DNA of 64,000 nt. Origin: Phyllobates terribilis. Taxonomy: Eukaryota. Positions 1-64,000 of the stretch are shown one piece after another. Within the stretch, counting starts at the first letter, position 1, and every line of letters starts with the position of its first letter. The position numbers and the translations under genes are program-made. The notes under the pieces are model-generated. The model was given only the letters and a program-made list of their open reading frames with translations. It had not been told where the DNA came from and searched no databases. The stretch covers positions 208,630,001 to 208,694,000 of the forward strand of contig NW_027362773.1 in NCBI RefSeq assembly GCF_046119375.1, written 5' to 3'.

Positions 1-462
1 GCTCTGGAACTGCCCGGGAGTTGGCCGAGTCCCGCACCTGGTGGACGCAGCACGGCTTGGGTGGTCACTCTTGGCCGAAGTGACCGGAGCAACACCTGTG
101 AGTAAAAGCCTTGAAACTACACCGCACGTCTCTGAGCTTCCTTGCTTCACCATCACCACCACTGTCATCTACATCTGCTGCCCTGAGGCCATACCCCTCC
201 CGTTGGGGGTTATACCATCTACGCTGCACAATCCTATCACCGGCCTCAGCGGTCTGCCCTGCAGCGGCGGCCTCATAGCCGCAATCAACGGGTGGCGTAG
301 TCGAACATTTTAACATCTACTGCAAAACGCTGCCGCCTAGTTTGACTCCCTGGGCACGGACCGGGTCACCGCCACGAGACTACTACTCCCATCGGATCCG
401 GCTCCGGGTAAGCCCTCCCCCGTGCGCGCGATGCCGCGCAATGAAGGCCCAGGGGCGCGTCA
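1..462 (+). repeat. 5' LTR (3' part only; start lies before the window) of the LTR element at 1-4286
   Basis: No difference seen by eye from 3825-4286 (offset 3824). Ends ...GCGCGTCA and is followed 4 nt later by a PBS. Confidence 0.93.
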
Positions 463-466
463 ACTT

Positions 467-485
467 TGGCGTAGTCGGCAGGATT
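467..485 (+). promoter_or_regulatory. Primer-binding site complementary to the tRNA-Ser 3' end
   Basis: TGGCGTAGTCGGCAGGATT is the reverse complement of AATCCTGCCGACTACG-CCA, the vertebrate tRNA-Ser(AGA)-type 3' end. It sits just after the LTR's terminal CA. Confidence 0.9.
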
Positions 486-718
486 TCGTGCCCGCAACTA
501 CCGGGTACTGCGTGCCTGAAGAAAAGTTTATATGTACCGTAAGAAGAAGTCTCCCGCCAGTTCCAGAGGGTCCCCGCCATCGGACGCCATCTCGGGTCGT
601 TTCCCGCCGTTTGCCCGCCATCTGCAGCCTTTTCCCGCCATCCGCAGAGTTTCCCGCCATTAGGAGACGATTCCCGCCATCTGAGACGATTTCCCGCCCT
701 GGCAGAGCGGACGCCATT

Positions 719-2520
719 ATGGGCGTGCCAGAGGGTGGCAAGAGACGACCTCCCATCGTGGGCCTGGTCCCAGAAGAGCGCCAAAAGCAAAGACCGCCCC
801 CACCAGCAGAGACTGCAATGATAGAGATGTCCATCAGAGCGAGGGGTCTGCCCCTGGAACTGACAATCACCAAGTGGCCCCGGGACCACCCTCAGTATGG
901 GCGGATCAAGAACAAAAGAGAGAGGATGGGTGCAGCCTGGAGGAGTCTGGACAGATCGCACCCGGAGATGGAGGGAGAGTCAGGCAGCACCGACCCTCTG
1001 GTCAGGAGCCTGTTGCAGGCCGCCACCCCAGAAGGCCTGGTGGAGATCCTGGCACAGCTCCCCAAAGATCGGGAGCATGCACAGACCGCGCTGGAGGGCT
1101 TGGCTCGGAAGATGGCCCGAGTGCAGCAAGAAGTGCTGGCCGAGTGGAGCAGAGAAATGGCCCTACAGGCTGGAACCCGCCAGCAGAGGACGCCACCCGC
1201 AACGAGGAGCATGCCTGCCCCTGAAGATGGTGCAGGAAGAACGAAGGCCGGAGACGACGCCGTGGAGGGAGCCAAAGAGATGGAAGCAGGTAAAGGGGAC
1301 GTCACCACCCCGTGCCCCGTGGCCGAAAGCCTGTCCCAGCTCCCCGTCGCAGAGCCTGAAGTTCTACTTACCGCGCCCGTTGCTGCACCGCCACTGCTCC
1401 CAGCTAGGCCTCAAGCGGCAGAAGCCGCAGCCACGCCCCCTTCCGCGCTACGCTCCTTGACTCCGAGTACGGCGAAGCAGGAAACGCCACCGGCCTGGTC
1501 GCAAGGCCGAGTACCCCCGGGCGCCGCCGTTTCCACAGTGCCCTTCACCTTCAGAGCGCCACCGGCCTGGTCGCAAGGCCTGGTGAATCCGGGCGCCGCT
1601 ACCACCACCGCGCCCTCAACCTCCATAGTGCTACCCTTGGGTGAAGACCTGTTCGCACAACATACTTGCCCGGATGGGCAGTCCTTTGTGTGGCCACCAG
1701 AGTACGTCAATCCCCGACTCCGGAAGGAATGGCCCCTGTGTGAGCCCCTGATCCCGGCTCCGGGGCCTGCCAAGATCACCCCACTCCCGTTGGAGGAGGC
1801 TCAGTTCGCATGGGACCCCACCGGTGAAAACCTCATGGGGTTCACCCAAGAGACCCGGGCAGCCGCAGCCCAGCGTGTGGCGTGCTGCCGACAACAACTA
1901 GAGGTCTTCAACAAAGAACGGCAAGAGAGGCGGGTCCGCGAGGAGCGGCTGCAGGTACAGAGCGCGGAGCAGAAACGCCGGACCCGGCGAAACCCCCGTG
2001 TAGCCCACGGTCCACGCGCCACCGGGACCGTAATCAAGTTCCAACTGGAGCACGGTTGGGGCTTTATCCGGGATCACAGAACCCCCGGCGACGTCTTTGT
2101 CACCCGCAGGGATGTCGAGAGCCATCTGCCGGAGGGACACCGAGGACATGACCTTTACCCGGGTGACGAGGTCACCTTCACCCGGCATCAGTGTGCTAAA
2201 GCAGGGTTCCCCAACTCCAGTCCTCAAGGCCCACCAACAGGTCATGTTTTCAGGATTTCCTTAGTATTGCACAGGTGATGGAATTATTGCCTGTGCAGGT
2301 GATGCAATTATCACCTGTGTAATACTAAGGAAATCCTGAAAACATGACCTGTTGGTGGGCCTTGAGGACTGGAGTTGGGGAACCCTACGCTAAAGGACCG
2401 TACGCCCTTCACGTGCACCGGTTAACGGAGGAAGAGCTGCGGTATGAGGAAGATCAAGAGGACCCGGACGGGTCTGAAGACTACCCTCAGGAGGAGACAA
2501 GGAGAGGACACCGCTGCTGA
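719..2520 (+). CDS. LTR-element ORF, about 535 aa when reconstructed: helical N-terminus, Pro/Ala-rich linker, charged coiled-coil, cold-shock domain, acidic tail; interrupted by a MITE at 2202-2387
   Basis: First ATG after the PBS is at 719. CSD: ATGTVIKFQLEHGWGFIRDHRTPGDVFVTRRDV...LYPGDEVTF (RNP1/RNP2-like). Removing the MITE and one TSD gives in-frame ...QCAK-GPYALHVHRL...RGHRC* (stop 2518-2520). Confidence 0.8.
2202..2387. mobile_element. hAT-type palindromic MITE (186 bp) inserted in the cold-shock domain
   Basis: Long TIRs CAGGGTTCCCCAACTCCAGTCC... 8-bp TSD TGCTAAAG/CGCTAAAG. Same family as 7209-7394. Confidence 0.9.
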
Positions 2521-3068
2521 AGGGAAGTAGCATAAACTGAAGCTGTATATAGTTACCCGTAGGGGTATTTGTCATACTGCTAATTAAAGTGTGTTCCCCG
2601 TCGGGACTAGTGTGAATTGTTCCCCGTGTGCCCCTATCCCCACAGGCTGAGGACTGTGAGCAGCCATTCCTTATCCCCACAGGCTGAGGACTGTGAGCAG
2701 CCATTCCCCTGTTCCCACTGGCCGAGGACTGAGAGCGGCCATATCCTGTGGTTAGTTGCGCTTCCTAAGGCGCCCCCTACCGGTTTTATAGGAGAACTGT
2801 TTTTCTATCAGTGATTGTGGCACTTTACCTGGTCACAAGTTGCACGGTGGCCAGGGATCAAGAACGTTTATTATGGAAAAGTTTTATATCAAAAGTTTAT
2901 ACTGCTAGAATAATATATAAGAAGTTACCTGTCATGTTATATTTACTGATAATGTTTTACCTGTTAGTGTATGTTTTAAAAGAAAAAAAAAAAAAAAAAA
3001 GTTTGTAAGTTTTGGTATGTTTTACTCTTTTCCAGCCCGAGGACGTTCTGTGGTTTACCAGGGGGGAA

Positions 3069-4286
3069 TGTAGCACCCCGAGGATTCGGCTGCTACAGGG
3101 GTATTGCACCTCAAACCAGAGGTGTGGTATTCCACTCCCGGGTAAGGATGGAGTGTGGGACTGAGCTCAGATAGCTGCATGCACTACACTCACCCCATTT
3201 CCGGGGGACAGAACAACGGTACTCCCACCAAATAGTTGTGCAGGTACGACAGCGTCTGTCCCTGGCTGGAGTGGGGAGGGGGGAGGAACATCCCAGTAGT
3301 GTAGGGGCAGATAGGGGAGGGGCTCTGGGCATAGAGGTAGGAGCCCATTGGGTGCTAGTCACCTGGGCTCACACATAGAGGGAGTATATATGGTGGGCAC
3401 CATCTAGAGACAGGGGTGAGTTCTGAGAGAGAGTTCAGCCAGGAGGGCTGACAGGGAGCTGTGGCTCCGGCTGGGCCCAGCTCCAGGGCCAGGCCTGTAG
3501 TGGAGAAAAGGAGGAAGAGAGGCCCAGAGACACAAGACAAGAGGGAACCCTGAGATCCCAGAAGTAAACCAGAAGGGTGAAGGGTTGGCAGAAAAGGGTA
3601 CCGGATCCCAAGCTGGTAGAGGCTAATCATCCTTAGCCAGGAACCGGAGGTCGTGGACAAGTTTTGGCGCGACCCCTCGCCATATCCACCAGGAAGGCAG
3701 ACCACGAATAGGGTCAGGGAAGCCGGGACAGGTTTCGCCACCAAAAGGCCCGAGGGAGCCGGACATAGGTGGGTCCCTGGTGAGGACGGCCAGTAGGAAG
3801 GAAGAGAGGGGAGCTCAGGACCACGCTCTGGAACTGCCCGGGAGTTGGCCGAGTCCCGCACCTGGTGGACGCAGCACGGCTTGGGTGGTCACTCTTGGCC
3901 GAAGTGACCGGAGCAACACCTGTGAGTAAAAGCCTTGAAACTACACCGCACGTCTCTGAGCTTCCTTGCTTCACCATCACCACCACTGTCATCTACATCT
4001 GCTGCCCTGAGGCCATACCCCTCCCGTTGGGGGTTATACCATCTACGCTGCACAATCCTATCACCGGCCTCAGCGGTCTGCCCTGCAGCGGCGGCCTCAT
4101 AGCCGCAATCAACGGGTGGCGTAGTCGAACATTTTAACATCTACTGCAAAACGCTGCCGCCTAGTTTGACTCCCTGGGCACGGACCGGGTCACCGCCACG
4201 AGACTACTACTCCCATCGGATCCGGCTCCGGGTAAGCCCTCCCCCGTGCGCGCGATGCCGCGCAATGAAGGCCCAGGGGCGCGTCA
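3069..4286 (+). repeat. 3' LTR, 1218 bp (TG...CA)
   Basis: Preceded by a polypurine tract; its 3' 462 bp match window positions 1-462. Confidence 0.92.
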
Positions 4287-5785
4287 GAGAACGAGACTGT
4301 GATCTTGGATTTATACAGGACTTGTGTCATGGACACCTGTGGGCTAGACAAGCTGGCGCATTTGGGGGAGACAGGTCAAGACAGCGTCTTCTCTTCAAGT
4401 ATCTTTTGTATGATAACTAACATTCCAAGAAGTTAATTACGCAAATGGATATTAACCAATAAGAAATAAAGTGACTCTATTGTATTCTAAGAGGATAAAA
4501 AGTCCGGTGATGTACAATAAGTTAGACAATGCTTATGATCAATGACTTCTCCACTTTCTGCTACCTTGTTTCAGATGACACCGTGCCTTGGGAGATAATT
4601 TTTCTAACAGCTTAGTCCTTCAAGCCGGAACCCAAGATCTCTCCCGCCCTTCAGGGTCGAGGCTGACACCGTGCACGGGGTGGCTAAAGGCTACTTTTTC
4701 CAAGACCTCCGGCTGAATTGCCGTAAAAAGAGGCCAGCCTCTCTGGACCCCGGGAGGGTGACTGGTTCTTGAACTGAGAGGACGGTGTCATCTGAATCAA
4801 GGTAGTTCTTTATTCTTCTCTTGCAGCAAGTGAACAAGGCATTGGTCATAAGCATTGTCCAACTTATTGCACATCACCGGACTTTTTATACTCTTAGAAT
4901 ACAATAGAGTCACTCAGATATACTTGTCTCTTTTTTATTGGTTAATATCGATTTGCCAAATTAACTTCTTGGAATGTTAGTTATCATACATAAGATACTT
5001 GAAGCGATGACGCTGTCTTGACCGATCTCCCCCGAATGCGCCTGCTTATCTAACCCTCAGGTGTCCATGACACAAGTCCTGTATAAATCCCAGACCACAG
5101 TCTCATTCTATCTCTATCCCATAAACAGGTTTGATAAATACAAATCTACAAACATTCTTTTATCCTTTCCATGAGAACATCTCTTGGAAATGCATTTTGC
5201 TACATCCTTTAACTCTTGATTTTCCTTACATTTCCCTCCTGTTTACACAAAATGTATCCCAAAAAGTTCACATTAAATCAATTCTTTCTCTTCATCAGTT
5301 ATGATAGGTCCAAATGGTTCCTCATGCTGATACATGGTTTTAGTTATAGCGGTGTCAATCAGTCTCTGGGGAATGGTTAGAATGCATGAGTTACATTGCA
5401 AAAACTATAGAAGAAAAAATTAACTGCATCGCCTGTGCACGAGCAAGGGCCGGGTTGGGGACTGCACCTTTTCAGATTAATATGGGCAATGATCCTGAGG
5501 GTTTGCAATGCATCTTATAGCTGTACAAAGACTCCAATGCTTCCACCACTTATAAAGGGAAAACGTTATCTTTGTTGTATCCCCGTTACGGGAAAAGATG
5601 TGCCCCCGCTTGTGACAGCATACCCAGGAAACTACACATGCTTCATCAGAGAGACGGACGGGAGAAATGTAAAAACGCTTGGCAAGGACTTCTGTGCCTA
5701 TACCATAAACCCGTGCCTTGGGAGATAATTTTTCTAACAGCTTGGTCTTTTGAGCCGGAACCCAAGATCTCTCCCGCCCTCCAGT
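4287..5785. mobile_element. Scrambled endogenous retrovirus relic: partial LTR (+, 4287-4584), 3' LTR (-, 5230 to 4719), env TM-tail fragment (-, about 5368 to 5273), env SU-like fragment (+, about 5371-5710)
   Basis: Minus strand reads QRLIDTAITKTMYQ...* then PPT AGGAGGGAAA, then TGTAAGG with CCAAT, TATAAAA, AATAAA, ending CA. Plus strand reads WLECMSYIAKT...NCIACARARAGLGTAPF...PGNYTCF, resembling fish/amphibian ERV env SU (with a stop and a frameshift). Confidence 0.6.
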
Positions 5786-6155
5786 GGTGCAGCCACCACT
5801 AGAGGGAGCTCATATCCCATCGAGTGCAAGGTATATCCAGTACACAGTAGGATCCAGAGCTCCCTCTAGTGGTCACAGCAGACAGCTAGAATATTACCTT
5901 TAGGTATAAATACATTTCATGGTCACATAAGAATCTGTGAGCCCATAAAGTTTTTTTTTTATTCAAAATTGCAAATTATTCCCCATCCATAAGATAGTGG
6001 TTAACTTGCTAACAGCTGAGGGTATGACCGCTGGGACCCCCAGAACGGGTCTGTCTTGATTAGCACAGAGGTGTACCTGCTCAACTTATGGATAGGTTAT
6101 AATTTGCGATTTTGAGAAACAATCCTTTAAGATAGTGGTCGGCCTTCCTTCTTAC

Positions 6156-9100
6156 CTGTATGTGTCCTAATATGTCCTTGTAGAAGCCAAGGTCTGGAGA
6201 AGGCTTTGCCGCATATCCGGCATGCACAGGGCAGCGTATGAGTGCGGATGTGCATCTTTAGGGCACCCAGGCTACTGTAGGATTTGGAACAATGGGGGCA
6301 ACTAAAATACCGACAGTTCCTTATTTTGTTCCCGGGGAATAATCCATCTGCTTTTGGAAAGTCTAAGCACCCAACAGAATCTGGAACATACGGCGATTCT
6401 TCCTGAGAGCTGGAGTTGCATGCGGCTTTATTCCCGGGCGCGGGGCATCCTCCGTCGGATGTTCTGCCCCTGAGAGGCATGTTCAGGTTGTTCATATTGT
6501 CTTTCAGAGGTAATCCATTTGGCAAAATTAGCAAAGCGTCGCTCCTTCTAATTTCCAGCGGGTTAAGCAATGTTTTATTAACGTGATCGCCTTGTCCTCT
6601 TTCCACTTGGATCTGTGACGTAGCGTCTCGTGTTTGCCGCTGATCTGCCATCTCTTGTCTCGGAGGAGAGGTGTCTGGGTTCTGATATAGCGACGGCACC
6701 GGTCCTGCACCAAAAGCACACAACATGATAACACCACGGATATTGGGCTGCTCGACGTGGTCAAAGATCGCAGCATGCAAAGTACTGCAACAAGCAAGCT
6801 GCAAAAGTTGGATTATTTGCAACTTGCTTGTTATGACTCCTTGCAGGTTGCAGTGCGACCACAAATACTTGCATGTAGCTGAATGAGCAAAAGATGCCGC
6901 CAGCATTTTAATGTTGCAAGTACATGGGGTCTGTTGACTAATTTTTGAGAATCACTTTCCATCAGGAGTCATCTGCAATACACCATTCTCTCCACCTGGT
7001 GTCCCTGCTTCGCAGTCCTAGCTCCTGTAAAACTTGCTAGAAATGACAGATAATTGTGTCAGTTATTAAATGGGTTTTTCGAGTTTCAGAACCCCTCCTA
7101 AAAAAAAAACACTAAATGTCCTTTACCCACCCTCCCTTGGTCCATACCTGAGTCTCCGCTGCTGCTCCTGATGTTTGTCATTGTCTGCAGCATTTATATT
7201 ACTTAGACCAGGGTTCCCCAACTCCAGTCCTCAAGGCCCACCAACAGGTCATGTTTTCAGGATTTCCTTAGTATTGCACAGGTGATAATTCCATCATCAG
7301 CACAGGCAATAGTTACATCACCTGTGCAATACTAAGGAAATCCTGAAAACATGACCTGTTGGTGGGCCTTGAGGACTGGAGTTGGGGAACCCTGACTTAG
7401 ACAGCATTGCAGCTAATTATAGCTGCCTCCTTCCAAAAACAGCACCACCTTTATCGACAGGTTGTGTGTGGTATTGCAGCTTGGCATCATTCAGTTTAAT
7501 TGAGCTGTGCTGCATTACGGGGGGTAATCTGCAGACTGTTTTTTTTTTTTGGAAGACAGAGATGTCTTTCTGACCAGATTTAAGGATCAGGTACGATAAT
7601 GGCACATGTGTGTTTTGGAGCTAGGTTTTGTAAAATCCAACTCTTGTACCATCAGAAGCTCAGGCTGCTTCTTCTTCATCCCCTATGCTTTACACTGCAG
7701 CTCTGCTGCTTCACACTAGCTGTGTATAGACATATGCTGACTATGCTGTGTATCTGGGGTCTCTGGATTTCTATTATGTACCTATATAGCAAATGTACCA
7801 AAATGTCTAGAGGGAGAGGGTAGGGAGGGAGAATCGCAGGGGTCAGCAACCTGCAGCACCGCAGCTGTTGTGAAACTACAACTCCCAGCAATCTCTGCCA
7901 GCTGCAGGTTGCTTAGGCGGCTGTTAGGACATGCTGGGACTTGTTGTTTCACAGTAGCTGGAGTGTTAACCTCTGGTACAGAGAAGGATGTGGTCTGTGT
8001 ATCGCAAAAAACTCAGCTCTAATAACTGTGAAATGGTAATTACTGACAATTTCCTACAAGGAAGGACAGCTCCGGAGCACAAAATTCTGCTCTTAACAAG
8101 TGACCAAAACTGAAATTTCCTACAATTAAAGTATGAAGTACAGCTCTGGAGCACAAAATGCTGCTCTTAAGTGAACAAAACTGAAATTTCCAGCAATTAC
8201 AGTATGAAGTACAGCTCCGGAGCACAAAATGCTGCTCTTAACAAGTGACCAAAAGTGAAATTTTCTTGAACCTAGAAAGCGTTATTACATCGGTGTGGAG
8301 ATTTAATTTACTAAGAAGCTTTTTACACCCTAGAATAAAACTGTTCTTCATCTTCCTCTTTTTTTAGGATCCAAAAAAGGCACAAATGTGACTAATTCGC
8401 TGTTACAGACACATCACGGTGTCAATCTGATAAGCCCAGCTCAAAATAAGGGGAAAAAAAATATTTTTTTTTTCCTATAACTGAATCGGTGCCTGAGCTG
8501 CTGCGGAACATCCCAGCGCTGTGCATTAAGAGACTGTGAAGAGAATAACCAGTCTTTTGTATATGGATAATTAATATCCCCTTGTGGCATAAATCCCACC
8601 CGCGTCATATAGGGGGCAGACTATTCGGAGACGGAAGGAGTGAGCTGCAGGTGCATGTGGTATGTGGTCACGGTGCAGTCACACGTCTCTCCGGCTGCAC
8701 CTGCTCCTCCGCTCCCAGAAATAGGAATTAGTTCCAGCAAGAAATCCCAGCACAAAAGCATTTCTGGGGGGCGAGAATTCACAGGGGTCGCCCACTAACA
8801 AGATAAAGTATTCTAGTTATCTGGTGTTTACTGTCCTCTATAGCGGGGACACCAGTTGTCCCCAACCCTGATCCACGGCTTCATTATCCAGCCTTGGAAT
8901 TTTGGAGCTTTCATTGAAAATTTCCATTTTTTTTTAGTATTTTCAGATCATTTTTTTGTGAATGTATTTTCTCTGTATCGGACCGGGAAAATGTAAAATA
9001 TTGCGAAAAAAAAAAAGTTTAATAAACTTCAGTAGATTGTAAAGTGATCCGGTTCTGGGAGCAAAGACTATTTTCGGGATGGGGGACACCAATTGGAAAA

Positions 9101-10094
9101 GCAGCAAAAATGGACGGTTCTTTAACATTGAAACTAGTTTGTTTTAGGAGAACTAGAAAATACGCCAGAATATATATATTTTTTGTTTAGGGCATAAAAC
9201 TTTTTAAAGGGATTTTACAAAACGTAACCAATAGTAGGAAATATTATAAAACAATAAAATAAATGACCATTAGGGTTGGATGGCCGCTGTCCGGTCCATG
9301 AATTACGTAACCAATTATTGTGGTCACGTGGTGCACATGATCCCCGCAGGAACCGCAGAATTTTATAACAATTCTCACTCTTGGCCAAATTTTGTAAAAT
9401 CACAGAAAGTGCCTTTAAGTGTCCAGAGGGAGTGGTGAAAAGAAATCCGAAAAAGTGACAGATACATAAGCAGGGTCCTCATTTTTTTTGAGAATTGACA
9501 GACATGCTCAGCAATCTATTATTCCAAATGTTGAAAAGTTGGGTGCAATTGTCAGAAAAGTGTGAATTTCCCCCGTTGTGTTTTTGCATTGTCTGATAGA
9601 TTTTTCTCAATTATCTGCAAGCTAATATCCAACGGGAAAGGAAAAATTAACTATAGCCTTTTTTTGGGCCAGATCTAGTCAAGAGCGATGGATATTACTT
9701 ATAATAATAGGAGAAAGGGACGGCAATAAATCACTGTATTAATTAAGGGGTCAGCACCCTTATTAGGGAGTAGGCGTAAAAATATCCATAAACTAGAATG
9801 ACAGCAATGGAGAAATGCCGAGGATTCATGTGATAAATATAAAGTAACGATATATATTTATGTAGATACAATGCAGATACTTTATATTTATAAACAGAGA
9901 CAGATGTTTACAAATATAAAGTAACTTTTTTCTATCTAGTATTTCCAGCTGACAGTCTCATACAATACATGAGGGATATGGGGGATATTCATTATCTGGG
10001 GTGTGTGTCCCTTACCTGCCTGCGCCTCCAGCAGTTGTCCATAGTTGGGGATCCTGTGGCTGCAGGGCTTCTTTACCAGGAAAGACCTGGGCAT
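6156..10094 (-). CDS. SNAI3: Snail family zinc finger 3, partial: exon 1 10094-10016, exon 2 about 6704 (or 6878) to 6156; last exon not found in the window
   Basis: SNAG domain [21 protein letters not shown]; [12 protein letters not shown] resembles human SNAI3 PLKDSLNHLNLP; fingers CPHC...HIRTH and [23 protein letters not shown]; GT donors at 10015 and 6155; position next to RNF166 as in mammals. Exon 2 acceptor is ambiguous. Confidence 0.9.
7209..7394. mobile_element. hAT-type palindromic MITE (186 bp) in SNAI3 intron 1
   Basis: TIRs CAGGGTTCCCCAAC...GTTGGGGAACCCTG with a perfect 8-bp TSD ACTTAGAC. Confidence 0.93.
8040..8265. repeat. Degenerate tandem repeat, about 55-60 bp unit, 3-4 copies
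   Basis: Recurring GAAGTACAGCTC(T/C)GGAGCACAAAATGCTGCTCTTAA...AAAACTGAAATTTCC. Confidence 0.75.
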
Positions 10095-10387
10095 CCTCTG
10101 CCACTGTCCCCGAGCCCAGGACAGTCACAATCTGGGGAGACATTCTCTGGATACATTACCACGCTGCCTCCAGCACGGCCAATGGAGAGAGGAGACAAGT
10201 GCAAGGGGGCGAGGTGGGAGGAGGGTCCGTCCTATGCTTCCAGCTGCAGCAGGTGCTTATAGAGAATATCCTGGCAGAGAGGGTGGGGGGCGCGCCGAGC
10301 CTCCGCAGGGGGCTGCGTTATACACTAGTAATGGATTTTATAATATATAATCTGGCCTGATTTAAATAAATATATAAATGAAATAAA

Positions 10388-10530
10388 NNNNNNNNNNNNN
10401 NNNNNNNNNNNNNNNNNNNNNNNNNNNNNNNNNNNNNNNNNNNNNNNNNNNNNNNNNNNNNNNNNNNNNNNNNNNNNNNNNNNNNNNNNNNNNNNNNNNN
10501 NNNNNNNNNNNNNNNNNNNNNNNNNNNNNN
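10388..10530. other. Assembly gap (143 N)
   Basis: Run of N. Confidence 1.
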
Positions 10531-10696
10531 TATGATTTTTTAATATTTAATTTTATTCTTTTAACATTATATATATTTATATATATATCGTATATATTTA
10601 TTTTTATATATTTATTTTTATATTGACTTTATATATATATATATATATATATATTATGATTACTTTTATTCTGTTAATATATTATATATATATATA

Positions 10697-11400
10697 CAGT
10701 GCAGACCAAAAGTTTGGACACCCCTTCTCATTTAAAGATTTTTCTGTATTTTCATGACTATGAAAATTGTACATTCACAATGAAGGCATCAAAACTATGA
10801 ATTAACACATGTGGAATTCCTGGGGCGGTCCTCATGTGAGCCAGTTTCTTTGTAGCGCTTGATGATTTTTGCAACTGCACTTGGGGACACTTTCAAAGTT
10901 TGCCCAATTTTTTGGACTGACTGACCTTCATTTCTTAAAGTAATGATGGCCACTCGCTTTTCTTTACTTAGCTGCTTTTTTCTTGCCATAATATAAATTC
11001 TAACAGTCTATTCAGTAGGACTATCAGCTGTGTATCCACCAGACTTCTGCACAACACAACTGATGGTCCCAACCCCATTTATAAGGCAAGAAATCCCACT
11101 TATTACACCTGACAGGGCACACCTGTGAAGTGAAAACCATTTCCGGTGACTACCTCTTGAAGCTCATCAAGAGAATGCCAAGAGTGTGCAAAGCAGTCAA
11201 AGCAAAAGGTGGCTACTTTGAAGAACCTAGAATATAAGACATATTTTCAGTTGTTTCACACTTTTCTGTTAAGTATATAATTCCACATGTGTTAATTCAT
11301 AGTTTTGATGCCTTCAGTGTGAATGTACAATATTCATAGTCATGAAAATACAGAAAAATCTTTAAACGAGAAGGTGTGTCCAAACTTTTGGTCTGCACTG
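10697..11400 (-). mobile_element. Internally deleted Tc1/mariner element (same family as 61208-62836)
   Basis: TIRs CAGTGCAGACCAAAAGTTTGGACAC; TA flanks; retains only the transposase N-terminus [22 protein letters not shown]...EDRPR. Confidence 0.93.
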
Positions 11401-11444
11401 TATATATATATATATAATATATTAACAGAATAAAAGTAAACATA

Positions 11445-11475
<31 letters not shown>

Positions 11476-11620
11476 ATAAAGAGGCAGCACTCCAAGAAAT
11501 TTCGTGGAGTGCTGCCTCTTTATATTTTTTCTATTGACATGCAGCAGTTTGGACAGACTGTTTGGAGGCTTGGCACCCACTAGTGAGTAATATGAAATGG
11601 TGCTGTCTTTAATTTATATA

Positions 11621-11673
<53 letters not shown>

Positions 11674-11674
<1 letters not shown>

Positions 11675-14671
11675 ACTGCTCAAAAAAATAAAGGGAACAC
11701 TTAAACAGAATATAACTCCAAGTAAATCAAACTTCTGTAAAATCAAACTGTCCACTTAGGAAGCAACACTGATTGACAATCAATTTCACATGCTGTTGTG
11801 CAAATGGAATAGACAATAGATGAAAATTATTGGCAATTATCAAGACCCCCTCAATAAAGGAGTGGTTCTGCAGGTGGGGACCGCAGACCACATCTCAGTA
11901 CCAATGCTTTCTGGCTGATGTTTTGGTCACATTTGAATGTTGTTTGCGTTTTCACACTCGTGGTAGCATGAGATGGACTCTACAACCCACAGAAGTTGCT
12001 CAGGTAGTGCAGCTCATCCAGGATGGCACATCAATGCGAGCTGTGGCAAGAAGGTTGGCTGTGTCTGTCGGCGTAGTGTCCAGAGGCTGGAGGCGCTACC
12101 AGGAGACAGGCCAGTACACCAGTAGACGTGGAAGGGGCCGTAGGAGGGCAACAACCCAGCAGCAGGACTGCTACCTCCGCCTTTGTGCAAGGAGGAACAG
12201 GAGGAGCACTGACAGAGCCCTGCAAAATGACCTCCAGCAGGCCACAAATGTGCATGTGTCTGCACAGATGGTTAGAAACTGACTCCATGAGGGTGGTATG
12301 AGGGCCCGACATCCACAGATGGGGGTTGTGCTCACAGCCCAACACCGTGCAGGACACTTGGCATTTGCCACAGAACACCAGGATTGGCAAAGTCGCCACT
12401 GGCGCCCTGTGCTCTTCACAGATGAAAGCAGGTTCACACCGAGCACATGTGACAGACGTGACATACATAGTTACATAGTTTATAAGGCCGAAAAAAGACA
12501 TGCATCCATCCAGTTCAGCCTATTTCTTGTGCACTGCAGCTATTCCGCAGTGTTGATCCAGGGGAAGGCAAAAAAAAACATGCGGTATAGGCCAATTTAC
12601 ATCATTGAGGAAAAATTCACTTCCCGACTCCAATCTTGCAGTCAGATTAAATCCCTGGATTAATTAACTATCACTAAGCATAAGATGTAATTTTATTGTT
12701 CTCAAGAAAGGCGTCCAGGCCTCTCTTGAACTCATTAAGTGAGTTGGACATCACCACTTCCTCTCCCAGAGAGTTCCAGAGTCTCACGGCTCTGACCGTA
12801 AAGAATCCCCTTCTATGCTGGTGCAGGAACCTCCTTTCCTCCAGACGCATAGTGTGCCCCCTCGTGTTTGTCACCATCCTTGGTATAAACAGGTCATGGG
12901 AGAGATCTCTGTACTGCCCCCTGATATATTTATACATGTTTATGAGGTCTCCCCTAAGCCTTCTCTTTTCCAACGTAAATAGGCCTAATTTTGACAACCT
13001 CTCTGGGTATTCTAGTCCCTCCATTCCCTTTATTACCTTAGTAGCCCTCCTTTGTACCCTCTCTAGCTCCAATATGTCTTTCCTGAGCACAGGAGCCCAG
13101 AACTGTGCACAATATTCTAAGTGCGGCCTTACCAGCGCTTTATACAGAGGAAGAACAATGTTCTCATCATATGCCCCTATTCCTCTTCTGATGCATGCCA
13201 TGACTCTATTTGCCTTCGCAGCTGCTGCCTGACACTGGGCACTCCAATTTAATTTGCTATTAACCAAGACGCCCAGGTCCTTCTCCTTGTCAGATTTCCC
13301 CAACGGTTTCCCATTTAATATGTATGGGTGACTGCTGTTTTTCTTTCCCATGTGCATGACCTTACATTTATCGGCATTGAACCCCATTTGCCATTTTTTG
13401 GCCCAACTCCCCAATTTATCTAAACCCTCCTGTAGCTCTGCCCTATCCTCATCTGTATTAACTACTTTACAAAGTTTAGTATCATCTGCAAATATTGCTA
13501 TTTTACTATGCAACCCTTCCACTAGATCATTAATAAATATATTAAATAATATAGGGCCCAAGACAGACCCTTGAGGCACCCCGCTAGTAACCCTGACACC
13601 CCCTGAGCTTACTCCATTGATAACCACCCTCTGCTTTCTATCACTCAGCCAGCTATTTACCCACTTGCACACATTATCCCCCAGACCAAGCATTCTCATT
13701 TTATATACCAACCTTTTGTGTGGCACGGTATCAAACGCTTTGGAGAAGTCAAGGTATACAACATCCACTGACTCTCCCCGGTCCAGCTGTGAGCTCACCT
13801 CCTCGTAGAAGGCGATCAGGTTTGTTTGGCAGGAGCGATCCCTCATGAATCCATGTTGATATGGAGTTAGACAGTTATTATCATTAAGATATTCTACAAT
13901 ACAATACAGAGTCTGGAGACGCCGTGGAGAGCGATCTGCTGCCTGCAACATCCTTCAGCATGACCGCTTTGGAAGTGGGTCAGTAATGGTGTGGGGTGGC
14001 ATTTCTTTGGAGGGCCGCACAGCCCTCCATGTGCTCTCCAGAGGTAGCCTGACTGCCATTAGGTACCGAGATGAGATCCTCAGACCCCTTGTGAGACGAT
14101 ATGCTGGTGCAGTTGGCCCTGGGTTCCTCCTAATGCAGGACAATGCCAGACCTCATGTGGCTGGAGTGTGTCAGCAGTTCCTGCAAGATGAAGGCATTGA
14201 AGCTATGGACTGGCCCGCCCGTTCCCCAGACCTGAATCCGATTGAGCACATCTGGGACATCATGTCTCGCTCCATCCACCAACGTCACGTTGCACCACAG
14301 ACTGTCCAAGAGTTGACGGATTCTTTAGTCCAGGTCTGGGAGGAGATCCCACAGGAGACCATCCGCAACCTCATCAGGAGCATGCCCAGGCGTTGTAGGG
14401 AGGTCATACAGGCACGTGGAGGCCACACACAATACTGAGCCTCATTTTAACTTGGATCAGCCTGTAGTGTGTTTTTCCACTTTAATTTTGGGGATGACTC
14501 CAAATCCAGGCCTCCATTGGTTAATAAATTTGATTTCCATTGATGATTTTTGTGTGATTTTGTTGTCAGCACATTCAACTTTGTACAGAACAAAGTATTC
14601 AATGAGAATATTTCATTCATTCAAATCTAGGATGTGTTATTTGAGTGTTCCCTTTATTTTTTTGAGCAGTA
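11674..14671 (+). mobile_element. Tc1/mariner element interrupted by a CR1 LINE
   Basis: TIRs CACTGCTCAAAAAAATAAAGGGAACAC. Transposase pieces [14 protein letters not shown]...FTDESRF and MVWGGIS...MQDNARPH...SPDLNPIEH lie on either side of the insertion. Confidence 0.93.
12464..13905 (-). mobile_element. 5'-truncated CR1-type LINE (C-terminal part of the RT ORF, open to its stop at 12674)
   Basis: QHGFM...YLDFSKAFDTVPH...GVPQGSVLGPILF...FADDTK...LERVQRRATK...RLRGDLI; 3' end in a TAACTATG-type short repeat. Confidence 0.95.
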
Positions 14672-16071
14672 TATATATATACACACACACACACACACCG
14701 TATATATACATACATACATATATAATTAATTTTATTCTTTTAAATTAAATATCAGGTGAAATTACATTAGTGCAGATCTGGACTGTAGACAGTTAAAGCC
14801 CAAATCTTGTTCATTTACCATTACTGCCCCTTTTCTTGCAGATTTTCTGCGTATTATGTGTAGGGGAGGTTTTCCTTTATAATATAGAAAAGCCAAAGGA
14901 AGAAGAAAAAAGAAAAACACAAGAAAAGACACAATACCCAGAAAACCAAAAATAAAACTGAAATGCTAAATACGTAATGGGGTTTAGATTTCAGAATAGG
15001 TCAGGGATAGGCAACCCTGCAGCACATCGGCTGCAGTGTGACTACAGCTCCCAACATACCCTTACAGATGGGAATTGTAGTTTATTTTACACTGGGGAAT
15101 ATTGTATTTAAGAAAGGATTTCCAAGTTGTGGACAAACCCTTTAAACAGTAAAAAAACAAACAAAACAGGACAACGCTTTCCTGGATGAGCCCTTTCATG
15201 CTTCTTGATCTTTAGATACCACCTGCAGCTTCTATTAGCTTATGGAATTGCAAGTTATGCAGTTTTCTAATACTGACTTTCTTAAAGGGATTGTCCATTA
15301 ACAAACATTTCTCACTATCTGGGTCTCCGAGAACCATTTTTCTTTGTATGGCAATGCATCGCCATTGTTGTGCAAGTATACGGGTTTAAAGGACGGCCTT
15401 GGCCCGCAGACATATAGGTGGGCTGCAGCTGTTTGAGGAGGCTTTGATCACACTCAAGTGTTTAATAAGCCGGTGCACAAGGTCCCTGGGATCGGCCACA
15501 CTGGTTCCTTTCTCTCCTCTGTGTGCTGCAGGTAACACTTGAAGATATGGAAAGTTTACCTAACTCTTAAGGCTGCACCTAGGTGAGATTATCACAGGAC
15601 TGCCAGATGCCTCAGCGCAGGGCGAGGAATGTAGACACCTCCATGTCATTATCAGCTCCCCCAGCAATCCAGAGGATCAGCAGTGTTTGCCTTCACCTTA
15701 CTCACTCCATGTAAATATTAACAGGTGCCCCCATTGCACCGGCTGGGGAATAGGGAGGGGGACATGAAAATCAGAGACTTGCAATGTAACACTGGCATTA
15801 GATGACGTCAGCTTGGAAAATTTTGGCTTTGAATGATGTGAATCCCCCATAATCATGTCTCCAAATCAAGCCGTGAGATCATTAATGCATCTAACATTTT
15901 AAAAGAAATTTGATAAAGTATTTTTTTAATCATTACCAGCTCCTTTGCAGATCTATGCATCTCCATGGTTACAGACGACAAACAAACCCATGTGTAGTCT
16001 GGTCCCGCAGTCATGTGCTGCCCCTTACCTTCTCGTCTATGTCGGTGGATGGACGAGAGAAAAACTATATT

Positions 16072-16390
16072 AACAGTCCAAGCGACAGCCGGCACTCGCA
16101 TCTTCTTAAAAGAATTGCTTGATTGATCCAGTAGTATAAAAGGCACAAAAATTAAAAAGACAGAAAAGAAATATCTGCTGCGCTCCCAAGCAACATGTTT
16201 CAGACCTGCATGGTCCTTTGTCAGGGCAGGTAAGTGTGAAACATGTTGCCCGGGAGCGCAGTGGATATTTCTTTTCTGCCTTTTTAATTTTTGTGCTGTT
16301 TTCATCCATTTTATTTTACTTTTTATACTACTGGATCAATAAAGCAATTGTTTTAAGAAGATGTGAGTGCCGGCTGTCGTTTGGACTGTT
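16072..16390. repeat. Fold-back palindrome (about 320 bp) with a degenerate hammerhead-like core at its centre; Penelope-type
   Basis: Arms AACAGTCCAAGCGACAGCCGGCACTC... and ...GAGTGCCGGCTGTCGTTTGGACTGTT; centre contains GAAACATGTTGC on both strands. Confidence 0.7.
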
Positions 16391-16539
16391 GCTATTACTG
16401 GAGTATTTTGCCGTGCACTCGGACAAGTGAGCTGATCGCTCCTTTTTCACATTTTATAGTAAAAGTATATACACACATGAAGATTTTTCAAGCTGCGAAT
16501 GATTGGTTCTTTGACATTTTTTGCAGTACAGTCATCATG

Positions 16540-18165
16540 CAGTGGGTACAGAAAGTATTCAGACTTCTTTAAATTTTTCACTCTGTTTCATTGCAGCCAT
16601 TTGGTAAATTCTAAAAAGTTCTTTTTTTTCTCATTAATGTACACTCTGCACCCCATCTTGACTGAATAAAAACAGAAATGTAGAAATTTTTGCAAATTTA
16701 TTAAAAAAGAAAAACTGAACTATCACATGGTCATAAGTATTCAGACCCTTTGCTCAGTATTGAGTAGAAGCCCCCTTTTGAACTAGTACAGCCATGAGTC
16801 TTCTTGGGAATGATGCAACAAGTTTTTCACACCTGGATTTGGGGATCCTCTGCCGTTCTTCCTTGCAGATCCTCTCCAGTTCCGTCAGGTTGGATGGAGA
16901 ACGTTGGTGGACAGACATTTTCAGGTCTCTCCAGAGATGCTCAATTGGGTTTAGGTCAGGGCTCTGGCTGGGCCAGTCAAGAATGGGCACAGAGTTGTTC
17001 TGAAGCCACTCCTTTGTTATTTTAGCTGTGTGCTTAGGGTCATTGTCTTGTTAGAAGGTGAACCTTCGGCCAAGTGTGAGGTCCAGAGCACTCTGGAAGA
17101 GGTTTTCATCCAGGATATCTCCGTACTTGGCCGCATTCATGTTTCCTTCAATTGCAACCAGTCGTCCTGTCCCTGCAGCTGAAAAACACCCGCATAGCAT
17201 GATGCTGCCACCACCATGTTTCACTGATGGGATAGTATTGGGCAGGTGATGAGCAGTGCCTGGTTTTCTCCATACATACCACTTACAATTATCACCAAAA
17301 AGTTCTATCTTCGTCTCATCAGACCAGAGAATTTTGTTTCTCATAGTCTGGGAGTCCTTCATGTGTTTTTGAGCAAACTCTATGTGGGCTTTCATATGTC
17401 TTGCACTAAGGAGAGGCTTCCGTCGGGCCACTCTGCCATAAAGGCCCGACTGGTGGAGGGCTGCAGTGATTGTTGACTTTGTGGAACTTTCTCCCATCTC
17501 CCTACTGCATCTCTGGAGCTCAGCCACAGTGATCTTGGGGTTCTTCTTTACCTCTCTCACCAAGGCTCTTCTCCCACGACGGCTCAGTTTGGCTGGATGG
17601 CCAGGTCTAGGAAGACTTCTGGTGGTCCCAAACTTCTTCCATTTAAGGATTATGGAGGCCACTGTGTTCTTAGGAACCTTGTGTAATACAGAAATTCTTT
17701 TGTAACCTTGGCCAGATCTGTGCCTTGCCACAATTCTGTCTCTGAGCTCCTTGAGCAGTTCCTTTGAGCTCATGATTATCATTTGGTCTGACATGCACTG
17801 TGAGGTCTTATATAGACAGGTGTGTGCCTTTCCAAATCAAGTCCTATCAGTTTAATTAAACACAACTATATCCAATGAAGGAGTACAACCATCTCAAGGA
17901 GGATCACAAGGAAATAGACAGCATGTGACTTAAATATGAGTGTCTGAGCAAAGGGTCTGAATACTTATGACCATGTAATATTTCAGTTTTTCTTTTTTAA
18001 TAAATTTGCAAAAATTTCTACATTTCTGTTTTTTTTCAGTCAAGATGGGGTGCAGAGTGTACTTTAATGAGAAAAACAAATGAACTTTTTAGAATTTACC
18101 AAATGGCTGCAATGAAACAAAGAGTGAAAAATTTAAAGGGGTCTGAATACTTTCCCTACCCACTG
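16540..18165 (-). mobile_element. Full-length IR/DR-type Tc1 transposon; 339-codon transposase (17773 to 16754) with one nonsense codon
   Basis: Long TIRs with an inner direct repeat AAGTATTCAGAC. MSSKEL...WSDETK...F*QDNDPKH...SPDLNPIE; both ORF halves are in the same frame, separated by TAA at 17051-17053. Confidence 0.95.
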
Positions 18166-20335
18166 TATATGTGCATGTGTTTATATTACATATACCCTCA
18201 TTCTCCAAGATTGCAAATGTGTTTGCATCAATATTCCAATTGTTTGGACACAGGATTATAGCTGCATGTCATCTCATCTATTGTGTAGATAGGTGATAAA
18301 TGTATGATTGCTGTAGGGGGGTCTTGAGTCCCCTGTATTAATGAAGAGCAGCACGTGACCAGTGCGTCATCCACTGATAGGAAGAGGTGGTCGCACATGC
18401 ACACTACCAGGGTGACGCGGGGACTGCATTGATAAACCTAATGCCCTTTTTTTTTTTAAGGCATTGTCCAGAAATGACATATTGATGATCATCAACATGA
18501 GATCAGTGGGGGTCCGACACCTACCACCCCCACTGATCAGCTAAAATTAGCTGAGGCAGTAGCCAGATAAGCACCGTACGTGGCGATATTAAACATAGCA
18601 CTCCGTGCCCGCAGCATTTTTGACTTTTCCTATGAATAGGTCATCAATATGTCAGTTCCAGACACCCCCTTTGATCAGAAAATGACCATATGATTAAATC
18701 TGGTATTCATAATAAATGTAATAAGATTTTTTTAGATCACAATTTATATAAATGAATGAAAACAAAATTGCAAATTTTCACACTAGACCCAATATTGGAG
18801 CACGCAAGGTCACTGTGAAGGGAGGAGGAGGAGGTGAGCTGTGATATATCACTTATTATGATTGGTAGATCCTGTCATTGTTAACCTGGCTGTGATGATA
18901 ACGAGAATGCTGAAAGTAATCTGTATAGTAAAGTATTCAGTGTGAAAATTACTTCTTTTTTTATACTGATATGAAAAATATAAATGTTTACAAAATACCT
19001 GATTTAAATAATAGATAATTTTTTGATGACACATAGGATGCTAGGAAAATATTTTATCCCCATTATGGAAATTTCAGGTTGGATTTTTGTGACTTTTTTT
19101 TTTATATATCTTAATAAAAAAAAGACAAAAAAAAACACTCGGTGGAATGAAACTGCATTTTACTGAGAAAAATGGTTTTGCTACAAATACATAATAAATT
19201 GTTGTAACTTCCAAAAAACAGTTATTTTTCTCATCAAAACTTCTAGTATTCAGCATGTTCTGCAAAATAAAACAGGTAACACAGAGAGACACAGTGTAAG
19301 AACTACACACAGACAGACGATATATTCACATGTGCAAGTCCTCCATACATCCACACAATCTGGAGGATACAGGGCTCTGAAAAGAAGAATTTCTTGCAAT
19401 ATGCACCCCCTGCCCCTCCCCCCCCACCCCTTTAAATACAGACACTTCCCCGCCCGCTCCCTACCCTGAATCCCACCCCCAGCACCATAACCTTTAGAGA
19501 TTGGGTGCATTAAAGTGACTTATCTGAATTACCACCACCGGCCTCCAGATACTGCTTTGGATTTACACTTGGTCACTGACCCCCATCAAATCTACTGGCG
19601 GCAATGAAAGGGTTAATTAAGAAAAATTACCCCAAAAAAGCAGTCGTCTGGTTACATTCATAAACACAAGTCGGAATCGGTCACTTAAGTCGCAGATCCA
19701 CGTGTACCCCATAAGACCCCTCTTTAAAAGGGGATTTTTAATCAAATTGCAAAGTGCTTGCAATTTATTTCTTATTAAAAATCTTATTTATTCTCAAAAA
19801 TGGAGGGATTTTTTTTTTTAATCTCTACAAGTTTACTGATAGTCTCATAGGTTGCCGGCTTCCTCTGCAGTCTTATCAGAGGTGGTCAGTAAAGAGCGTG
19901 GGCTTGCAAGTTGGCCAGATCGCCAATCTTCCGATTCTGCTTGCAGCATGGGAGAGCGCCCAGTTCGGACCAGAAGCGGGACAATTGTCCGAACTGTCAA
20001 TCTTCAGTGGCAAATTTTACCTCCAGATTCCATATTTAGGACGTCACCCCAGGAGCAGCGCCGCTCTTGTCCGTGGATTGTGCCCCTATATAAGTGAACG
20101 AGACAGCGCTACTGATCCTAAGAATATAGGAGCCGCAGTAATTGGACAATATTCACATGTCTCTATCCCTGCGCAGTGACTTTTTGGCTGCGCAGGGGAC
20201 TTGCAGCACCGTCTTCCACAGCTAGGTGGCACTGCTGTGCAGGGAAAATTTAGACGGGGCTGTGGTACAGAATCAGCCCTTTATTCTTGGGGGTCCCAAG
20301 GGGAGACCAAACCGATAATAACAGCAAAGCTTATA

Positions 20336-20478
20336 NNNNNNNNNNNNNNNNNNNNNNNNNNNNNNNNNNNNNNNNNNNNNNNNNNNNNNNNNNNNNNNNN
20401 NNNNNNNNNNNNNNNNNNNNNNNNNNNNNNNNNNNNNNNNNNNNNNNNNNNNNNNNNNNNNNNNNNNNNNNNNNNNNN
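20336..20478. other. Assembly gap (143 N)
   Basis: Run of N. Confidence 1.
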
Positions 20479-22164
20479 GAAAGAATTGTCCTTCCTCCCA
20501 AATCTGCGCGACTGAAGTGACCGCCGTTTGTGAATGTGCCCAGTTTCAGAACGGGTGGTCCCTTACAACCTTTGGCTAACCCAGCAAATTAAATTAAGTC
20601 CCTGTCCAATAATGTGTTAATTATTTCACCCCACCCTCCTTAAATAAGAGAAATGACCACGGACAGATGGAGAACAGCAGAAGACCCACGGCAATGGTAA
20701 TAAGACGTATTTGCATTGTTCGGTTGAGGTAAGAGATTGTTTCTGTGCCCGGACTGTACTGGTGTAGGAAGGCCGAAAAAAAACTGCCCTCTTACCTTTT
20801 GCAAAAGTGAAATTGACAAAAAAAAAGGTATAATACTACCACAGAAGACGGACATTTACGCAAAATCTTTTTCTATTGCGGAGGTAGGAAAAAAAACAAC
20901 AACAATTTTTTGAACCCCTGCCTACCTGTAAACAATTAAAAGAGAAATAGGTAAAATAAAAGTGATAAAACTTTTCCATGCTAACTCTGCTGCCCTCTAT
21001 GGACCATGAAGGGTACTACATGGACAGATGTTAGTGCAAATATGAAGTTTGGGACGGAGCCTAAAGCTCCCGTTTGCTGTCATTATCTTGTACTGATGTG
21101 AAATGACAGATTTTATTATTTAGGTCCAAAAGGTGCTTATGCAGGATAGTGATAATAAAATAAAAAAAACAAAACAAACATGCTTCTCTATGAAATGACA
21201 GCGACATAAGAAACGTGCAAACATCAATATCTCAATAATCCCGGAATAAAACATAAAAGAAAATGAATGTTCTGCTAAAACCACAGGTGTAATAAAAAAA
21301 CAAACAAAAAAAAAAAAACAGAAAAAGGGGGCTTCGGCCATGCTTGTAAAAGGGGGTCACATGTAACCTTCTTATACATTCAGGTTTTAAAAAGAAAAAA
21401 AAGTTTGCGTTCCGTGATATTTTCTAAAATGATTGCGACCGGCGAGACTGGAAAATGAGGTTTAACAGAAAGTACAACTTTTTGGGATGTTAGATGGGGA
21501 CCCGCTTCCCGTCCTTGGACTATAGGAAACCCTGATGCCCATAGAAATCAATGAGAATTAAAGAGATTTCCACGTGCGCTCGCCATGGAGGATATTGGGA
21601 GTTAATTCTTAATTCTTTTCTACATAGTCCTGCATCTTGTAGACATAAACGAAGCATCCAGTCCATGTCTAGTCATCCATAGCTACTATTAACATCAATG
21701 GAAAGATGTCCAAATCCTATTGTGACATAGGGTGGAGGGGTCACGGCTTCTGGAAATTACTTATTAACTGGTCGCATGGTTAAATCAGAATCCTGGTAAT
21801 GAAAATGGGATGGATTTAAAGGGGAATTGCCACCTTAAGATGGGTCAGCACATGACTAGACCAATGGTCATGCATGTGCACAACTCTCTGTATTCACTTC
21901 TATGGGAGTTACAGACTGGTAGGAGGGGACCTACATTTTGGAGATAGAGATCGGACCTTCATCTATCAGACATTTATGATCGGAGCCCTGTGCACTGCCT
22001 CCTACCTGCCTTCTGATTAGTAGCCCAGGTGCAGCGTCATGGCATATCGATGATGGGGATTTTTGTAAGTTGTCAGGACGCTTGCAAGGCTCACATCAGA
22101 CAGTCACTGGACCAGGTCCTTACGATTCGCTCATCTCTAAGGTGGGAACATCCCTTTAAGGGCA

Positions 22165-22300
22165 CAGATGGCCCCATAAATCAGGCTGAAAACTTTCCGC
22201 AATGCACTGACTGGCCGGCGGCTCTCCCGAGCCGAACGTTACAGCTGCCGGCCAGTCTTTGCATTGCTGGGAGATTTCAGTCCGATTTATATGGCCATCT
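22165..22300. mobile_element. Small hairpin MITE-like element
   Basis: Inverted ends AGATGGCCCCATAAATC / GATTTATATGGCCATCT with internal arms ACTGGCCGGC / GCCGGCCAGT. Confidence 0.6.
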
Positions 22301-23385
22301 AACAGCGCCTTAAAAAATATTTATGGTGGATCCCGGCTTATTTAAACCCATTTATTGAGTCTGTCAGGGGCAATACTCCATTACACGGTCCTATATAGGC
22401 AAAATTAAAAAAAATAATATAATATATATATCCAGGGCTCTTTATCGTAGTGCCAGATTCAACCCTACCGATCATAAAGCTGACCGAAGGAATAGAATCA
22501 GAGCTCTTCGGTTCCAGAAAAATACTATTATTACTAATCCAAACAGGGACGCCATGAAGAGTAAAGTGATTTCCTTACTTTTATGTTACATCGTTTTTAT
22601 ACACTAGAAAATAGCAAAGCTTCCCACGAATGCATTAAAAATGCCAAAAAATGTGCATTTCTTATTCTTTTTTTTAATTTTTTTTAAAGCCAATAAAAAA
22701 GAAATGTGTTCACCCTTTATTCTCTGTGTAACTGTGTGCTAAAGCGCTGCAGGGCATCAGATAGATTTCTGCAGATAGTAACGCTTTTTTTGTAAAGATT
22801 TTACTTTATTATTGGTATAGAGAGCAGAACGTGACGCCCTCCTTATATTCTTCCCTTATATTTTATAGGGGTTGTAGAAGAATAAGCCTGGCCGCTTCCT
22901 CCTTCCAAAAGCAGCACCACTCTTGTCTTTAGGCTGTGATTGGTATTGCAGCTATGGTAAATCCTGGGGCTGCAATACCAGTCCAATCCTATGGGTGGCA
23001 GCGTTTCTGGAAAGAATTATTCCTGCAGTGCTCTAGCGAGTTCCCCAGTTTTCACCCCCAAAACACGAATAGATCACCCACAGAGAAAAGGTGACAGCTG
23101 CTATATCCAAACTTAAAGGGTAGCTCCGCTTCTAGCTAAAAAAAATAAAAATAAAATCACACCTTATTGTACAAGAGGGAAAATCTTATCTAGGAACCCG
23201 CCACCGTCTTTAACCTTGTACAGGTGTGATGTTAGCTACCCACGGAGTGACACTTTAAACCCCAAAAGTCCAGTCACCGTGGTACGGCAGCTGCATCAAG
23301 GTGGAAGCTTCACAGAATTTGCTAAATGTATTCCCTGCCAGAATCCAATCAGAACCAAAATTTGGAAAGATTTCCAAGCCACCCC

Positions 23386-23750
23386 TTCTCCGGCACATTT
23401 TAATATATTGTTTAATCGGACCTGACAAGTAAGGGCAGCATATTACACAGCTACAGGTCCAGAGACAGAACAGCACAAATGCCGCTTGGCTACTAGTAGT
23501 GCTGCAGACCGGTGGTCCGAGTTATACATGAGGGAAGAGCTCTGCACTTTCCACAAGTTGGTGATTGACAGGCTGCTCCATTCTCCGGCACAGTTTAATG
23601 TATTGTTTAATTGGACTTTACACGGCTACAGTTCCAAACACAAAACAGCACAAAATGCCGCTTGGCTACTAGCAGCCCTGAGACTGGTGGTCCGAGTTAT
23701 ACATGTGAGGAGAGCTCTGCATGTTTTGCAAGGTAGTGATTGACAGGTTG
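23386..23750. repeat. Imperfect direct duplication, about 195 bp period, downstream of RNF166
   Basis: TTCTCCGGCACA...ACAGCACAAATGCCGCTTGGCTACTAG...GGTGATTGACAGG occurs at 23386 and 23581. Confidence 0.8.
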
Positions 23751-24673
23751 CACATATACTTTACACTTGAAAAAAAAAAAAAAAGCTCTCCGCTAGTTTT
23801 TATCCCGCCGCACTTTTAGCTTGTAACCGGACAAATGAACTTGGTGACCACTTTTATTGCTCCGATGCATCTAAAATAAAAAAAAAAAGAAATAGCAACT
23901 TTGCAAAAAAAGTCTTGATGAAAATCTCCTTCCGCATACAGCGGATATATCGACTTGCATATCTCCTAATCCCTCCTAGAAGCATCGGAGCAATATATAA
24001 AGCCTTGCAAAAGTGTACATACCCTGTAAGCAGCAGGAACATACTATGAAGTTTATCACTTATACAATAAATATGTAAACTTTTAAAAAAAAAAAAAAAT
24101 CACAAATGATCTAAATGATTAAATATCTAATGATTGTTTCTTACTGGAACTATAGAGATAAAATACTAAGAACTGGTAATACTGACATCTTGTATATCTC
24201 CTCCTATGTCTTATTCATGGCTTCTGCCTACTACGCTCCATTTCTCTGTACTTGTCGATAGCGGTCAAGATATTTTGTGGCTTGGGAAACAAAGCCTATA
24301 TGGCAGCCGTCTGCTGCGCCCATCCCATTTGCTTTTGTTTTTTGGGATTCTTTCAAGAAGTGAAAAGAAAGTTTTCACGGTAAATATTCAGTACATAGGC
24401 GCGATGGGTTAAAGGAGAAAATAAACAATAAAAGGGGGTGCTTGGTCAGCACCACGTGCCTCCGCTTCCCTATCCGATTGCACCGAGACACAAATCCGGC
24501 CTAACAATTGAACTTAGCAATTCCTAAAAGATTCCACCTTACTAATAAAAACACTACTAGAGAAAGGCATGGGGAAAAGGAAATGTGATTAGCTAGTTTT
24601 GGAAGGAATGTACAAGCCTCGGCCGTGGGTGACGACACCGAGAAGGGAAACCTTTGCGTCTAAACAGAAATCT

Positions 24674-27600
24674 TCAGTTCTCGGACAGCGACAGAGCGAG
24701 GGCCGCTTGTAACGCTGCTTCTTCATCGATGCTGTAATCCTGGAAAACAAAGAGACCCCAAAATATAGGTGAGATCGGAGAGGGGGGCATACAGTATAAA
24801 ATCCTTAAAGATCGGAGAAATATTAGACACAAAGCCATTATATGACAACTCTTCCCGGACACTGTGGGGACCCACCGTTCTAGTGACCGTCCACATCAAC
24901 TTGTGAATGACACTACTGAAATCTCATGCACATGGGGCTTATTTTTTTTTTCTCCGCAGATTTAAATCTGTCAATTTTTGCTAAGTTTTTCGCCCATATT
25001 AATGAATGGGGAAAAATATGTAACAAAAACACGTTAAAAACATGTATATTGTAAGCAACGATTTTCCCGACAAACACACCAGGATCTGAAAAGAAAGAAG
25101 TTTATAAGTTGGACAAGCTCTTAACCGTCTCTGTTCTCTTGGGAGCTCAGTACATTAGCAGCCATTGGGTCTGGTGGGGAAAGATAATTGGGATTTTACA
25201 CAGGGAAACGTGATTTTTTTTTTGTTTGTTTGTTCTTTTAGTATTGTTCATTTTCTAAGTGCAATATTAAGCAATTTACTAAATCATTTTTTCAATAAAA
25301 TTTCCTCCCATTTTGTTCCACCTTAACACAAATCTCACATCCAGCCTATATTACTGGGAGAGACACACAGACCTCACACCCAGCCTATATTACTGGGAGA
25401 GACACACAGACCTCACATCCAGCCTATATTACTGGGAGAGACACACAGATCTCACACCCAGCCTATATTACTGGGAGAGACACACAGATCTCACACCCAG
25501 CCTATATTACTGGGAGAGACACACAGATCTCACACCCAGCCTATATTACTGGGAGAGACACACAGACTTCACATCCAGCCTGTATTACTGGGAGAGACAC
25601 ACAGACCTCACATCCAGCCTATATTACTAGGAGAGACACACAGAGCTCACACCCAGACTATATTACTGGGAGAGACACACAGACCTCACACCCAACCTAT
25701 ATTGCTGGGAGTGACACACAGAACTCACATCCAGCCAATATTACTGGGAGAGACACACAGAGCTCACATCCAGCCTATATTACTGGGAGAGACACACAGA
25801 GCTCACATCCAGCCTATATTACTGGGAGAGACACACAGAGCTAACATCCAGCCTATATTACTGGGAGACACACAGATCTCCCATCCAGCCTATATTACTG
25901 GGATAGACACACAGAGCTCACACCCAGACTAAATTACTGGGAGAGACACACAGACCTCACACCCAACCTATATTGCTGGGAGGGACACACAGAACTCACA
26001 TCCAGCCAATATTACTGGGAGAGACACACAGAACTCACATCCAGCCTATATTACTGGGAGAGACACACAGAGCTCACATCCAGCCTATATTACTGGGAGG
26101 GACAGAACTGCAATAGAAAAGCCTAAAACTTGTTCTCCTTGCTCGTGAGCATACATACCACAAATGTGTCGTACGAGAATTTATGCCGGTGAAGAAGGTG
26201 CTGAAGAAAATTGGCACTCTTATAGCTGGGATCCCCCCATGGCATTGCTGAACAAATAGGGCAAACCTAAAAGGAATAAAAATAAAAAGTGCAACTGTAA
26301 AAAGAGCGCTGTAACCATGTTAAATCCAATGTACAGAATCGCACAGCTTTAAGTCCTGAATAATAAAACAGACAATTCCAATAGGACGCTCCAGTTTTTG
26401 TTAAATCATTGTGAGTCCTTAAAGTGGAAGCTCACTTAGAAAAGAAAAATTCCCCCAAATGCTCAGTTGTTCTCAGGGTGTCTGATGCTGGGACCCTCAT
26501 GATTGCAAAATTTTGCTATTTTTTCATGCACTTTGATCTGCATCGCACAGGAAATGTCTGAGCAAAAGCAGAAGTGTCTGACAGATGGGTGTTAGTTTGC
26601 AAAGTGCTGCAAATACATGATATTTTCTCTTCCAGAAGTTGATCACGGCAGGAGATGAGTAAACTGCAGAATAAAGCATGGGTGCACTATGTTTTTTAAT
26701 CAAAAGGACACCCTGTAACTTTTCCTAAAAGGTCCCGTCTTCTCCGAGATCCACTCCTATGCTGGGACTTACCACTTTGTTGGGGTCACTTCTATGGTTC
26801 TCCATGCAATGTTTCACAAGTTCTTGCTGGTCCAGGTTTCGGGCTCCGCAATATGGACACACGAAGGTGGAACGGTTTGGAATATTACTGTGAAAAGTGA
26901 CAGCAGATGAAAAAAAAATACATGATTGGCAATATGATAAACAGGGGGAAACAGAGTTCACAAATGGTTTAAAAAATAATATTTATTAAGTATCTTAAAA
27001 ATATATAGAAATATATAACAAGAGTAATAAGACAAAAAGAAAGCTGTCCACAGCACATATATGAAAGTACAATGTATCTAGCATGTGCTAATATAGCAGG
27101 CAGCCCCACTACAAACACCCATAGTAAGTATATTGCAAAATGTCTGGAAAACCAGTGATCACAGTAAAAGATGTTAATGGAGTATGGGGAAAGTGAAACA
27201 GTCTTACCGCACCGCAGTGGGGTTGAGAGCTCAGGTAGACAGAGGAGGAAATGGAAGGAAGCCCGACGCGCGTTTTGAGTTTTTCAATGACGCTTTCTCA
27301 AGGGTCAGGTGAGACTGTTCCCCTCTCCCCATACCCCATTAGCATCTTTTACTGTGATCACTGAATGGGGTATGGGGAGAGGGGAACAGTCTCACCTGAC
27401 CCTTGAGAAAGCATCATTGAAAAAAGCGAAACGCGCGTTGGGCTTCCTTCCATCGCCTCCTCTGTCCACCTGAGCTCTCAACCCCACTGCGGTAAGACTG
27501 TTACCCTCTCCTCATACCCCATTAGCATCTTTTACTGTGATCACTGGTTTTCCAGGCATTTTGCAATATACTTACTATGGGTGTTTGTAGTGTAATTTTC

Positions 27601-30600
27601 CTTCTATAAAATGGTCCTTCTATAGCCTCAGTGTTTTACTGCCTATTACTGCAGAATGAGGTGACATGGAATCCATCAGTGAGCTCATTCTGATGGTGCA
27701 ATTTAAACCGAACTCTTATCTCTCCCTTTTCTGAGCTCCTCTCAGCTACCACAGACCACATCAAAGTTGAATGTGGCGGGAAACAAAGAGGCCGCAAAAG
27801 CAAAACGGTGCAACATTTTTTTTTTTTTTTTTACTAAAGATCAATTTTCGCCCCAAACACATGCATTTAATAAAAAGAAAAAAACCCTTTAAAGATATAT
27901 TCCTAATAATCAGTTCCCCAGACGGTGTGATAAAGCAGGTCAGCAAACGATGGGACCAATTACCTTGGAATAGGTTGAGATGTTGGGACTACAGGAACAA
28001 ACTTTGGACAGTTGGCCATCTGTTCTTGGACTTTGGCACATGAAGAAATGTGAGATCGCATCTTTGCGAGGGTCACCTGTAAGGTAAGGAACAACAAGTC
28101 TTTACTTTTTTCTTTGTTTAGTCTCCACATTTAAAAAGCCATAAACTTTTCTTTTTCCATTGATGTAGAAGTATCACGGCCATTTTTATATATTTTTTTT
28201 TAAATGACACCCATTTATTTATTTTTTTTCTGTGATGGTGGGAGGGGGGTTAAAAAAAACACAGTAATTCTGCATTAATCATGATCCCTACCTTCTGCGG
28301 GTCCTTCTGATCTCTACGTAAGATTTTTTTTTATCACTTTTTAGAGCATTTAATAGCATTTTTAAAGATGTTTACTGCGTGGGATACAAGTGTTAATTTA
28401 TTCTATTATCCTATTAAAATTATTTTATAAATAAAAATTTATCAGCGGTGAGAAAGTGATCATTTTTATTTTTTTTACTTGGAATTAAAAAAATGTATTC
28501 TATATTTTATTACATTTTTTACTTATTTTTATTTTAGAAATAAAAGTTTATCAGGTGTGAAAAAGTGGTAATTTTTATTTTTTACTTGGAATTACATTTT
28601 TTTCCCTAAGTCCCAGTAGGGGACTTGAACGTGCCAGCCTCTCTTCGCTCATATAATACACTGCGATATTCCTGTTTCACGCCTAATATACATTCATACA
28701 TGGCAGGCCTGGGGTAAGCCACTGAAGCTGGATGGTTAGGGGTAATGGGGTGCCCTATTCCTCTAACCGTTTAGATGCTTCACTCTGCATTAACCGTGCC
28801 ATCTAAGGGGTTATATGGCCGTTTAGCTCTGATCCTGGCCGTTAGGAAGGGTGACAATTTGCTAGAACGGCAAGAACCCTTTTATGACAGGGGGAATATG
28901 ACAGCAGCGCTTACCTTCTTACTGCAGCCTCGGCAGGGGGCCTTATACGAGGAGAGCTGCTTGTCGACATTGGAGGCCTTCTCCACCTTCTTTGGGTCAA
29001 ACGGCATACGACAGAGGGGGCATAGAGGAGAGGGGACCTGAAGACATGGCTGCAGGCACTCACCGCAAAACCTGTAAGAAAAGCGGTCCATTTTTTTTGC
29101 AGCAGTTTGATGATGGCAGAACGCTACCAGCAAAATATATGACACACATTGCAACAATAATAAATGGGAAAAAAATCAAAAAAATGCAAGAATGTGGGAG
29201 GTTATTAACTCATGCACTGCCCACTAAGTTACACAGAGCAGTACAGGCTGGTAGAGGGCCTCAATTCATCATGTGTGTAATAGTCTGTGCCGCCTGCGCT
29301 GTGTATGATTAAGGACTGTAATATTGTTCGTCTCGCTTTAAATTCTCAGAAACGCCGACTTTACGCTCGGCAGAAACATAAATGGGGAAGACGGCATTCA
29401 TCACCGGGCGAGAATAAAGCAATCACATTAGCATTGCTTCTGCAGGGAGGAAATACAACACTCATAACTCACCGCGTTCTGCCTCTATGTATCATAGGGG
29501 GAAAAGAAATAAAGGGGCAACCTCTCATCCAGACAAGACAGATCAGAACCTGCATGTGATTCATAAACCTGCGCAAATCCAGTAGCATGTTTTATAACAA
29601 TGACCTGAAATCTGTGGCTATTGTAAAACTACTAATCCCAGAATGTCCTGACAGCCGACCGCTGCTCTAGCAATGCACCGCATGTCGATCAATCTAGGCT
29701 AGCCTGCAATTTTTGGAAGACTCGACAGTGATCTTCAGAGATCCATCCGGGTTCCGAGAGATCCAACCGGGTTCTGATACAATCTGCTACAGTGAGAACA
29801 AAATCGGTCCTTTTCTCTCAGATGTATGAATGAGATCCATCAGGCAGCATGGTGGCTCAGTGGTTAGCACTGCAGACTTGCAGCGCTGGGGTCCTGGGTT
29901 CAAGACCCACCCAGGACAACATCTGCAAGGAGTTTGTATGTTCTCCCAGTGTTTGCGCGGGTTTCCTCCGGGTTCTCCGGTTTCCTCCCACACTCCAAAG
30001 ACATACTGATAGGGAATCCAGATTGTGAGCCCCAATGGGGACAGTGCCCATAATGTCTGCGAATTGTCTGAAATGTAAAGCGCTGTGGAATATGTTGGCG
30101 CTATATAAATAAAAACATTTATTATTATTATAGAGTTCCCGATAGAGAGCCATCAGAGCTCTGATACCATCTGCTACAGTGAGGACAAAATCGGTATTTT
30201 TCTCTCAGATGTGTGAACATAGCCTTAGACTTTGGCAGGATAACATATACACAGTGTTTTTTAGCCAATTTTCAGAGTGAAAATCTAAGAAATTTTAAAG
30301 CTAGTAAAAAGTGCAGTAGGGTGGTTACAATAATCCCAATCCAGGATGTCACCCAGAGATCTACGATCTGGGAATGGCGCGCACACTATATGGACACAGG
30401 TATTGTGCCCCCTCCGTATTCCCCTATAGGAGCTTTTCTGACATATGTTCTAAATCCATAGATATTATATGGAGTCGCCCCTCTGCTGATATAACGGCCC
30501 CGCTCTTCTGGGAAGGATTTCTAGAAGATTTTGGAAATGGCTCTGTAAATTTTTACTCCTTCATCCAGAAGAGCATTTGTGAGGTCAGACCCTGACATTG

Positions 30601-33600
30601 GGGAGAGGCAGAGCTCACAATCTCCGGTCTAGTTGTTGGGGTTAGGCTCTGTGAGGCTGGTCATGTTCTTCCAACCATGTCTGTGTGGACCTTGTGCACT
30701 GGGCACAGTCATGGGGAACAGAAAAAGGTCTTCTCCAAACCGTTACCACAAAGCTGGAAACTGCAATTGTCCAAAATGTCTTGTGCTGAAGGATTATGAT
30801 TTCCCTTCATTGGAACTGAGGCCCCAATGCCGACCCCTGATAACAGCCCATAGCATTATCCCTCGTCTACCAAACTGTACAGCGGGCACAAAGCAGTCAA
30901 GCAGGTAACGTTCTCCTGGCATTCACCAAACTCAGACTCCCCCATCAGATGCCAGAGAGAAAAGTGTGATCCGTCACTGCACAGAACACGTCTCCTCCAG
31001 AGTCCAGTGGTGGCAGCTTTACACCACTCCATCAGACGCTGAGCAGTGTACTTGGTGATGTGCGGGTGCATGCATCTGCTCAGCCATGAAGCTTCCAGCG
31101 GGGGCGCAGTGTTTGTGCTGATACTAGAGGAGGTCTGACTGCAGTTATGGGGTCAGCAGAGCGGTGGTGACTTTTCTGCCATGTGCTCCATAACCTGCCA
31201 CTCTGTAACGTTACTGGGTCTCCACTTCCTGGCTGAGTTGCTGCGGTTCTTTCCACTTCTCAGTAATATCACTCACAGGTGATGGGGGAAGATTTAGGAG
31301 GGAAGAAATGTCATGAACGGACTTGTTACCCCTGTGGCCCCTATTACAGGACTGCGCTGGTATCAGTGAGCTCTGCACCACCGGCCGTTCTGTCACATGT
31401 TAGCAAGGGCAGACGTCATGGCAGGGGGCCGGAGGTTATACACCGGGAGCAGAGGGGACAGATGTTATACACTGGGAGAATGAAAAGATGAATACTTCTC
31501 TCGGTATAGTGTATATCTACACAGTTATGCAGAATATAAAGCCACCATTCCTCTTATGTCTGGGTACATTGCCAGTCTAAAAGGGGATGTCCTATAAACC
31601 ACATTTATTTCCTATTCTCAGTACAGCTGATCAATGTATGATTACAGGGGGGTTTAGCTGCTGATATTCCCACCGATCCAGAGAAGCGGAGCCCAAGAGG
31701 TTGCCTGTATGAATGGAGAGGTAATGCACATGTGCAGTCATCCCCAATATAGACAGGTGATAGAGCAGTAGCTGCTCATGATCGGTGGGTGTCACCAACA
31801 ATCGGACCCCCCGCAATCTGATATTTATCATACATCCTGTGGATAAGTATAAATAAGTATTTATAAAACAACTGTGACATTCTGATAATGAACCAGAGAA
31901 ATCAGGAAGCAGAGAACCAGGTCTGTACAGTGAGGGAGACATCTGGTTACTGCTGGAAATTAGATTACAGATAATGACATAAATGGATATAAAGTGAGTG
32001 ATTATGAGCAGTGACAGCACACTCCGGCCAGAGGGAGATTAAAGGGACACTCCAGCAGTCAATGATCCCAATATGTATTGAGCATCCAATTGATATTCGG
32101 GGTGATATGGAACAATGTAGGAAAGTGATCTCCAACAGATGCCTCTCCGAGTTATAAATCGTATTATACTCCAGTGCTGTATTCTCAATTCTACGGGTAT
32201 AAAAGCTAAAACAGCACAGCATTCCCTGCTTTTTCAGTTTCTAAACAAAGCTCTAGAAAAAGGTACAGTCAGCTAATGTAGGAAAAACAAATCAATCTAC
32301 TGGGTATGAGTGACAACAATCTTGTTCACTGACAGAACAGAGAGCGCAGCTCTGGAGTATAATACAAGAGGTAACTCAGGATCAGTAATGTAATGTATGT
32401 ACACAGTGACTGCACCAGCAGAATAGTGAGTGCAGCTCTGGAGTATAATACAGGATGTAACTCAGGATCAGTAATGTGATGTATGAACACAGTGACTGCA
32501 CCAGTAGAATAGTGAGTGCAGCTCTGGAGTATAATACAGGATGTAACTCAGGATCAGTACAGAATCAGTAATGTAATGTATGTACACAGTGACTGCACCA
32601 GCAGAATAGTGAGTGCAGCTCTGGAGTATAATACAGGATGTAACTCAGGATCAGTACAGAATCAGTAATGTAATGTATGTACACAGTGACTGCACCAGCA
32701 GAATAGTGAATGCAGCACTGGAGTGTAATACAGGATGTAACTCAGGATCAGTACAGGATAAGTAATGTAATGCATGTACACAGTGACTGCACCAGTAGAA
32801 TAGTGAGTGCAGCTCTGGAGTATAATACAGGATGTAACTCAGAATCAGTAAAGGATCAGTAATGTAATGTATGTACACAGTGACTGCACCAGCAGAATAG
32901 TGAGTGCAGCTCTGGAGTATAATACAAGAGGTAACTCAGGATCAGTAATGTAATGTATGTACACAGTGACTGCACCAGCAGAATAGTGAGTGCAGCTCTG
33001 GAGTATAATACAGGATGTAACTCAGGATCAGTAATGTAATGTATGTACACAGTGACTGCACCAGCAGAATAGTGAGTGCAGCTCTGGAGTATAATACAAG
33101 AGGTAACTCAGGATCAGTACAGGATCAGTAATGTAATGTATGTACACAGTGACTGCACCAACAGAATAGTGAGTGCAGCTCTGGAGTATAATACAGGATG
33201 TAACTCAGGATCAGTAATGTATGTACACCGTGACTGCACCAGCAGAATAGCGAGTGCAGCTCTGGAGTATAATACAGGATGTAACTCAGGATTAGTAATG
33301 TAATGTGCAGAATAGTGAGTGCAGCTCTGGAGTATAATACAGGATGTAACTCAGGATCAGTAATGTAATGTATGTACACAGTGACTGCACCAACAGAATA
33401 GTGAGTACAGCTCTGGAGTTTAATACAGGATGTAACTCAGGATCAGTAATGTAGTGTATGTACACAGTGACTCCACCAGCAGAATAGTGAGTGCAGCTCT
33501 GGGGTAAAGTACAGGACAGGTAACGTATGTACACAGTGACTGTACCAGCAGAATAGTGAATGCAGCTCTGGAGTATAATACAGGATGTAACTCAGGATCA

Positions 33601-34418
33601 GTAATGTATTTATAAAGATACAGTTTCACATTATAAAGTGGGCCATATATCGTCACCGGAATAAGGAACCTGTGTCAGTCTTGGCTGCAGCTTTACAACG
33701 GTTATGGGGAAACTGATGGAGGAGCTTCCAGTCTGATGTCTTGTCTACGAGAGCAGCAGGTACCAGAGCTGAATAGAACACGCAGTAATATAATGCACTA
33801 ACACTATGCTGGACCGGGCTACATAAAAATAGAAGAGCGCCTCACACAACGATAGCAATAAATTATTTACAGAAGTCATCGATTCTAATAAACCTCAGAG
33901 CTGAACTCCCAATTCAGCTGCAGCACCCAAGTCAGAATTTTCGGTGACTTTCCCATTCATTTGAAAGGCGTTTGCAAAAAATCAGTGCACCCGCTGCAGA
34001 GGACAGACGGGTGTGACTGGGGGCCAAAGGCGTCCCATCCTCCTGCGCCCCCACTGTATCATTGTAAGGGGCTCCCCAAAAACATGGAGGAACTTGTCCA
34101 TGAAATCTGATGGTGGACATCCCCTTTAAGTTTCCATCCTGGGGGCATATTATACTATGGGGGGGGGGGGGGGGTCTCTGACGCTGTATATAAGGTGCCC
34201 CTTGATGACGGGTTACCCATCCCCCACCCCTTGTCCTCCATTACTCACGTGTGACCGCAGCTCCCGATGGCCACAGGCTTGTAATACACCTCCAGGCAGA
34301 TGGGGCAGCCATACTGCGTCTCCAGGCTGTCTGCGGACGGCGAGGACTGGCTCTGGTGAGTATGGTGCTGCTGCCGGTGCTGGGAGGACGAGGACACCAG
34401 ACTACGGAACATTGCCAT
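24674..34418 (-). CDS. RNF166: E3 ubiquitin ligase RNF166; exons 34418-34249, 29071-28915, 28076-27964, 26887-26773, 26266-26159, 24739-24674
   Basis: MAMFRSLV...CPICLEVY...[26 protein letters not shown]...[18 protein letters not shown]...[21 protein letters not shown]. All junctions GT-AG and in phase. Candidate AATAAA at 23858-23853. Confidence 0.98.
25326..26100. repeat. 39-bp minisatellite, about 20 copies, RNF166 intron 5
   Basis: CTCACATCCAGCCTATATTACTGGGAGAGACACACAGAC tandem units. Confidence 0.97.
27107..27592. repeat. About 486-bp fold-back palindrome with a Penelope-type hammerhead relic in each arm, RNF166 intron 3
   Basis: Arms CACTACAAACACCCATAGTAAGTATATTGC... and ...GCAATATACTTACTATGGGTGTTTGTAGTG; each arm has CCC-TTGAGAA...(G)AAACGCGCGT(C/T)-GGG. 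Confidence 0.75.
29843..30131 (+). mobile_element. tRNA-derived V-SINE with an L2-type tail
   Basis: A/B-box head GGTGGCTCAGTGGTTAGC...GGTTCAAGAC; V-domain GTTTGTATGTTCTCCC...GGGTTTCCTCCGGGTTCTCCGGTTTCCTCCCAC; tail TGTAAAGCGCTGTGGAATATGTTGGCGCTATATAAAT(ATT)n. Confidence 0.88.
30384..31350 (-). mobile_element. Old, degenerate Tc1/mariner fragment
   Basis: [16 protein letters not shown]...[12 protein letters not shown] resembles Tc1 KPHITxxNAKRRxEWCK...WSDESRF; TIR-like CACTATATGGACA at the left end. Confidence 0.7.
32341..33608. repeat. About 70-80 bp minisatellite, about 17 copies, RNF166 intron 1
   Basis: GCAGCTCTGGAGTATAATACAGGATGTAACTCAGGATCAGTAATGTAATGTATGTACACAGTGACTGCACCAGCAGAATAGTGAGT units. 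Confidence 0.97.
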
Positions 34419-34922
34419 GACCGCGACACAAGCACCGTCACCTCCGCGGCTTCAGCAGGACATAAACACTGCGCGTCATCCCTCTGCGCCGCCGTGTGAC
34501 GTCACCCGCGCGACACGCGTCGCCATGGAGACCCCTCAGGGCCCGGGAAGCTTTACAACCCCCTTATTCACATGTAATGCAACACAGAAGCGTGAAGCCC
34601 ACAGCTGTATATCGCCAGGGAGCCAAATAACGCATCCGAAAAGGGAAGAAAGTGGACGCAGGCTTCTACTGAGGGATAATCCGCCATATTGAGTGAGGGC
34701 AGAACGGGGTGATTGGGGCTGAGACTGAAAAGATGCGTCCTGTTTCCCTGTGGGAGGGTTAGAAACCGTTAGTGTTAATGATTTAAATGTAATGGAGCAA
34801 TTATTCGATATCTATTGTTAGAAAAACTGGTCTATAACCACAGGCGCAGACATTAAGCGTCACCCTGTGCTAGTGACGTCATCGGTCGGCGCCGGAGGTT
34901 GCTGGGAGTGCACGCTGCAGCT
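34419..34922. promoter_or_regulatory. Bidirectional CpG-rich promoter of RNF166 and CTU2
   Basis: Divergent ATGs about 500 bp apart; CRE TGACGTCA at 34497 and 34874; RFX X-box-like GTCGCCATGGAGAC at 34519; YY1-type CCGCCATATT at 34681. Confidence 0.8.
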
Positions 34923-37900
34923 ATGTGTGAAGTCCTGGAAGGGGAAGAATTGGATTGGGGGAAAGAGGAGAAAAGTGACAGGTGAGCAGGGGCAACATTG
35001 TCTCTCAGAGGCCAGGAAAGCTGAGTGACAACCAGTATGGCCGCCTCAGCTAGATGTTGACAATTCCTGCCTCTGCTTTGCCCCCTAGAGGTAGTCAATG
35101 GCCTCCTTCACAGTGCCCACTAAAGGTAGTCAATGGCCACCTTCACAGTGCCCCCTAGAGGTAGTCAGTGGTCGCCTTCACGGTGCCCCCTAGAGGTAAT
35201 CAGTGATCGCCTCCACAGTGCCCCCTAGAGGTGGTCAATGTCCAACTCTGCAGTGCCCCCTAGAGTTATATAATGACCGCCTTAACGGTACCCCCTAGAG
35301 GTAGTCAATGGCCACCTTCACGGTGCCCCCTAGAGGTAGTCAATGGCCGCCTTCGCGGTGCCCCCTAGAGGTAGTCAATGGCCGCCTTCGCGGTGCCCCC
35401 TAGAGGTAGTCAATGGCCGCCTTCGCGGTGCCCCCTAGAGGTAGTCAATGGCCGCCTTCGCGGTGCCCCCTAGAGGTAGTCAATGGCCGCCTTCGCGGTG
35501 CCCCCTAGAGGTAGTCAATGGCTGCCTTCGCGGTGCCCCCTAGAGGTAGTCAATGGCCGCCTTCACGGTGCCCCATAGAGGTAGTCAATGGCCGCCTTCA
35601 CGGTGCCCCCTAGAGTTATATAATGGCCGCCTTCACGGTGCCCCCTAGAGGTAGTCAATGGCCGCCTTCATGCTATTCCCTAGAGGTAGTCAATGGTCGC
35701 CTTCACGGTGTTCCCTAGAGGTAGTGAATGCCCGCCTTCACATATTTTCACTCATGCATTAGAAATGAAAATAACAATTGTGCCGGTCCTGACACTTAAT
35801 CGTCACCTGCAGCGCACAGAAGACCCTGCCAACTGTTATGGGGTCCGTTGATCTATGATAAACGCGCCTGCTGTGTGAATTACATTTTTTTTTCTTACTT
35901 TGGGCAGAACCTGCCTCCATCCCAGATGTGACCCGAGTCGGGAGGAGGCACTGCAGCTCCTGGGACATGTTGGGGGAGGGGATAGTTTTCTGGTTTTCAG
36001 GCTGACGTGACTTCTCTTCTATCCTCAGGTCGGGGCAGACATGTATGAAGTGCAAGGAAAGCTCCGCCGTCCTCATCATACGGGTGGGAGACGCCTTCTG
36101 CAAGTAAGTTGTGCACATTGCGGAGTCTCTCCGCCCCCTGGGGCTAAGTCCGGAGGACCGCCTGTTACGTGACGGCATCAATAGCTCCTCTTCTGATTAG
36201 CCGGTCTGGCGCTTATGTCACACTGCAACGATTACATCGCAATGAGTTGACTAATCAAAACAAGAGCTGTGGATTCCGTCACAAAACTTTTATCTGTAAA
36301 GATCGTTCTATTTCTTGTGCATCTGCCATGTTTTTCCGCACGTGGCATTTTCCTTTAGTGGTAGATGTTGCAGTCTGAACTCCCTGAGCGGCTTGTCCTG
36401 AGCTCTTTCCCTCTCTTTTCTCGATGTAGGTCGTGCTTCAAAGAATATTTTGTACACAAATTCCGAGCCATGCTGGGGAAGAACCGAGTCGTGTATCCAG
36501 GAGAGAAGGTAACGGAACCTCTGGGTTCGATAATTACTCAAAGTGCGACCATCATTTTGAAAAAGCTGCTGATCGTAAGGGTGTATGGGGGTCCTGAGTC
36601 AAAACCCTGCTCCTACATACGCTGCACACACAGAGTGGTGCATGGGCTCTATAATAAGTTTGTGGGTCCGTACACTGCTTGGGTCTCTGAACTTGAACCC
36701 CCTCCGATCGGCAGAAATATTGAAGATATGTTAAAATTCCTACAAAGTGATAATTATACTTTAAATGTTTATTTCTAACCTGTAAAGCTACAACTTGTGG
36801 ATCCCTCGGGTTTCCAGCTTTGTGAACCCCCTAAAGATCCCAACGGGGGGGGGGGGGGGTTAAAAATGCCCCACGGGAATGGACCGGTACCTGAGCTCCA
36901 TTCATTCTCTAAGCTGAGCTTTGTGCTCTTACCCTTAGTCCCATAGGCAATGATGGGAGTGTGGTGCTCATGCTCTGCTCCACCAATTCACAAGATTTCC
37001 CCTATACTGTGGGTAGCCTGTTACTGGCCCCGGTGGTCCCGTTCTGTGCATATGACCACTGCAGCCAATCATTGTATCATTAAACGGCGACCGTTCAAAT
37101 GGCTGACCGTCCATGTAATATATAGTAGGATCACAGGATGCCCTCTATAATGTTCGTGCGGCAATATATACACACAGATTATCCCAAAAAGACGTTGGGC
37201 TCTATTCATCATTTGTGGTCCCTTTTTTTTTTTGCCTTGGCGTTTTCGACCCTGAAATTACTTAATGCTTCATGCAGGATACACACAGCAGCCTGCCATG
37301 CAAAGCTGCAGTATAAAGCATGGAGTAGGGTAGAACAATAGTTATTGCTGAGACCAACGGTACCTAAAAGACCAGGCATCTACATTACTGATCCAGCTGT
37401 TCTCCAATGCAGCAGAAGTAAATGGCAGGACTGGCCGTCCTTGCTGCGGGTGATGTGGCTTCAGAGATGCATGATCACACGAGAGGTTTTACAGCACGTG
37501 GGAAATCAAGGATTTCTGTTATGACGTCCATCTGTTTCAGGTTCTCCTGGCTTATTCTGGTGGACCGTCCTCAAGTGCTTTGATCCAGCAGGTCCAGGAG
37601 GTGAGAACACTACATGTTATACCATTATATCTTATTACAAGTAACATTGTATTTAAAGAGATTGTCCAACAATGAAAAATTAAGAAAAAAAAACACAAAC
37701 TTGTGAAGACCCAGGGTCTTCCGTGGGCATAATACCACTCAGACAACGCAGGGTGAGGGTAACACAGTGTGGCAATACTTTATTGAACCACCAAACAGAC
37801 AATAACATACAGAAGAGTCCCAACAAATACCCAAGATGGTGCAAACTACAGTCTCACCCTTCCGCTGACTTGTCGGGATTAAAGCCGCTGCGACTCCAGG

Positions 37901-40900
37901 GCACCCAGGGACGACTACCCCATCAGTGGCACCCTGCTTTTGGTGGGCCCCCATAGAGAGGAGGTAGCGGCAAGCTTAGGAAGCTGACAGTCCATTGAGG
38001 TACGTGACCAGGTGACCGGACGGTCCCAACCTGGCTTCTCCTAGCGTCTCCTTGGGGCCAGATGACCGGAGGGTCCCAACCTGGCTTCTCCGAGCGTCTC
38101 CTTGGGGCCAGATGACCGGAGGGTCCCAACCTGGCTTCTCCGAGCGTCTCCATGGGGCCATATGACCGGAGGGTCCCAACCTGGTTTCCCCAAACGTATC
38201 CATGGGTTCTGTGATAGTCAATGGAGCAGATCTGTATTCCTCCAGCTGGGGTCTTGGTCCCTTTAGCTGGCATCCTGTAGAATCCAAATCTGTGTCCCTC
38301 TTGATGGAGCTATGGTGTCCTGTAGAGCTGTCACATAGACAATCAAAATATAAAATAAATTAATCTGATCAGTAAACAGTGTAACGAGAAAAACAATCAA
38401 AACGCCATAATTATGTTTTTTTGGCCGCCACAACGTTGCAATAAGAGGAGACCAAAACTTTGTATCTAACCAAAAATGGTATCAATAAAAATGTCAGCTC
38501 AGGGCACAAAAAATACCCCCCTCAAAGCCCCATATCCTGCAAAATGAAAATGCTACGGGTCTCGGAATATGGCGACAGAAGAAAGGTTTTTTATGTTTGT
38601 TTTTTACGAATTTCTGAATAATTTTTTTTTCTACTACTTAAATAAAAAAACCTCTACATGTTAGGTATTTGCGTACTCGTACTGACCTGGAGAATCATGT
38701 TACCAAGTCAGTTTTACTGTATAGTGAACATGGTAAATAATAAAACAATTACATACGGCTATATTGACGCAAAAATATAAAAGTTATGGCTCTAAGAAAC
38801 AGGCGAGGAAAAAATGGAAGATGGCGTTAAAGGGGTGATACTTTAGGATATCCTAACATTATTACTGGTGGGGGGCTGACTTCTGGCAGTTTCTTATACA
38901 GTGGGTGGTCCGTAGTGTCAATATTCAGAGTAATTCGGAGCAGGAGGTTGCAGCACTGGAGCAGCCCCCCTTTTTCCTCGGATTATTGAGCTCTGGGTAG
39001 TGGCGGCTAATAACTTACCGGCCATAGGCCATCACTTACTATTGGGGAAACCCCTCTAATTTTTGTTGTTACCGTGTGGTCACTCATTACTTGTGATTTT
39101 GTGTTTTCCAGGGTTTGGGTCGTGACGCTCCGAAAAAGTTGCGCTTCATTCCTGGCATCCTGTTCATCGATGGTGAGTGAGAAGTACAGACTTGGAGGAG
39201 CACCGCTCACCCTCTGCCTTTGGGGGATGTGAGGATAGGACGACGTGTCTGTATCGGGGGTCTTACTGACGTCTCTTATCTTCCTGTCCTTGGGACTGAC
39301 GGTCGGGTCCTTCTTGTATTACAGAAGGTGCGGTGAGCGGACAGAGCTGGGAGCAGAGGGAACAGAGCGTGTCCGAAATACAGAGGGTTTTACAGAAGAC
39401 CACTTTCCCCTTCCATATTGTGCCCCTGGAGCAGGTACATGGGTGGTCACATCTAGGAGCGAGGAACATGGGGGGGATAATATCCGCGGCTCCTCAACAG
39501 CCGCCGCTACATTACCTTTCTTCTATAAGGTTCTGGCGTGTGATTGCGCTGCGGTTTTTTCCCGAGATCGCAATTAAACTCTGCTATTTTAATATTGGCT
39601 TTGGAAAATCCAAGGAAAGAAAAAAAGCAGCACTATCACATGGTGTGAATTTGTCCTTAGAGCAGGAGAGAGATTTGCGCTGCTGATGAGTTCAGATCAC
39701 AGAGGATTTTTCTCATGTGAAGGCAATTGTAGCAACCGCTTCAGCTGTGAGAAGTAATGTCAGGGGGGATTTTTAGCATTTTGAGGCGTTCCCTTATACT
39801 GACAGTAATCAGAGAGTCTAGAAAAAAGCAGATGATGATGGGCTGTACCAATGTCATAGGAAAACTGCTTTTTTTTTTTTTTCTTGTTCCCGTTTGTTTT
39901 GTCCCCAGATTTTCTCTCTACCACGGTCTGTTCTGCAGTCGGTTCTTCCGGAGAAACTGGAGCCTACGGAGAATTACAAGCAGGCAGTGAATAGCTTTTC
40001 AGGACAGCAGCGGGCACATGGGGCAGATGAGGTATCGGGCAGCGCTGATGAGCTGGCACAGCTCCGTGTTACTGGCGATGAATGCAGCACATACAGTCGT
40101 GTTCCTCCGGAGACCACCTCCGCACTGACTGAGGTCTTCAACTCTGCCAGGACTTTGACGGCCAAGGTGGAGCTGCTGCAATCGCTCCGGTAAGCTGCAC
40201 TCCTAATGTGCACCCGCTGCTTATACTCGCACTTTTCATCTTCTTGTTTAGTAATCGAGATTCTCCCATGTCTGTAGGAATCACCTTATCCTCCACGTGG
40301 CTCGTACATGCGGATACTCCAAGGTGATGTGCGGTGAAAGCTGCACACGTCTGGCGGCTCGTCTGCTTTCTAACATATCTTTAGGACGTGGGGCATTCCT
40401 AGCTTTGGACACGGTGAATATACTTCTTGTACAACCATGTGGAAAAGTTAGCTGCTGGGCATCCTACGCGGTGGCTGCTGGGCATCCTACGCGGTGGCTG
40501 CTGGGCATCCTACGCGGTCGCGTGCAGCTGCTCTCAATACAGGATTACATTAGGATTTTCTTTCTTTTTTAGGGTTTCTCTGATGATCGCTCTGGAGATG
40601 TGGTTATTGTCCGGCCCATGCGGGAATATTCACTGAAAGAAATATCCTTCTATAACCGGCTTTTCCATGTGCCGTCCGTCTTTATCCCCACAATGGAGAC
40701 TATGGTACCGATAAATAAGCTGCTCAGGTTGTGATGTGGCCTCTCCTGGATGGGGGTGTCAGGTTGTGGTGTTTCCTATTCTGGACGGGGGGCGCTCAGG
40801 GTGTCGTGTGGCCTCTCCTGGACGGGGGGCGCTCAGGGTGTCGTGTGGCCTCTCCTGGACAGGGGGCGCTCAGGGTGTCGTGTGGCCTCTCCTGGACTGG

Positions 40901-43900
40901 GGGGGGAGGGCTCAGGCTGTCGTGTGGCCTCTCCTGGACGGGGGGCGCTCAGGCTGTCGTGTGGCCTCTCCTGGACGGGGGGCGCTCAGGCTGTCGTGTG
41001 GCCTCTCCTGGACGGGGGGCGCTCAGGCTGTCGTGTGGCCTCTCCTGGACGGGGGGCGCTCAGGCTGTCGTGTGGCCTCTCCTGGACGGGGGGCGCTCAG
41101 GCTGTCGTGTGGCCTCTCCTGGATGGGGGGCGCTCAGGCTGTCGTGTGGCCTCTCCTGGATGGGGGGCGCTCAGGCTGTCGTGTGGCCTCTCCTGGACGG
41201 TGGGGGGGGGAGGGCTCAGGCTGTCGTGTGGCCTCTCCTGGACGGTGGGGGGGGGAGGGCTCAGGCTGTCGTGTGGCCTCTCCTGGACGGGGGGGGGGGA
41301 GGGCTCAGGCTGTCGTGTGGCCTCTCCTGGACGGGGGGCGCTCAGGCTGTCGTGTGGCCTCTCCTGGACGGGGGGGCGCTCAGGGTGTCGTGTGGCCTCT
41401 CCTGGACGGGGGGCGCTCAGGGTGTCGTGTGGCCTCTCCTGGACGGGGGGCGCTCAGGGTGTCGTGTGGCCTCTCCTGGACGGGGGGAGGCTCAGGGTGT
41501 CGTGCGGCCTCTCCTGGACGGGGGGGGGGGGGGGGAAGGCTCAGGGTGTCGTGCGGCCTCTCCTGGACGGGGGGGGGGGGCTCAGGGTGTCGTGCGGCCT
41601 CTCCTGGACGGGGGGGGGGGCTCAGGGTGTCGTGCGGCCTCTCCTGGACGGGGGGGGGAGGCTTCAGGGTGTCGTGCGGCCTCTCCTGGACGGGGGGGGG
41701 GGGGGGAGGCTCAGGGTGTCGTGCAGCCTCTCCTGGACAGGGGGGGAGGCTCAGGGTGTCGTGCGGCCTCTCCTGGACAGGGGGGGAGGCTCAGGGTGTC
41801 GTGCGGCCTCTCCTGGACGGGGGGGGGGGGGGAGGCTCAGGGTGTCGTGCGGCCTCTCCTGGACGGTGGGGGGGGCTCAGGGTGTCGTGCGGCCTCTCCT
41901 GGACGGGGGGAGGCTCAGGGTGTCGTGCGGCCTCTCCTGGACGGTGGGGGAGGCTCAGGGTGTCGTGCGGCCTCTCCTGGACGGGGGGGGGGGGGGGAAG
42001 GCTCAGGGTGTCGTGCGGCCTCTCCTGGACGGGGGGGGGGGGGGGCTCAGGGTGTCGTGCGGCCTCTCCTGGACGGGGGGGGGGGCTCAGGGTGTCGTGC
42101 GGCCTCTCCTGGACGGGGGGGGGGGGGGGGCTCAGGGTGTCGTGCGGCCTCTCCTGGACGGGGGGGGGGGGGCTCAGGGTGTCGTGCGGCCTCTCCTGGA
42201 CGGGGGGGGGGGGAGGCTCAGGGTGTCGTGCGGCCTCTCCTGGACAGGGGGGGAGGCTCAGGGTGTCGTGCGGCCTCTCCTGGACGGGGGGGGGGGGAGG
42301 CTCAGGGTGTCGTGCGGCCTCTCCTGGACGGGGGGGGGGAGGCTCAGGGTGTCGTGCGGCCTCTCCTGGACGGGGGGGGGGGGGGGGGGAGGCTCAGGGT
42401 GTCGTGCGGCCTCTCCTGGACGGGGGGGGGGGGGGGGGAGGCTCAGGGTGTCGTGCGGCCTCTCCTGGACGGTGGGGGGGGCTCAGGGTGTCGTGCGGCC
42501 TCTCCTGGACGGGGGGGGGGAGGCTCAGGGTGTCGTGCGGCCTCTCCTGGACGGGGGGGGGGGGGAGGCTCAGGGTGTCGTGCGGCCTCTCCTGGACGGG
42601 GGGGGGGGGGGGGGGGAGGCTCAGGGTGTCGTGCGGCCTCTCCTGGGGGGGGGGGGAGGCTCAGGGTGTCGTGCGGCCTCTCCTGGACGGTGGGGGGGGC
42701 TCAGGGTGTCGTGCGGCCTCTCCTGGACGGGGGGAGGCTCAGGGTGTCGTGCGGCCTCTCCTGGACGGTGGGGGGGGCTCAGGGTGTCGTGTGGCCTCTC
42801 CTGGACGGGGGGGGGGCTCAGGGTGTAGTGTGGCCTCTCCTGGACGGGGGGGGGGGGGCTCAGGGTGTCGTGTGGCCTCTCCTGGACGGGGGGGGGGCTC
42901 AGGGTGTCGTGCGTGTGGCCTCTCCTGGATGGGGGGCGCTCAGGGTGTCGTGTGGTTTCTCCTGTGCGGGGTTCAGGTTGTGCTGTGTGTTTTTTCCAAA
43001 GCTTTATGGATAAATCTTGCAGAGTTTTTCATGTTTAATGCACATACATCTGCGTCTATTCCAGGCTCCTGAGAACAGCAGCCTCCAGCACCTCTCCGAG
43101 TCTTTTATCACCAAGCTGCAGGCAGAATTTCCCTCCACAGTGAGCACCGTGTACAGGTAACATCCTCCACCACAACTTCTCCAGTCTCTCTATCATTGGA
43201 AACAGCAGAATTGTCTATCTGCAAATTGGGGTCCGCCTGTACTCCACCTATGGGGTATTTATTCCACATGGTCTCCTCTGCAGGCAGGACGGCCACGAGC
43301 CTTGGACAGCGTCCTGTGTCGGGGGGCCTCGGAGGGCGTCCTGCGCCGGGGCTGTGCATCCTCTTTACGATCGATAACAATCAGTGCAGGGACAAGTAAT
43401 TCTCCATTAGTCTGATGTTATATAATGAGAGTTTTTTTTTATTTCAGGACAAGTGAGAAGCTAAATATCTCTAGGAGAGAAGCTGCGGATGAGAACGTCC
43501 AGCAGGAAAGATGTCTTATGTGCATGTGCCATTTGGACACACGTGTTGGTGAGGACTGAGGGTCCGATCATCTTCTGCCCCGTTTCTTTAAAGGGAATGT
43601 GTTATCAAAACATTTTTTTTCCCAACAATTGATAAAATGTAAAGTATTAATGTTTTTTTTTTATATATATTTTTAATGGTATAAAATATGAAATGTAGCC
43701 GTAGTGTAGAGAGATGAGATTGGACACAGACCACTGTCTCCTATCTACAGGGGCTGCTGTATTTGTGGTGTGTAAGGGTTGTGCTCAGACACTTACACAC
43801 CAGCATATAAAAATTGCTGCCCCCAGTGGCTGTAGGAAAAAATAATAAATTAAATGTTAAAATGTGACATCTAATTTTGCATTAAAAGTAATTGATTATA

Positions 43901-45333
43901 TAATGAACAGTCATTAATAAAAAATAAAAAAAAAATCGTGACACATTCCCTTTAAAAATGTTTCCACTCCGGGGCCAACTATGTCCCTCACCCGCTTTCA
44001 TGGCAATGAGTTTGGTGCCACCTTGTGGTGATAATAGTGTAGTGCACGCTCACAATGCCTTGCATGTGTCTTATAACGATGTGCTTTTCTTCCACCAGGT
44101 GAAGCCTCTGCCTTCTGTGCCACACAGATATCTCAGGATCTCTCCCAAAAGAGGCCAAAAAGCAACGCAGAACCCCCAAGAGACCCCGATAAGCAATGCT
44201 GCACCGGCGGACAGAGCTGTGACAAATCCACCTCTTGTAGCAGGTGAATGCTGCCTGTGCCTGGTGTCATTGGCCACACTGCTGGGTATATATGTATATT
44301 CTTCACTTACAATGTCTTCCCCCTCCAGTGCTCCCAGGACACAAGACTTCACATCCTTCTTATGCTACAGCTGCCGAGTGACGGTCAAGGACGTGGTAGG
44401 TGAAATCTCAGGGCTATTAGCCAAAAAATGTGTTACCAAGTCTGTGACTCTGACTCAGATCCCTATACTTTGTGTCATAAAACCTGGACTTGTGGCTTTA
44501 ATATGGACGTGAAAATGAGCCTGTATCATGGCCGACTGATTGGATGCAGCTCACTCCATAGGCAAAGTAATGTCCCAGCCATAAACCTCATATATAATAT
44601 AAAACCATTGGCTTTAATCCTTTATTGCATGCACTATTTAGTTATATTGTGACATATTTCTTCTTTCTTCCTCATGTACCAGACATCAGTAAGCGCCTTC
44701 CCTCCATACATCCTGCAGGAGGCCGAGCACAGGAGCCGCAGGTAATCTGCTTATTATCCAGAGCTATGACATTAAAGCCCCATTCACACAGCAGTTTTTG
44801 GGTGTACAAGTGTTCTTCACAGATTGTACTTGTACCCATGACAGTCTATGGGATTGTTCAAAAGTCAGATGGCAAAAAAAAAAAAAAAATCAGAGTGGCC
44901 TGTGCAAAACTGCGGAGATAGGTCCTATATTGATCTGGGTGTTGGCTCAAAGTTGGCAATGCAAGTCTATGGATCATTGAAAAAAATCAGATGCCACCCT
45001 TGTGCTGGACAGTTCGATAGAAGGTTGAGAAACTTTAATGTTCACATACGAGAAAAACTGATGAAATTGTAAAGTGCTGTGGAATAATATAGCGCTATAT
45101 AAGTTATGAAAATCAGACGAAACTGACGTCCGCATGAAGCCAAATAAAATGAGTAGGATCTTTCCGCTTCCACAGGTGGAATGCCCCCTAAAGAGCTCAT
45201 ACAATAACACATTTGATGGGATATATATAGTTATATATCTGTATATTTCTCTCGTCTATGCCTGTGGTTTAGGTCAGCGATGAGGAGCGAGATACAGGAA
45301 TTCCTGCTGGATGAAGGATGTGAAGACATATGA
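34923..45333 (+). CDS. CTU2: Cytoplasmic tRNA 2-thiolation protein 2; exons 34923-34981, 36029-36103, 36430-36508, 37541-37600, 39112-39172, 39325-39434, 39909-40189, 40278-40413, 40573-40704, 43065-43156, 43448-43548, 44099-44243, 44329-44395, 44683-44741, 45273-45333
   Basis: CMKCKE...GDAFC; HKFRAMLGKNR; LLAYSGGPSS; ESCTRLA...LGRGAF; VRPMRE; EFPSTVSTVYRTSEKL; LCYSCRV. Junction phases are consistent; AATAAA at 45441. Confidence 0.97.
35079..35741. repeat. 35-bp tandem array, 19 copies, CTU2 intron 1; unit carries a CTCF-like motif
   Basis: Unit GGTGCCCCCTAGAGGTAGTCAATGGCCGCCTTCGC; the minus strand reads CCTCTAGGGGGCAC. Confidence 0.95.
37702..38335 (-). mobile_element. Possible solo or orphan LTR containing an approximately 50-bp tandem repeat (about 4 copies, 38010-38200)
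   Basis: Minus strand TGTGACAG...AATAAA...GTCTTCACA (TG...CA). No TSD found. Confidence 0.45.
40731..42965 (+). repeat. G-rich VNTR (about 50 units of roughly 38-50 bp with a variable poly-G tract), CTU2 intron 9
   Basis: GGCTCAGG(G/C)TGTCGTG(T/C)GGCCTCTCCTGGAC(G)n units. Confidence 0.97.
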
Positions 45334-46059
45334 GCGGATCGGGCCCGGACGGTGTCCAGGAGGCCGCACAGGCCGGCACCACACTTGTATTTTTAAATAG
45401 ATGCTAATTTATATGTAAACTTTGATCTTTTATCATATAAAATAAAGTTTTATAGAAAAATTTATAGCGCAGAGAGAGATGGAGAAGCCTCCTTTATCAA
45501 GGGGAAAACAGTCCTTCTGGGTCACAGCAAGTGGTTGGTGGAAGAGCAGATTTTTTTTTTATTAAAATAATGAGAATGTTGTGTTTTAAACCATAAAGAA
45601 ATCTCATAATATATAGTAATAAAAACAATGCGCTCATTGCAGGTGCAAAAGTGGCTTAAGCTGAGTCATGAGACATAACTTACACTTTTAAGGCATTTTA
45701 AAGATTTATGCTGATGAAATGTATGAGATTTGGCAACTTTTTTTTAATATACGTTAATGTTTCACCAAAGTAGTAAGTTGTCTCCCATCCATATAATAGA
45801 GGATAACTTGCTGATCACTAGGACCTGCAGTGATCTCGAGATCCAGGTTACCAGACTCGAATACACATGCTCGAACGCCGCTCTGTTCGTGGTCCATGGT
45901 CCGGCTACTAATAGCAGAGTGCTGTACTCTGTCAGTCCCGTAGACTATGAATAGAACGTCAATCAAGCAAGTCCCAGAGACCAGTCCTCGAGATTCCTGG
46001 GGCACCCCCAGTGATCAGCAAGTTTTCACCTATTTAGGGGATAGTGTTTCATTTTTGGA

Positions 46060-46475
46060 ACTTGTAGAATTGCTGCTTCCAATAGGTGGCGCTATAGAGT
46101 TCAAGTTCCTCTTTATCTCTGAAGAGGCAATTAGCATATTAAATTTCCCAGAAAAGCATTGCATGGCGAATAAGCTTCCTTACCTTGGCATGCCAGAGCC
46201 GGTGTGTCACTCTCCACAAGGAGAAACCTTACCCCTTAGACCTCAGTCCAGAGCCTCTTATCTAGCCAAATCAGTTCTCATACTTTGCACTGATGAGGGC
46301 CAACAGCCCGAAACACAGTGTCTGCAAACAGATTCTGATTTAGCTATTATCTTAAGTCATACTGCAAGGCTCATTAAAGGGTTGATTGTGACTTGTAGGA
46401 TTGCTGCTTCCAATAGGTGGCGCTATAGAGTTCAAGTCCTCTTTGTCTCTGAAGAGGCAATTTGCATATTAATTT
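46060..46475 (+). mobile_element. Retrozyme-like repeat (331-nt period, about 1.25 units)
   Basis: ACTTGTAG..TTGCTGCTTCCAATAGGTGGCGCTATAGAGTTCAAG...TCTCTGAAGAGGCAATT occurs at 46060 and 46391, with a hammerhead between the copies. Confidence 0.75.
46284..46328 (+). ncRNA. Minimal type I hammerhead ribozyme
   Basis: TTTGCA-CTGATGA-GGGC caaca GCCC-GAAA-CAC A GTG-TC-TGCAAA: complete core, 6-bp stem I, 4-bp stem II, short stem III, GUC cleavage site after 46322. Confidence 0.9.
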
Positions 46476-46910
46476 TGGGAAACAACCGTATAAAATCTAG
46501 TTAAGGGTCCTATATATAAAACTGTCTACATCAGTTAAAAGGGGTATTAACTCTCAACCCAGTATTGCAGGGATATGGGCTTTTGAGGTCTGTATGCAAA
46601 TTTCCGCTTTAACAAAGGGATGTTAAGAAATGATTATTCTTTAACTTTTTTTTTTTTTTCCTCTTCTGTACGACATTGCTCAATCATATAAAGGCTGCAA
46701 CATAGAGGAGAATAAATGCAAGTTTAACTGGTTCATGCCAAGAATTTTTCACCTCCATCATTTAGCGGGAGAGCGGCAATGCTTGTCACATCCATAAAAT
46801 GCTCTGGAGGTTTCTCAGATATCGGGGAATAATGCTGCAGTGTCTGGGGTAGATCCGGAGCGTCTTCTCTCTTGCAATGAAACCTCGGAGAGAAAGAAAA
46901 AAAAGTACTC

Positions 46911-46979
46911 GATCGCTTCATTGGGGAACACAGGAAATCATGGGGTGTATGCTGCTGCCACCTGGAGGCTGACACTAAG
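46911..46979 (+). repeat. Isolated DIRS terminal-repeat fragment
   Basis: TCGCTTCATTGGGGAACACAGG...CATGGGGTGTATGCTG...GGAGGCTGACACTAAG resembles the ITR of the DIRS at 51277-57934. Confidence 0.65.
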
Positions 46980-47793
46980 AATTACAACTACAGATATGCA
47001 ATGTAAAATAATATTCTGAAAGGCCGTTTTTAATTAATCCATGGGTTGAAAATCTGTAAATTCTCACAAATGAAAGGGGATTCTGTCAGCCCAAACTAAA
47101 CTTCTAAACTAGGGATGTAGCCCCTATACAGATAGATGGTGCTCACAGAGCATGGTGTAGACTCTTGCCGCTCGCACAGCATTGCATGGACTTCCTGCAG
47201 CCATTTTTCAGGCTTGCAATGTGGCAAGAATGTTTGTAGCTACTGACTGCAAGCTGAGATCTTACATGTAATGTGGAATTAAAACAGCGTATTTAAAAAA
47301 GTTACTGAATTTATGTAGTAAAAATGTGTCGTAGTGACGGCAGTAGGGGACCATTTACGGTGACAATTTTTTTCTTCCTTTGTATCAGAAACCTCTCTCC
47401 TATGACTCCAATGCTCAAAGCGTGTGTGGGCTCATTAACCAGCAATACGGCTTCATTGACTCCATGTGCTCTTCATTGCTTTCATGAAAAGGAACGAGCT
47501 GCGTTGTGTAGTGTGATCTTAGCCTTTACATATTACTACCACTAGGTGGCGCTGATCAGATCACCCCTCTAATTCCAATGGGCCAGAGCTTATATGTGGC
47601 AATATTATATCCTCCTATGATAGCACCATCTGGTGGAAGAATGAAGTGCAGATGTTAGTGTGTAGAAACTAGTACTAGAGAAAAGTTAAGACTCTTATTA
47701 GCAAAAATGGTCATGGAAAATAAAACTTGCATGGTGTTAACTTTGGGGCGGATAAAAGTATCTATGTACCAGAAAAAGGCCCAAATAATTTAC

Positions 47794-47824
<31 letters not shown>

Positions 47825-48575
47825 AGTATAGAGCAAGAATTGTAATATGACCTTTCCGTCTGATTGATGGACAGCACAGTGCAGTTTATTTCACAGATGC
47901 CATGTTTAATAGTAAAAAACACAAGTAACTCTGAAAACTTTACTTGATTTTGGATTTGTTCAGAAAGCAGAGAATGAACCGGGCGGCGTCCTGCCGTATT
48001 GCACAGCGGAGGGTCCTCTTTGGTGTACAGTATTGATGTGAGGTACAGGCTGGTCCCCTCCCAGCGTCGGGTAGTGTACAGAGTCGGCAGCCGCACACCC
48101 AGGCGTTCTCCGCACTTAATAAAATAAACTTTTTACAGTATATAAATATCTCTTTATCACAAGTCATTCCAGAACTTTGGTCAGAAGTTCCAAATGATAA
48201 ACATTACATAAAAAAAGTCTTCACCCCCCAGCAAGATCCTCTGTGTACGGCGGCACGGGATCTCCAAACATTAAGCAGCAATATGGGTCTAGTGATGATG
48301 TCTTAGGGCTGGTCGGAGATCTTCATCGGGCAGCGTTTCTGCCCTCTTGTGGCGGCAGTAGGAGACTGCAGCAGTGTTTTGAGGTTCTGGGTTTAGGAAG
48401 AAATGTTGACCTTCTCGCTTGCCTTCCTTGCACTGGACAGGTAGTATCGACGTTCTGCGCTCAGTCACATAAATAGTTTTCCTTCCGGAGAGCACGATGG
48501 CGCTCTTCTTACTTCATGTCACGTTCCTGCAGCATTCACATCTAGTACTCGCCTCGCGGCTCAGCGTCGCCATGC

Positions 48576-51500
48576 TTAGTCCTTCTCTACTGTCCACTTG
48601 ATCATGGTCTCCGGTGATCGGTATAAGAAGATGAGCTTGGCGTACAGCTCTTCTTCCAGCTCCAGCTCTCCGCGCTCCCGCACCACGTAGATGTCCTGAC
48701 AAAGCTTCAGGATCTTATCTACACAAGGCAGCTCCTCAAACATGATGGAGTGCGAGATCTCGCTGAAGAAACCGCGCACAAACTTGCCAATGACCAGGAC
48801 GATCGAAACGTACAGACCCATAATTCTGCCGAAGACAAAATGGTGGATTTGGTGAAAATGTGTACAAACCATAAAAGCTTGTGTGAACGAGGCCTTAGGT
48901 GGCATTGCTCTTACCCATATCCAGCGAGGAAGCCCAGGCTTGGGGGGCTGACCTTGTCGTTAAATATAACCATGGGGAGGATGTTGCAGTCTCGCTTGCA
49001 GTCCTCCAGGTTGATCACCCACCACTCCACGAAGCTGTTGCTTGAGTTGCCCTCGCTTATTCGCTGACGGTTCAGGTGCACGTTCACATTCAGATAACTT
49101 TCCTCCTCATCTGAGAAACAGAGATCGGGATTTATACACAGAGACTCCGATTCATCAAAGCCTTACAGCAGCGCACCCGTCATCCAGGAGCAGCCGGGCA
49201 CCACTGAACGAAGTGTCGGGGACGTGAGTATATTTCCTGTCAACACTTTAAAAAAAAATAATTTGTGGCACATGGACATAAAACTGCATAGAAATTTGGC
49301 GGTAATTCAACCACTTTTCGAAGAAAGCTGCTTTTCTTTGTAGAAAACTACCTTGCAAAAAATGGAGCTCATTGATACACCGTAGGATATTATCAGGGCA
49401 GCCTCCAATCAATTTACCGTATTTTTCAGACCGGTTTAGACAGCAGAAAATAGGAAAAAATGTTTTTTCCTATTAATTAAAACTTCCCTGGAGGTGTAAA
49501 GTGGAGTGAGGTCATTATCGCAAATTTTAATGTATTAGGGTAGAATAGCAAGGTAATAAATCTATTGTTAGTGTCTCTGCAGTGTTATACACACACAGCT
49601 CTGCTACACGGAGATAGATACACACAGCTGTACTACATGCACACAGCTCCGCTACATGCACATATAGACACACACAGCTCTGCTACACGTACATCACATA
49701 GATCAGTGTGACCGGAGGGGAGACAGCAGCTCTCTGATCGGGAAGGACTATATAAAGCTGCCTCCGGACTAGGAGACACACTTTTTAACAAGGTTTTCTT
49801 GTTAAAAAAATGCTTCTTTATAGTCAAAAATACAGTACTTAAAAAAAGGTGATTCCAGCAGGTAAGTGACAAAATAATGACAGCTGCGTGTACAGTGAAT
49901 TCTCTTACCTGGCTGCAGCTGTTTCACAGGATTTGCCTCTGGTCCATTAGGGGCTCGGATGTACTTTGGAAACAAGTGGGGGACACATCTGTGCAGAGAG
50001 GGGTGGGTGAATAATTCAACATTTAGCATTGCCTTTCAATCAGTAGTAAAGGGGCATAAAGCTCTGAGATCTGAGCACTTACACAGGGGTCACTCGGGTG
50101 CCTTCTAAGAGGTCGGCCAGCTGCATCCGCACCTCACTCCCCGTCTCCAGGTCCTTAGTGTGTTTCTCTGATGTGTGTTCCACAGTGCCCCCTTTTGCCA
50201 AATCCCTGGAATAGCAAGAATTTGCAATACATTAATCAGGCTTTTAATTGCCAATTTTTTCATTCATCATCCAGCAGTCCCAATTCATCAAGCCTGGGAT
50301 TGATCACGTTGGTCTTGATGAGGGGACACGCTCAAGTCAGAAGGGCCCGATTCATTAAGAGGTGCATGTGTCTTAGGCAATGTTCACATTGCGGTTTACC
50401 CTATGTTCAATGCCTCTTAGGATTTGCATTCAATCCCGTAAAACAGGATTTGACCGACTATAATGATGCATGGAGTAACTCTGTTGTGCTTAGTTGTCAG
50501 ATGAATTGCACAATAAATTTGCAACTCTTCAATATATTACCAATTTTGATGTATATTCCACTTCGCAGGATGTATATACAGAAAGATATACAATGTGGGT
50601 GTCGTTACTGTACCGGTTCCATGGAAGGTCTCACCTCTGGAAGTCCCATGTAAATCTAAGTGTAATGGCTGACGATCCGTTCTTCAGCTCCTTCCTCATC
50701 TGCTCTCTGCTCGGAGGACTGATCCCCCATATGGAGCCGGAGTTCCCCTCGATTTGTGCGGTCACTATGTCTTCGTAGCTGTACAGCGTGATGAACTGCA
50801 TGGCTGTCTGAAACAAAACAGAAGAAGAAGATGACGACTTGTACATTGCTCCATGGCCTAAAGACCTAGAATATATTCTGTCTGAACCGTGACCGCTCAC
50901 CGGCTGCCGATCAAATTCACTGGTGAGCTTCTCGTATTCCTGGGGAGTGAAGGGCTGGATGGATTGTTGTTGAGCGCTCATCGTGAAGAGCGGCTGGACG
51001 GAGAAGAAAAAAAAAAAAAAATCAAAAAATACATTCACATGTCCTAGGGAACAAGGCAGCGCATGGAAGAGAAAGTTGTGGAAAAATGCACCGTGTGACT
51101 GCTACATCTGTCTCTAGCTAGGACTTGTTCACATGTTGCGTTTTTTTGCAAAGTGAGATTTCTCAAATAGCTTATTTTATTTTTTGCAGATATGAACCAG
51201 AGCGATTTTTCAAATCCGCATAGTGTCAATTTTTGCAGCATTTTTCACTTGAATGATGAAAATATTGTACGCAGTGTTTTTCTTTATCACTTCATTGGGG
51301 GACAATGAGGTTGACACTAGGCAAAAAAAAGAAATAGCTCCTCCTCTGCAGTATACACCCGCCTACAGGCACCAAGCTCACCAGTTTAAGCTTAGTGTCT
51401 GTAGGAGGTAGACCTGGATCCTACTGATCCAACCCTGTTGTGTTTTATTAATGTTTGTTCTTTATTTTTCAGATACAGCTCTTCAGGGTTAACAGGGAAC

Positions 51501-53010
51501 ACTGCGTCCCCTGTTATCCCCATTCTCAAGCGACTGAGAGGGCAGTGTGGCATTCCCCACTCTCGGACCCGCTGGGCAGGACCTATCCCCTGTCACCTTC
51601 AGGTATCTCAGGGTGATTCTCGGTGGCCAGTCCTTGCCCATTCCCCACCCCAGCCCCCTCCTCGGAGCGGCCTGGGAGGGAGACAGTGGTCACTGGGGTG
51701 ACCTTCCCCCAGATTCTGGGGTCGACACAGTCTCCTGCACTGTCCAGGACCGGTCAGTGCGGGAAGGAGGAAGAGCTAGGATCCCCCCTATCCACGGAGG
51801 ACCTCCTGTGACCATCCTCAGAGGGAGAGAAGAAGAAGAGTCATCGGGACCTTAAACAAAGGTACAATCCCTCCCAAGCCTCCTCAGCCCCAGGTCCCTC
51901 AGAGCACACGGCTATGGCACAGTCTTACCTGTCAGCGGGCCCCGTAAATCCTGGGATATTAATGGGGGCATCACACCACCGACGCTCACTTACAGCAGCG
52001 CTTCCCTGGCCACGCCCCCTCTCCACATCTTCACGGCAGAGCTCGCTCCGGGATCATTTATCACAGCATGGCGTCCCCCTCAGCATAGCATCCCCCACAA
52101 CCCCCCCTTTCTCTTTCCCTTTTGCGCGGCAAATCTGCCCGCGCCCTCTGTCGGGGGGCGTCTCGGGTGGGGCGTTACTCTTTCCGGCGGGTATACCCAC
52201 CCCCCCCCCGGAAATCGGCCAATCAGGACCGAGGAGCAATGTGATGCTTCCGTCACGCCCACAGTTCTCCCGGGGACCTATCAGCGGCTGAGTTCTTAAG
52301 CCCACCCCCATTCCATCTGCCTATCGGAGCTTCGACTCCCCTAATTACTCAGGGCAACACGCTCTGCTCCTGCCCCGCCCTCTACGCCGCTCTCGGTCTG
52401 GCTCCGGCAGCAGCATTCTGTCTGACTGCCTCATCACCGCAGCCCTGCTCCTGTCTCCGCAGCTCCGGACCTTCCTACGGGGGGATACAGGACCGTGCAC
52501 ATTCCAGACCGGGAGAAACCAAAGACAAGAAAAATACCCAAATGGTTAAAAGTAAATGTATAGATCGCACAGTGCAAAAATAATAATAAATAATAAAGGG
52601 TATTTAGTTAACATAATTTTGATCAAAATAATGTAAAAGCTGTCCCGCTACGTCACGGCATCCCTTGTGGGACAGTCCTAACTCTAATATTAAAAACCTT
52701 ACCATTTGTCAAGTGACATACATATGGACAAGGACAGAGAGACTGGATCCCTGGTGCAAGCATAAAACCGAGGCAGGATCAGCGTCCCAGCCCAGACAAA
52801 GGGCGGCCACACCCTTTTATATGCACTCAAGCATACTAACTGCAAAGAAAAAAAGGTTTTTAATATTAGAGTTAGGACTGTCCCACAAGGGTTTCTCTTT
52901 GTCTAATGGCCTTGTGTGAACATGCATTTACATTTTGCATGCACATCAATTTATGTTCCAGTTCACACCTTCAGGTTTTTACATTCCAGACCGGGTAGGC
53001 CCTACTCTGG

Positions 53011-53090
<80 letters not shown>

Positions 53091-56000
53091 CTCCCTCCTC
53101 TGCAGTATTCCTGGTTAGGCACATATGGCCAAACCCAGGGAGCTTTCTGTCCGTCCCACTCACACAGTCACATAGTACTGCAAAGAGCACAGGCGTAGTA
53201 AGTGGCCCGCAGGTCTGACAACGGCTTTCTGCTCGACCTGCAAGCCTCCCACCATGCTGGCACTCTAAGATTCCCCTGCCGCCCAGGACAGGGTAACTCC
53301 CCCTCCTCCGGAGTGGGCTGTTGCTATGTCCCAGTCGGTCTCTGACCTCACCAAGGTATCTCAATCTCTGGTGCAGGTCCTAGAACGCTTGCCCATGCTA
53401 TCCACGGCCACCAGTGCTCTGAACTTTCCAACAGACGATTCGCAGGCACCCCTGCCCCCTCCTCCTAAGGGCAGACCGAGGGCACGTTCTCAGAAACGGA
53501 CTCACACAAGTTCATCCTCCAGCTCTCCAGACTCCAAATTGCTCCCTGCATCTCACACCTCTTCCCCAGAGGTCACTCCGGGATCAGACGCGGCATCAGA
53601 TTCTGACTCTGGATCCGACACGGACCAATACTCTAAGGTCCAGGACATGGTTGACAGCCTTATATCGGCCGTCAATCAGACTCTGCATGTTAAAGAGGAC
53701 GAGAACCCTTCTCAGGACTACTCAGTTTCCTTCAAGAGAATAAAGCGCCCGGCACGCACCTTTTCTAACCATTCAGAATTTGATGGTGTCTTTCAGAAAC
53801 AGTGGGAGCATCCAGAAAATCGCTTCACTGGAAAGAAACAGACTTGCTATACTCCTTTAACCACGACCTCGTCAGCAGATGGACGGAGTCCCCTTCGGTG
53901 GATCCTCCTGTCTCTCGTCTCTCGGCTAAGATGGTACTGTCCCTTCCAGACGGTTCTTCCCTCAAGGACACTACGGATAGACAGGTTGAGGCCTTGGCTA
54001 AGTTAGCCTTCGAGGCTGCTGGCACCTCTTTGTCCTTCCTTCGCCTCAACTTGGGTATCAAAAGCAGTCTCCGCATGGGCCAAACAGCTTAGGCAGGGCA
54101 TCTTTATGGGGGCTTCCCCAGACGATCTGGCTGACCTAGCGGATCAGATCGCCCACGCAGGGAAATATCTGCTCACGGCATCCCTTGACGCCGCTACCTG
54201 TTCAGCCCGCGTCTTCAGCAATATCATCGCTATACGTAGGATTCTTTGGCTGAAGGCTTGGAACGCCGATCCTGCCTCCAAAAAATCACTAACAAATCTC
54301 CCTTTTCAGGGCCCCAGACTATTTGGGTCTAAATTATACCAGATCATCTCTGATGCCACTGGGGGCAAGAGCACTTCCCTTCCCCAGCCGAGACCTAATC
54401 GCCCCTTTCCTAGGAAATGTTCCCTTCAGTTCCGGTCCTTTCGTCGGTTCGCTCAACCAGGACCCTCCTCTCAACAGGACCGTACCCCAGCACAGCAAGA
54501 CAGACGTAAACCTACCTTTAGGCCCACTCCCAACTGGCGCGCAAAAGGTCGCTCTTCCAAGCCCTCTGGATCCTGATCCAACAGATTTTCCTCAGCATGA
54601 CGGGACACTCCCACCTGGGATTTCTCCCAGGGTGGGCGGCAGTCTACTTCTGTTCCGAGACCCTTGGGTATCGGCAATAGAGGATGCCTGGGTCAAGGAG
54701 ATTGTAACCTCAGGCTACAAGATCGAGTTCAACGCCATACCGGGAACACGATTTCTCAGGTCCTGCCACCCGCATCCATCTCTGCTTCCCGGTTTCCTTC
54801 AGGCCATTGCCTCCCTTCTGCGTTCAGGAGTCATAGTTCCAGTCCCCCTTCAGGAAAGGTGTTCAGGTTTCTACTCCAATCTTTTCGTCGTTCCAAAAAA
54901 GGACGGCTCACTACATCCGATCCAAGACCTCAAACAACTAAACAGACAGGTACGCGTACGGCACTTCAGAATGGAGTCCCTCAGGTTGGTAATCGCCTCG
55001 ATGGAGGCTGGGGAATATCTATGTTCAGTGGACATTCAGGATGCATATCTTCATATCCCAATCTGCGCACCACATCAGAAGTTCCTTTGATTTGCCTTCC
55101 AGAACGCACATTACCAGTTCACTTCTCTCCCCTTCGGGCTTGCCTTCGCCCCGAGGGTTTTCACAAAGGTAATGGCGACGGTCATGGCCATTCTACGAGC
55201 CAGGGGGATTGTAATTATCCCCTACCTCGACGACCTAATGATCAAGGGTCCCACGTTCAGGGACTGTCTCCAGTCTCCAGATCACCCTGAACACGCTCTC
55301 TCGGTTAGGCTGGCTGATCAACACAGACAAATCCTCCCTGGTCCCATCTCAGTGCTTAACCTTTCTAGGGATGCAGTTCGACACGACCCATGCCCGGGTC
55401 CTCCCGAGGGAAAAGATAGACTCTCTCCGTCGGGGAATTCACCTTCTCTCCGACCCAAGTCCACGCCGTCTTCGCCGATCCATGAGTGTCTTGGGAAAAA
55501 TGGTGGCAGCTATGGAAGCAGTGCAGTTTGCCCAGTTCCATACCTGGCCTCTTCAACTGGCCCTTCTGTCGGCATGGGACAAGAACCCGTCGTCTCTAGA
55601 TCGACGCATCAGGTTACCTCTTCATGTGAGAAGGTCATTAATATGGTGGACTCGTCCTTCTTCCTTCAGACCCGGGAGGTCATTCCTACCGCTTCGCTAG
55701 CAGGTGGTCACGACTGATGCCAGCCTCATCGGTTGGGGGGCAGTCTTCATCCACAACACGGCTCAGGGCCGTTGGAGTCCCCACGAAGCCACCCTACCGA
55801 TCAATATATTGGAGATAAGGGCAATCTACCTGGTGTTGCATCACTGGCAGGACATTCTTGCAGGGTCCCAGTCCGCGTACAATCGGACAACGCCACGGCG
55901 GTGGCGTACATAAACCGTCAGGTAGGAACGCGCAGCAAGTCCGTCTTGAAAGAGGTGACAAGAGTGCTAGTTTGGGCCGAGAACACTGTTCCGGCAATCT

Positions 56001-59000
56001 CAGCAGTCCACATTCCGGGGGTCGACAATTGGGCGGCCGACTTCCTCAGTCGGCAGGACCTTGCCTCAGGAGAATGGTCTCTCCATCCCGAGGTGTTCCA
56101 TCAGATATGCTCACGATGGGGCACGCCGGATGTCGACCTCATGGGGTCTCGGTTAAACCACAAGGTTCCATCTTTCGTAGCCCAGTCCCGCGATCCTCTT
56201 GCGATCGCTCAAGACGTGCTAGTCATTTCATGGTCTCAGTTCCAGCTGCCCTATCTTTTCCCTCCTCTACCATTGATACCTCGGGTTGTCAAAAAGATCA
56301 AGACAGAAGGAGTAGCGGTAATTCTAGTAGCCCCGGATTGGCCCAGACGCATCTGGTAAGCAGATCTAGTAAACCTGCTCGTCGACTCCCCCTGGAGACT
56401 ACCGGACCGTCCGGACCTCCTCTCCCAGGGGCCTATTCTTCATCAGAGTTCTCGTTCTCTGAATTTAATGGCATGGCTGTTGAGGCCGCAGTGTTGACGA
56501 AGGCGGGTTTTGCAGACAACGTCATCCAGACCCTAATTAGTGCCAGGAAACCCACAACCTCACACATATACCACAGAACCTGGAGAGCCTTTTTTCGTCA
56601 CTGCGAGAATGATCAGCTAGCTCCCATGTCCTTTTCGCTTCCGGTCATTTTGGTTTTTCTTCAGTCTGGCCTGGAAGCGGGACTCTCTCTAAGCACTCTC
56701 AAAGGCCAGGTTTCGGTCTTGTCCATTCTATTCCAACGTAACTTGGCTTTCCGTCCTCAGGTCAATACGTTTCTACAAGGGGTGGCTCACCTGGTGCCGC
56801 CTTATCGCTCCCCGGTGGATCCATGGGACCTTAATATGGTCCTGAGCGTCCTTCAACAGCCCCCATTTGAACCCATTCAGGATATCTCAGCCTCGCTGCT
56901 CTCCTGGAAGGTGGCTTTTCTTGTGGCTGTTACCTCTATTAGGAGGGTTGCAGAGCTCGCAGTCCTCTCTTGTCGGTCGCCTTTTCTGGTCTTCCATCAA
57001 GACAAGGTAGTGCTTAGCCAAGTGCCTTCCTTTTTGCCAAAAGTGGTCTCCTCTTTCCACATCAATGAGGACATTGTTTTGCCTTCCTTCTGCCCGACTC
57101 CAGTGCACCCTCGGAAGAAATCCCTGCACAAACTGGATCTGGTCAGAGCTTTGCATGTGTACCCTTCTAGAACGGCTTCCCTTCGGCGTTCGAACGCAAG
57201 GGTCTTCCTGCTTCCAAGTCAACCATCGCCCGTTGGATACGTTCGACCATTTTGGAAGCATACCGCGTCTCGGACAAATCTCCCCCTCCGGGGGTAAGGG
57301 CTCACTCCACCTGGGCGGTGGCGGCCTCTTGGGCTGTTCGCCATCAGGCTTCAAATTCTCAGATCTGTAAGGCCGCAACATGGTCTTCACTCCACACCTT
57401 TTCAAGGTTTTACAAGGTCCACACAAGGTCCATCGGCTGATGCCAGTCTTGGACGGAAGGTTCTGCAGGCAGCGGTTGCCCGCAGTCAGACCTAGTCTGT
57501 GGCTATCTTTTACTCTCCCACCCTAGGGACTGCTTTTGGACGTCCCATGGTCCTGTGTCCCCAAATGAAGCGATAAAGAAAGAGGGATTTTTGGTACTCA
57601 CCGTAAAATCTTTCTTGGAGCCTTCATTGGGGGACACAGCACCCTCCCTGATTTTGGGCATAGGTACAGTTGGCCCGGTTGGGCATCTAATTTAGTTTTC
57701 ACGGTTGTGCCCCGTTGGGCATTGCATAGTTAATTGTTTTATGTTCCTCCTACTGCTTTAGCCACTAACTGGTGAACTTGGTGCCTGTAGGCGGGTGCAT
57801 ACTGCGGAGGAGGAGATATTTCTTTTTTTGCCTAGTGTCAACCTCCTAGCGACAACAGCATACACCCATGGTCCTGTGTCCCCCAATGAAGGCTCCAAGA
57901 AAGATTTATGGTGAGTACCAAAAATCCCTCTTTTCCTGCCATCAGTGCAGAAAAAAACGCAACATGTGAACATAGCCTTATAGTCCTGTCCCTGAAATGC
58001 CCGTTTTGCATACCTCATATCCTCCCAGTTTGAAGGTCAAAGTCACATCGATCGGATGGTTGACGACTCCAACAACTGAACGCACCAAAGACATAAAGAG
58101 CAGAGGAAACCAAATGATACAGATGAGGAAAACGATGATGAGACCGCCCATGCCGTACTTCACCATCTTCTTTTTCTTCTGTCCTTTAGGCTGCGGGTAT
58201 TTCTGAAGAGGAGACAAATTTTACAATAACTCGAAATCTGTCGCAAAGTTTATTGAACTATTTAGATGTGATCAAAACTTTCTCAAATGGACCGAAAAGG
58301 AAAGAATCAAAGAGAAAAAAACAATTCTATTTGCTTCATTGAGGGTCCATATTGAGGTGTCACTTCCATTTGTCCCTGACTTCTTTATGTATATTATACA
58401 TTAAATTCTCTGAACGCTTGATATATTCCAGTCCGGTAAAGATCAGATATCAGCTGGCGGATTTCTTGTAAAACGGAAAATCATGATTCAGCCGTCACTA
58501 ACAATGAAACAGATTTTCCTCTGCTATAAAGAAGGGTGTGTCTGTAAAAAGAAAAGCCGTTTTCCTAATTTCTTTTCTTCCTCAATCGGCTTTATATGAC
58601 CTCATGAGAAAGAAAAAAATATATTCTTGATCGGATAGAAAGCAGGCGGTCCTGGCGGTCGTTCCAAATTCCTCTAGATACGGTGACATTATTCCATGAG
58701 CCAGCGCCATAAATATTCAGTGATTGTCGGCGGCGGGGGTCACACCTCAGCCTGAGCTCTTACAGGAATTTAGAAAATAATTTCAGCCCTTCTGAGTAAT
58801 GCAATGGATGCCGGCCCAGAATATATATATATTTTTTTCTTAGTGAGGTGTTCAGCTAAAGTAGGGGAAAAACTGATGATAGACTGATCGGTCCATATAT
58901 TACCTGATGAGCTGTGATATAACCGAGGCTGAATTATTAGTCACTGCAGGGCTACTAGGAGCCATGTTTGTTAGACGATCAGTGGGTTTCGGAGGCCGCA

Positions 59001-60348
59001 TGCAGGGAGCCCCTTCTGTAGACCTGAATTTTCATTCTTACCTTTTCAGTTTCACGACTGCACTTTATAATAAAGATATTGGCATAAATGTCCTCCACGC
59101 ACATCCAGTTGGATAATGAGAGGGTAGTGTCCGTCCAGACCCAGTCCATGACGGCCCGCAGCTCCACCAAGAAGGGAACCAGACGGAAGCTGCAAGAGAG
59201 CGGGACGTTATAGGCGGCAGCTAAGAGATGAGCAAATAATGGCGTGGGACCCTGGTCAGTCTTCTGCAGACCTCCTCCTACCTTGCCTTTTGATTAGCCG
59301 GCTTAGTGTCAAGTGCGTCAAGCCAGGCCAGCTAATCAGAGGAGAAGCCGGGGATGGAGGAGGCTATGGAGTACAGACCAGGGTCCTAGGAATCAACTTG
59401 CTCATCTCTAGCGGCAGCGTATCAGTAGTTAGAAGATCTTACACCGTAAAGATGTCTTACCCCTGGAAGAGGAAAAGGTTTACGTGGTTGTACTTCTTGG
59501 TCAGGAAGTTGCCTAGAATACGGGTTGGGTATCCACAGCGGATTTGATAGGCAGACAGGGCAAAGTAGATGCACTTTACAAAATACCACAACTGCGCCAC
59601 CGTGTTCTGACTGAACATCCTGGAGAATAAGGAAATAATAATGGACCAAGGTGTATAGATCCATCACGACATGGACTTTATGTTGGGGTTCTTACCTTTC
59701 AGTAACTGCAGGTAGGATGAAGAACATCCAGACATGGATGCCGATGACCAGTATCACCTGGAAGATCAGCTTCCCAAGTACGGTCTTCCGAAGGTACAGA
59801 GCTCGGTCGATCACCATAGTTGAGAACTGGATGAGAAGCATCACAAGGAAGGCCTCAGGGACCTGATCGTCTGACAGCGACGAGGTTATGTCAGCAGCGG
59901 CCGAGTGTTTCTAGAGGGGAGAGGAGCTTGAGCTCAATGTGATGGTGATGGGGTTGTAAATGGAGATTTGGTAACTTTAACTTTGCAGTCACTTACCCCA
60001 AATGCCCAGAAGCCAAACACGATGATGACAAAGTCCACCACGTCAGCGAGGAACATAAGAGCGTAGACATCGGTGGCCGCTCGGTACTGTGTATGAAGGA
60101 TGTCGTGGAAGAAAGCCTTCAATGGTTTGTACACTCCCTGCACCCTACAACAGGAACACGGTTACAGGACAATCTCAGATAGTAGAATCAGTTCGGATCA
60201 ATTAGCAGGACCTGGTCCAACATCCAGGACGGTGGCCTCCAACATCCAGGACGGGAGATGTAAGGCATTTATCATGGCTCCCGTCCAGTCTATTGTAGAC
60301 TACGGACCGGGACATGCGAATAAATCATTTTAAATAGGTGGATATTCA

Positions 60349-60392
<44 letters not shown>

Positions 60393-63300
60393 CACCTTCT
60401 ACGTAGAAATGTAGGATCTAGACTGTTAACCCATTGCTGTACTGTGACGTAATACTGCAGCGCTGTACTTGTAATGGTGCCGATGTGTGACTCCTAGTCC
60501 CATTTAATGCAAACCATCCAGAGTTCCCTACATCAAACCAACAAAGGGGCATCCTCCCTTTCTCTACCTCCCTTATGCCAGTGTCCCAGGACCACACTGT
60601 AACGGTGTGTGCCAACAGGAGGTATAACACACAGGGGACCATGCTGTATGTTCACACACTGCATAGATGCTCTTGATTTTCCTGCGCGGATTTGCATGTA
60701 CAGTAACAGCACCAGATTAGCAGACGAGATTTCAACAAATATCATTAACATGTTGCTGAAAATTTCTGAGCAAAAAAAAAAAAAAAAAAGAAAATTGATT
60801 GCATTGCAACGTGCGAAATGCACTAAGAATTGATCCCGACAGTGAATCTGCATCAAATTCTCAACAAAAATCTTCTATGCGAGAATGTGCCAAAGCGATT
60901 TTATACAATGCTAGTGTTAGATTCTCAGTTCAGCCCTTTCATTCCCACCATGGTGTAAATGGGATAATCAGCAAATAATGCAAAGTACACGTAAACCACT
61001 TACAGCCGGATGAAAAAATTCTCAACCTTCATTCCCACCATCTTCATTTTCACGGCCGCCGGCTTCTTTTTCTTCTTTTCTGAATCTTGCGGCTTTTCCT
61101 TTGTTGCATCTAGGACAAAATTGGATAATGTGTCAGAAACCTACATTATTACCAGAAATGATAAAACACATTCGATTTGATAGGATATTATGGAAAAAAA
61201 AAATGTACAGTACAGACCAAAAGTTTGGACACACCTTCTCATTTAAAGATTTTTCTGTATTTTCATGACTATGAAAATTGTACATTCACACTGAAGGCAT
61301 GAAAACTATGAATTAACACATGTGGAATTATATACTTAACAAAAAAGTGTGAAACAACTGAAAATATGTCTTATATTCTAGGTTCTTCAAAGGAGCCACC
61401 TTTTGCTTTGATGACTGCTTTGCACACTCTTGGCATTCTCTTGATGAGCTTCAAGAGGTAGTCACCGGAAATGGTTTTCCAACAATCTTGAAGGAGTTCC
61501 CAGAGATGCTTAGCACTTGTTGGCCCTTTTGCCTTCACTCTGCGGTCCAGCTCACCCCAAACCATCTCTATTGGGTTCAGGTCTGGTGACTGGAGGCCAG
61601 GTCATCTGGCGTAGCACCCCATCACTCTCCTTCTTGGTCAAATAGCCCTTACACAGCCTGGAGGTATGTTTGGGATCATTATCCTGTTGAAAAATAAATG
61701 ATGGTCCAACTAAACGCAAACCGGATGGAATAGCATGCCGCTGCAAGATGCTGTGGTAGCCATGCTGGTTCAGTATGCCTTCAATTTTGAATAAATCCCC
61801 AACAGTGTCACCAGCAAAACCCCCCTACACCATCACACCTCCTCCTCCATGCTTCATGGTGGGAACCAGACATGTAGGGTCCATCCGTTCACCTTTTCTG
61901 CGTCGCACAAAGACACGGTGGTTGGAACCAAAGATCTCAAATTTGGACTCATCAGACCAAAGCACAGATTTCCACTGGTCTAATGTCCATTCCTTGTGTT
62001 CTTTAGCCCAAACAAGTCTCTTCTGCTTGTTGCCTGTCCTTAGCAGAGGTTTCCTAGCAGCTATTTTACCATGAAGGCCTGCTGCACAAAGTCTCCTCTT
62101 AACAGTTGTTGAAGAGATGTGTCTGCTGCTAGAACTCTGTGTGGCATTGACCTGGTCTCTAATCTGAGCTGCTGTTAACCTGCGATTTCTGAGGCTGGTG
62201 ACTCGGATAAACTTATCCTCAGAAGCAGAGGTGACTCTTGGTCTTCCTTTCCTGGGGCGGTCCTCATGTGAGCCAGTTTCTTTGTAGCGCTTGATGGTTT
62301 TTGCAACTGCACTTGGGGACACATTCAACGTTTGCCCAATTTTTCGGACTGACTGACCTTCATTTCTTAAAGTAATGATGGCCACTCGTTTTTCTTTACT
62401 TAGCTGCTTTTTTTCTTGCCATAATACAAATTCTAACAGTCTATTCAGTAGGACTATCAGCTGTGTATCCACCAGACTTCTGCACAACACAACTGATGGT
62501 CCCAACCCCATTTATAAGGCAAGAAATCCCACTTATTAAACCTGACAGGGCACACCTGTGAAGTGAAAACCATTTCCGGTGACTACCTCTTGAAGCTCAT
62601 CAAGAGAATGCAAAGAGTGTGCAAAGCAGTCATCAAAGCAAAAGGTGGCTACTTTGAAGAACCTAGAATATAAGACATATTTTCAGTTGTTTCACACTTT
62701 TTTGTTAAGTATATAATTCCACATGTGTTAATTCATAGTTTTGATGCCTTCAGTGTGAATGTACAATTTTCATAGTCATGAAAATACAGAAAAATCTTTA
62801 AATGAGAAGGTGTGTCCAAACTTTTGGTCTGTACTGTATATCTCTACGTGTCTGACCATGGGAGCAGAAACAGCCATAGAAAGCGTTGTGGTCTGAAGGG
62901 TCTCGGCATCAGAACATAAAATATATACAAACTGGTCCTTCACAAACCCATATGAACCAACGCATTCAGCCCACCCACTGTAACTAGCATAAGACCCTAA
63001 TCTCATTGGCACGAAGAGAGTCACACCTTTGTCCAACTCGCTTGTCTGCGACTCTCTTCTTTTCCGCCGACGCAAAGAGCTGGTGCTTCCCTTGGGATCC
63101 GGCTCTTCAGATATCTGGATTTCTGTCTCACTTTCTTTTTCCTTCTGAGGTTTCTCTACGGATTCCAAATCCTTCCGATCCCATAATCCATAGCTCTGGG
63201 GAAAAAAAAAAGAATGAAATACGGATGGTAAACCTGTATGGATATAGTGAGGAGTAACATTTGTGGCATTTATCAAACACTTGTGACAACCTCCTTACCA

Positions 63301-64000
63301 TGAGCAGCGATCGATGGAAGAAAAGTGTCAGAAGTTGGATCAGATCATATTTGATGTAGGAGTCGCTCTTCTCCAGGCCGAGGATTCGAGGAGGGAAAAA
63401 TGGTTTCCCATCATAGCGAAAGAGAACGGTATCACTATTCCATGGGAAGAAACCAAACTGACCGAGGTATTTAATTACCACCATAACCTGCAGGATGAAG
63501 AACACGGCAAAGGTTATAGGTATTGGATGGGATATTCGCCAGTGATATGTTAACACCAAACTGATGGCCGACGTACCTCCGTATAAATTATAGCAGTCAT
63601 CCAAAATCGCTTGCTTGGCCGGTGTATGGCCAACATGGCCCACAAGAAGACCAGGATAGGGAGGAAGAGCGAGATGAGAGAGGCGCTCACCATGTTGTTT
63701 AGGACGATGATAAAGTAGCAGAGTAATTCAGAGTGAGCCGCCACCAAGTGATAGAGGGCAAACAAAAACCTTAAAAGTCGACTCTGTGACCTGAAGAAAC
63801 GCTGCGAGTCGGAGAGTTCAGGGAATGTGAGCGGCCTGTCGTATGGAGACATGCGATATTGAGAACATCAGATTAGAAGACCACCACTGCGGATGTCACA
63901 GGAATGGCTGCGTTATGTAGCGGTGCTTACCTGCAGAGCAGCAGTTCGCTGGCGGTGCGGGAGCGTTTTGTTGGCGGGATTTCTAGGGAGCCTTTATCTG
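48576..64000 (-). CDS. PIEZO1: Mechanosensitive channel PIEZO1, 3' part; exons (64000)-63931, 63835-63577, 63487-63299, 63195-63027, 61109-61004, 60144-59997, 59910-59696, 59619-59461, 59189-59042, 58202-58014, 50993-50901, 50807-50635, 50205-50083, 49988-49909, 49110-48915, 48825-48576
   Basis: RTASELL; [13 protein letters not shown]; QFGFFPWN; [14 protein letters not shown]; [24 protein letters not shown]; [15 protein letters not shown]; [20 protein letters not shown]; [18 protein letters not shown]...[13 protein letters not shown]. Synteny with CTU2. Confidence 0.98.
53013..53088. repeat. (CA)n microsatellite
   Basis: Uninterrupted CA run. Confidence 0.97.
54597..56359 (+). pseudogene. 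DIRS RT/RNase H region, disrupted
   Basis: [14 protein letters not shown]...LPFGL..APRVFTK...PYLDDL; one nonsense codon and several frameshifts. Confidence 0.9.
56468..57493 (+). pseudogene. DIRS tyrosine recombinase, disrupted
   Basis: [17 protein letters not shown]...[15 protein letters not shown]...[15 protein letters not shown]; catalytic HSTR is HSTW and there is a frameshift. Confidence 0.88.
60351..60390. repeat. (CA)n microsatellite
   Basis: Uninterrupted CA run. Confidence 0.95.
61208..62836 (-). mobile_element. Full-length Tc1/mariner transposon, transposase frameshifted
   Basis: TIRs CAGTACAGACCAAAAGTTTGGACAC with TA TSD; ATG at 62422 followed by a +1 slip in an A-run; WSDESKF...QQDNDPKH...; further frameshifts downstream. 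Confidence 0.95.

What the first reader, a model, noticed from the sequence alone, without database searches (positions are those of the whole stretch)
1..4286. pol-less LTR retroelement whose only gene encodes a cold-shock-domain protein
Seen: LTRs with no visible difference over the 462 bp that can be compared, a tRNA-Ser PBS, a PPT, and a 2.6-kb interior with one ORF of about 535 aa that lacks RT, IN, PR and CCHC motifs but ends in a CSD (RNP1-like HGWGFI, RNP2-like DVFVT, closing KGPYALHV) plus an acidic tail. Established: CSDs (CspA, YBX1, LIN28) are single-stranded nucleic-acid chaperones, which is the role of the Gag nucleocapsid. Inference: this is a recently mobile non-autonomous family that either uses a CSD in place of the NC zinc knuckle in a divergent Gag, or carries a captured accessory RNA-binding gene. 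I do not know of a described vertebrate LTR family with this architecture.
Basis: partly seen in the sequence, partly recalled or inferred. Interest (0 to 1): 0.9.

Follow-up and report, generated by a model that had tools for sequence, protein, structure and literature searches.

The report
Frog jumping gene carries RNA-binding cargo
This is a recently inserted copy of a very abundant frog jumping gene that has no copying enzymes of its own, shares its copying signals with an enzyme-bearing family in the same genome that likely moves it, and carries instead a strongly conserved cold-shock-domain gene, likely captured from a host RNA-binding protein, that likely helps its own RNA get copied.

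Summary
Observation confirmed. The whole element is 5,042 bp, with 1,218-bp LTRs differing at 2 sites, a 4-bp target duplication and a tRNA-Ser primer site. A MITE breaks the gene in this copy only. Uninterrupted natural copies encode 535 aa ending in a cold-shock domain (PF00313, 32.4 bits). It is not a divergent Gag: there is no capsid similarity, and a gag-pol Ty3/Gypsy family in the same genome, whose Gag has its own zinc knuckle, shares the LTR 3' part, primer site and leader (about 80%). The family has at least 7,373 copies. The domain is under strong purifying selection (dN/dS 0.06), yet domain-less deletion copies retrotranspose, so it is not required in cis. Related domains occur in two more pol-less LTR families here and in proteins of other frogs; a Y-box origin is likely but unresolved. 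Best reading: an accessory RNA-binding factor that favours its own RNA; function and expression are untested. Captured cold-shock domains are described in bird ERVs, and pol-less single-ORF elements in Xenopus; I found this combination in no paper searched. The scan noted this family before on other DNA of this genome.

The parts
1..462 (+). 5' LTR, last 462 of 1,218 bp (starts 756 bp before the window)
101..661 (+). Segment shared with the autonomous Gypsy family at about 80% identity: LTR 3' part from an AGTAAA motif (likely R-U5), primer site and leader with CCCGCCAT repeats (likely packaging signal)
467..485 (+). Primer-binding site complementary to the 3' end of tRNA-Ser(TGA)
719..2278 (+). 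Single ORF as read in this copy: starts at ATG 719, runs into the MITE and stops inside it (535 aa in uninterrupted copies)
986..1174 (+). N-terminal helical segment (residues 90-152), dN/dS 0.29, predicted helices at low confidence
1637..1849 (+). Conserved segment of unknown role (residues 307-377), dN/dS 0.25
1850..2014 (+). Long charged helix before the domain (residues 378-432), dN/dS 0.15, best-predicted part of the model
2015..2201 (+). Cold-shock domain, part before the MITE (RNP1-like and RNP2-like motifs)
2202..2387 (.). 186-bp MITE with long inverted repeats and an 8-bp target duplication (2194-2201 / 2388-2395); a 97% identical copy lies at about 7209-7394
2388..2520 (+). Last strand of the cold-shock domain and acidic tail, out of frame in this copy
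2632..2743 (+). Three 37-bp repeats in the 3' untranslated part
3060..3068 (+). Polypurine tract
3069..4286 (+). 3' LTR, 1,218 bp; first 856 bp (likely U3, TATATA at 3385) have no match in the autonomous family
4287..4290 (+). Right copy of the 4-bp target-site duplication GAGA

Best explanation
This is a non-autonomous LTR retrotransposon that lacks gag and pol, is likely copied by the enzymes and capsid of a Ty3/Gypsy family with which it shares the LTR 3' part, tRNA-Ser primer site and leader, and carries a conserved cold-shock-domain protein that likely binds and protects the element's own RNA and so raises its share of copying. Shown: anatomy, shared signals, absence of Gag similarity, purifying selection, spread of domain-less derivatives. 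Inferred: (1) its RNA is packaged, reverse-transcribed and integrated by the helper's proteins; (2) the domain came from a spliced host Y-box mRNA; (3) the protein is made and binds single-stranded RNA; (4) it acts preferentially on the RNA that encodes it, which would explain selection among thousands of competing copies, but it can also be borrowed in trans or skipped, which would explain the young deletion lineages.
For: Shared signals: 16 of 16 autonomous copies compared match the element only in the LTR 3' part, primer site and leader (68-83% identity), apart from one 45-bp match at the purine tract; U3 and the gene do not match. Among the first 40 primer-site loci on contig C1, 19 carry gag/pol, 17 this ORF and 4 neither. 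Helper: PNMA-like Gag with CCHC, then protease-RT-RNase H-integrase. Both kinds show 4-bp duplications. Selection on 26 distinct intact ORFs: dN/dS 0.059 in the domain (twice the log-likelihood gain over dN/dS=1: 293), 0.15 in the preceding helix (110), 0.25 and 0.29 in two upstream blocks (86, 52), against 0.67-0.70 in leader, linker and tail; pairwise counts agree. Domain-less copies: 40 of 40 scored places span one deletion junction; 10 of 10 fetched have different flanks, 9 a perfect 4-bp duplication, and LTR pairs are 98.8-100% alike. These deletion lineages are shallow (96-100% over the junction), while domain-bearing lineages reach down to 45-49% protein identity. Y-box lean: the loop after RNP2 is 19 residues in host Y-box and in four divergent relatives, 20 here, 13-14 in the bacterial and CSDE1 rows measured. 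A family profile ranks YBX1 first (66.2 bits; CspA 62.9, CARHSP1 29.8, LIN28 29.4, CSDE1 25.2). Host Y-box genes are split by introns; the element's domain is not. Host YB-1 supports viral RNA metabolism in HIV (PMC6040738, abstract).
Against: No evidence here that the protein is made or binds RNA. Three positions of the canonical binding face differ from CspA/YBX1 (the Trp before RNP1 is Lys; the His after RNP2 and the next residue are Thr-Arg), so specificity may differ. Cis preference is inferred only from selection, and the spread of domain-less copies shows it is not strict; only 2 deletion types were tested, and for the second, 10 fetched copies reduce to 5 insertion sites, partly segmental duplicates. 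The dN/dS set was filtered for intact frames holding two domain motifs, and 18 of 26 rows were found by likeness to this copy, which lowers dN/dS somewhat. The tree does not resolve the donor: none of four candidate sisters is rejected; this subfamily alone scores higher on a bacterial protein than on YBX1 (26.8 against 20.8 bits); one unrelated multi-domain row also has a 20-residue loop. Which helper subfamily moves it is not shown.
Confidence: 0.55

Rival explanations
1. The protein is a trans-acting counter-defence or host-manipulation factor. It would mimic or compete with host Y-box proteins, or blunt small-RNA silencing, and so raise the activity of all elements in the cell, helper included.
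For: Domain-less copies spread, as expected if the product is a shared good. The binding face is altered. The domain sits in families with unrelated LTRs. Gypsy expression is high in poison-frog ova (PMC6278860, passages).
Against: A purely shared product among thousands of copies should decay, yet dN/dS is 0.06. None of the 19 gag/pol copies matched the ORF in the 3.5 kb tested, and the helper proteins scanned show no such domain.
Confidence: 0.2
2. The protein is a satellite-type hijacking factor. It would bind the shared leader on helper RNA or dock on helper Gag and divert particles toward the passenger RNA.
For: The leader repeats are common to both families. The passenger is about as frequent as the helper (17 against 19 of 40). 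Helical blocks outside the domain are also conserved.
Against: No interaction was shown. The helper remains abundant and young (most LTR pairs over 98% alike).
Confidence: 0.13
3. The protein acts on DNA. It would bind single-stranded or Y-box-like DNA in its own U3 promoter or in reverse-transcription intermediates.
For: CSD proteins bind ssDNA as well as RNA (established knowledge). U3 is specific to the passenger. The N-terminal 89 residues are basic (17 K+R against 12 D+E).
Against: Related domains sit in families with unrelated LTRs, so a fixed promoter target is unlikely.
Confidence: 0.07
4. The ORF is a highly divergent Gag in which the cold-shock domain replaces the nucleocapsid zinc knuckle.
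For: It lies where gag lies, right behind the primer site, and ends in a nucleic-acid-binding domain. Gag-like pol-less elements exist in Xenopus (1A11; PMC4585706, passages).
Against: Probability 0.2% against helper Gag; no capsid match in Pfam or solved structures; only about 60 residues of predicted N-terminal helix and long Pro/Ala-rich stretches. Relatives in other frogs align only over residues 342-522. The model is of low confidence (mean pLDDT 41.5), so a fold-level test is inconclusive.
Confidence: 0.05

Closest known systems
CSD-carrying endogenous retroviruses of birds (PMC12287698; abstract, passages, two rows of Supplementary Table 6 and the Fig. S10 legend seen)
   Same: LTR retroelements that captured a PF00313 cold-shock domain; the authors suggest convergent capture may aid proliferation.
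   Different: Those 46 are Retroviridae classified by their RT, with repeated captures at varying positions; the two rows seen are close to the profile (E 1e-24 to 1e-26). Here the element is pol-less and Gypsy-dependent, the domain is its only recognised cargo, is strongly diverged, forms one clade across frog sequences, is under measured purifying selection and occurs in thousands of copies.
Xenopus 1A11 and Xretpos / lambda-olt 2-1 (PMC4585706; passages seen)
   Same: Frog LTR elements without pol, with an ORF, in multiple copies.
   Different: 1A11 is reported as Gag-like; reported ORF copy numbers are 15-30. No cold-shock domain is mentioned in the passages seen. Their sequences could not be fetched, so homology is untested.
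Autonomous Ty3/Gypsy elements with PNMA-like Gag (PNMA genes are listed under the Barthez lineage in PMC3670739, Table 1; passage seen)
   Same: The candidate helper has a PNMA-like Gag (27.1 bits in one copy, cut-off 25; 21.5 in another) and PR-RT-RH-IN order; the passenger shares its LTR 3' part, primer site and leader.
   Different: The passenger has none of the coding region and a different U3. Clade membership of the helper was not tested by an RT tree.
Plant helper/passenger LTR pairs and gene-capturing non-autonomous elements
   Same: A passenger keeps the helper's cis signals and may carry a foreign gene.
   Different: Plant systems; no cold-shock cargo known to me (recalled, not searched beyond).
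Vertebrate Y-box proteins (YBX1, YBX2/FRGY2)
   Same: Best match of the family profile; same long loop after RNP2.
   Different: Only the domain is shared; several binding-face residues differ; the flanking regions show no Y-box match; the element's copy has no introns.

Membership tests
Non-autonomous LTR retrotransposon of the Ty3/Gypsy type | Two LTRs with TG...CA ends and a short target-site duplication | tested here: met
   16 of 18 correctly paired copies have a perfect 4-bp duplication (L036 was mispaired, L045 left out)
Non-autonomous LTR retrotransposon of the Ty3/Gypsy type | tRNA primer site and polypurine tract | tested here: met
Non-autonomous LTR retrotransposon of the Ty3/Gypsy type | No protease, RT, RNase H or integrase | tested here: met
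Non-autonomous LTR retrotransposon of the Ty3/Gypsy type | Cis signals shared with an autonomous gag-pol family in the same genome | tested here: met
Non-autonomous LTR retrotransposon of the Ty3/Gypsy type | Mobilisation by that family's proteins | not testable with these tools
   inferred from shared signals only
Gag-only pol-less elements (1A11-, TR-GAG- or BHIKHARI-like; last two recalled) | Sequence similarity to a capsid/Gag | tested here: not met
Gag-only pol-less elements (1A11-, TR-GAG- or BHIKHARI-like; last two recalled) | Capsid fold in a structure model | tested here: inconclusive
   mean pLDDT 41.5; fold search not run
Cold-shock domain (PF00313) | Score over the curated cut-off of 27 bits | tested here: met
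   32.4 to 36.5 bits in uninterrupted copies; 26.8 in the window's truncated piece
Cold-shock domain (PF00313) | RNP1 and RNP2 aromatic face | tested here: inconclusive
   RNP1 aromatics and the RNP2 Phe are kept; three other face positions differ
Cold-shock domain (PF00313) | Binds single-stranded nucleic acid | not testable with these tools
   needs a binding assay
Y-box protein family | Domain groups with Y-box domains in a tree | tested here: inconclusive
   unresolved; scores and loop length lean to Y-box
Y-box protein family | Y-box similarity outside the domain, intron-split single-copy gene | tested here: not met
   matches cover the domain only; element gene is intronless and multi-copy
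Endogenous retrovirus (Retroviridae) | env gene in the element or its helper | tested here: not met
   the roughly 5.9-kb helper interior is filled by leader, gag and pol frames
Barthez lineage (helper) | Placement by RT phylogeny | not tested
   only the PNMA-like Gag match

The most novel reading that the evidence does not exclude
A frog-wide class of satellite retrotransposons whose heritable core is a captured Y-box RNA-binding gene: over tens of millions of years it has moved between unrelated LTR chassis and helpers, it wins packaging or storage for its own RNA in the germ line, it is itself parasitised by domain-less cheaters, and it has added a percent-scale share to giant poison-frog genomes.
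Probability: 0.35. Interest if true: 0.85.

Novelty: new variant of a known kind. Interest (0 to 1): 0.66.

Why it matters
Non-autonomous LTR elements are usually seen as empty shells that need only cis signals. This one keeps a non-Gag protein under selection as strong as a core gene's, in thousands of copies. That implies an accessory step in the Gypsy cycle (RNA protection, storage or entry into particles) that is worth paying for, and it offers a natural helper / passenger / cheater system in a vertebrate germ line. It also bears on why poison-frog genomes are so large, and it explains a class of frog gene models (one is named 'Y-box-binding protein 2-A-like') that may be transposon cargo. 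Function is untested, and CSD capture by retroelements is already in print for birds.

Tried and rejected
Expression: no RNA holder listed; four runs of guessed or unknown kind, all contigs, cover the element in short pieces; this says nothing on expression. Self-association of residues 86-160: no verdict. Full-length structure: low confidence. A second model of the C-terminal part was still queued at the end and the fold search could not be started. Longer or fused forms of the protein: none scored among 1,185 and 234 candidates (weak evidence). Relatives in viral and metagenome contigs: none confirmed among 25 and 200 pattern matches. ESM Atlas: CSD clusters at scores under 0.9, leads only. 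Donor by tree: unresolved; LIN28 and CARHSP1 were not in the tree. Bacterial or protist origin: not rejected by the tree; judged less likely on loop length, scores and host range. Chance ORF: rejected by selection and Pfam score. Unique copy: rejected. First ARAGORN pass found no tRNA-Ser in 4 of 4 loci; six more loci gave 3. Literature searches for the combination returned only the bird ERV paper as relevant; Repbase and Dfam could not be searched, most subscription papers are not held, and bioRxiv supplements are closed, so a catalogue entry for this family may exist.
Full report
Observation. The described parts are in the sequence. Window 1-462 equals 3825-4286 without a mismatch. With the flank fetched, the element is 5,042 bp, with 1,218-bp LTRs that differ at 2 sites and a GAGA target duplication, so the insertion is recent. 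The primer site (467-485) is complementary to the 3' end of host tRNA-Ser(TGA): 3 of 10 loci examined were called tRNA-Ser, and six others continue in CCA, three of them into this family's LTR end, as expected of primer sites extended into tRNA sequence. A purine tract precedes the 3' LTR. The single ORF starts at 719. A 186-bp MITE with an 8-bp duplication shifts the frame inside the cold-shock domain (CSD). The MITE is private to this copy: 1 of 40 scored places, 1 of 20 fetched elements. All protein work used natural uninterrupted copies.

The domain is real. A natural 535-aa copy scores 32.4 bits on PF00313 (cut-off 27, E 8e-8) and nothing else in Pfam; other subfamilies score 34.4 and 36.5. 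Solved-structure matches are cold-shock and Y-box proteins. RNP1 aromatics and the RNP2 Phe are kept, but the Trp before RNP1 and the two residues after RNP2 differ.

The family is large. An exact degenerate pattern for the RNP2 stretch has 7,373 matches, control 0 (a lower bound). The LTR-end plus primer-site pattern has 62,735 matches, control 0. Of the first 40 such sites on contig C1, 19 carry gag/pol, 17 carry this ORF (14 with the CSD, 3 without) and 4 neither. If that non-random sample held genome-wide, it would mean about 27,000 copies, roughly 1% of the 10.6-Gb assembly; this is a rough inference. In 18 correctly paired copies, LTR pairs differ at 2-18 sites and 16 have a perfect 4-bp duplication (one row mispaired, one locus left out).

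A likely helper exists. The gag/pol elements are mostly 7.7-8.1 kb, have the same primer site, a similar purine tract and 4-bp duplications. Their Gag is PNMA-like with a CCHC knuckle, followed by protease, RT, RNase H and integrase; PNMA genes are listed under the Barthez lineage in PMC3670739 (passage seen), but I ran no RT tree. In 16 of 16 autonomous copies compared, similarity to the window's element is confined to the last 300-360 bp of the LTR, the primer site and up to about 200 bp of leader (68-83%), plus one 45-bp match at the purine tract; U3 and the gene do not match. This is the pattern of a passenger that keeps the helper's copying and packaging signals, with its own promoter and cargo. 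Mobilisation by the helper is inferred, and the specific helper subfamily is not identified.

It is not a Gag. Profile comparison gives 0.2% against helper Gag and against Pol. No capsid family or structure matches (the only non-CSD match at E 0.01 or better was a ribosomal protein). The model is of low confidence (mean pLDDT 41.5), with helices at 93-155 and 377-424 and long unstructured stretches, so the fold test is inconclusive. Relatives in other frogs align only within residues 342-522.

The gene is under selection. On 26 distinct intact ORFs, dN/dS is 0.059 in the CSD, 0.15 in the preceding helix, 0.25 in residues 307-377 and 0.29 in the N-terminal helices, against 0.69, 0.70 and 0.67 in leader, linker and tail; twice the log-likelihood gain over dN/dS=1 is 293, 110, 86, 52, 5.4, 13 and 2.1. 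Pairwise counts between subfamilies agree (CSD 0.06-0.09). Caveat: one search kept only frames holding two CSD motifs and a start motif (34 rows, 26 distinct; 15 further rows lacked the start motif; broken copies were dropped), and 18 of the 26 were found by likeness to this copy.

The domain is not needed in cis. Three of the 17 sampled copies have lost it by internal deletion, and a fourth, more deleted copy was among the four unclassed. For one junction, 40 of 40 scored places span it at 96-100%; 10 of 10 fetched have different flanks, 9 a perfect duplication and 1 a one-base mismatch, with LTR pairs 98.8-100% alike. For a second junction, 31 of 40 span it, but 10 fetched copies reduce to 5 sites, partly segmental duplicates. 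So domain-less copies retrotranspose. Their lineages are shallow, while CSD-bearing ones reach down to 45-49% protein identity.

The cargo is older than this family. In the same genome a second pol-less family has different LTRs (about 1.03 kb, mostly 99% alike), the same primer site, a different purine tract and a long ORF with a related CSD, with no DNA match inside the element to this family or to four helper copies (10 loci). A third, older family has another primer site in 2 of 3 loci. A three-copy cluster on C4 holds a further variant, with no LTR pair found in the one locus examined. Among 38 hits in 1.84 billion representatives, the close ones are named from Phyllobates terribilis, Ranitomeya variabilis, R. 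imitator, Anomaloglossus baeobatrachus and Bufo bufo, plus an unnamed cluster; of the other hits, those inspected are multi-CSD proteins, the named ones from protists, and one bacterial Csp. All 22 element and frog rows, with the unnamed cluster, form one clade (100/98). Their DNA context in other species could not be read.

Origin. The tree does not resolve the donor; Y-box, CSDE1, bacterial and another eukaryotic sister are all unrejected. A Y-box origin is favoured by the loop after RNP2 (19 residues in host Y-box and four divergent lineages, 20 here, 13-14 in bacterial and CSDE1 rows; one unrelated row also 20), by three divergent relatives whose best solved match is YBX1 or YBX2 (two shown gap-free over the domain), and by a family profile that ranks YBX1 first although it included a bacterial row. 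Against it, this subfamily alone scores higher on a bacterial protein. Host Y-box genes are intron-split, which fits capture from a spliced mRNA.

Mechanism. Most likely (0.55 for the whole chain; about 0.9 for the passenger anatomy), helper proteins package and copy the RNA, and the cargo protein binds and protects its own RNA with a cis preference that is not strict. That accounts for both strong selection among thousands of competing copies and short-lived domain-less cheaters. Host YB-1 supports HIV RNA metabolism (PMC6040738, abstract). Rivals: a trans-acting counter-defence factor (0.2), a helper-hijacking factor (0.13), a DNA-acting factor (0.07), a divergent Gag (0.05). Expression, binding and localisation are untested.

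Comparison with what is known. CSDs captured by 46 bird ERVs are described (PMC12287698; abstract, passages, two supplement rows and one legend seen), but those are RT-classified retroviruses with repeated captures. Pol-less single-ORF LTR elements are described in Xenopus (PMC4585706; passages), without a CSD in the passages seen. The strawberry poison frog genome paper reports 1 Gb of Gypsy-like sequence and has no occurrence of 'cold shock' or 'non-autonomous' in its main text (PMC6278860; passages). Searches found no paper on this combination; other listed papers were seen as listings only, and Repbase and Dfam were out of reach. The scan's own notes e1-9315796 and e1-9364210 describe the same family on other DNA of this genome; the second gave the lead to the bird paper. 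They are not independent support.

Verdict. A real, young, very abundant passenger LTR retrotransposon with a conserved non-Gag CSD cargo: a new variant of a known kind, interest 0.66. This particular copy is broken by a MITE.

Noticed in passing
L246-L255 (e.g. L250:3896-6352, minus strand; G000:C4:600017500-600027400): Second pol-less LTR family with unrelated 1.03-kb LTRs, the same tRNA-Ser primer site and a related CSD closer to Y-box in loop length; young (LTR pairs about 99% alike). Its autonomous partner was not sought.
   Followed up: partly
L187, L189 (G000:C1:502746000-502755900; C4:629336500-629346400): Third, older CSD family with a different primer site and LTR pairs 85-93% alike; the 150 scored relatives mostly have short open frames.
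   Followed up: partly
L166/L200, L201, L202 (G000:C4:791.48-791.52 Mb): Three-copy local cluster of a divergent CSD gene with no LTR pair found around L166; a possible domesticated or very old member.
   Followed up: partly
L225, L259, L262: Primer sites that run on into tRNA-Ser sequence well beyond 18 nt and adjoin the LTR end of this family or its helper; a footprint of tRNA-primed reverse transcription.
   Followed up: partly
L156-L161 (G000:C1:734.44 Mb): Intronless, interrupted and partly duplicated copy of the host multi-CSD gene CSDE1, likely a processed pseudogene; L176 looks like a decayed Y-box pseudogene.
   Followed up: no
window 2202-2387 and about 7209-7394: Two copies (97% alike) of a 186-bp MITE with long inverted repeats and an 8-bp target duplication, hAT-like by recalled features.
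   Followed up: partly
window 4288-5109: The element is inserted next to one end of a fold-back repeat with long inverted arms (4288-4561 / 4823-5109, 91% complementary), likely another non-autonomous DNA element.
   Followed up: no
L190, L195; pairs of hits 3.6 kb apart: Tandem arrays of the element that share an LTR between units.
   Followed up: no
P0021: A Bufo bufo gene model named 'Y-box-binding protein 2-A-like' groups with the element domains, not with the host Y-box row; it may be transposon cargo.
   Followed up: partly
window 25326-26104, 32333-33608, 35079-35741, 40787-42971: Minisatellite arrays (periods 39, about 86-97, 35 and 37 bp).
   Followed up: no

Follow-up and report, generated by a model that had tools for sequence, protein, structure and literature searches.

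A hammerhead ribozyme lying between the 3′ ends of two genes that face each other raises the question of whether it acts on either gene, or whether it is a passing trace of a mobile RNA that has spread through the genome around it. We followed this question in a window of 64,000 nt from Phyllobates terribilis (contig NW_027362773.1, positions 208,630,001 to 208,694,000), to whose numbering unprefixed positions refer. A descriptor search returned a single match in this 64-kb window and none in block shuffles (0/100), namely a type I hammerhead core at 46284-46328 on the plus strand, which is also the CTU2 strand, with a GUC triplet whose C17 falls at 46322 and a cut after 46322. The CUGAUGA box starts at 46290 and is followed by a 4-bp helix II and by GAAA from 46310, helix I pairs 46284-89 with 46323-28, and helix III is short and self-complementary; a 6-bp helix I, a 4-bp helix II and a short palindromic helix III are what define a canonical type I hammerhead in the accessible text of PMC4209133. 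The hammerhead region folds with z=-3.65, and an Rfam scan of the window gave nothing at the gathering threshold. The preliminary description of this DNA, which had placed a GUC hammerhead at just these positions, is therefore borne out by the sole descriptor match; it had also called the ribozyme intact, which holds for the catalytic core and fails for distal helix I, broken by a 2-nt deletion and two substitutions.

The ribozyme is part of an insertion of ~412 nt, equivalent to 1.25 units of a 332-nt repeat, that contains one ribozyme (Table 1). An earlier reading of the region as a 331-nt direct repeat was right about the spacing of 331 and wrong about a repeat array, since only ~87 nt are duplicated and the hammerhead is single; the CTCF-like sequence that it assigned to each repeat copy is indeed present twice, at 46079 and 46410. 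The SPH/Staf-like segment at 46145..46163 is named for its resemblance to the SPH consensus. Next to the insertion, a MITE-like small inverted-repeat element with 28-nt arms (45795-46034) stops ~25 nt short of the retrozyme.

Table 1 Features of the retrozyme insertion and of the flanking gene ends
Feature	Positions	Strand	Remarks
Left target-site-duplication-like sequence	46051..46061	+	imperfect; identical to its right counterpart over 6 nt only
Whole insertion, 5′-truncated non-LTR retrozyme	46060..46471	+	3′ end is the one preferred by the family, unit ~78-80; ends approximate
CTCF-like motif, copy 1	46079..46094	+	1 mismatch to published 14-nt core
Upstream octamer site	46130..46137	+	private T>A, found in 0/152 young and 0/20 old copies
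SPH/Staf-like segment, just 3′ of octamer	46145..46163	+	two rare substitutions
PSE-like element	46204..46221	+	top match of U2-promoter matrix; contains 5-bp RNA hairpin
Distal helix I, 5′ arm with UAC bulge	46264..46283	+	agrees with family
Predicted snRNA-type start site	46273	+	inferred from U2 PSE offset -69; 50 nt 5′ of the cut
Hammerhead core	46284..46328	+	GUC; cut after 46322
Distal helix I, 3′ arm, damaged	46329..46345	+	private 2-nt deletion and two substitutions
Partial second unit (terminal redundancy), without hammerhead	46391..46471	+	
CTCF-like motif, copy 2	46410..46425	+	
Intact octamer	46460..46467	+	main family 3′ end falls right behind
Right target-site-duplication-like sequence	46472..46483	+	
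Stop codon and AATAAA (45441), probable CTU2	45331..45446	+	
PIEZO1 stop (48576-78) and probable poly(A) signal AATAAA (47885-90)	47885..48578	-	

The retrozyme sits in a gap of ~2.4 kb, 0.6 kb past the CTU2 signal and 1.4 kb ahead of the PIEZO1 signal, and its core was measured at 849 nt beyond the CTU2 AATAAA, on the CTU2 strand, in agreement with the ~850 nt given earlier. The names first given to the two neighbors fared differently: that of PIEZO1 was confirmed in its last exon by a Pfam Piezo_cap match and by top PDB matches to Piezo1, and that of CTU2 is held with moderate confidence, on the basis of a 2-thiocytidine-synthase-like match in the ESM Atlas (0.93) and of motifs, which we take to be those of CTU2 exons, that occur in the candidate gene; searches of the CTU2 candidate against Pfam and PDB gave no match. 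PIEZO1 also holds a broken DIRS-like retrotransposon (~53270-57300, +), with a reverse transcriptase fragment below the Pfam cut-off for RVT_1 and with RNase H- and tyrosine-recombinase-like frames judged by eye, as well as an intronic Tc1/mariner transposase fragment (61825-62511, -).

A similarity search of the species' own genome (10.57 Gb) yielded 6,648 candidates, with best identities of 91-93% among the 40 scored. Genome-wide, the 30-nt hammerhead core occurs exactly 1,214 times and the 18-nt CTCF-like motif 4,386 times, compared to none for reversed controls; these exact-match counts are lower bounds in that the core is exact in just 16/33 monomers, and they may be swollen by assembly duplicates (L020-22). 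The copy count is in line with the earlier assignment of the locus to a retrozyme family. The 33 top-scoring monomers lie on average 3.5% from their consensus, and the family includes thousands of young copies. Older subfamilies exist too, as shown by a motif-anchored sample (the first matches on contig C1 that do not coincide with core matches, two duplicate pairs included) in which all matches (40/40) were family members at 75-98% identity. Divergence in these older subfamilies is 3-7% for helix I and 6% for the octamer compared to a unit average of 18%, and helix II of old copies shows a recurrent C-G to G-C swap, a combination that points to selection on the element. The consensus unit of 332 nt is non-coding and fits the retrozyme range of ~170-400 nt; a 186-codon stop-free frame across the unit found no match in Pfam. 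Copies are both tandem and dispersed, the longest array seen having ~6 units (L031). The canonical hammerhead, the non-coding character of the unit and its thousands of young copies together support, at the level of sequence, the classification of the family as a non-LTR retrozyme, and the locus may be a counterpart of the Xenopus REP4 family.

Within this family, the window copy appears worn. Of 330 positions, 22 deviate from the young consensus, the highest count among the 33 monomers (a biased comparison, given that these are top matches); reading all 22 differences as decay was ruled out, about half of them being common to other or older copies. The 2-nt deletion in distal helix I is private (0/108 young and 0/14 old copies), and each of the two substitutions there recurs in about 1/110 young copies. 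The hammerhead-compatible fold reaches -18.1 kcal/mol in the window copy compared to -31.3 kcal/mol in the family, and the predicted circle folds with z=-1.2 compared to z=-3.4 for the 332-nt family circle. The catalytic core carries no private lesion and its helix III is able to form 3 bp, and the copy's own flanking duplication is exact over only 6 nt. Cleavage in related systems is described in the accessible parts of three reports: monomer cleavage in newt required a looped helix I extension (PMC6155905), 6% of axolotl Rtz_331 monomer was cleaved in an hour (PMC7229834), and 8/9 Xenopus retrozyme dimers gave no cleavage (Li et al. 2026, 10.64898/2026.07.22.740005). With its single ribozyme, the locus can form neither a cis-dimer nor a unit-length circle, and the single ribozyme together with the damaged distal helix I leads us to expect weak cleavage at best; some monomer activity is conceivable given the 3-bp helix III. 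Li et al. call a retrozyme active when at least two consecutive units have complete hammerheads, and the locus, a monomer derivative, falls outside that class. We consider it likely that the locus is a dispersed solo copy, 5′-truncated and in slow, apparently neutral decay, of a non-LTR retrozyme that is abundant in this frog, and that it landed by chance between the 3′ ends of CTU2 and PIEZO1.

How such copies arrive can be read from the ends of other family members, for which we number the unit from 46060 (unit position 1; the cleavage site is then unit 262). All samples of loci are non-random, consisting of top BLAST matches or of first matches along one contig. Among 24 core-anchored loci (the first 30 core matches on C1 minus six overlapping), the 3′ end falls at unit 77-85 in 21, directly behind the octamer; among the motif-anchored loci, it falls at 78-87 in 24/40 and at 179-191 in 11/40. 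Both fixed 3′ ends stand apart from the cleavage site and lie ~105 nt from each other (unit ~78 and ~185), and in the predicted circle they do not pair with each other. The 5′ ends are scattered, with 14/24 core-anchored copies shorter than one unit. Furthermore, an adjacent inverted 5′ piece, often beginning at the two fixed sites, is found in 19 of 51 loci (the first 60 minus 9 duplicates or overlaps), and a flanking duplication of 9-15 nt in 26/51, compared to 0.4% of 522 mismatched control pairs; the windows compared for duplications overlap the element by a few bases, and microhomology therefore contributes to this figure. Flanks of different loci are unrelated to one another and, judged by eye, AT-rich. 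The accessible text of PMC8557442 counts partial tandems that are truncated and accompanied by an inverted 5′ copy among the hallmarks of Penelope-like elements (PLEs), and the reverse transcriptase of Poseidon is described as initiating internally, at two positions that lie downstream of the hammerhead (PMC11167929, accessible part). For a copy to span the cut site, its template would have to be continuous at that point, that is, a circle or an uncleaved multimer. From this anatomy, we judge it quite probable that the family spreads by Penelope-like target-primed reverse transcription of circular or multimeric RNA.

Newt satellite 2 is cited as carrying an snRNA-type promoter (PMC2220036, as far as its accessible text goes), and a 2020 review states, in the part available, that animal retrozymes seem to be without promoters and without a motif that indicates a partner (PMC7761336). 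We fetched U2 and U2-like genes of this genome (Rfam scores up to 170.9 bits) and built a matrix of the U2 -69 element from the 11/20 loci with a common upstream region, these promoters being near-copies of one another. The top match of the matrix in the unit is at position 144 (window 46204) and is equalled by 14/1000 shuffles; it would set transcription to start on the A at 46273, 50 nt ahead of the cleavage position. In most U2 promoters, a sequence similar to the CTCF-like motif is found at -184 to -191, and the unit has it at -191 (13/15; 8/300 shuffles). Direct 16-nt comparisons of the PSE are not significant for any of the promoters compared (one U2-like promoter, 10/60 shuffles; canonical U2, 60/60; U1, 36/60). 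The family has an exact octamer, which in old copies is less diverged than the unit (6% vs 18%); its position is -143 in the unit vs -240 in U1, and the PSE-like segment also forms an RNA hairpin, so its conservation could be as RNA. These signals lend moderate support to a U2-like snRNA-type promoter in the unit, whose chance we put at about even.

The same searches recorded further snRNA loci. A U2 5′-end motif has 63,877 exact matches, in arrays on G000:C5 (L138-L145) and at dispersed loci (L126-L137); many matches lie in tandem arrays of ~1.3 kb with a common snRNA-like promoter, behind which U2 and U2-like variants diverge after ~30-40 nt, and one U2-like variant is also dispersed without promoter. 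Upstream of a U2-like variant, at L137:900-1480, lies a 128-nt tandem repeat that has an octamer-containing stretch of 22 nt (95%) in common with the retrozyme 3′ end. A U1 snRNA array at G000:C1:534.63-534.74 Mb (L146-L165) has a period of 1,079 nt and an octamer at -240.

The CTCF-like motif of the retrozyme has 1 mismatch to a published 14-nt core, CCNNNAGGGGGCGC, taken from the accessible part of 10.1101/637298. The window holds 16 such one-mismatch cores, 11 of them in one minisatellite, where shuffles lead one to expect ~1. That minisatellite (35079-35741, 35-nt units) bears its 11 sites on the minus strand, and a solitary CTCF-like motif nearer the consensus lies outside the retrozyme at 47539-47554, at a distance of ~330 nt past the probable poly(A) signal of PIEZO1. 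An initial suggestion that the family may spread CTCF sites finds support at the level of the motif only, all sampled matches (40/40) being family members; the motif may instead belong to an snRNA-type distal element.

A model that orders these elements has three steps. Tandem source copies would first be transcribed, probably from the snRNA-type Pol II promoter within the unit (octamer, SPH-like and PSE-like parts, with a start ~50 nt ahead of the cut). As is known for the class, hammerheads would then trim multimers to 332-nt monomers, which would be circularized. Finally, as the insertion anatomy suggests, a Penelope-like reverse transcriptase/endonuclease would nick DNA, initiate at unit ~78 or ~185, pass the ribozyme site, often cover more than one unit, sometimes invert, and leave ~9-15-nt duplications; the upstream promoter would thereby be regained by any copy that exceeds one unit. 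In its fullest form, this would be a self-promoting RNA-circle retroposon that keeps a U2-like promoter upstream of its ribozyme solely by means of an internal PLE-type start of reverse transcription after the octamer and a run of more than one lap, and that has seeded CTCF-bound sites, >4,000 of them, throughout the 10-Gb genome, an extension that we regard as doubtful.

PLEs are abundant in the genome, with 63 GIY-YIG matches scored among 4,370 candidates, and they include a young Neptune-like family (L082-L125, e.g., G000:C3:107920405-107924165) with ~99% identity and an open RT+GIY-YIG reading frame. This family has a minimal hammerhead ~130 nt after the stop, a tail region of ~1.6 kb and two fixed 3′ ends ~110 nt apart, with a reverse-strand CTCF-like 10-mer near the distal one. 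As a partner of the retrozyme it was rejected: a 17-nt match to the retrozyme 3′ end exists, but the Neptune-like copies extend 150-270 nt past that point, and the score of the full alignment falls in the range of shuffles. Homology between the retrozyme and this one Neptune-like family is accordingly not significant, and they have no terminal sequence in common. One retrozyme copy with a 9-nt duplication (L023:1429-2690) lies 18 nt upstream of an internal Neptune-like PLE fragment; a clean chimera of the two was ruled out there, the PLE piece beginning 18 nt downstream.

Two other accounts of the family were weighed against retroposition of its RNA. The unit could be the 3′ end (pseudo-LTR) of an autonomous PLE, truncated before its ORF, an idea to which its PLE-type anatomy lends some appeal, as does the report that 24/57 Xenopus retrozyme families match known TEs and that 21/22 of those matched are PLEs (10.64898/2026.07.22.740005, accessible text). 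However, sequence upstream of the 3′ end repeats the unit and enters no ORF, the RT+GIY-YIG frame of an autonomous PLE was found neither in the unit nor in the fetched loci, comparison of the unit with 20 GIY-YIG loci showed no similarity (0/20), a PLE fragment accompanies just 1/100 loci (L023; some loci overlapping, 1.5-kb flanks) and lies downstream there, and the Neptune-like family examined bears a minimal rather than a canonical hammerhead, all of which makes this origin very unlikely. Still less credible, to the point of being extremely improbable, is a satellite spread at the DNA level by unequal crossover and local amplification: such local tandem amplification is discussed in the available text of Li et al. 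2026 (10.64898/2026.07.22.740005), and arrays of up to ~6 units (L031) and segmental duplicates (L020-22, L166/167, L175/176) do occur, yet fixed 3′ and variable 5′ ends, inversions, duplications and unrelated flanks are not expected from crossover. Penelope-like copying of the RNA remains our preferred account of the family.

Similarly, a function for this particular copy has to be set against its being a chance landing. It had been proposed that the ribozyme cuts CTU2 read-through RNA before PIEZO1 is reached, and co-option of this kind, or as a CTCF insulator ahead of the PIEZO1 3′ end, draws on the sense orientation 849 nt past the CTU2 AATAAA, the intact catalytic core, the two CTCF-like motifs in the copy with a third at 47539, and an uncommon placement (~1-4 sense copies within 1 kb of gene ends would be expected genome-wide, assuming 20,000 genes); cleavage-triggered termination can, moreover, relieve convergent interference in another system (10.1101/2021.07.09.451826, accessible part). 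The proposal does not hold up well against a single ribozyme, private damage in the family-conserved distal helix I and octamer, and CTU2's own upstream AATAAA; chance suffices for the placement without selection, the abundance of one-mismatch CTCF cores in the window (16 vs ~1) devalues the motifs, the 5′-OH product of a hammerhead is described as a poor substrate of Rat1, the torpedo exonuclease (PMC3241649, accessible text), and most Xenopus retrozyme dimers assayed (8/9) failed to cleave (10.64898/2026.07.22.740005, accessible text), so that we hold co-option to be highly improbable. Somewhat less remote, and still unlikely, is a live snRNA-type unit, transcribed by Pol II from about 46273 into a short RNA that undergoes a single cleavage, by itself or by pairing in trans with family RNAs. 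The copy retains the whole upstream promoter region, its PSE-like site scores 13.9 bits vs 12.3 in the family consensus, its self-complementary helix III would allow a dimer of -7.0 kcal/mol, and newt satellite 2 offers the cited precedent of an snRNA promoter (PMC2220036, accessible text); against this stand the rare or private changes in the upstream octamer and SPH-like segment and a U1 comparison that lends no support. As a lone, part-damaged copy of a repeat present thousands of times, the insertion is unlikely to have a role for CTU2 or PIEZO1, and we judge it very likely that the locus is inert.

The locus itself is thus probably ordinary, and the more useful result is the insertion pattern of its family, which hints at how RNA circles get copied into DNA. 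On the question of the machinery that makes DNA copies of animal retrozyme RNA, the family offers sequence-level support: the earlier case for PLEs was built on co-occurrence and pLTR phylogeny, and the internal 3′ ends at fixed places, the inversions and the duplications of the target seen here would be a direct footprint that names two exact start sites of reverse transcription. Should the snRNA-type promoter hold up, what is cited for newt satellite 2 would apply to frogs as well, and the presence of more than one unit per copy would have an explanation. Descriptions of the fixed ends, the target duplications or a frog snRNA-type promoter were not found in a literature search that was thin on subscription journals, older papers and supplements.

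Several known systems resemble parts of this picture. Like the CTCF motifs borne by mammalian retrotransposons, the motif of the frog family is a near-consensus core that a mobile repeat takes to thousands of sites; the frog motif may instead be part of an snRNA-type distal element. The metazoan non-LTR retrozymes (Cervera & de la Pena 2020, PMC7229834; Rtz_331; Li et al. 2026, 10.64898/2026.07.22.740005, which reports retrozymes in 7/7 amphibians sampled) have, in the accessible descriptions, the same non-coding unit of ~330 nt, type I hammerhead, short palindromic helix III and copies numbering in the thousands, present singly and in short tandems, whereas the window copy has one hammerhead and a helix III able to form 3 bp compared to 1-2 bp in axolotl; axolotl Rtz_331 and Xenopus REP4 are likened to the family by description. 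Newt satellite 2 is alike in kind, with a unit of ~330 nt, an extended helix I and, in the accessible literature, a cited snRNA-type Pol II promoter, but the frog copies are mostly dispersed and truncated (14/24 below one unit) instead of forming long arrays. Transcripts of satellite 2 in newt ovary reportedly start ~47 nt from the cut, and the predicted start of the frog unit lies 50 nt before it. PLEs, finally, differ from the frog unit, which lacks an ORF and has a canonical rather than a minimal hammerhead, and agree with it in 5′ truncation, partial tandems, inverted 5′ copies, flanks that are AT-rich by eye, and a pair of fixed 3′ ends that lie past the hammerhead, as in Poseidon PAc (PMC11167929, accessible part) and the local Neptune-like family, the ends being spaced by ~105 nt in the frog unit, 30-40 nt in the PAc tail and ~110 nt in the Neptune-like elements.
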